Shown one piece after another: positions 1 to 32,000 of a stretch of 32,000 bases of DNA. Source of the stretch: an archaeon (GTDB lineage: Archaea > Iainarchaeota > Iainarchaeia > Iainarchaeales > CSSED10-239). The notes below the pieces were generated by a model that made no database searches, was not told the DNA's origin, and saw nothing but the letters and a program-made list of their open reading frames with translations. The stretch is taken from positions 17,401 to 49,400 of the forward strand of contig DAOOON010000002.1 of assembly GCA_035387745.1 (NCBI GenBank), in the 5' to 3' direction. Numbering within the stretch: position 1 is the first letter of the stretch; each line of letters starts with the position of its first letter. Both the position numbers and the translations under genes were made by a program.

Positions 1-359
1 GCAGTTCTTGTGTCTTGTCTAAACTTTTCAACAGCTTCTTCAAATTTTAGTATTGGCTCATTTACTTTCTTTCCGGCTTTTATTTCAGAAATATAATCTA
101 ATTCTGCATTAGCCATTGCTTCAAAATGTTGTAATACATCATAATTTTTACTAACTTCTGTAAATTTTTCAGAAAGTAAAGCAGTGCCTAATTTCATTTT
201 TTGTACTTGTATTTTTAATTCTCGTAATTTATTTGCATCTTTAAGTAATTTGGTCTTTACTTTTTCAGGAATTGCTGGTCTTTTTACAATTTTTCCGTGT
301 TTTTTCTTTTTTTCAGCTTTTTCTTTTGGCTTTGGCCTAACGCCTGCAAATTTTGGCAT
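1..359 (-). CDS. Hypothetical protein, N-terminal part only (gene continues beyond left edge)
   Basis: Absent from the ORF track because there is no stop inside the window. The reverse strand reads ATG (359..357) then MPKFAGVRPKPKEKAEKKKKHGKIVKRPAIPEKVKTKLLKDANKLRELKIQVQKMKLG... with no in-frame stop down to base 1. A GAGGG Shine-Dalgarno-like motif lies ~7 nt upstream. It explains the listed + ORF 184..375 as antisense. No family recognised. Confidence 0.5.
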   Translation of the reverse strand, partial: MPKFAGVRPKPKEKAEKKKKHGKIVKRPAIPEKVKTKLLKDANKLRELKIQVQKMKLGTALLSEKFTEVSKNYDVLQHFEAMANAELDYISEIKAGKKVNEPILKFEEAVEKFRQDTRT

Positions 360-448
360 AATCTTTCCCTCTTAAATATTATTAATTTATATTAACAATA
401 ATTAAATAAAAGATATTTAAAACTATCTTTTTAACAGAAACTAATTAA

Positions 449-1075
449 TTATTTATAAATGGCGCCAGTTTCCATATACCAAAGATAAAAATCAAGCTCA
501 CCAAGAGTCAGATTAGTTTCTTTTGCTAGGCCTTCTAATTTTTTCTCTATCTTTAAATATGCGTCTTTGTTAAGATTTTTTGGCTTTTTTACAATCTTAT
601 TGTCTGCCAAGATATCGACTATATGAAAATCAATAATTGCATAATCGAAAAAACCAATGTTTCTTAGAAAATGACTAGATTCCTTAAAGCCAAGGCCCTT
701 GATATTTTTTACAAGCCACTCTCTTTTTTCGTACTTGTCTTTAATAGAAAAAAGTTTTTCTTTAATGTCGTCTTTGTGCTCCTGAGCCAGAAAAATAAAA
801 TGAGCACGCGTGTTTGGAAACCTGTGACCGTTTGCTTTTAGAAGCTTTGCAAGTTGGGCTTCTGTACCTGTAAGAAAAAGACAACCACACTTCTCTTGAA
901 TCTCAACTGCCCTTTTAGCATTAAAATTGGCGGTCATCAAACAAAAGCAAAGCTCTTGAAATATGTCCTGAGAAGATTTCTTGGAAAAACTTTTAAATTG
1001 CTTTATCTTTTTAGAAATAGTTTTTTCTATTGCTGTTTTTTTTAAAGCATTAATTTGAGAAACGAGTTTTTTCAT
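449..1075 (-). CDS. ogg: 8-oxoguanine DNA glycosylase / AP lyase, archaeal Ogg2 type (HhH-GPD superfamily)
   Basis: 208 aa. Shows the helix-hairpin-helix plus catalytic Lys context NIKGLGFKESSHFLRNIGF and the downstream Asp in AIIDFHIV. Size and layout match the ~207-aa Methanocaldococcus-type Ogg. Confidence 0.85.
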   Translation of the reverse strand: MKKLVSQINALKKTAIEKTISKKIKQFKSFSKKSSQDIFQELCFCLMTANFNAKRAVEIQEKCGCLFLTGTEAQLAKLLKANGHRFPNTRAHFIFLAQEHKDDIKEKLFSIKDKYEKREWLVKNIKGLGFKESSHFLRNIGFFDYAIIDFHIVDILADNKIVKKPKNLNKDAYLKIEKKLEGLAKETNLTLGELDFYLWYMETGAIYK

Positions 1076-1117
1076 ATCTGTCCAAGATTTAGTGTATTTT
1101 TAGAGAAAAGAAGTCAT

Positions 1118-1492
1118 TTAAGACTTCCAAACTCCGTGTATATTACATAGACATCTTGCACTTATCTTATAGCCCCCACCTTTAAACTCAGCAACAGGCT
1201 CATCTCCTGGAGTTAGTTTCTTAACATACACTGAACCATCAATATTAACTTCAATCCATTTGATGTGATGCTCTGCTGTCATTGGGTGTGGTATGTCTCC
1301 AACTCTAACAACAATACTATCTCTTGTTTTTTCAATTACTGGAATGTGCTTTTCCTTTAATTGTTCTTCGCTAGTGTCGTGATGAAGATCCATGTTTTGT
1401 CCACAGCACACAAGCGTTCCGCCGCCAGCATCAATTACTTCAACAACGTTACCACAGATCGCACATCTATAAATTTCTCCTTTTTTTACCAT
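1118..1492 (-). CDS. dfx: Desulfoferrodoxin (2Fe superoxide reductase)
   Basis: 124 aa. Has the N-terminal desulforedoxin-like Cys cluster (CAICGN ... VCCGQ). Also has the C-terminal SOR centre-II ligand pattern (KHIPV, HPMTAEHHIKWIE, CNIHGVW). An AAGGGGGTAAAA ribosome-binding context lies upstream of the ATG. Confidence 0.9.
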   Translation of the reverse strand: MVKKGEIYRCAICGNVVEVIDAGGGTLVCCGQNMDLHHDTSEEQLKEKHIPVIEKTRDSIVVRVGDIPHPMTAEHHIKWIEVNIDGSVYVKKLTPGDEPVAEFKGGGYKISARCLCNIHGVWKS

Positions 1493-1506
1493 AGTTTTTT
1501 ACCCCC

Positions 1507-2085
1507 TTAATAATTCTCATTTTGTACTCTAAAATACTCTGGTGGATGACCACATGATGGGCATTCCTTTGGTGGTTCCTTTCCTTTGTGCATATATCCA
1601 CATTTACTACATATCCACACGACTTCTATTTCTTTTTTCAATAACGTTTTTTCATCTAAATTCTTTAATAATTTTTTATATCTTTCTTCGTGATGCTTTT
1701 CGGCAATTGCTATTGCTCTAAGTTTGTTTGCAATTTCGGGCATGCCTTCTTTTTCAGCGACATCAGCATATTCTGGATACATACTTGTATATTCGTGATT
1801 TTCCCCAGAAATTGCGGCTCTGAGATTGTCTGCTGTATTTCCATATGCTGTTGGAACATCTGCTTCAACAACTAGATCTTCTGTAATATTATTTTGTTTC
1901 TTTAATTCTCTTATTAATACAAACAATTGCTTTGCGTGTTCTCTTTCTTGTTCTGCGGTTTCTAAGAAGATATCTGCAATCTGAAATAAGCTTTCTTTTG
2001 TTGCAACCTTTGCATAGAAAGTATATCTGTTTCTTGCTTGAGACTCTCCAATAAAAGCCTTACATAGATTTTCTATAGTTTTCAT
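1507..2085 (-). CDS. rbr: Rubrerythrin (di-iron four-helix bundle plus C-terminal rubredoxin-like domain)
   Basis: The ORF track extends to 2124. The conserved N-terminus [21 protein letters not shown] starts at the ATG at 2085, which is preceded by AAGGGGGTAAAA. Di-iron ExxH motifs are present ([15 protein letters not shown]). The C-terminus has CSKCG...CPSCG. Confidence 0.9.
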
Positions 2086-2167
2086 ATATTTTACCCCCTT
2101 TATCCTATAAATATATAAAAGCATAAATATTAAATATATTGTTATAATATATCTATTGTAAAAAAGT

Positions 2168-3004
2168 GTGAAAAAGATGACTGAAAAAATAATTGAAGAA
2201 CTAAGTCAAATAAAATTTAAAGCAACAACCATCTATGAGTCCTTTAAATATCCTTTACATCGTACAAATAAAACACAAAGAATTCCTTTGTTAAAAAATA
2301 TAAAGAATAATATTGAGGAATTAACTAGACTATTAAATGGGCTTTTAGGTTATTCGTCTATACAATTTAATAAAGAAATTGAAGCAGAAAAGATCAGGCT
2401 GTTCCAAAACGTATTTCTGGAAATATCAGGTAAACTACAACAATCAATCTTTTTAGAAGAACACACCACAATTGTAGAAAATGATCTTGTAAATATAAAA
2501 AATGAAATTGCAACTCCTGAGAAATACTTTGAAATAGAACAATCTGTTAAAAACAATATAAATAACCTTATTATTTTTATTGATGATGCAAAAAAACAAA
2601 TTGATCACAAATATGTTAGTCTTGCAAATCAAAAAAGATCTGTTGAAGAGTTATTAAAAACACTTGAAAGAAAAGATCAAACAATATTGGAACTAAACAA
2701 AAGGATTGATGAACTCAATTGGATAGATGCAAAAGAAAAAGCAAAAACTTCAAGACTTGCAAATTTAGAAGAAGAATTACTTAAAACCTATAAAGCAAAT
2801 GAACAGGATCTTACCATTTTAAAGTTGCACATAATACATATTGAAAAGGCCCTAGATAATCTTTTAAGAGAATCAAAATCATTAACTCAAGATATTAATC
2901 ATCTAGAGGCAAAAAACATATTAAAAGAGCAAGCATCATTGGAATTGATTAAAGAATTAAAAAAAGAATTGATTGCAGCAAAATATAATTTAAAAAATAA
3001 GTGA
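2168..3004 (+). CDS. Coiled-coil protein, no TM segment (first gene of the surface-appendage locus)
   Basis: 278 aa, Lys/Glu/Leu/Asn-rich heptad-like sequence throughout (e.g. [29 protein letters not shown]). The start is GTG 2168 or ATG 2177. No SD is visible, and a TATAATATAT box ~27 nt upstream of 2177 suggests a leaderless mRNA. No family recognised. Confidence 0.6.
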
Positions 3005-3010
3005 TAAATA

Positions 3011-4537
3011 ATGTCTGAATATGATCCATTTGGCGGTAGATTTCCACAAGACTCCGAAAAACCAAAATCTAATTTTAAATTAGATGAAAAAACAATTGGG
3101 CTAATTAAGAAAGTAATTATTTTAGTCGTGGTTTTAGGTGTTATTGGGGGCGCGATTTATTTTTTCTTTTTTAATAACATTATAATTAATTTCTCTGTAA
3201 AAGACACAGAAGGGAAGGCATTAAATTCTGCAAACATAAAAATCACTCCTGAGAAACAAAATAAATCAATTCAATATTCTCCAGGAGATGAAATAAAATT
3301 AAATAAAAATAAAAATTATAAATATGCAATTGAATTAAAAGGATATAAAACAATTAATGGGCAATTAGCTCCTAAAGACATCGTAGAACCAAACCAGGCC
3401 ATTAAATTAGAAAAAGACATTAGACTAGATGTTCTTTCTTTTATTTGCCCAACAGACGTATTTATTGGGCAAACTGTTAAATGCGAATTACAATTAAATA
3501 ACATTAGCGAAAATGAGGACTATAATCTAGAAAATTTAATTTTTAGAGACGATAAAGATAAACCGCTTAAAAACTGGGCTGATTTAAATGATGAATTCTT
3601 AAGATTTGTAGACGGATTTGATGCAGAAGTCCCTAGCACCAAAATAATTACACACAAAACTAAAGACACTGTTTTTATTTTATTTAGTGTGCCAGAAAGT
3701 ATTAAACGCGGAACAACACAAAAAATTATGGCAAGAATTAAGTACACAGATAATAATGCAATTCAAGAAATAAAAATATCTCAAGCGCCCAATATAGGGT
3801 TTACTTCTGAACTGAGTAGTGCTTTAAATTTAGAAAGCGGAAATGAAATAATTAAAACATATACAATTGATAACTCTAAAAATAAAACAGATCTATCGGG
3901 ATTAGAACTAGAAATCGATGCAAATTATGAGCCCACAACTGGAGAATTAGATTCTAATTTCGATATAGCCGAAATAATAGTGCCAGATTATACCACCCTA
4001 AATGTAAATGCATCTTCGCGTTCACAAGGACAAATAACTATTAAATTACCTAATAATTTAAGGGCGGGAAAAATCACAGGAATTTTAGCATTAAACAGCC
4101 CCATTTTTTCTGAACCAAAAAAAATCACATTTACAATTAATATAAAGGAACCAGAAAATAAATTTAATATAAGTCTAAATAAAAGTACAGAAACGTTAGA
4201 TTATGATGCAAACACTAATATTACAACTATTAAACAGATAACTTTAAATTTAGATAACAAGAACAAAATTCCAGTTCATATAAATTCAATTTATATTGAA
4301 AACTCAACAGGAACAACAGATTGTAATCATTGGATAGTTCTTCCTACAGAATATAATGGTTATGACATTCAATCAAATTATAATCCAGCGCCTATAATTT
4401 TATTACAAGGATCGGACCTAGGCTCTTTAACAACAATAACTGGATTAAAGATTTGTAATATTAATGTAGATTATAGACATCCATATTTAGATGAAAATAT
4501 AATTATTAAAAATAAGATACAAATAAGTGTAAATTAA
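3011..4537 (+). CDS. Single-pass membrane-anchored surface protein, Asn-rich, CARDB-like beta-sandwich segments
   Basis: 508 aa. A ~35-aa charged N-terminus is followed by one hydrophobic helix (VIILVVVLGVIGGAIYFFFF). The rest is Asn/Thr/Ile-rich with many N-x-S/T sequons. Starts 6 nt after the previous gene. Confidence 0.6.
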   Translation: MSEYDPFGGRFPQDSEKPKSNFKLDEKTIGLIKKVIILVVVLGVIGGAIYFFFFNNIIINFSVKDTEGKALNSANIKITPEKQNKSIQYSPGDEIKLNKNKNYKYAIELKGYKTINGQLAPKDIVEPNQAIKLEKDIRLDVLSFICPTDVFIGQTVKCELQLNNISENEDYNLENLIFRDDKDKPLKNWADLNDEFLRFVDGFDAEVPSTKIITHKTKDTVFILFSVPESIKRGTTQKIMARIKYTDNNAIQEIKISQAPNIGFTSELSSALNLESGNEIIKTYTIDNSKNKTDLSGLELEIDANYEPTTGELDSNFDIAEIIVPDYTTLNVNASSRSQGQITIKLPNNLRAGKITGILALNSPIFSEPKKITFTINIKEPENKFNISLNKSTETLDYDANTNITTIKQITLNLDNKNKIPVHINSIYIENSTGTTDCNHWIVLPTEYNGYDIQSNYNPAPIILLQGSDLGSLTTITGLKICNINVDYRHPYLDENIIIKNKIQISVN

Positions 4538-6559
4538 ATGGACTATATTGATTGGATAATTTCTAGTGTTTTATTTATTACAGTTATTGCATTTGTACTT
4601 ATTAGTTTATTTAATATTTTACCTAAATCAAACAACACAAATACAATCAGTGATTTACTATATAAATCTACAATCTCTCTGATTATTCCGGTTTATAATG
4701 TTTCTATGATTTCTGAAGATTCAGAAGTGTACCCTTATGTTATTTCAGACTGTAATTATGGTAGAGCAGAAAACACATTTGAAATCGATACAAACAATAA
4801 TTTGTTATTTGGATTGATTTATGATAAAGATAAATTCTATAATTATGAAACAGACATTAATGCTTTATCTGGTCTTGGAGTACGATTATTATTAGAAAAC
4901 TTTAATGATTATAATTATCAAGACACTTTTGATTTAAATTCAGGAACCGCAAATATAAGTTCTGGAATTTTAGAGCTAGAGGCCGGTTCAACAATAGACA
5001 CAACAATAGAATTTTCTAAATATCTTGGTTCATTTGTAACAAATGCAGAAGATATAAACGTATATATTAATTTTGATACTACAAGCGACAGATTTTATTG
5101 TAGTTTTAATGAAACAGGCGTCCAGCTTTTTAAAATTGGAGAATCAGAAGCAATTGAAGAAAATAATACTACTCTAAAAACGACAAACTGGAGAAAATTA
5201 AATTTTGGATATTACAGGGACTTTGAGGGATTTTCCTGGTTTTTTTGTGGAATTGGCGAAAACATTAATATCCTAGAAACCTCTAGCCAAACACATCCCG
5301 AAGAAACCACAATAAGAATTGAAGCAATAGATGATCAAACTTATATAGATGATTTTAGGGTCTATAAAAGTTTAATTAATATAACAGAACATGATGGCAC
5401 TACAGTTAAAACAGATTCATTAAGAACAACAGTAACTAGCGCAGATATGAGAGTAGAATTCTATGAACTGTCCGAAATGGATGCTAATGAAGTATTGGGG
5501 TGTGCTCTGTCTTTTTCCACTTCAAGTGGAAATTTAAATAATTATAATGAGGGGCCAATTAAAATTTTCTCAAATGATTCAAATCAAAACAAATTAGTTT
5601 TCTTTCCTATAGCAAAAGAATTTTGGATATATAAGTATACTGGAGAAGATCCAATTACTATTACTTATATAGTTGATGAAATTAAACCGTATAATTTTGG
5701 TTCTGCAACAGAAAACGGGCAATTTGTAGATTTAAATAAAATACCAGGAAGCTATGCTGTGCCTGTTTCCTTTGTTCCTGAAAATTCTTTTACAACAGAA
5801 AATTTTGGTTCTTTTGATGTGAACTTTAATAAAGTTTTTTCTGAGATTACGCCAACAGGCGGTGGTTCTGAAACGCCAATTATACAATATTGTAAAGTTG
5901 AGGGATGTAGCGATATTACCAGTGATTCTAATTTTATATTTGATACTGATACAAACACGGCAGAAGTGATTTTTAAATTTCCGGAAGAAACTGTTGCTAA
6001 TCAACCATTTAATATTGTTATTATTTTTAACTATTTTAATTTAGAAAATTTAGAAAATGCTACCGGAGAGGCAACGGTGCTTGATGGCACACAGCTTACT
6101 GCAAGGGTCTCAGCAGAAGAAATTATAATTGATACAAATCAATTTTATTTATATAATATTTTTAATCCTATTTATCCAAACATTAAACAAACAATAATAT
6201 TTGATGTCTTTGATAATACAGGATTACATGCACAGGATTGTAACTTCTTTATAAATTGGGGTTCTCAAAATATAGTTGTAACTTGCGATGAAAATTATTT
6301 ACTTAAAGTTAGATATAGATTTACTGATTTAAATAATACCATTTTAGATTATCCAAATCTATCAATCACAAAGACTAACGAAAGAATTGTGACACAAGAA
6401 CATTTTGAGAATTTATCTTGTGATTCTTATTTTGTAAATATTAAAAATAAAACATTAGATGTTAACTGTGGTATTGGAGTTAATCCTAATTATAAAATGA
6501 TTATAAAATATCTTCATAATACGGGATTATTAGAAAATGCAGACATATATATAAAATAA
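4538..6559 (+). CDS. Large single-pass membrane-anchored surface protein, Asn-rich, heavily sequon-laden
   Basis: 673 aa. The N-terminal helix is WIISSVLFITVIAFVLISLFNIL. The ATG immediately abuts the stop of the preceding gene (4537/4538). Many sequons are present (NNT, NVS, NIS, NET, NTT, NIT, NDS, NAT, NLS, NKT). No family recognised. Confidence 0.6.
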   Translation: MDYIDWIISSVLFITVIAFVLISLFNILPKSNNTNTISDLLYKSTISLIIPVYNVSMISEDSEVYPYVISDCNYGRAENTFEIDTNNNLLFGLIYDKDKFYNYETDINALSGLGVRLLLENFNDYNYQDTFDLNSGTANISSGILELEAGSTIDTTIEFSKYLGSFVTNAEDINVYINFDTTSDRFYCSFNETGVQLFKIGESEAIEENNTTLKTTNWRKLNFGYYRDFEGFSWFFCGIGENINILETSSQTHPEETTIRIEAIDDQTYIDDFRVYKSLINITEHDGTTVKTDSLRTTVTSADMRVEFYELSEMDANEVLGCALSFSTSSGNLNNYNEGPIKIFSNDSNQNKLVFFPIAKEFWIYKYTGEDPITITYIVDEIKPYNFGSATENGQFVDLNKIPGSYAVPVSFVPENSFTTENFGSFDVNFNKVFSEITPTGGGSETPIIQYCKVEGCSDITSDSNFIFDTDTNTAEVIFKFPEETVANQPFNIVIIFNYFNLENLENATGEATVLDGTQLTARVSAEEIIIDTNQFYLYNIFNPIYPNIKQTIIFDVFDNTGLHAQDCNFFINWGSQNIVVTCDENYLLKVRYRFTDLNNTILDYPNLSITKTNERIVTQEHFENLSCDSYFVNIKNKTLDVNCGIGVNPNYKMIIKYLHNTGLLENADIYIK

Positions 6560-6575
6560 AAAGAACAATTTCTAA

Positions 6576-6740
6576 TTAGATTATTGCTCTAAGAATGAGG
6601 ATAACGATAGCAATACCTAAAGATAAACCTATTACTGCTTCTGGGGATAATTGCGGACCTGCTACAGACTCCTTAAATTTCATAATTCCTATAGCTGAAC
6701 TGGGACCTTGATTATTATTTTTAGAATAATTCATCTTCAT
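6576..6740 (-). CDS. secG: Preprotein translocase subunit Sec61beta (archaeal SecG)
   Basis: 54-codon ORF below the ORF-track cut-off: MKMNYSKNNNQGPSSAIGIMKFKESVAGPQLSPEAVIGLSLGIAIVILILRAII. It shows the family pattern S-x-x-G-[LI]-[MI]-[KR]-[FY] ... SP..V followed by a single C-terminal TM helix. It forms a visibly GC-richer island in an otherwise empty 265-nt gap. Confidence 0.7.
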   Translation of the reverse strand: MKMNYSKNNNQGPSSAIGIMKFKESVAGPQLSPEAVIGLSLGIAIVILILRAII

Positions 6741-6824
6741 AAATTTATCACAATTTAAATAGAACTATATATATTTAAAGAAACCAAAACCTTTTATATT
6801 AATCTATTTTATATTTTATTAGGG

Positions 6825-7763
6825 TTGAAGGGTATGGTAGAGCAGAAACAATCAGAATATAAGTGGCTGGTAAGAATAATATTTCTTTTAATAATTATAG
6901 TTGCGGCATTATTTGTATTTATTTGGACAGGAACTATAAGGTGCAGATCTATACCTGGCGGCTGCAACGTGTACTGGAGCGTTATGACTATAGTTACAGG
7001 AAAACAACAACCGAGCGTTCTAATTTTATATGACCCTACAGATCAGAAAGGTCTGGGTAATCCCGAACTATTAAAAGATTTGCTGACTGATCGAAAAGGG
7101 GTGGCAATACACCCTTCCCTTGCGGATATTCGATACCTTAATTCTGAACAATTAAAGAACGTAAGTCTTGTAGTTGTAGAAAAGGCAAGAAAAATTTCTA
7201 CGCTTCAATTAATGACTATGCGAAACTATATCGCACAAGGCGGAAGAATTGTTTGGATTGGAGATGCAGGAATAGAACACAATGAAGATAAAGGAGATTT
7301 GCTATATGTTGGCCCAGAAAACGAAAAAAAAAATGGATGGGTCAGATTAACAGATGCAAATATGATTATATTTTTTAACAGAACTCTAGGGGTTAATTAT
7401 GTTGCAAATTTTTGCGATATAAGAGATTGCGATGTTGGGGATAAATTTACTGGAAAGTTAATGCCAAGTTCAGACACTCATCCGTTAGTTTATGGTTTAA
7501 AACCAAATCTCCCAATCTCTGATAATTATTCTATAGTGACCTTGATAGAACCTAATCCCGTTCCTTTAAAAATAGATTTTGGAGCAAATCTGCGAGATAC
7601 AAATAATAACGGTTACGGAGACATATTTGATGCCATAGTGACCAGCAATTCAAATAGAGTGGCTTACTATGCTATCCCCCCTGAATATCTTGCAGAAGAC
7701 AAAGATGGAGAAAACAAATATTTTTCTATTATTTATAATATGTTTGAGGGAATGGTAAATTGA
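6825..7763 (+). CDS. Membrane-anchored extracytoplasmic globular protein with paired cysteines
   Basis: 312 aa, TTG start (ATG alternative at 6834). TM helix LVRIIFLLIIIVAALFVFIW. Has Cys pairs (CRSIPGGC, CDIRDC). The alternating strand/helix pattern VLILYDP...VSLVVVEKARKIS...YIAQGGRIVWIGDAG is reminiscent of flavodoxin-like / GATase1-like folds. That fold guess is weak. Confidence 0.6.
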   Translation: MKGMVEQKQSEYKWLVRIIFLLIIIVAALFVFIWTGTIRCRSIPGGCNVYWSVMTIVTGKQQPSVLILYDPTDQKGLGNPELLKDLLTDRKGVAIHPSLADIRYLNSEQLKNVSLVVVEKARKISTLQLMTMRNYIAQGGRIVWIGDAGIEHNEDKGDLLYVGPENEKKNGWVRLTDANMIIFFNRTLGVNYVANFCDIRDCDVGDKFTGKLMPSSDTHPLVYGLKPNLPISDNYSIVTLIEPNPVPLKIDFGANLRDTNNNGYGDIFDAIVTSNSNRVAYYAIPPEYLAEDKDGENKYFSIIYNMFEGMVN

Positions 7764-7764
7764 C

Positions 7765-8118
7765 ATGACAAAATCTTTTGAAGTCGCAATTTCTATCATT
7801 TTGCTTTTATTTTTTGTTTTTTTTTTATTTGAAACTATAAATCAGAAATATTCTCAAAATCCTATACCAGAAGAAGTTAAAACCATAATTTTATTAGAAG
7901 CTAGAGATTCGGGATTTAGGGAACTTATCTCTAACTCTGAAGTTGATAATGTCTATTCTTTACTTTATCCGCAAATGGATTATAGATTTAATGTAAGCAT
8001 TTGTGATTGGTTAGATGATAATTGTGAAAATAGAGAATTAGAGAATTTCGCAAAAAAAAGAGAATTTGTGTATTTCTTTTCTGATACTAATAAAACCCTT
8101 CATATTGAATTAGATTAA
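7765..8118 (+). CDS. Small pilin-like protein (possible class III signal peptide)
   Basis: 117 aa. The N-terminus MTKS/FEVAISIILLLFFVFFLF has a short basic tip, a small residue, then ~20 hydrophobic residues. Two Cys are present (CDWLDDNC). Starts 1 nt after the previous stop. Confidence 0.5.
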   Translation: MTKSFEVAISIILLLFFVFFLFETINQKYSQNPIPEEVKTIILLEARDSGFRELISNSEVDNVYSLLYPQMDYRFNVSICDWLDDNCENRELENFAKKREFVYFFSDTNKTLHIELD

Positions 8119-8130
8119 AGGAGCAATAAT

Positions 8131-8610
8131 TTGAAAAAAGGATTTACATACATTGTAACTACAATGTTACTTATAATACTTATAAGTGGGGTTGTTATTG
8201 TATCTAATTATAACGCCCCAGGGAATAAAATAAACCCTGTAGCAATACTTGCAAAAAACTATGAAAACGAGTTCTTAAATATTTTAAACTCTGGTTCATC
8301 TGTTGAAGACATTAATCAATTTAATTATAGATTTAAGAAATTTATAAACAGCAATAATTATGATTCTAAATTGTGTAATTTAATTACTACAGAGAATGGG
8401 ATTATTGCAAGCAATTTTATGGACCAAAATTGTGATTTAATGATAAATGGAGTATCTAATCAAACAATTACAGAGAATAACACAATTATAACAGATATAT
8501 TTATAAATGATACGAATATATATTTATGTAACTGTTATTATAAGGCAGGAGAGAATATCTATTATATAGATATTTATAATGAGAACTCAAAAACTACATT
8601 TAAAAATTAG
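8131..8610 (+). CDS. Type IV pilin-like protein (class III signal peptide KKG/FTY...)
   Basis: 159 aa. TTG start with a GGAG SD 8 nt upstream. The N-terminus MKKG/FTYIVTTMLLIILISGVVIV resembles the [KR]G-cleavage prepilin motif. Five Cys lie in the mature part. Confidence 0.55.
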   Translation: MKKGFTYIVTTMLLIILISGVVIVSNYNAPGNKINPVAILAKNYENEFLNILNSGSSVEDINQFNYRFKKFINSNNYDSKLCNLITTENGIIASNFMDQNCDLMINGVSNQTITENNTIITDIFINDTNIYLCNCYYKAGENIYYIDIYNENSKTTFKN

Positions 8611-8620
8611 AGGGGATATT

Positions 8621-8971
8621 ATGAAGAATGTAACTGAACTATTAAATCAGATAGAAGAAAGAACTAACATAATTGTTGCAAAATTAGAAATTTTAAGATT
8701 TGCAGAAGAAGATGTTCAGACAATTAAAAAATCATTAGAAGTAATTAAAAAGAAACTTGAATCTGGAGAAATAAGTAAATTTTCGTATGCCACAATGCTA
8801 GAAATAAACAAAAAAAGAGCAATGGAAAATACCAATTCCAAAAAGAAAACGTGGGATGAAGTTGCAGAATCCATAAATGAAATAAGCGATTTACTAAATG
8901 ACTTAAAAGATACATTCAATGCTAAAACAGAATTTGAGGGAATAGATGAAATTAAAACATCAAAGTCTTAA
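8621..8971 (+). CDS. Small coiled-coil protein
   Basis: The ORF track starts at 8579, inside the previous gene. I prefer the ATG at 8621, which is preceded by AGAGGGGAT. 116 aa, helical Lys/Glu-rich, no TM segment. Confidence 0.5.
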   Translation: MKNVTELLNQIEERTNIIVAKLEILRFAEEDVQTIKKSLEVIKKKLESGEISKFSYATMLEINKKRAMENTNSKKKTWDEVAESINEISDLLNDLKDTFNAKTEFEGIDEIKTSKS

Positions 8972-9004
8972 ATTATTATTTAAAATCGAATATAAAGATG
9001 AGCC

Positions 9005-10987
9005 ATGAAAATACCAAATCAAAAGGATGCATCAAAACTTTATGACCTAATTCTTAATCTTAAAAATATCGAAAATCAAAGAACTGCAAAAGAACAAGAA
9101 ATATTAACTAAATTCTATAATCAAGAACTAGATTCTAAAAAACTAGTTTCTGAATTAAAGAAAGAAAAATTATTTTCTAATTCTAAAAAATTAGATTTGA
9201 ATTTTATTAACACATTTATTGAATATAGCAAACAACTAGAATTTCTTTCCGAAAACATAGATGTAACTACTATAAAAGAATATAAATTAACTAAAAGACC
9301 AGCACCTTTTATTTTAGGATTAAAAAAAATATTTTCTTCAAAAACTACCAAAATTAGCGAAAAAAAGAAATCTGCAAAACCAAAATTAGTGGAAGTTAAC
9401 CCAAAAGAGAAAAAACAACAACAAAATATATTCCAAAGCCTTTTTAAAAATCTTAAGACAGATAAAGAAACCATAAAAATTAAAGAAAATGCTAATCCGT
9501 TGCCTTCTTTTGAAGAACCAAAAGAATTGTTACCAGAGAACTATCAAATATTAATTGAGGGCTATGCCTATGCATTTGTTGAAGAAAAAGAAGGTTCCAG
9601 AAGATATGTTGTTGCAGAACCTGAATTAACCTCAGCTGAAGAAAAAATACTTAAAGAGACAAAACAAGAATTAATAAATAAAATATCACTTATTGAAATA
9701 AAAGACGAATCTGAATTAATAAAAAGAATAGAAAAAATATTTAATAAAACAAAGATTACTCCTCAACAAAAATCAAAAATAATGTATTATGTAGGCAGAC
9801 AGATTAAAGGGCTAGATCTTATAGAACCATTAATGCACGACCCGTTAATTGAAGATATAGAATGCGATGGAACAGGCATTCCAATATTTATTGTTCATAG
9901 AAAATATGGCCATCTTGAAACTAATATTGCATACAAAGATGAAAAAGAACTACAACAGTTTGTAATTAAGATGGCGCACTTAAGTAAAAGCTATGTTTCA
10001 TATGCTAGCCCTTTACTTGATTCTATACTTCCCGACGGTTCTCGTGTTAACGCTACACTTACAACTAACGTTTCAACTAGAGGCCCAACATTTACTATAA
10101 GAAAATTCCCACACACCCCTTTAACCGCAATTGATTTAATTACTAGCGGCACATTAAACCCTATGATTGTCGCGTATATTTGGACAATAATGGAATTTCA
10201 AAAAACTGCATTAATAATTGGGCCAACAGCTGGCGGGAAAACTACATTATTAAATGTTATTACTTCTTTTATTCCTCCAGGAAGAAGAGTTGTTTCAATT
10301 GAAGATACTAGAGAAATAAATTTACTTTTAGATAACTGGGTACCACAAATAACTAGACCCGGGTTTGGCCCCCCTGATGGAACTGGCAAAAAATACGGGG
10401 AAGTTACGATGCTTGATCTTATTAAAGAATCATTTAGACAAAGACCAGATTATTTAATTGTAGGGGAAGTCAGAGGAGAAGAAATGTCAATCATGTTTCA
10501 GGGCATGGCATCTGGTCACTGTTGTTTGTCTACTGTTCACGCAAGAAGCCTGCCTGACCTCGTAAACCGACTTATAACCCCACCAATATCTCTTGAACCA
10601 GCACTATTAACTTCTCTTGACCTTGTTATTGTTACTGGATTTGAAGGTGGCAGCGACATAAAAAGAACAATAAAAGAACTAGATGAAATTAAAGGATTTA
10701 ATTCTAAAGAAAATAAAATAGAATATACGGCAATATATAATGTTTATGAACGCTCTCAAGAAAAAGACGGGGATTTATTCACACACGAACTGCCAATTAC
10801 CTATAAGAGCGAAATTTTACAATCTATTGCTAGAGAATATAATATTAATATAAACCATTTATTAGAAATGATAAACAAAAGAATCAAATTTGTAGAAGAA
10901 TTAACCAAAAATCCCCCAAAAGACTATGTTGAATTTAAAATTGCAATAAATAAATATAAATTGCAAGAAAAAGTAATTACTAATTAG
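9005..10987 (+). CDS. Type IV filament assembly ATPase, FlaI/ArlI-PilB (T2SSE/VirB11) family, with long N-terminal extension
   Basis: 660 aa. Walker A GPTAGGKTTLLN. Asp/Walker B region RPDYLIVGEVRGEE. His box GHCCLSTVHA. The archaeal FlaI-type N-domain hallmark RRYVVAEPELTSAEE is present. Residues 1-~175 are a Lys-rich, non-conserved extension. Confidence 0.9.
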   Translation: MKIPNQKDASKLYDLILNLKNIENQRTAKEQEILTKFYNQELDSKKLVSELKKEKLFSNSKKLDLNFINTFIEYSKQLEFLSENIDVTTIKEYKLTKRPAPFILGLKKIFSSKTTKISEKKKSAKPKLVEVNPKEKKQQQNIFQSLFKNLKTDKETIKIKENANPLPSFEEPKELLPENYQILIEGYAYAFVEEKEGSRRYVVAEPELTSAEEKILKETKQELINKISLIEIKDESELIKRIEKIFNKTKITPQQKSKIMYYVGRQIKGLDLIEPLMHDPLIEDIECDGTGIPIFIVHRKYGHLETNIAYKDEKELQQFVIKMAHLSKSYVSYASPLLDSILPDGSRVNATLTTNVSTRGPTFTIRKFPHTPLTAIDLITSGTLNPMIVAYIWTIMEFQKTALIIGPTAGGKTTLLNVITSFIPPGRRVVSIEDTREINLLLDNWVPQITRPGFGPPDGTGKKYGEVTMLDLIKESFRQRPDYLIVGEVRGEEMSIMFQGMASGHCCLSTVHARSLPDLVNRLITPPISLEPALLTSLDLVIVTGFEGGSDIKRTIKELDEIKGFNSKENKIEYTAIYNVYERSQEKDGDLFTHELPITYKSEILQSIAREYNININHLLEMINKRIKFVEELTKNPPKDYVEFKIAINKYKLQEKVITN

Positions 10988-10989
10988 AT

Positions 10990-12297
10990 TTATTTAAAAG
11001 GGTCTCTTCTATTAAACAAGTATTCTGGATCTATGTCCTTTGATTTTGTTTTTTGTTTTGGCTTATTTTTTATTTTGATTTTCTTTACTAAAGTTATACT
11101 CACTAGAACCACAATTGTTGCAACAATAATATAAATAAAATATTTTGTTAAGTCCTGAGTTTCAATCTCATTAATCCCTGCATCCTTTATTTTTTTTACT
11201 TGATTTTTTGCCAGTTTTATCTTGCTTATACTCTCTTCATACCTGCCTTTATTATATAATTCTTTTATTTGAGCATAATTTTGACTTAATTCAGATACAG
11301 TTTTTGTGTCTTTCCATAAATTTATATTTTCTGAATTTAGTATTTGATTTATGGAATTATCTAGTGTGCCTTTTAAATCTGTATTAAAATTATATAGCAA
11401 AGATTTTGCAACATAATAATTTTGTCTAGTCTCTAGAGTTTGTTGTAAGATCTCTAAGGGACTATTGGGCCCTGCTTTTTCAAAATCAGCAATCACTAAA
11501 GAATAGAACTGATTTGTTGATGCAAGGCTATCTGTTATCGTAGAAATGTCCCCGTTTAAGTTATTTGGAGCTTCAATATAGCTCAGGATTATCTTTTTTG
11601 TGGTTTCATCTAATTTTTGATCTGCAACTATAACTTCAACAATCTCATTAGTTGAATCTCGGTAATTTATAGAAGATGAAACAATATCGTTATACCCCTT
11701 AAACGTATTTTTATATAATAATATCAAACTATCTGCTTTTGTACAATCGGTAGTATCTAAAAACGTAGATTGTTCTTTTTGTAATTTACTAAGCTTTGTT
11801 TTCATGTCTTGTAATTGATTAATTAATAATTCTAATTTATCTTTTGTGTTCTGACATTTTGTAGTTATTGAAGAAGAATAATTTGATCTAATAATTCCGT
11901 CTAATTTTGCGGATTTTGATTGCAAGGTTATATTTAAATTATCTATTTTGTCAACTAATTGCTGAGACAAATAGTTGTTTCCACTTTTGGTTTTTATATT
12001 TCTATTAAGTAAGGCCGTTTTAATGATATTTTGGGTATTTGTATTTATTTCATAAATAACAGACCCATTATTTGATTCTATAGGCAAAAATAACACAATA
12101 TTTGATTCTGCATCAACAATATTTAGTGTATAATACTCGTTATTATCGCAATCAATATAGTAAACACTGCCAGGATCTAAATATTCATTATTTGACAACA
12201 TATATTCTTTAGCAATATCCTGTGCCGAATATAAGGAAATGGCTTGTGCCATCGGAATTATAAACAACAAAAACATGACAGCAATAATTTTTTTCAT
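10990..12297 (-). CDS. Secreted or anchored coiled-coil protein (signal peptide plus C-terminal TM and basic tail)
   Basis: 435 aa. Signal peptide MKKIIAVMFLLFIIPMAQA/IS. Long helical middle region. C-terminal helix YFIYIIVATIVVLVSITLV followed by KKIKIKNKPKQKTKSK. The ATG overlaps the upstream stop (ATGA at 12294-12297). Confidence 0.6.
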   Translation of the reverse strand: MKKIIAVMFLLFIIPMAQAISLYSAQDIAKEYMLSNNEYLDPGSVYYIDCDNNEYYTLNIVDAESNIVLFLPIESNNGSVIYEINTNTQNIIKTALLNRNIKTKSGNNYLSQQLVDKIDNLNITLQSKSAKLDGIIRSNYSSSITTKCQNTKDKLELLINQLQDMKTKLSKLQKEQSTFLDTTDCTKADSLILLYKNTFKGYNDIVSSSINYRDSTNEIVEVIVADQKLDETTKKIILSYIEAPNNLNGDISTITDSLASTNQFYSLVIADFEKAGPNSPLEILQQTLETRQNYYVAKSLLYNFNTDLKGTLDNSINQILNSENINLWKDTKTVSELSQNYAQIKELYNKGRYEESISKIKLAKNQVKKIKDAGINEIETQDLTKYFIYIIVATIVVLVSITLVKKIKIKNKPKQKTKSKDIDPEYLFNRRDPFK

Positions 12298-13268
12298 TCT
12301 TCCTCTTCTTTAAATATTTTATTGAACAAATATACTATTGCTGCAAATATTAAAAAAACTATTGATAGGCCAGTATAAACGAAAGAAGAAAATGCTAATG
12401 CAAAGAAAAATGCAAAATTGCTTTCTATAAAACCCATAAATGGAATTGCCTTTATTGTGTCTATGATTTTGACTTTAATAACTGGCGCATCAAGATCTGG
12501 CATTAGTTCTTTTATTTCTGCAGTTGTTTTATTTGCTGCTGCAGAGGTTTTTAGATTTTCCATAAAATCAGTAAAATCAGAAGAAGTTTCATCTGTTTTT
12601 ATTCTTAATTCCAAATATTCTCTAGATTCCATAATATATTTTAAATTAGACAAAGTGCACTGCTGGTTTATTATATATGAGGTGCTAATCCAGGGGTCAA
12701 TATTATCTGCAATAAATAGATTTACAAGACCTGCTTCGAATTCTTCTACTTTTTTATTTTGCTCTGGAAGAATATATATTGCAGAAGAAATGAATAATCC
12801 AATTATTAAAAATATAGTTAATTTAGATAAATAATCTGTTGTTTGATTAAACAAATTTTTCTCAGATGTTTTTTTAACTATTAAACACAAAATAAGATGT
12901 GCTGATATATATAATATTAGAAATAAAATAAAATAAATATTAAGCTTTAAAAATATAACCGAAAAAATAAAAGACAAAAATAAACCGACACCAACAATGA
13001 TTAAACTTTCTTTTTTTACAGAATTATATATGATTGATAAAATAATTATGGAAGTTATAGGAAAAAATATCACAAAAAATAGAAAATTTAGAGAAAATAT
13101 AGAATTAAGTATTGTCGCTATATCAAATACCCTGAAAGCATAAGCCGTTAACTTAGAAGAAATCAAAAAATAAATCCAAAAAAATGAAGAGAACGTAACA
13201 ATTAATAATTTTATTAGATGTTTAGAATTAAATTCCATTGCACCTTTTTTATTTATCATAAATTCCAC
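12294..13268 (-). CDS. Polytopic membrane protein (~7 TM) with ~100-aa soluble loop
   Basis: 324 aa. Five N-terminal hydrophobic helices, a soluble segment (EQNKKVEEFEAG...APVIKVKIID), then two C-terminal helices. The GTG start at 13268 overlaps the map stop by 1 nt, with ATG alternatives at 13259 and 13238. No family recognised. Confidence 0.55.
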   Translation of the reverse strand: MEFMINKKGAMEFNSKHLIKLLIVTFSSFFWIYFLISSKLTAYAFRVFDIATILNSIFSLNFLFFVIFFPITSIIILSIIYNSVKKESLIIVGVGLFLSFIFSVIFLKLNIYFILFLILYISAHLILCLIVKKTSEKNLFNQTTDYLSKLTIFLIIGLFISSAIYILPEQNKKVEEFEAGLVNLFIADNIDPWISTSYIINQQCTLSNLKYIMESREYLELRIKTDETSSDFTDFMENLKTSAAANKTTAEIKELMPDLDAPVIKVKIIDTIKAIPFMGFIESNFAFFFALAFSSFVYTGLSIVFLIFAAIVYLFNKIFKEEEE

Positions 13269-14194
13269 TATTCAATTATTTCATTTATATTTATTAGATC
13301 TATCATTTCTTGATTTTCTTTATCATAAACAAATGTTGTTTCTGCTTGAGAAACATAAGAGCCATTTCTATCAATTAACACAGGATATGCAGATATTGCC
13401 TGCGCTTTTAATAGTTCTCTAAATGCAACTTTCCTATCAAAGCTTGACAGGTTTTTCCCTACCCAAAATTCGGAAAATGCCATACCTTCAAAGCTTTTGA
13501 TTTCTTCTAGTATTTTTCTTGCATTTGAGTTTCTTATTGAAACATCTTTTTCAAAAATAAAGATATAGACGTTGCTTCCTTCTGTCACATATCCATTACC
13601 AGTACTAGAGAATGGTTCTATTGCAAACCAAGAATCAATTTCTGATAATTTAATATTAATATTATTTTTTACATTTGGTATTGATGGGTGGTTGTGAGTT
13701 GTATATCTTGTAATGGTGTGGCCAGTTAGATTACTTATTGGCTTATAACCATAACCTTTGATTGTATCTTCTATAATTTCCCCAACTTTTGAAACAGTTA
13801 CAATTTTAGGATTTTTAAGAATATAATCTTTTGAATTTAATAACGCTTTATCGCTTGACTCTTTTAATTTTTCATGAATTTTAGAAAAAACAAAAGTTTG
13901 AGAAGAATCTGTAATATAGCCATCAATTGAAACGCCAACATCAACTTTTAAAACATCTGTTTCTTTAAGAATTACTTGCTCTTCGGGGTTATAAGAATTG
14001 TGTGCAGCCTCTTGGTTTATAGAAAGGTTAACTGGCCAAGCTGGTTTTGCGCCTTTCTCTTTTATGTAATTTTCTATTTCTGCCCCTATCTCTAAAAAAG
14101 AAATGCCTGGTTTAACTATCTTTTTTGCGAATTTTTGTGCGCCATTATTTATAATCCCTGATTTCTTTAAAATGTCGATTTCTGTTTTGTTCAT
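13268..14194 (-). CDS. map: Methionine aminopeptidase, type 2 (archaeal)
   Basis: 308 aa. All five pita-bread metal ligand contexts are present: LKVDVGV, DGYITDSS, LTGHTI, FAIEPF, SQAETTF. The ATG overlaps the upstream stop (ATGA at 14191-14194). Confidence 0.9.
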   Translation of the reverse strand: MNKTEIDILKKSGIINNGAQKFAKKIVKPGISFLEIGAEIENYIKEKGAKPAWPVNLSINQEAAHNSYNPEEQVILKETDVLKVDVGVSIDGYITDSSQTFVFSKIHEKLKESSDKALLNSKDYILKNPKIVTVSKVGEIIEDTIKGYGYKPISNLTGHTITRYTTHNHPSIPNVKNNINIKLSEIDSWFAIEPFSSTGNGYVTEGSNVYIFIFEKDVSIRNSNARKILEEIKSFEGMAFSEFWVGKNLSSFDRKVAFRELLKAQAISAYPVLIDRNGSYVSQAETTFVYDKENQEMIDLININEIIE

Positions 14195-14685
14195 TTTTTT
14201 TCTTTTTTATTTGTTAAAAAAACTACCGCAATAAAAGCAACAATAAACCCAAAATATATTGGCATATCTGGAATTGGAACATTCTTTTGTGCTTGTTTAA
14301 TCATAAACCAAATTTGGCCAATGTTATTTATTGGATTATCATCATCTTCTAATATTGTTGCTCTAATAAGGTGTTGAGCAGTAGATGCATTCGAATCTGG
14401 AATAATAATGTTAACAAAAATATTATTGGAATCATTTGCTCCAATGCTTATTGCATTTCCCTCAAAATAATTTCTATCAAAAATCTGGACTGCTTGAGGG
14501 GTAAATACTTCTATTCTTAAATTTACATCTTGGGTAGTACTAGAGGTGTTAACAACAATAACATTAATATCAAAATTTGTATCTTCAATTACTGCTTTTG
14601 GTGCAATTATCTCACCTATGTAAAAATCAGCAAAAATTGTGCCAGACATTAGTATTAAAAATGCAAATATAAATATTTTTTTCAT
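14191..14685 (-). CDS. Small surface protein, CARDB-like domain, signal peptide and C-terminal TM anchor
   Basis: 164 aa. Signal peptide MKKIFIFAFLILMSGTIFA. The beta-sandwich pattern ends in ILEDDDNPINN, as CARDB domains often do. The C-terminus is PIYFGFIVAFIAVVFLTNKKEKK. Confidence 0.55.
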   Translation of the reverse strand: MKKIFIFAFLILMSGTIFADFYIGEIIAPKAVIEDTNFDINVIVVNTSSTTQDVNLRIEVFTPQAVQIFDRNYFEGNAISIGANDSNNIFVNIIIPDSNASTAQHLIRATILEDDDNPINNIGQIWFMIKQAQKNVPIPDMPIYFGFIVAFIAVVFLTNKKEKK

Positions 14686-14767
14686 ATCTTTATTCTCCTA
14701 AATATAATATAGTAAATATAAAGACAATAAGGTTTATAAAATTAGCTAAAAAAAGAAATAAAGAGAA

Positions 14768-15238
14768 TTAGGCGATTTTTGAATCGTAATTCCCTGCATT
14801 TAAATCCTTTAAGGCTTCTGCTGGAGTCTTGCCATCAATATTAACCCCAAGAGATCTACAGGTTCCAAAAACTTCTCTAATTCCGGCTTTAAAACTTCTT
14901 GCACTCAATTGACCATACTTTGCTTTTGTTATTTTTAGAATCTTATCAAAAGTAATGTTTCCGGCAATTTCTGTTCCGGCTTTCCCTGAGGCCTTTTTAA
15001 TATTTAATTCTTTTTTTATTAATGCGCTTGTTAATGGTGCACCGACTTCAACAGAATAGCTCTTATCTGAATTAATATGAACTTTAACTGGCACTTGCAT
15101 GCCTTCTAATTCCTTTGTTACTCTGTTTATTTCTTTAACAACTTCCATTGTGTTAACACCTAATGGCCCTAAAGCTGGACCAAGTGGTGGACCTGCACTA
15201 GCTTTTCCTGCGTCTACTAAAACTTTTATTGTTGGCAT
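14768..15238 (-). CDS. rpl11: 50S ribosomal protein uL11
   Basis: 156 aa. KASAGPPLGPALGPLGVN is the canonical L11 N-terminal motif. It sits downstream of spt5, as in most archaea. Confidence 0.95.
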   Translation of the reverse strand: MPTIKVLVDAGKASAGPPLGPALGPLGVNTMEVVKEINRVTKELEGMQVPVKVHINSDKSYSVEVGAPLTSALIKKELNIKKASGKAGTEIAGNITFDKILKITKAKYGQLSARSFKAGIREVFGTCRSLGVNIDGKTPAEALKDLNAGNYDSKIA

Positions 15239-15254
15239 ATATTTTTCACATCCT

Positions 15255-15692
15255 TTAATTTAATAATTTAATATTTTCTGCTTTCATTGTTATTGGAACT
15301 TTGACTGTTGCATCAAACAACTCAATAACTACTTCTTCTTTTGCAACATTTACTCTTGTTACTTTTGCTCTTGAACCTTTAAAAGGACCTAAGATAATCT
15401 CTACGGTCTGTCCTGGCTTAATAGAACTCATTAATGGTCTGGATTCTAAGATTCCCGCAATCTCTTTAATATTTATATTGCCTGTAACCATTTGCCCACC
15501 CTTAATGTGAGGGACGTTATGTATTAACAGCTCTACGGTTTTTTCCTCTTGGGCTTCTATCAATATGTAGCCTTTAAGATCAGCCATCTCTACTAGAGAA
15601 TAGACTGGAAGTCCTTCTTCTTTAATTCTGTGGTGAAGAATATCTATAACAACTCTTTCTTGACCAACTGTTGTTCTAACTGTAAATATCAT
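15255..15692 (-). CDS. spt5: Transcription elongation factor Spt5 (NusG homologue)
   Basis: 145 aa. NGN domain (MIFTVRTTVGQERVV...GYILIEA) plus KOW motif (GQTVEIILGPFKGSRAKVTRV). Confidence 0.9.
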   Translation of the reverse strand: MIFTVRTTVGQERVVIDILHHRIKEEGLPVYSLVEMADLKGYILIEAQEEKTVELLIHNVPHIKGGQMVTGNINIKEIAGILESRPLMSSIKPGQTVEIILGPFKGSRAKVTRVNVAKEEVVIELFDATVKVPITMKAENIKLLN

Positions 15693-15868
15693 ACTTTTCC
15701 GCCTATTATATTCATTATTATTCTTACTATAAAACCAATAACTCCAATAACAATCATACCAATACCAACGATCTTTGCCATTGCCCAGTATTCTTTCTTT
15801 CCTGGTTTTTTTGCAATCAATAGAATTCTTTTTGATGATTCAAAAAATTCTTTTATTTTATTTACCAT
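15689..15868 (-). CDS. secE: Preprotein translocase subunit SecE (Sec61gamma)
   Basis: 59-aa ORF just under the ORF-track cut-off: MVNKIKEFFESSKRILLIAKKPGKKEYWAMAKIVGIGMIVIGVIGFIVRIIMNIIGGKV. It has the typical KR-x-L-x-x-x-KKP-x-x-x-E motif plus a single TM helix. Its TGA overlaps the spt5 ATG (ATGA). It holds the conserved ftsZ-secE-spt5-rpl11 position. Confidence 0.8.
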   Translation of the reverse strand: MVNKIKEFFESSKRILLIAKKPGKKEYWAMAKIVGIGMIVIGVIGFIVRIIMNIIGGKV

Positions 15869-15880
15869 CTTTTATCACAT

Positions 15881-16996
15881 TTATACGCTTTCAATATTTA
15901 GTTCTAATTTTTCTTTTTTCTTTCCTATGTTTGTTCCAACAATGTCACTTAAGTAAGGAATATCTGCGCCTGCAATTACTGCCATAACTTTTATTGAGTT
16001 TCTTGGCATGTCCTCATCAACCATGGCCCCCCAGATAATGTGAGCATCTTGACTAATCTTTGAAGCTACCGTTTCAACTATTAGCTCTGCTTCTTTAAGA
16101 GTCATGTCTTGGCCACCCAAAACATTTACTAGAGCTTTTCTAGCATTACCAATCTCAATATCAAGTAATGGTGAGGTTAGTGCATCTTCTACTGCTTCCA
16201 TTGCTCTTGAATCGTTATTATTCTTGTTTATTGAGCTTTCTCCAACACCGATCATTGCTAGACCCCCATTTGAAAGTATGGTTCTTAGATCAGCAAAGTC
16301 AAGATTAATTATTCCTGCTTTTGTTACTAGTTCAATTATTCCTTTAACTGATTGTGTTAAGATTTTATCCACTTCTTGAAAAGCAATCTGTAATGGTAAG
16401 TCTGGTGCAATTTCTAAAATCTTATCATTTGGAATAATTATTAAAGTATCAACTTCTTTCTTTAATCTTTCAAGACCACCTAGTGCATTTTCAATTCTTT
16501 GCTTTCCTTCAACAGCAAATGGTAAGGTTACAACGCCTATTATTAGTGCGCCTTTTTCTTTTGCAATCCTGGCCACTTCTGGTATTGCGCCTGTTCCTGT
16601 TCCTCCGCCAAGTCCACAAGTAACAAAGACCATGTCTGCGTCTTTTAATACATTCTTTATTTCGTCTTTGGATTCCTCTGCTGCAGCTCTGCCAACTTCT
16701 GGGTTTGAACCAGCACCAAGGCCTCTTGTAGTTTTCTTTCCTATTAGCATTTTTTTATCTGCTCTAATCTTTAATAATGCTTGAGCATCAGTATTCATGG
16801 CTATCATTATTGCGCCTTCAATACCTGTCTGATTCATTCTGTCAAGACTATTACCGCCAGAACCGCCAACACCAATAACATAGATGTTTGGAAGAGATGC
16901 TTTTAGAAATTCCTCTAATTCCTCATCATCACTTCTTTGAACTTTTTCACTATTCTCGTCTTGTGCAACTACGCGGCTGCTTTGCATTCCTGACAA
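15881..16996 (-). CDS. ftsZ: Cell division GTPase FtsZ
   Basis: 371 aa. Tubulin signature CGLGGGTGTGAIPEVA. GVGGSGGN and NTDAQAL motifs are present. The TTG start at 16996 has GGGGG 8 nt upstream. The ATG alternative at 16987 would sit 17 nt from the SD. Confidence 0.95.
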   Translation of the reverse strand: MSGMQSSRVVAQDENSEKVQRSDDEELEEFLKASLPNIYVIGVGGSGGNSLDRMNQTGIEGAIMIAMNTDAQALLKIRADKKMLIGKKTTRGLGAGSNPEVGRAAAEESKDEIKNVLKDADMVFVTCGLGGGTGTGAIPEVARIAKEKGALIIGVVTLPFAVEGKQRIENALGGLERLKKEVDTLIIIPNDKILEIAPDLPLQIAFQEVDKILTQSVKGIIELVTKAGIINLDFADLRTILSNGGLAMIGVGESSINKNNNDSRAMEAVEDALTSPLLDIEIGNARKALVNVLGGQDMTLKEAELIVETVASKISQDAHIIWGAMVDEDMPRNSIKVMAVIAGADIPYLSDIVGTNIGKKKEKLELNIESV

Positions 16997-17146
16997 AATT
17001 CATTCCCCCTGGCTTGTTATCTTATCTTTAAACATAAAACATAAATATAATATAAAAAAAGATATTATATTTATAGACTAGAAACCTTTAAATATAAATC
17101 TATTTTAGGTTATATAGAGACAGAAAGCTAAAATTAAGGAATTTTT

Positions 17147-18055
17147 ATGATAGATAAAGACATTTTAAGAATTGGTAAAGACATTAAAGAAATAAAAATA
17201 CAAGGCGCAAGTAAGATTGAGCTTGCTGCAGTTAATGGTATTAAAGAACTTATTAATAAAAGCAAATTTGAAGGAAACGACTTTTTAGGAGTCGTTGTAG
17301 AAAATATTAATCATTTGATTTCTCAAAGACCAAATGAACCAAAACTTAGAAACTCTCTTTCTTATATCTGGCAGATGTCAAACAAATATTTCAGTATAAA
17401 AGACAGAAATTTACTTGTTGATTTGATTGAAAATTATGAGAGAAATATTACGCAAAATAATGAACTGATTTCAGAATATGCTTCTCAGTTGATTGTTAAT
17501 GGCTCAACAATTCTTACACATTGCCATTCTAACTTAGTAGAAAACGCATTTAAGAAGGCCTATGATAGAGGCACAGACTTTGAAGTAATCTGTACTGAGA
17601 CTAGACCTAGGTTTCAGGGACGAATTACTGCTAAAGCCCTAAGCGAATATGGAATCAAGACTACGCAGATTGTGGATTCTGCAGTATCAGGGTATCTTAA
17701 AAAGATTGATTTTTTTATGACTGGTGCTGATGTTATTTTTCAAGACGGTTCTATTATGAACAAAGTTGGAACGCACACAATTAGTATTGTTGCTAAGAAT
17801 TTTAAGACTCCGCACATTGTTCTAACTTCCACTCATTGTGTGGAGACAGATGTTTTTGTTTCTTTAAATGAATCTATAGAAGAAAGAGATATTGATGAGA
17901 TTTGGAAAGTTGAAGACGGAAGGCCAAAAGATTTAAAGTTAAGAAATCTTTCTTTTGATATTGTTCCAAACGAATTGATTGATAAATTCATAACAGAAGA
18001 AGGTGTTTTTTCTCCAGAAACTCTTGCACTCTGGGTTAGGAAGAATTTGAAATAA
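17147..18055 (+). CDS. eIF-2B alpha/beta/delta family protein, likely ribose-1,5-bisphosphate isomerase
   Basis: 302 aa. Family motifs TILTHCHSN, CTETRPRFQGR and TGADVIFQDGSIMNKVGT. The archaeal single-domain members of this size are usually R15P isomerases. That functional assignment is inferred. Confidence 0.75.
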   Translation: MIDKDILRIGKDIKEIKIQGASKIELAAVNGIKELINKSKFEGNDFLGVVVENINHLISQRPNEPKLRNSLSYIWQMSNKYFSIKDRNLLVDLIENYERNITQNNELISEYASQLIVNGSTILTHCHSNLVENAFKKAYDRGTDFEVICTETRPRFQGRITAKALSEYGIKTTQIVDSAVSGYLKKIDFFMTGADVIFQDGSIMNKVGTHTISIVAKNFKTPHIVLTSTHCVETDVFVSLNESIEERDIDEIWKVEDGRPKDLKLRNLSFDIVPNELIDKFITEEGVFSPETLALWVRKNLK

Positions 18056-18073
18056 AAACCCAAATTATTTAAA

Positions 18074-18904
18074 TTAAACGGAAATTTGATTCTCTATAAT
18101 TAAATTATTGTTTATGCAAGAATAGTCATTTACCTTTATATCTAATGCCTTAACTCGTTTTATAGTTAAATCTAAATATTTCTTATCTAAATCAATACCA
18201 ATATATCTGCGATTATACAATTTAGATACAATGCCTGTTGTCCCAGAACCATTAAATGGGTCTAATACTAGATCTCCTTTGTCAGTTGTGGATAAAACAA
18301 TTCTTTTCAATAATTCTAATGGTTTTTGGGTGGGGTGTTTACCCGATCTTTTTTCCAGTTGAGGTGTTAGAGGTATCCACCAAACACTTCTCATTTGTTT
18401 TCCTGATTCACTAATCTTATCTTCCCATTTTTTCATAAGTTCATAATTAAATTTGTGTTTAGATCCTTTTTCTTTTCTTGCCCAAATCAAAGTTTCGTGG
18501 CTATGAGCAAAATATCTACAACTTAAATTTGGCGGGGCATTAGGTTTAAACCAAGAAATTTCATTAAGTATTTGATAATCTAATATTTGTAATGCATAAC
18601 CAACTTGATAAATGTTGTGCATTGTTCCGGATATCCAAATACTTCCTGTATCTTTTAAAACTCTTCTACACTCAGATAACCAGTCAAATGTAAATTCAAA
18701 ATCTTTAACAACCCCGTTTGATTTATCCCAATCTGCTTTATTTACTGAAACCATTTTACCGGCTTTACAAGAAACGCCGCCATTTGATAAAAAGTACGGG
18801 GGGTCTGCAAAAATAAGATCTACTGAATTGTCTGGCATTTCTTTTAATATTTTAATACAATCTCCTTGATGAAGATTAAAATCAAGAGAATTATAATAGT
18901 TCAT
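18074..18904 (-). CDS. Beta-class DNA methyltransferase (N6-adenine/N4-cytosine; DpnA / M.MboIC-like), M2 of R-M cassette
   Basis: 276 aa. Motif IV IFADPPYFLSNGG lies near the N-terminus and motif I LDPFNGSGTTG near the C-terminus, which is the beta-class circular permutation. HPTQKP is present. Confidence 0.85.
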   Translation of the reverse strand: MNYYNSLDFNLHQGDCIKILKEMPDNSVDLIFADPPYFLSNGGVSCKAGKMVSVNKADWDKSNGVVKDFEFTFDWLSECRRVLKDTGSIWISGTMHNIYQVGYALQILDYQILNEISWFKPNAPPNLSCRYFAHSHETLIWARKEKGSKHKFNYELMKKWEDKISESGKQMRSVWWIPLTPQLEKRSGKHPTQKPLELLKRIVLSTTDKGDLVLDPFNGSGTTGIVSKLYNRRYIGIDLDKKYLDLTIKRVKALDIKVNDYSCINNNLIIENQISV

Positions 18905-18938
18905 AAAGATATATACAATTAGTTATTTATATATCTTT
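18905..18938 (-). promoter_or_regulatory. Palindromic TATA-containing element abutting the start codon of the M2 methyltransferase (probable leaderless promoter or operator)
   Basis: Perfect 11-bp inverted repeat AAAGATATATA (18905-18915) / TATATATCTTT (18928-18938) with a 12-nt spacer. On the coding strand it reads AAAGATATATAAATAACTAATTGTATATATCTTT-ATG. The ATATATAAAT box is centred ~26 nt upstream of the ATG, and no SD lies in between. Confidence 0.45.
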
Positions 18939-18960
18939 TGGGGGTAGTTGTCCAGTGGCA

Positions 18961-19482
18961 TTATGGTTTAGGCAAACCTAAAAATTCCAAGGGTATTTCA
19001 TTAAAGAAATAATAACAATTTACTGATTTTATATAATCTAAAACATCTTTGTATTCTAGTTTTTTGAACCAATCATTTAACAGATAAGTGTATTTAACTT
19101 TGATATTTAATGGTTTAAATAATTTGTTATATTGTTTATTCTTAAAATCGCAAGTCTGTAATTTTTCATCTACAGAACCAGCCACTTCTTGAAATTTAAT
19201 TTCTATAATAAATAGTGTGCGTTCTTTCAATACAAATATAGCATCATCAGGCAATAACTTTTTAGAAATATAATTCAAATAATTTATGCCACTTGGTTCT
19301 AAAAAATTTTTATAAATTTTGTGTTTTTGATAAAAGGTAGCAATCTTTTTACCATTAAAGAAAATATCGTCGTTCTTTATGTCATATCCTTTAATTTGAG
19401 TAAATAATTGCTTTAACGAAATTCTTTCTTCAAATCTAAGTCCAGTAATGGTTTTCCCTCCACCGACGCCACTTTTTATCAT
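18961..19482 (-). CDS. Putative type II restriction endonuclease, PD-(D/E)xK fold
   Basis: 173 aa, sandwiched between two methyltransferase genes. Candidate catalytic motif LLPDD(79-80)...LFIIE(94)IK(96)FQ. GGTGAT SD upstream. The function is inferred from context and motif only. Confidence 0.5.
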   Translation of the reverse strand: MIKSGVGGGKTITGLRFEERISLKQLFTQIKGYDIKNDDIFFNGKKIATFYQKHKIYKNFLEPSGINYLNYISKKLLPDDAIFVLKERTLFIIEIKFQEVAGSVDEKLQTCDFKNKQYNKLFKPLNIKVKYTYLLNDWFKKLEYKDVLDYIKSVNCYYFFNEIPLEFLGLPKP

Positions 19483-19493
19483 ATTATCACCAA

Positions 19494-20351
19494 TTAATAA
19501 TTTTTTATTAGTACTTCCTTAATTTCATTTCTTTTTGTGCCATCACAATTTATCATTCTTTTTGCTAAAACTTCTTTGATTTTATATTTTTTATATTGTT
19601 CTTTAATAAATGGGGTTGGACTATTGCTTTCTAAAACAAAACACCCTTTTTTATCCAATTTATCAAATATATTTTTTAATCTCAATTGATCGGATCTAAC
19701 AAAGTCATTACTTGTATAACTTGTAAAACTATTCCCGTTTATTTGATCATATGGCGGATCAAAATATATAAATTCTTTCGCCTTTGCAAAATCTATAACG
19801 TCTTCAAAAGGCATTACCTTCATTTGTACATTTTGTAATAATCTTGATGCCTCTAATATATTTTTTTTACTAAATATTTCTGGATTCTTGTATTTGCCCA
19901 TAGGCACATTAAATTGATTGTCTTTGTTTACTCTATATAATCCATTAAAACAAGTTTTATTTAGATAAATAAATCTTGCAGCTCTTTCAATATTATCTAA
20001 TTTATTGTATTTTGGGTCACTAAGAACAATTCCTAATCTTTTTGTTGTTGGAGTTTCAAGTCCTCTAATGGTATAATAAAATTCTTCTGAATGCTTAGAC
20101 TTATATTTCTCTAACATTTTAATTAATTCGTCTGGCTCTGTTTTAATTATTAAAAACGAATTTATTAACTCTTCATTAATATCAGAAATTAAAACTCTTT
20201 TTGGGGGAAAGTTTTCTAAAATATAGAATAATAGTGCGCCGCCACCAATAAAGGGTTCATAATAGCCTTTTATTTCTTTTGGCATAGTAGAAATAATCTC
20301 TTTTAATAGCTGGTTCTTTCCTCCAGCCCATTTAACAAAAGGTTTTGCCAT
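19494..20351 (-). CDS. Dam-family (alpha-class) N6-adenine DNA methyltransferase, M1 of R-M cassette
   Basis: The ORF track extends to a GTG at 20441. The conserved N-terminus MAKPFVKWAGGKNQLL begins at the ATG at 20351. Motif I is EPFIGGGALLF, followed by RFIYLNKTCFNGLYRVN...FNVPMG, and motif IV is YFDPPY. Confidence 0.85.
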   Translation of the reverse strand: MAKPFVKWAGGKNQLLKEIISTMPKEIKGYYEPFIGGGALLFYILENFPPKRVLISDINEELINSFLIIKTEPDELIKMLEKYKSKHSEEFYYTIRGLETPTTKRLGIVLSDPKYNKLDNIERAARFIYLNKTCFNGLYRVNKDNQFNVPMGKYKNPEIFSKKNILEASRLLQNVQMKVMPFEDVIDFAKAKEFIYFDPPYDQINGNSFTSYTSNDFVRSDQLRLKNIFDKLDKKGCFVLESNSPTPFIKEQYKKYKIKEVLAKRMINCDGTKRNEIKEVLIKNY

Positions 20352-20521
20352 ATGTTGTCTATTTTTATTATATAACTTATAATTGAATATATTTATAAAA
20401 TCTAACGTGTTATTCTTTTGTGAAAATGAGATAATGCCCACAAATTTAGGAATTATATAAAACTCTAATCTGTTAATTTAAAATTGGTTATTGTAATCGG
20501 TTATAACTACGGAGGATAATT

Positions 20522-20528
20522 AAAAAAA
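20522..20528 (-). terminator. Oligo-T (T7) tract ending the polB / small-ORF transcription unit
   Basis: The reverse strand reads TAA-TTTTTTT immediately after the 43-codon ORF stop. It lies upstream of the separate R-M cassette. Confidence 0.4.
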
Positions 20529-20660
20529 TTAAATAAGGTGCTTATATTTCTTCATAGCCTCTTTTTCAGAAAGATATTTCAGGTTTTTCTTTTTCATTTC
20601 TAATTGTTCCTTTTTTAGTTTCTTTGCAACAAGCAATAATTCTTTATCTTTGCTTACCAT
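20529..20660 (-). CDS. Small Lys-rich ORF (43 aa) co-transcribed behind polB
   Basis: MVSKDKELLLVAKKLKKEQLEMKKKNLKYLSEKEAMKKYKHLI. The ATG lies 20 nt after the polB stop with an AGGGGAT SD 6 nt upstream. A T7 run follows its stop directly. Below the ORF-track cut-off. No family recognised. Confidence 0.35.
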   Translation of the reverse strand: MVSKDKELLLVAKKLKKEQLEMKKKNLKYLSEKEAMKKYKHLI

Positions 20661-20680
20661 TATTATCCCCTTTTATCTTT

Positions 20681-23140
20681 TTAGAAAAATTCTCCAAGAC
20701 CTTTTTGCTTGGTGTTTGTGACTAGCTCGTCTTTTGAGATTCCAAGCTCTTCAAGGATCGGAAGTATTGCTGGAACTAACTGATTGTTAATATAATAATC
20801 TACATCATAGTCTTTGTCTTTAACAAACTCTGCAATCTGTGACTTGTCTGAAATGCTTTTGCCTTTCTCGGTGATTATAAATTCAACAAGATCTCCAACC
20901 TTAAATTTCTTTCCTGCTTTTTTTGCGTTCTTGACTGCTGACATTGCAGGGTTTAAGGTCTTATAGCTTTCAAGAGATTTATGCACAAAGGTTTGAATGA
21001 TTAGCTTGTTATTTGGAATTTCTTTATTTTTTAAATCCTCAATTATAAACTGAAGATATTTTAAAGCCTTAACGTTATCTTGCTCTTTTAGTACAATCTT
21101 TAAAATTTCTTTTTGTGTTTCTTTAACAAGAGGACACCAATCATGCCTTACATATTCAAAGCCCTTAATCTTAAGGTTTCCATTGTAATCAAGAAGAGCA
21201 TACTTCTTCTTTGCTGCTCTTTCTTTGTCTCTTGCGTGCACAAAAAGACCAGACATATAAATGTTTTCTAGTTCTAAATTCATTGCTTTTGGAAGATTGT
21301 TATTTATTTCTCTAAGATCTTCTTTTAGTTTATCAATACTTCTAAACTCAATAAAACAAGAATCTGTGTCGCCATAGATTACTAGATAGCCTTTGCTTTC
21401 AAGAAGCCGTATCATGTCTTGTATCTTTGATCTTACAAGATAATACATTATCTCTAGACTAGACCTAGAATACCAGCGAGCACCAGAAAAGCCCATATAA
21501 CCATAGGTTGAAGCCAAGAATATCTTTAAAGCATACTGCTTAGCAAACATGTTTCTGTATTCTTGTGTGTCTTTTTCTAAAAGCTTTGCGCTTTCTTTAT
21601 AGCCTGCTCTTAATGTCAATAATTCTTCAAGGACTTCTGGAACAAATCCTTTCTTGTTTTTACAAATATAGTGACCTGTAATATTTTCTAAACTGGATTT
21701 GTCACAACATGAGCAATCAACAGTCTCTGGAGAAATATTATAAGATATCATAATAGAGATATGATAGCTTCTAAAATCCAGAACTGCGATATTCTTGTGT
21801 AACCCAGGAATTGGAGACTTAACAAATGCTCCACTAAAGGTGTATTTCTGCCTTTCAGAAATCTCTTCTGCTCTTGGCTTGTTTGGAATAATCTTGTTTT
21901 TCTTAAAATAATATTTAAAGAACAATCTTTCAACCATTGCTCCTGCTGAAGAAAAAACAATATCATTAACTGGAAAGTTAATAAAATCAGAAATCTCAAA
22001 AGCTATTGGCATATAGTTGTTTGCTAGTTCTATTGTTGCAATGGTGTCGTCTAGATTATAATCAATAATCTTATAATAATCCTTTGAAAGATAAAGCTCT
22101 CTCATCTCTTTTGGTGGGAGAGTAAGCTTTGGGTTTCCTGTTAGTTTTGAATATAGAGAATTTAAATCTAGCTTTGGATAATTAAATACCTGTAGATATC
22201 TTAGTAATCTCATTAAGGCATAGACATCAATATGAATTGTTCCTTGAAGATTGACTTTTCGAGTTTGTGATTTAGAAAAGATTAAGCGGCTGTTTGAAAA
22301 GCTTAAAGACTTGCCAGTTTTTGCCTTATAGGTTTTTTCAAGATATTCAAAATCAAAGATTCCGTTGTATGTGTAAACTATATCTATATTTTTAGAAGCA
22401 ATAAAGTTTGTAAACTCCTCAATCATCTTTATTTCATCTGTAAAAAGATGAAGGTCTAGAAACTGATAGTGCTTTTGTAGTTCTTCTTTTGTTTTTTCTA
22501 AATTGTCTGTTTTATCTATTAGAAAAAATATGGCTTTTTGTTTGTTATTGTCTGTGTAAGCAATTGAAATTATTTTATCATTTCCGGGTTTTGGAAAAGA
22601 CAAGCTTTCTGGAACTAACACTTCTATATCAAAAGAACAAATATTAAGTTTAGAAAGATCTGTATTTTCTTTTGGTATTATTTCTGTTATTTTATTTTCT
22701 GTGTTAAGAGTGTATTCTACTTCTTTAAGATAACTTAAATTCTTATCTAATAGAAATCTATAAACAAAAGGAATATCGTACTCGTAAAGCTTGTATTTCT
22801 TGTTTGGGAAAAAATCTGTTTCAAAAAAAGCAGTTCTTGCTTTTACTAAGTCTTCTATATTTTCAAAAATCAGTTTATAGACGTTTTCTTCTTTTAGAAT
22901 GATTCCTAAAACGTTTTCTTTAGATTTTAGATTTTCGATTTCTTCTGAATTAAGTTTTTGGTTTAAAGAAAGATAAAAGTACGGCTGATAGTCAACTGGA
23001 TAAGTCTGTTTTATCTGGTCTTTTTTAATAGTAACAAAAAGTTGGCTTTCTTTATAGTAAGCATCAATAAAAATTCCAGTGTTTTCTTTTAAATTTTGAT
23101 TATTATCTTGCTTTGGCGCTTTTTTAAATATATTAAACAT
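20681..23140 (-). CDS. polB: Family-B DNA polymerase (replicative PolB) with C-terminal PIP box
   Basis: 819 aa. Exo I CSFDIEV, Exo II YNGIFDFEYL, Exo III YNLDD. Motif A is LDFRSYHISIM (divergent), motif B is KIFLASTYGY (divergent), motif C is YGDTDS. The C-terminus QKGLGEFF fits Q-x-x-L-x-x-F-F. Confidence 0.95.
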   Translation of the reverse strand: MFNIFKKAPKQDNNQNLKENTGIFIDAYYKESQLFVTIKKDQIKQTYPVDYQPYFYLSLNQKLNSEEIENLKSKENVLGIILKEENVYKLIFENIEDLVKARTAFFETDFFPNKKYKLYEYDIPFVYRFLLDKNLSYLKEVEYTLNTENKITEIIPKENTDLSKLNICSFDIEVLVPESLSFPKPGNDKIISIAYTDNNKQKAIFFLIDKTDNLEKTKEELQKHYQFLDLHLFTDEIKMIEEFTNFIASKNIDIVYTYNGIFDFEYLEKTYKAKTGKSLSFSNSRLIFSKSQTRKVNLQGTIHIDVYALMRLLRYLQVFNYPKLDLNSLYSKLTGNPKLTLPPKEMRELYLSKDYYKIIDYNLDDTIATIELANNYMPIAFEISDFINFPVNDIVFSSAGAMVERLFFKYYFKKNKIIPNKPRAEEISERQKYTFSGAFVKSPIPGLHKNIAVLDFRSYHISIMISYNISPETVDCSCCDKSSLENITGHYICKNKKGFVPEVLEELLTLRAGYKESAKLLEKDTQEYRNMFAKQYALKIFLASTYGYMGFSGARWYSRSSLEIMYYLVRSKIQDMIRLLESKGYLVIYGDTDSCFIEFRSIDKLKEDLREINNNLPKAMNLELENIYMSGLFVHARDKERAAKKKYALLDYNGNLKIKGFEYVRHDWCPLVKETQKEILKIVLKEQDNVKALKYLQFIIEDLKNKEIPNNKLIIQTFVHKSLESYKTLNPAMSAVKNAKKAGKKFKVGDLVEFIITEKGKSISDKSQIAEFVKDKDYDVDYYINNQLVPAILPILEELGISKDELVTNTKQKGLGEFF

Positions 23141-23174
23141 AATTAAAAACTATTTATATAAAAATAAGAAAAAA

Positions 23175-23822
23175 TTATATAAGGCTTATTAAGAAAATTA
23201 AAGCCATTAATACTAAAGTTAATGCTATCTTGTAGACTGGTTTTTTAACTTCAAATCCTATTTCTGTAAACTCGTAAAGCATTATCAACCAGTAAACAAT
23301 CATAAATATTGTTAATAGAAATACTAAAATTGCACCAATCATGTTTGCAAGAGTTAATTCTGGAAATAGCGTTGCACTATTTATTAAACTTGGATTAACT
23401 GCAAGCATTTGAAGAGAAGAAATGATTGAAGGGAATAATGTAAAAACAAGTAATGCACAAAGTATAGTATAGATTATTGAGGTTGCTCTAAATGCTGCGA
23501 TTGCAGAAAGCACTTTTTCATATGGTTTTTTTGGAAGGTTTTTTTGTCCTCTTATAAAATACATTATTAGATAGATTGCAAGACCTAAGACTAGCCATGT
23601 TAGAATAACTCCAGTAAGCAACTGATTAAGTATGTATATTCCTAAATCTTGACCTTTAAATAGCAAATAAATCAAAATATTAATTATTATTGCAAAAAGA
23701 ACAATAAATATGCTTTCTTTTATACCAATCTTAAAAAAGAAATAATCAATTATAGCTTTTGGTCCTCTTTTAGGCTTATAGGCCTCTGGTAAGTTTGTTT
23801 CAGTTTTTCTAGTTGCTGGCAT
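23175..23822 (-). CDS. Polytopic membrane protein (5 TM; possibly Yip1-like)
   Basis: The ORF track starts at a TTG at 23834. The ATG at 23822 is preceded by GGTGA at 6-nt spacing and is preferred. The short basic N-terminus is followed by five hydrophobic helices. The family guess is weak. Confidence 0.55.
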   Translation of the reverse strand: MPATRKTETNLPEAYKPKRGPKAIIDYFFFKIGIKESIFIVLFAIIINILIYLLFKGQDLGIYILNQLLTGVILTWLVLGLAIYLIMYFIRGQKNLPKKPYEKVLSAIAAFRATSIIYTILCALLVFTLFPSIISSLQMLAVNPSLINSATLFPELTLANMIGAILVFLLTIFMIVYWLIMLYEFTEIGFEVKKPVYKIALTLVLMALIFLISLI

Positions 23823-23887
23823 TTTTTTCACCAAATTTAAATAAATAACCTAAATATATTTAGATAAAAGAATATATAAATGTTATG

Positions 23888-23916
23888 AAAAAGAAAAAAG
23901 AGAGATTAACTCTCTT
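23888..23916 (-). terminator. Hairpin plus oligo-T terminator after the pilin-fusion gene
   Basis: The reverse strand reads AAGAGAG-TTAAT-CTCTCTT followed directly by TTTTCTTTTTC. It begins 9 nt after the stop at 23925. Archaeal RNAP terminates at oligo-T tracts. Confidence 0.55.
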
Positions 23917-23924
23917 GTTTGAAA

Positions 23925-24656
23925 TTATCTCTGCATTACAGATATTGTATATTCGCCAGAAAAGATTTCGCTATTTTCACATCCTTCTTTTACTGCCATT
24001 GCTTGTAGAGTCATATCTGCGCCATAGAATTCTATTTCGGATGAATATGGTGTGCTTTCTATTGTTGGTGTTGAACCATCTGTTGTATAATAGATTGTTG
24101 CGCCGTCTGTTGAAGTACTAAGTGAAATCATTTCATAGGAATAAGTTCCTGGAACAGGATCTGCTGTTGGTGTTGCAACTTTTCTTACTGGAACATTTGT
24201 ATTTGGTATGTTTTCTAAAGTTATAAACTGGTTATCAGAAGTTATTAGAATCACTGTTATTGTTGAAGCAGTAATCTCAAGATCTGCAAAACCTTCTAAA
24301 TTTATTACATTTGAACCTTCTTCTAAAGGAACTGGGTCTTCTAAAGTTACTTCTATTGTTTCCATATTGTCTGCTATAACTTTATACCCCACAATCATTA
24401 TTTCTTGATCTTCTATTTCTGCTGGTGGACTATAGTTTAAAGAGACTTCTCCTGCATCTACTGATTCTGGGTAGACATAATTATCTGGATTTGCCTGAGA
24501 ATTTGTAACCGTTTTTGTATTATCTAAACTACTTGAAGACGTTTCTCTACTCCAAGTTAAAAGAATAGTACCTAGAATTACTGCGACAACAACTACCAAA
24601 ATTACTGTTATAATTGGAGCAATCCCTTTTAGTTTGATTTTTAATTTTGATGACAT
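23925..24656 (-). CDS. Archaeal type IV pilin-like protein fused to a chitobiase/beta-hexosaminidase C-terminal-type (CHB_HEX_C-like) domain
   Basis: 243 aa. The N-terminus MSSKLKIKLKG/IAPIITVILVVVVAVILGTILLTW matches the archaeal pilin signal [KR]G-x-x-P-[VI]-I plus a hydrophobic helix. The C-terminal ~75 aa (PVPGTYSYEMISLSTSTDGATIYYTTDGSTPTIESTPYSSEIEF...LQAMAVKEG..SEIFSGEYTI) matches the G-x-Y...IYYTTDGSTP pattern of that domain family. Confidence 0.65.
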   Translation of the reverse strand: MSSKLKIKLKGIAPIITVILVVVVAVILGTILLTWSRETSSSSLDNTKTVTNSQANPDNYVYPESVDAGEVSLNYSPPAEIEDQEIMIVGYKVIADNMETIEVTLEDPVPLEEGSNVINLEGFADLEITASTITVILITSDNQFITLENIPNTNVPVRKVATPTADPVPGTYSYEMISLSTSTDGATIYYTTDGSTPTIESTPYSSEIEFYGADMTLQAMAVKEGCENSEIFSGEYTISVMQR

Positions 24657-24673
24657 ATTATGATGACATATTA
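24648..24673. repeat. Perfect 13-bp tandem duplication spanning the pilin-fusion gene start codon
   Basis: TGATGACATATTA occurs twice back to back (24648-24660 and 24661-24673). On the coding strand this duplicates TAATATGTCATCA, creating an upstream ATG-TCA-TCA-TAA mini-ORF 13 nt before the real ATG. Confidence 0.8.
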
Positions 24674-24750
24674 TTATTATTATATATTAAAAACGTTTCT
24701 TTTTTAGTTTTAAAAGCATTTAAATATTTTTAGAATACTATATTCTATTA

Positions 24751-25833
24751 ATGGCTAGAAAAAAACAAGTGTTCTCTAAACCTTTCAATCTGGTTTATGA
24801 AAATAAATATCCTGATTTGTTAGTGGGTCCTGGATTCTATGAGGAACAAAATATTGCAGGGGATTCTGATCCAAAAACCTGGATTAAGAAAAAACCAGAA
24901 GAGATTGAAAGAGAAAGAGCTAAACAAATCTTTACTTTTAAAAGTTTTAGAAAAACAGACGCTAATAGGTTTGATAAAAACCTTACAGAGATACAACTTC
25001 TTTCGCAATCAGTTGATACCACTGAAATTGAAGTTGGATTAGAAACTAAAGCAAAAAAGATTAATGAAAACTATAGTGGGATTAATAATTTTTCTTATGG
25101 TCTTGAAGATCTTAAAATTATTGATAATATAAAGATTCCACAAAGTATTGATAAAGTTGTTAGCGATGGCGACCTTAAAGCTAAAGAAGGAATATTAAGA
25201 TTAAATGAGAAGTTAGAAGACGTTTATAAGATTGAACAGATACTGTCTATGGGACTTCTTGGAGTAACTAAAAACAGAGTACTTGTTCCAACCAGGTGGG
25301 CAATAACTTCAACTGATGATATTATTTCTAAAGATTTGATTGAGAATACTCTTCTAGATTACTCAACAATTGACAAATACGAAGTATTTTCTTTTATGTT
25401 CTATCAAAATATCTTTTATGTGCTACTTGTTCCAAGACTTTGGGGCTTTGAGCAGATTGAGATTCAAGGTGAGAATGTTTGTGAGGATTATGAGATTAAT
25501 GGACCAAGAAAGAAGTATGCAAGCAGCGTGACTGGCGGATACTATGCTTCTAGAATCGAAGTTGCAAGATATCTTTCAAAAAGAAAAAGACAAGCTTCTG
25601 TTATTGTTTTTAGAGACATCTCTCCTGAGTATCGTTCAAAAGGAGTTTGGGTGATTAGAGAAACTGTTAAAGAAGCATTAACAAAAGAACCTTATGTTTT
25701 TGAAACTCTTGAACAAGCAACGGGTTTTATTAATCAACATATCAGAAACGGAATAAGTTATTGGCTAAACCATTCAGAACTCTATAAAGAAATAAAAACG
25801 CAAAAGAAAATTACTGATTTTTTTAAATTATAA
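24751..25833 (+). CDS. Nre-family (NreA-like) DNA repair protein lacking the N-terminal Zn ribbon, with C-terminal PIP box
   Basis: 360 aa. Remembered Nre blocks are YPDLLVGPGFY, VPTRWAITSTDD and GGYYASRIEVARYL. The C-terminus QKKITDFF-KL fits Q-x-x-I-x-x-F-F. There are no Cys pairs in the N-terminal 200 aa. Family call from memory of Pfam Nre_N/Nre_C, unverified. Confidence 0.55.
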   Translation: MARKKQVFSKPFNLVYENKYPDLLVGPGFYEEQNIAGDSDPKTWIKKKPEEIERERAKQIFTFKSFRKTDANRFDKNLTEIQLLSQSVDTTEIEVGLETKAKKINENYSGINNFSYGLEDLKIIDNIKIPQSIDKVVSDGDLKAKEGILRLNEKLEDVYKIEQILSMGLLGVTKNRVLVPTRWAITSTDDIISKDLIENTLLDYSTIDKYEVFSFMFYQNIFYVLLVPRLWGFEQIEIQGENVCEDYEINGPRKKYASSVTGGYYASRIEVARYLSKRKRQASVIVFRDISPEYRSKGVWVIRETVKEALTKEPYVFETLEQATGFINQHIRNGISYWLNHSELYKEIKTQKKITDFFKL

Positions 25834-26856
25834 AAATAGAATAAAACCCAATATACAAAATATCACTTCAACAAGAAGTATGCTTGTGGTTACTTGCTTT
25901 TCTGTAAATCTTCTTTTAAAGAGTGTTGGAAGAAACATCATTATGTGTGTCCAAGAATAAATGCGTTTGTATGGCATCTTTAGCGTTCCGTCTTTTTGAA
26001 GATTGCCAAGACTTCTAACCTTTAGCTTTCCTCGTAGTTTTAGAATTATCTCTATGCCCCAAGGTATGAAAATAAATAATGCAAAGCTTTCAATATTGCC
26101 AATAATAGCAATACTTGCAAAGGTTGCTCCGAAAAGATATGTCAAAGAATCTCCTGGAAGCATTTTGGCAGGATACCAATTATTTAGAAGATATGGTGCT
26201 AATGCAAATAAGGCCATAAACGAAATAACTGCTGCTTCAGTTCTTCCGTTAATTATTGAAAAGATGCCAAGAGAAATCATAACAATTGCCATTAACCCGC
26301 CTTCTAAACCATTGGCACCAGCAAGCATATTTGTAGAATTTGTTATAACCACAAATAATATTGGAACAATTAAAAGTGCATACAACACTCCAAAATTTAT
26401 TGTACCGATTAACGGAATTGCCATTGTAGAATCTCCGGCCATTATGGCAATCAACGGAATTGCAGCAAGCACCGTTAAAAGAGGCTTTAGCCATTGTGGA
26501 AGGCCAACTCTTATCTCTAGATCTCCATATATATTCTTTACTGGTTCTTTACTAATATTTATATCATCAAAGAAGCCAATTAATGTCGCAATCAAAATTG
26601 AAAGAGTTGTTGCAATAATTAAAGTTATATTTGTCTGAAAATAAAAAGCAGAAAGCAATACAAAAAACATAATGCCAATAAGAAAACCAAAAAATACAGG
26701 AATGCCCCCTGATTGAGGCAAAGTTGGTTTTTCTTTCTTTTGTTGATCAACAGCAATTATGCCTCTTGTCACAAAGAATTTTTTAAATTGCGTTATTGCA
26801 AAAAAAGAAGCTAAAAATGAAACTAAACAACTTAATATTAGTATTATATAGTTCAT
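25828..26856 (-). CDS. aglH: Polyprenyl/dolichyl-phosphate N-acetylhexosamine-1-phosphate transferase (GT4, MraY/WecA/AglH family)
   Basis: 342 aa, ~10 TM. Motifs IGFFDDI and NSTNMLAGANGLEGG. Lies directly downstream of aglB. Its stop region overlaps the convergent Nre-like gene by 6 nt. Confidence 0.85.
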   Translation of the reverse strand: MNYIILILSCLVSFLASFFAITQFKKFFVTRGIIAVDQQKKEKPTLPQSGGIPVFFGFLIGIMFFVLLSAFYFQTNITLIIATTLSILIATLIGFFDDINISKEPVKNIYGDLEIRVGLPQWLKPLLTVLAAIPLIAIMAGDSTMAIPLIGTINFGVLYALLIVPILFVVITNSTNMLAGANGLEGGLMAIVMISLGIFSIINGRTEAAVISFMALFALAPYLLNNWYPAKMLPGDSLTYLFGATFASIAIIGNIESFALFIFIPWGIEIILKLRGKLKVRSLGNLQKDGTLKMPYKRIYSWTHIMMFLPTLFKRRFTEKQVTTSILLVEVIFCILGFILFL

Positions 26857-26865
26857 TTAATTTGC

Positions 26866-28833
26866 CTAGTTTAATTTGTCTTTATTAACACTATAAACTC
26901 TTACGTCTCCAGATGAATAGGAAAGCTCAATAAATGGCTCAACTGTTGGATCATTAAACCAAACTCTTGCAAATATTGTTTTGTTTATTGCTGCATTTAT
27001 TAAATAAATTCTGGAATTGTCTTTTTCTTTATAAAGATACACTGGCATTCCTTGCATTATTTGGTCAGGCGCGGTGTGATATTCTGTTTTTATTTTTGCC
27101 ATCTCTGCTTCTGGCAATACATTCCCTTGACAGTTATAGCTTACTGCACCAGATATTGGTGTAACTACTTTTGAACAGCCAAGCCCTAGACCATAATATT
27201 TTGTGACTCTTGGATCACTAAAGTTTGTGGTCCAATAACCATATATCGCAAAAGAAGACATTCTAGTTAGATATGATGATTCTACCATAAAATAATCTGC
27301 ATCATATTTCTTTAGCATACCTTTAGAAAAATTAAGATCTTCAGAAATCAAAAACATACCAAAGTCGCTTGTTGCTTCAGCACTCGCATTTGTATTATCT
27401 GTGCTTACTTTTCTTTCTGTAAAATATGCAATCCAGTGTCCTGAATCCCACCAGTTAAATATTTTTGCATCAGCTGAAGAATTATCCTTTACCCAAAACA
27501 TTGCATTCTGCCAATCCTTTGCTTCGTCAATTGGGGGAACCTTACTCATTACAAAAAAACTTCCTGCGGCAATTGCGCCTATTAAAAAGATTGCAGAAAT
27601 TATTGTTAGCGTTCTTTTGTAAGCTAGAGCTCTGTGTTGTAGCTTTTCTGTTGCTAGGAAAAACAAGAACCCAAAGCCCGCGGCAATTGGTAACCCTAGA
27701 GTGTAAGTAAATTTTAATTTTGTCCAAGCCATAAATCCAGTAATTAATATCCAAAAGAAAATAATTAAAACAAAATAATCAATATTATCGTGTTTATAAT
27801 CTTCATTTTCTTTTTCTTTGTTTTTGTATTTGCCAAAGATAAGATATAATGGAATTATTAATAATGCTAAAAATGGAATAACAACTAAAAGACTATATTT
27901 CTCTAAGAAAAACTGCTTACCAGTGTTTTCTTCACCAACCGTTGCTCCAATTACATCTTCTGCTGCTACATTTTCTTTGTTTATTCTATCTATGTTATCA
28001 GTAGATATTGGCAAATAATTTGTAACATACTCAGATGTTCTTTTTATCCAGCCAGTTCCACTATAGGCCGTAGTAATTATTGTAAACAATAAAAAACAAG
28101 TTAAGAATACTTTTGAAAATGCTAGTATTTCTTTTTTGTTTATTTTTTTTATAAGCATATAAACAAGCATTGTCCCGAAATAAGCTAATAGCACCAATGG
28201 AATTAACAAAAACATATCCCAGGTTATTGCCATTAAAAAGAAGAAAAATGCACCTACAATAGAAGATATTAGCCAGTTCTTTAATTTATGTCTATTCTGT
28301 ATTGCCATAACTAAGAATATAAAACCTAATACTAGCCACAAAAATCCTAAAGAATCTTCTTCAAAGAATCCTCCCATTGTTCTGTAGACAAACGCGGGGA
28401 CGGTGGCTGCCATTACTCCCATTGCAACGCCTGTTCTGGTGTTATACATTTTCGTACCTAAGAAAAACATAGCAACAGAAATTAATGCCCCAAAGATTGC
28501 AGGAAGCCATCTAGCATATTCCATCAATAGCCATTTATCATAGGCTGCTCCAAAGGTTGTTATTGTATAAACTGCTGCTGTAAAAAACCATAAGAAGTTT
28601 GGCCAAATCCCGTAGTTCGTTCCACCTTGCTGATAGAACCCCAAAGGATCGTTAGTTGGGAGATCTCCTTGAACGACATAGCCTGTTGCTCTAAGATGCC
28701 AGTATGGATCATATTCGAACATATAGTCATATCTTAAAATGTGCGCCCTTATTGCAAGGCCTAAAACAAAAATCAGGACTGCTATTAAAATTATTAGCCA
28801 GTGTTTAGAAAAAAAATGCTTAATCTTCTTCAT
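26866..28833 (-). CDS. aglB: Oligosaccharyltransferase AglB (STT3 family)
   Basis: 655 aa. Multi-TM N-terminal half with first-loop motif EYDPYWHLR. The catalytic motif NWWDSGHWI is a WWDYG variant at the start of the soluble C-terminal domain. Confidence 0.9.
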   Translation of the reverse strand: MKKIKHFFSKHWLIILIAVLIFVLGLAIRAHILRYDYMFEYDPYWHLRATGYVVQGDLPTNDPLGFYQQGGTNYGIWPNFLWFFTAAVYTITTFGAAYDKWLLMEYARWLPAIFGALISVAMFFLGTKMYNTRTGVAMGVMAATVPAFVYRTMGGFFEEDSLGFLWLVLGFIFLVMAIQNRHKLKNWLISSIVGAFFFFLMAITWDMFLLIPLVLLAYFGTMLVYMLIKKINKKEILAFSKVFLTCFLLFTIITTAYSGTGWIKRTSEYVTNYLPISTDNIDRINKENVAAEDVIGATVGEENTGKQFFLEKYSLLVVIPFLALLIIPLYLIFGKYKNKEKENEDYKHDNIDYFVLIIFFWILITGFMAWTKLKFTYTLGLPIAAGFGFLFFLATEKLQHRALAYKRTLTIISAIFLIGAIAAGSFFVMSKVPPIDEAKDWQNAMFWVKDNSSADAKIFNWWDSGHWIAYFTERKVSTDNTNASAEATSDFGMFLISEDLNFSKGMLKKYDADYFMVESSYLTRMSSFAIYGYWTTNFSDPRVTKYYGLGLGCSKVVTPISGAVSYNCQGNVLPEAEMAKIKTEYHTAPDQIMQGMPVYLYKEKDNSRIYLINAAINKTIFARVWFNDPTVEPFIELSYSSGDVRVYSVNKDKLN

Positions 28834-28970
28834 TGAAAGTCAACTCTTATTAAAATTTGCTTGAATCACTTAAATAATAAGAGCCATTATGTTTTTAAAA
28901 GAAATATATTTTAGAAAATCAAGTTATAAAAAGGAAAATAAAAAATTAAAACAAAATAAGAATAATTTAA

Positions 28971-29087
28971 GTTAGCAACTAACTTGCTGCTCCAAGAAAG
29001 AACTTAGTGCAAGACAATATCGGAGATAAACTTTACTTCTGGGTTCGAAAAGGGTCCAGGTGTTTCTCTATCCCTATGGTCGCTAAC
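28971..29087 (-). rRNA. 5S: 5S ribosomal RNA (stand-alone, not linked to 16S/23S in this window)
   Basis: The reverse strand reads GTTAGCGACCATAGGGATAGAGAAACACCTGGACCCTTTTCGAACCCAGAAGTAAAGTTTATCTCCGATATTGTCTTGCACTAAGTTCTTTCTTGGAGCAGCAAGTTAGTTGCTAAC. It carries the universal 5S blocks CCATAG, GAAACACC, CGAACCC and GAAGT(A/T)AAG. The 5' GTTAGCGAC pairs with the 3' GTTGCTAAC as a 9-bp helix I with one G-U. It is a GC-rich island in a non-coding gap, with a T-rich tract downstream. Ends are +/-3 nt. Confidence 0.85.
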
Positions 29088-29109
29088 AAATAATATATGA
29101 TTGATAAGG

Positions 29110-29119
29110 TTTTTAAATA
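29110..29119 (-). promoter_or_regulatory. TATA box of the 5S rRNA promoter
   Basis: The reverse strand reads TATTTAAAAA with 22 nt between its 3' edge and the predicted 5S 5' end. This places the box centre near -28, the canonical archaeal geometry. It lies only 8 nt downstream of the tbp stop codon. Confidence 0.5.
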
Positions 29120-29126
29120 GTTGGGT

Positions 29127-29702
29127 TTATTTCTTTTTCTTTGAAGTCTTTTCTTCTGTATTTACGTCTTTTTGACCAGCTAAAACCTTTTTTAATTTGT
29201 TTAGACCTTTAACAATATCTTCTTCTGATTTTGCACCAGCACAAATTAATTTCCCGTTCTTGAAAAGTAACATCGTAAGCTTTGGATTAAAAAGTCTAAC
29301 AATTGCGCCAGGAAATTGCTCTGGTTCGTATTCAATATTATCAAGAGTTACTGCCGCATTAAAAAGATCAATCTGCTTGTTAAGATTTGATGTTGCAACA
29401 AGATTAACAATCTTATAACTTACTCTTTCTTTTAAAGTTACGCCTTTTTGTACTTCGCCTATAATCTTTGTTGCTTTCTTAATTGCTGTTTTTATGTCTT
29501 TTTCACAAGACGCACCAGAGATTATTATGTTTCCATTCTTAAATAGAAGTAAAGAAACTCTTGGTTCGTCCATCTTTAATATTGCGCCAGGAAACTGCTC
29601 TGGTTCGTATTCAACTTCTGGTATTGCTGTTGCAAGATTATAAAGATCTAAACCAGCCCCAAGAGAGCTTGAAGCAACTAAATTAACAATTTTATATTCC
29701 AT
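29127..29702 (-). CDS. tbp: TATA-box binding protein
   Basis: The ORF track extends to 29768. The conserved start MEYKIVNLVASS is at the ATG at 29702, preceded by GGAG. Two direct repeats are present: YKIVNLVA(S/T)S.L...EYEPEQFPGAI...LLFKNG.(I/L)I..GA. 191 aa. Confidence 0.95.
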   Translation of the reverse strand: MEYKIVNLVASSSLGAGLDLYNLATAIPEVEYEPEQFPGAILKMDEPRVSLLLFKNGNIIISGASCEKDIKTAIKKATKIIGEVQKGVTLKERVSYKIVNLVATSNLNKQIDLFNAAVTLDNIEYEPEQFPGAIVRLFNPKLTMLLFKNGKLICAGAKSEEDIVKGLNKLKKVLAGQKDVNTEEKTSKKKK

Positions 29703-29944
29703 TTTTTTCTCCTTTAAAATTTTTACAAAAAGCAAATGTTTATATATATAATTTATATACCCAAGCATTTATAAACTAACTTTTTGGTTTTTTTAATTAA
29801 CCGTTTGATAGTGTTTATGTTAGATTTCCTGATTTTTATTATTATTTTTGTTTGGCTTTTATTTTGCAAATAGTGCCTTATAAAAGCTTTTTGTCTCAAT
29901 AATTATATATAAAAATAAAAAAATAAAAAAGGAATGAGAAAAAA

Positions 29945-30259
29945 ATGGCAAACAAAAAAGCAAAAGGAAAGAGATCTTTAACGCGAAGAAGATATAAGAG
30001 AAATGTAAGAGAAAAAACAACAGTTAATCAACTGATTAAACCAATTAAGGTTGAAGACGTTGTTCAAGTTAACGCAAATAGTGCAGTTCATTCAGGTATT
30101 CCACACAGAAGAGTTGATGGCATAACTGGTAAAGTCATTGGCTTTCAAGGAAACTGCCCAATAGTTCAGTTAAAAGACGGAAACAAAACAAAAAAGATAA
30201 TTACACACAGAGTACATCTTAAAATTATCAAGCAAATAGCAAAGGGTGAAAAGAAATGA
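29945..30259 (+). CDS. rpl21e: 50S ribosomal protein eL21
   Basis: 104 aa. Basic N-terminus KGKRSLTRRRYKR, SH3-like core VEDVVQVNANSAVHSGIPHRRVDGITGKV, then ITHRVHLK. Confidence 0.9.
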   Translation: MANKKAKGKRSLTRRRYKRNVREKTTVNQLIKPIKVEDVVQVNANSAVHSGIPHRRVDGITGKVIGFQGNCPIVQLKDGNKTKKIITHRVHLKIIKQIAKGEKK

Positions 30260-30588
30260 TAAATAACCCAAATTATGTTGATGATTTAAGCCTTGCAGAA
30301 GTTAAGAAAATCTTAACTGAAAAAGGAAAAGACAAAGAACTTAATTATGAACAAAAGCTTGCACTTGAACATGCAAAGCAATTTGCAAAGTTGACACCAT
30401 TAAAAGCAGAGAAACTTAAAAAAGAACTTATGGAGATGGAACTACCAAACGAAGTAGCAACAAAGATTGTTGATATCCTTCCTAATGCTATAGAGTTAGA
30501 TTTGATAGCAGAGAAAAACAAGACAATAACTGATGACAACAAAGAAAAGATATTAACACTTGTAAACAAGTATAAAAAGGATGAATAA
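30256..30588 (+). CDS. rpoF: DNA-directed RNA polymerase subunit Rpo4 (RpoF)
   Basis: 110 aa. ALEHAKQFAKLTPLKAEKLKKELM and ATKIVDILPNA align with the Methanocaldococcus RpoF blocks SLEHAERFAKLKPEQA..LKEKLM and AAKLVDILPED (recalled from memory). ATGA overlap with rpl21e. Holds the conserved rpl21e-rpoF-DUF655-ksgA order. Confidence 0.85.
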   Translation: MINNPNYVDDLSLAEVKKILTEKGKDKELNYEQKLALEHAKQFAKLTPLKAEKLKKELMEMELPNEVATKIVDILPNAIELDLIAEKNKTITDDNKEKILTLVNKYKKDE

Positions 30589-30595
30589 ATAAGTT

Positions 30596-31126
30596 ATGAT
30601 AGAAATTAAAAAAGAAGCAATTGTTCTTGACAGAGCAACAAAAGAAATACAATTCAAACAGACGCCAATCATTCAGTGTATTGGTGTGTCTAACTTTTCT
30701 TTATTAGAATTGTATAGCGATGAAACTCCTAAACTACAGGAGACAATAAGCACAGAAGACAAGCCCATAAAAAGAATAACCTATGACAAATTAACAACCA
30801 TTGCTAAAAAAGAACTAGAAAAGGCCATTGAAACCATTGTAAATAATAATCAAGACAGATTTGTTACTTTTTTTAATAATGCTAGACCAATAAATGCTAG
30901 AAGACATCAGCTTGATTTACTTCCAATGATTGGAAAGAAACACAGAATGGCATTAATGGAATACTTAGAAAAGAATGGACCAATTAAAACACTTGAAGAT
31001 CTTAAAAAAATTGAGTTATTCCCCGATCCAATTAAAGTAATTGTTAATAGAGTAATTACAGAAATTGAGAATAACGAAGACGAGAAGTTCTTTTTGTTTA
31101 CTATACCAATTATTAAAAAATTCTAA
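30596..31126 (+). CDS. DUF655-family putative nucleotide-binding protein (HhH motif)
   Basis: 176 aa. The block RRHQLDLLPMIGKKHRMALMEYLEKNGPIKTLEDLKK matches the family's LH.LELLPGIGKK pattern. Holds the conserved position between rpoF and ksgA. Confidence 0.75.
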   Translation: MIEIKKEAIVLDRATKEIQFKQTPIIQCIGVSNFSLLELYSDETPKLQETISTEDKPIKRITYDKLTTIAKKELEKAIETIVNNNQDRFVTFFNNARPINARRHQLDLLPMIGKKHRMALMEYLEKNGPIKTLEDLKKIELFPDPIKVIVNRVITEIENNEDEKFFLFTIPIIKKF

Positions 31127-31137
31127 ATTCTTTAAAC

Positions 31138-31944
31138 ATGATAAAAGACCTATACTCTCAAATGTTAAAATATAACTTTAAGCCTAGCCATAGCTTAGAT
31201 CAAAACTTTATTGTTGATGATAAGGTTATTGAAAAGGTTGTAGAACTTCTTGATATCAAGAAGACAGATGTAATTCTAGAGGTTGGCCCAGGAACTGGCT
31301 TTCTGACCAAACATCTTCTTGAAAAAGCTAAACAAGTAATTGCTATAGAAAAAGACAAAAAAATGTTTGAGATCTTAAAGCAAGAATTTAAAGAAAAACT
31401 TGAAAGCAAAAAACTGCTTTTGGTTAATGAAGATATTCTAAAATTGAATGTTTTTGATTATAAATTTACTAAGATTGCAACTTTTTTACCTTATTCTATC
31501 TCTTTACAATTTACAGAAAAAATATTGAATTGTAATTGCTTGATTGTTGAGATTGTACAAAGAGAATTTGCAGAAAAGCTATCTTCAATTCCTGGATTTA
31601 TTAATTATAATGCAATTTCTGTTTTAACTCAAAGTTATTATGAAGTAGAATTAAAGAAAAACGTTTCAAAGAAATGTTTCTTCCCAGTTCCTGCAGTTGA
31701 CTCTTCTATTGTTGTTTTAAAGCCAAGGAAAAAAGAATTTGATAAAAGATATAATGATTTTGTAAAAGGTCTTTTTAGATATCCAAACAAAGACGTTAGT
31801 AATGCTCTTAATCTCTTCTCAAGAGATGTTAAAGATAGAAGCATTTCTGAAAAAAACAAAAATTTAGAAAACAAAATACGCGATAAAAAAATAAGACAAA
31901 TAGAGATTACAGAACTTGAAAAAATCTATTCTATTATTTACTGA
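31138..31944 (+). CDS. rsmA: 16S rRNA (adenine1518/1519-N6)-dimethyltransferase KsgA/Dim1
   Basis: 268 aa. LDQNFIVD is a GQNFL variant. SAM motif ILEVGPGTGFLT, then VIAIEKD, and a C-terminal helical domain. Confidence 0.9.
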   Translation: MIKDLYSQMLKYNFKPSHSLDQNFIVDDKVIEKVVELLDIKKTDVILEVGPGTGFLTKHLLEKAKQVIAIEKDKKMFEILKQEFKEKLESKKLLLVNEDILKLNVFDYKFTKIATFLPYSISLQFTEKILNCNCLIVEIVQREFAEKLSSIPGFINYNAISVLTQSYYEVELKKNVSKKCFFPVPAVDSSIVVLKPRKKEFDKRYNDFVKGLFRYPNKDVSNALNLFSRDVKDRSISEKNKNLENKIRDKKIRQIEITELEKIYSIIY

Positions 31945-32000
31945 TTAACTTCTTCAAGTATTATCTTTTCTATTTTGATTGTGTCTGTCATTGTGGATTT

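Follow-up and report, generated by a model that had tools for sequence, protein, structure and literature searches.

Genes at the ATPase locus

We analysed a window of 32 kb of archaeal DNA, in which eight plus-strand genes, here called A to H, lie between positions 2168 and 10987. A (from 2168) encodes a soluble protein of 278 aa rich in Lys, Glu and Leu, B (508 aa, within the block 2168–4537 formed by A and B) has an N-terminal anchor and a large extra-membrane domain, and C (4538–6559) encodes a surface protein of 673 aa with a single N-terminal hydrophobic helix (MDYIDWI...). They are followed by D (6834–7763; 309 aa), a membrane-anchored protein with a ThuA-like (class I glutamine-amidotransferase-like) fold, the minor-pilin-like E (7765–8118; 117 aa), F (8131–8610), whose N-terminus reads MKKG|FTYI, and G (8621–8971; 116 aa), which is soluble and helical. 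H (9005–10987; 660 aa) is an assembly ATPase of the FlaI/T2SSE family with an N-terminal extension of about 200 aa. On the minus strand, I (10990–12297; 435 aa) encodes a secreted protein that carries a signal peptide and is anchored in the membrane at its C-terminus, and J (12294–13268; 321–324 aa) a polytopic membrane protein. The eight plus-strand reading frames stand where the preliminary description of this DNA had placed them, and they are real genes, since all are conserved as proteins in relatives. The spacers it reported were also recovered: 6 and 0 nt in the first block, 1, 12, 10 and 33 nt in the second (with the start of G at 8621), and 2 nt between the stop of the ATPase gene and that of the convergent gene I. 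The gene caller set the start of A at 2177, that of D at the ATG at 6834, and that of G at 8621 or 8579. The division into two plus-strand blocks stood, but the minus-strand Sec61-beta gene between them (6576–6740; 54 aa) had been overlooked. PF03911 was matched by this gene as called in the related loci L001–L004, L010–L012 and L021; it is a housekeeping gene outside the pilus system.

As had been described, B, C, D, E and F each contain a single N-terminal hydrophobic segment; A and G, both rich in Lys and Glu, contain none. Of the two small genes thought to be pilin-like, one, F, carries the only clear class III signal among these proteins, while E bears a leaderless-looking motif instead; the products of B and D are simply anchored in the membrane. 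Homologues of A and B were confined to the nearest relatives (L006, L007 and L010), and neither had a family match in Pfam or NCBIfam profile searches. Although in an operon with C, they are outside the conserved pilus module; like I and J, they count as neighbours for which no tie to the machine is evident.

The assignment of H to the T2SSE/FlaI-type ATPases was confirmed by Pfam T2SSE (4e-30, above the gathering score). The best NCBIfam model was FlaI (NF058587; 8e-99, 331.7 bits, cut-off 550), the second best was the bindosome ATPase BasE (NF053672; 6e-63, 213 bits, cut-off 1000), and the CpaF/TadA-like ATPase model TIGR03819 was also matched (7e-41). An archaellum FlaI in the strict sense was rejected on the bit score and on the absence of FlaH, FlaJ, FlaF/G and archaellins from the window. 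A bindosome (Bas) ATPase was rejected on its score as well, and substrate-binding and ABC transporter genes were not found nearby. Both Walker A (GPTAGGKT, residues 406–413) and Walker B (LIVGE, 484–488) are intact, and 59 full-length relatives (about 59 clusters) have 54% to 100% identity.

No ORF of the window matched T2SSF in the Pfam and NCBIfam profiles, and tblastn with ten T2SSF proteins gave zero matches in the window. Peptidase A24 (PF01478) was matched neither by any gene of the window nor by the called genes of L010–L021, and no prepilin peptidase was found in any locus examined. The claim that the locus has no T2SSF platform and no A24 peptidase was borne out for the full 32 kb. 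The accompanying premise that a prepilin peptidase should lie within the locus was too strict, because PibD and FlaK are often unlinked in archaea.

Gene order in the clade and in sister lineages

The order C, Sec61-beta (minus), D, E, F, G, ATPase, I (minus), J (minus), without T2SSF, was common to eight clade loci (the window, L006, L007, L010, L011, L012, L021, and the near-identical L001–L005, counted once). Of the gene order on whose conservation in relatives the preliminary description hinged, the part from C to the ATPase was kept in all eight. Considering that the entire 20-kb region is syntenic in the clade, ribosomal and FtsZ genes included, adjacency within the clade says little on function.

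The ATPases of sister lineages were 45–55% identical to H over the core. In every sister ATPase locus inspected (L013–L017, L045 and L046), two T2SSF genes adjoin the ATPase or lie one gene away. The sister order is pilins, a large LamG/DUF2341 adhesin, E-like, F-like, G-like, ATPase, T2SSF, T2SSF and pilins, and in L045 the run of ATPase, two T2SSF genes and four pilins is uninterrupted. Profiles of C, E, F and G match positionally equivalent genes in these canonical loci. The sister-lineage order was shown to be ancestral, the clade locus having been broken directly after the ATPase. The canonical loci (L013, L016, L017, L045 and L046; annotated as Diapherotrites or 'archaeon') share with the clade an orthologous ATPase (50–56% over the core), homologous C, E, F and G in unchanged order, an orthologous T2SSF pair (39–46%) and tandem pilins. 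In contrast, their T2SSF pair lies directly 3' of the ATPase (with an HD-domain gene between in L017), their adhesin is far larger (1093–2366 aa), and D, I and J are absent there. The conserved module is defined as the adhesin, E, F, G and the ATPase.

C itself had no Pfam match, and its orthologues in L011 and L012 matched PF10102 (DUF2341) and that in L021 matched Laminin_G_3 (PF13385), so the earlier view that the large proteins have no recognisable family fails for C. The clade profile of C matched the 2211-aa LamG/FG-GAP protein of L017 (2e-15), and an N-terminal M-x-Y-I-D-W motif is common to both; C is likely a pilus-associated adhesin of the DUF2341/LamG type. The N-terminus of E is conserved (M-[IT]-K-[STV]-x-E-x-x-I-A, then a hydrophobic helix), and its clade profile matched the genes at the same position in L017 (2e-14), L016 (3e-12), L013 (3e-8) and L015 (5e-3). 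In F, the motif K/N-G|F-[TA]-Y-I, with predicted cleavage, is kept in all clade orthologues. Its profile matched L017 (2e-19), L016 (1e-12), L013 (1e-9) and L046 (4e-7). Among the pilin-like proteins, Pfam Pilin_N was matched below threshold only (3e-3). The profile of G matched the gene directly 5' of the ATPase in L017 (3e-26), L045 (8e-19) and L046 (6e-15). G was always immediately upstream of the ATPase across several DPANN lineages, and it probably works with this ATPase as its partner in the cytoplasm.

Platform genes apart from the ATPase

In the clade genome GCA_030154545.1, the T2SSF protein P0170 shares the 281,921-bp contig JASEYN010000020.1 with the clade ATPase P0018, which is 65% identical to H and lies in an ATPase locus like that of the window; the T2SSF pair lies about 55–65 kb from the ATPase. 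Among the genomes compared, this is the nearest to the window in which the platform pair was directly demonstrated. P0170 is followed by a second T2SSF gene and four small proteins (150–168 aa), at least three of which have pilin-type N-termini, and there is no ATPase at this site. In this one genome with both halves visible, the relocated T2SSF site adjoins a DRG-type GTPase gene. The T2SSF pair was also present in 24 further low-GC metagenome loci, without assignment to the species of the window (L033, for example, comes from another MAG, HOW29184.1 versus HOZ35480.1). None of the 24 had an ATPase in the sequence around the pair, and 21 had 1–5 pilin-like genes downstream. The pairs measured 292 and 276 aa in L018 and 294 and 275 aa in L033, where four tandem pilins follow. 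The identity of the clade T2SSF proteins to those of the sisters falls from L017 to L013/L016 and then to L015 and L014, and that of the ATPase from L017 to L016, L013 and L014/L015; the two rankings broadly agree, as expected for cognate partners. From this orthology we infer that the T2SSF pair serves H. Alternatively, the T2SSF and pilin locus might be served by another T2SSE ATPase, encoded at some further site of these genomes.

These data also bear on the idea that the locus of the ATPase is in decay, a remnant from which the platform genes were lost or moved. Small, reduced genomes and an ATPase no longer adjacent to its platform would fit such decay, yet the Walker motifs are intact, the ATPase is conserved at full length throughout its clusters, D, E, F and G are conserved together and the platform pair is retained, which makes decay extremely improbable.

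The place taken by T2SSF in the sisters, just 3' of the ATPase, is occupied by I and J in all clade loci. I is conserved in the clade (31–45% identity) and had no family match in the Pfam and NCBIfam profiles; it is a conserved neighbour, with no evidence tying it to the pilus system. J had no Pfam match in 15 members and no PDB match by sequence. Its AF2 model (pLDDT 85.3) had as best PDB Foldseek match the helices of an ABC exporter (TM 0.19–0.23, E 9e-3). J as a T2SSF platform was excluded by sequence, profile and predicted fold, and neither the profiles nor this fold revealed an ordinary FlaJ/PilC homologue among the local ORFs, in agreement with the preliminary description. The position of the two genes and a confidently modelled J that resembles no known fold could still suggest a re-wired machine in which J, perhaps with I, is a new, non-T2SSF platform for the ATPase. 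We regard this as very unlikely. Apart from the dissimilarity of J to T2SSF, the one soluble domain of appreciable size that it has (about residues 165–270) appears to face outward, judged from hydropathy segments, AF2 helices and the positive-inside rule, which would leave almost no cytoplasmic surface for the ATPase. Moreover, I and J run convergent to the ATPase among MetAP and ribosomal genes, profile comparison found no homologues of either in the sister pilus loci, and an orthologous T2SSF pair is kept in the clade.

The AF2 model of D (pLDDT 90.7) matched ThuA-like proteins, the GH42 trimerisation domain and the IFT52 GIFT domain in Foldseek (E 2e-7), and 13 of 39 relatives matched ABC_transp_aux. 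The search with D gave 134 representative clusters at E<=0.001, and profile comparison found no homologue in the sister pilus loci; D is a clade-specific addition to the operon. The earlier suggestion of a re-wired apparatus with novel structural components is not supported: C, E, F and G have homologues in canonical loci with ATPase and T2SSF, D has a known ThuA-like fold, and J is no homologue of a platform. That the flanking clade-specific D, I and J became functional parts of the machine after T2SSF departed is quite unlikely. If true, they might build a new sub-complex for the envelope or for adhesion, say, or offer a different site for docking, and the result would be a mechanistically distinct DPANN attachment apparatus, beyond a rearranged pilus locus.

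A putative split pilus system and its relatives

We consider it probable (roughly 0.8) that this locus represents one half, the one with the ATPase, of a conventional two-platform (TadC/T2SSF) archaeal type IV pilus system with a split locus, in a small-genome (DPANN-type) archaeon whose platform genes and main pilins have moved jointly to another part of the genome. The motor ATPase would then not be truly orphan. The other option that had been raised, that the missing parts are encoded elsewhere, is supported by the T2SSF pair on the ATPase contig of the clade genome and by the 24 low-GC loci. In the split system, a hexamer of H, probably with G, would dock onto the T2SSF heterodimer encoded elsewhere and drive polymerisation of pilins of about 155 aa, first processed by a prepilin peptidase likewise encoded elsewhere. 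E and F may act as minor or priming pilins, and C, with its pilin-like N-terminal helix, may be displayed as an adhesin. Host attachment is a reasonable role for the locus. Should these archaea live as episymbionts, both pilus and LamG-type adhesin are plausible, putative host-attachment tools.

The architecture agrees with published accounts. Systems that combine a pair of TadC genes with DUF2341 adhesins and with more than one minor pilin were described by Makarova et al. 2016 (PMC4858521), and the preprint of Sivabalasarma and Albers 2026 (10.64898/2026.04.22.720090) reports DPANN archaea with two-platform systems. The nearest are 'clade 1'/Epd-like of the former and 'system 1' and subsystem 4A of the latter. 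They share with the window's clade a FlaI-family ATPase, two separate T2SSF genes, occurrence in DPANN, a large DUF2341/LamG adhesin-like protein and several small minor-pilin-like proteins. However, in the clade the ATPase and platform are at separate loci, no FleN/MinD ATPase is near the genes, and the operon has gained an insertion, the gene of the ThuA-like membrane protein D. In addition, the major pilin of the Epd type has about 70 aa, whereas the clade pilins have about 155 aa, and system 1 proper has a dedicated EppA-type peptidase, with none in the clade T2SSF loci. The archaellum motor (FlaH/FlaI/FlaJ) shares the ATPase family, but FlaH, FlaJ, FlaF/G, FlaC/D/E/X and archaellin genes are absent from the window, and the platform here consists of a split pair of TadB/TadC-like proteins. 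Bacterial Tad/Flp systems (TadA, TadB, TadC) are similar in the CpaF/TadA-like ATPase match and in having two single-domain T2SSF proteins; in contrast, the archaeal system has no secretin, TadZ or Flp-type pilins, and its pilins bear archaeal class III signals.

The same hardware might serve a purpose other than an adhesive pilus, such as a short pseudopilus that shows or secretes C or B (T2SS- or bindosome-like), or DNA uptake. The ATPase locus contains only minor-pilin-like genes and large surface proteins, with the major pilins elsewhere, BasE is the second-best NCBIfam model of H, and the ThuA-like fold of D is associated with sugar enzymes. Nevertheless, the BasE score is far under its cut-off, neither substrate-binding proteins nor ABC transporter genes were found in the locus, and the four tandem pilin genes of the relocated module are typical of a real filament, so we judge such a use unlikely.

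The separation of ATPase and platform in this clade means that locus-based detectors, such as the MacSyFinder models of the preprint (10.64898/2026.04.22.720090), which need ATPase, platform and peptidase together, would miss the system or score it as incomplete, and the ATPase would then be mistaken for an "orphan". The small helical G, adjacent to the ATPase, is a candidate accessory factor. Outside the studied locus, the window contains on its minus strand a canonical archaeal type IV pilin (23925–24656; KLKG|IAPIITVIL...) fused to a CHB_HEX_C_1/Fn3-associated domain (Pfam CHB_HEX_C_1, 4e-19). Its N-terminus resembles those of the pilins after the relocated T2SSF pair in L018–L047, and it is likely a substrate of the same machine.

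Gene content of the window and its FlaI-like ATPase

The window has a low GC content (about 30%), comes from an archaeal contig and encodes FtsZ, ribosomal protein L11, Spt5, a family-B DNA polymerase, TBP, AglB/STT3, Nre and IF-2B; SecE was also found among the gene calls of contigs near-identical to it. Since the annotations of its relatives read "archaeon", Candidatus Iainarchaeum or Diapherotrites, the lineage is of the DPANN type. The preliminary description of the locus was largely correct in what it observed, and all eight plus-strand ORFs and the spacers between them were present as described. Five of these ORFs carry a single N-terminal hydrophobic segment, namely B (3011-4537), C (4538-6559), D (6825/6834-7763), E (7765-8118) and F (8131-8610), while A (2168-3004) and G (8579/8621-8971) are Lys/Glu-rich and have no hydrophobic segment, and H (9005-10987) is a T2SSE-family ATPase. 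The stop codon of H does lie 2 nt from that of the convergent gene I (10990-12297). What had been missed was a minus-strand Sec61-beta gene (6576-6740, 54 aa) that separates the two gene blocks. Its position is kept in every locus of the clade, that is, the nearest relatives with the same type of ATPase locus, so C and D-H cannot be one transcript. Directly upstream of the locus, desulfoferrodoxin (superoxide reductase) and rubrerythrin genes occupy 1118-2124 (-), which is consistent with an anaerobic organism; the same organism was contained in anaerobic-digester metagenomes.

H matched the Pfam T2SSE family at 4e-30, and its top NCBIfam model was FlaI (8e-99). The FlaI score was 331 bits against a cut-off of 550, and H is therefore FlaI-like rather than an archaellum FlaI. 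Both its Walker A (GPTAGGKT) and Walker B (LIVGE) motifs are intact. About 59 full-length relatives were found, the lowest identity being 54%. The contig search with the ATPase yielded no more than two close relatives, besides two bacterial matches of no relevance (L008 and L009). We inspected clade loci whose ATPases were 87, 75, 69 (over 74% of the query), 65, 58 and 55% identical to H. All of them shared the order large C-like protein, Sec61-beta on the minus strand, D, E, F, G and ATPase, followed downstream by convergent I, J, MetAP, a small anchored protein, L11, Spt5, SecE and FtsZ, and none of these ATPase loci contained a T2SSF gene. Since about 20 kb is syntenic within the clade, housekeeping genes included, the conserved gene order is weak functional evidence.

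Search for a platform protein and a prepilin peptidase

The locus had been reported to lack both the platform protein (T2SSF, PF00482) and the prepilin peptidase (A24, PF01478), and this claim stands. Neither family was matched by any window protein in Pfam or NCBIfam, and a tblastn search for T2SSF in unannotated frames, using ten T2SSF proteins of related archaea against the window and six related loci, found nothing, the best E value being 0.03. The candidate that first suggested itself as a hidden platform was J (12294-13268, minus strand), a polytopic membrane protein convergent to H. Only 16 homologues of J were detectable, none with a Pfam domain, and a profile of its family (15 members) found nothing in Pfam or among PDB sequences. 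The AlphaFold (AF2) model of J was confident (pLDDT 85.3), and Foldseek returned no meaningful match to it in the PDB (best TM 0.19-0.23, to ABC-exporter helices). Because no sequence, profile or fold match was obtained, J is not an ordinary FlaJ/PilC, and we rejected it as a divergent one. As a functional analogue of the platform it also appears to be a poor candidate: hydropathy, helix boundaries and the positive-inside rule suggest that the one soluble domain it has points outward, whereas a platform on which an ATPase docks would need the reverse. The J family appears to be restricted to the clade.

No prepilin peptidase was identified in any locus examined. In archaea the PibD and FlaK genes often lie apart from pilus loci, and the missing peptidase in the window is therefore unremarkable. 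Elsewhere in the window, the gene at 23925-24656 (-) combines a canonical archaeal pilin N-terminus (KLKG/IAPIITVIL) with a chitobiase/hexosaminidase C-terminal domain (CHB_HEX_C_1, Fn3-associated), and its product is possibly a pilin whose head binds carbohydrate. It adjoins a gene for a 219-aa polytopic protein without a family match (23175-23834, minus strand). This protein was also considered as a hidden peptidase or platform and was dismissed, there being no Pfam match and no GxGD-type motif by eye.

A T2SSF pair at a separate site

The next-closest ATPases were 45-56% identical to H over the catalytic core, and two T2SSF genes stood beside the ATPase in all seven loci examined from sister DPANN lineages (L013-L017, L045 and L046), with one HD-domain gene between the ATPase and the pair in L017. 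A profile built from the T2SSF proteins of these sister lineages was used to search for the platform of the clade, and it returned P0170, a protein annotated as Ca. Iainarchaeum. P0170 and the clade ATPase P0018 are encoded on one contig of 281,921 bp, JASEYN010000020.1 (GCA_030154545.1). A window-type ATPase locus without T2SSF lies in the stretch 200,983-223,022 of this contig, and a T2SSF pair (292 and 276 aa) lies in the stretch 134,906-155,784, followed by four small proteins of 150-168 aa, at least three of which have N-termini like that of the window pilin. No ATPase was found in the latter stretch. Thus, the earlier suggestion that the missing parts may be encoded elsewhere is supported.

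A metagenome scan with the clade T2SSF proteins as queries gave 26 loci, of which 24 were low in GC (23-33%) and contained the T2SSF pair. In 21 of these 24 the pair was followed by one to five genes with N-termini resembling that of the pilin at 23925-24656, with four in tandem in L033, a digester-derived locus belonging to a MAG other than that of the window. Within the DNA stretches examined, none of the 24 loci encoded an ATPase. The two remaining loci, which were higher in GC, represented sister lineages: L045 retained the intact order G, ATPase, T2SSF, T2SSF and four pilins, and L046 showed G, ATPase, T2SSF and T2SSF up to the end of its sequence. Given that the low-GC loci hold the pair without an ATPase while L045 and L046 keep them joined, the breakpoint falls precisely at the junction of the ATPase gene with the first T2SSF gene. 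There may also be a second ATPase elsewhere in these clade genomes. The clade T2SSF proteins resembled those of L017 most, followed by L013 and L016, and then L015 and L014; this ranking broadly tracks the ATPase identities, a pattern to be expected of cognate partners. From these relatives, we infer that the T2SSF pair is probably present in the window's own genome, the strongest case being the genome whose ATPase is 65% identical to H.

A few genes downstream of the T2SSF and pilin module, L033 (13269-14702, minus strand) and L018 (15561-17024, minus strand) encode three or four small opposite-strand proteins with N-terminal hydrophobic helices. One of them begins with the class III-like MLSKNKKG/FLSV, and these proteins may be further minor pilins.

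Homology with canonical pilus loci and clade-specific genes

Profiles of the window genes, built from the clade, were run against the canonical sister loci, and those of C, E, F and G found homologues in the same relative positions. The C profile matched a 2211-aa LamG/FG-GAP protein of L017 (2e-15), with which C shares the N-terminal motif M-x-Y-I-D-W. The matches of E ranged from 2e-14 to 5e-3 and those of F from 2e-19 to 4e-7, and the G profile matched the gene directly upstream of the sister ATPases (3e-26 to 6e-15). A, B, D, I and J had no counterparts in these loci by profile search. The model of D was confident (pLDDT 90.7) and showed a ThuA-like, class I glutamine-amidotransferase-like fold (Foldseek E 2e-7). 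Its family, one of membrane-anchored ThuA-like proteins, comprises 134 representative clusters at 50% identity and includes members of 400-790 aa. The ordinary fold of D and its absence from the sister pilus loci argue against a new component of the pilus; D is an operon insertion specific to the clade.

Judged by sequence, the locus is probably part of a conventional two-platform archaeal type IV pilus system, split over two loci. One ATPase, two TadC-like genes, large adhesin-like proteins of the DUF2341 type and several minor pilins make up a described archaeal pilus architecture (Makarova et al. 2016, PMC4858521), and two-platform systems (system 1 and subsystem 4A) have been reported in DPANN archaea (Sivabalasarma and Albers 2026, preprint, 10.64898/2026.04.22.720090). 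H, probably together with G, would dock on the T2SSF heterodimer, and this complex would polymerise the pilins of about 155 aa once a class III signal peptidase has cleaved them. E and F would serve as minor or priming pilins, and C would be an adhesin carried on the pilus. The alternative of a reduced or re-wired apparatus was not supported, C, E, F and G being homologous to genes of canonical loci that join ATPase and T2SSF. Novelty is limited to the unusual split between ATPase and platform genes and to a few clade-specific neighbours.

The N-terminus of the E family, M-[IT]-K-[STV]-x-E-[AVL]-x-I-A, is almost leaderless before the hydrophobic helix, with Glu conserved at position 6 (window 7765-8118, L017 8717-9103, L013 7935-8333 and L015 6931-7209), so that E looks like a pilin already "mature". 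In the large adhesin-like proteins the extreme N-terminus is conserved as M-[DEH]-[YH]-I-D-W-[IV] and runs into a hydrophobic helix, again with no leader peptide visible (window 4538-4630, L017 2085-2180 and L021 4634-4730). A second T2SSE ATPase, only distantly related to H (739 aa, 27% identity), is encoded in L015, where the next genes specify a 652-aa protein without a Pfam match and then Nre (16284-20440); this ATPase, too, may have no recognisable T2SSF partner.

At 18074-20441 (-) of the window, two DNA methyltransferases (N6_N4_Mtase, 2e-59; D12 class, 2e-63) stand on either side of a small PD-(D/E)XK-like protein with a weak PDDEXK_11 match (7e-4, under the Pfam cut-off), an arrangement that resembles a restriction-modification island lying between IF-2B and PolB. 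These two genes are adjacent in L010, L011, L012 and L021. The site after IF-2B is a strain-variable spot, since L001, whose ATPase is identical to H, has acetyltransferase and radical-SAM genes there instead.
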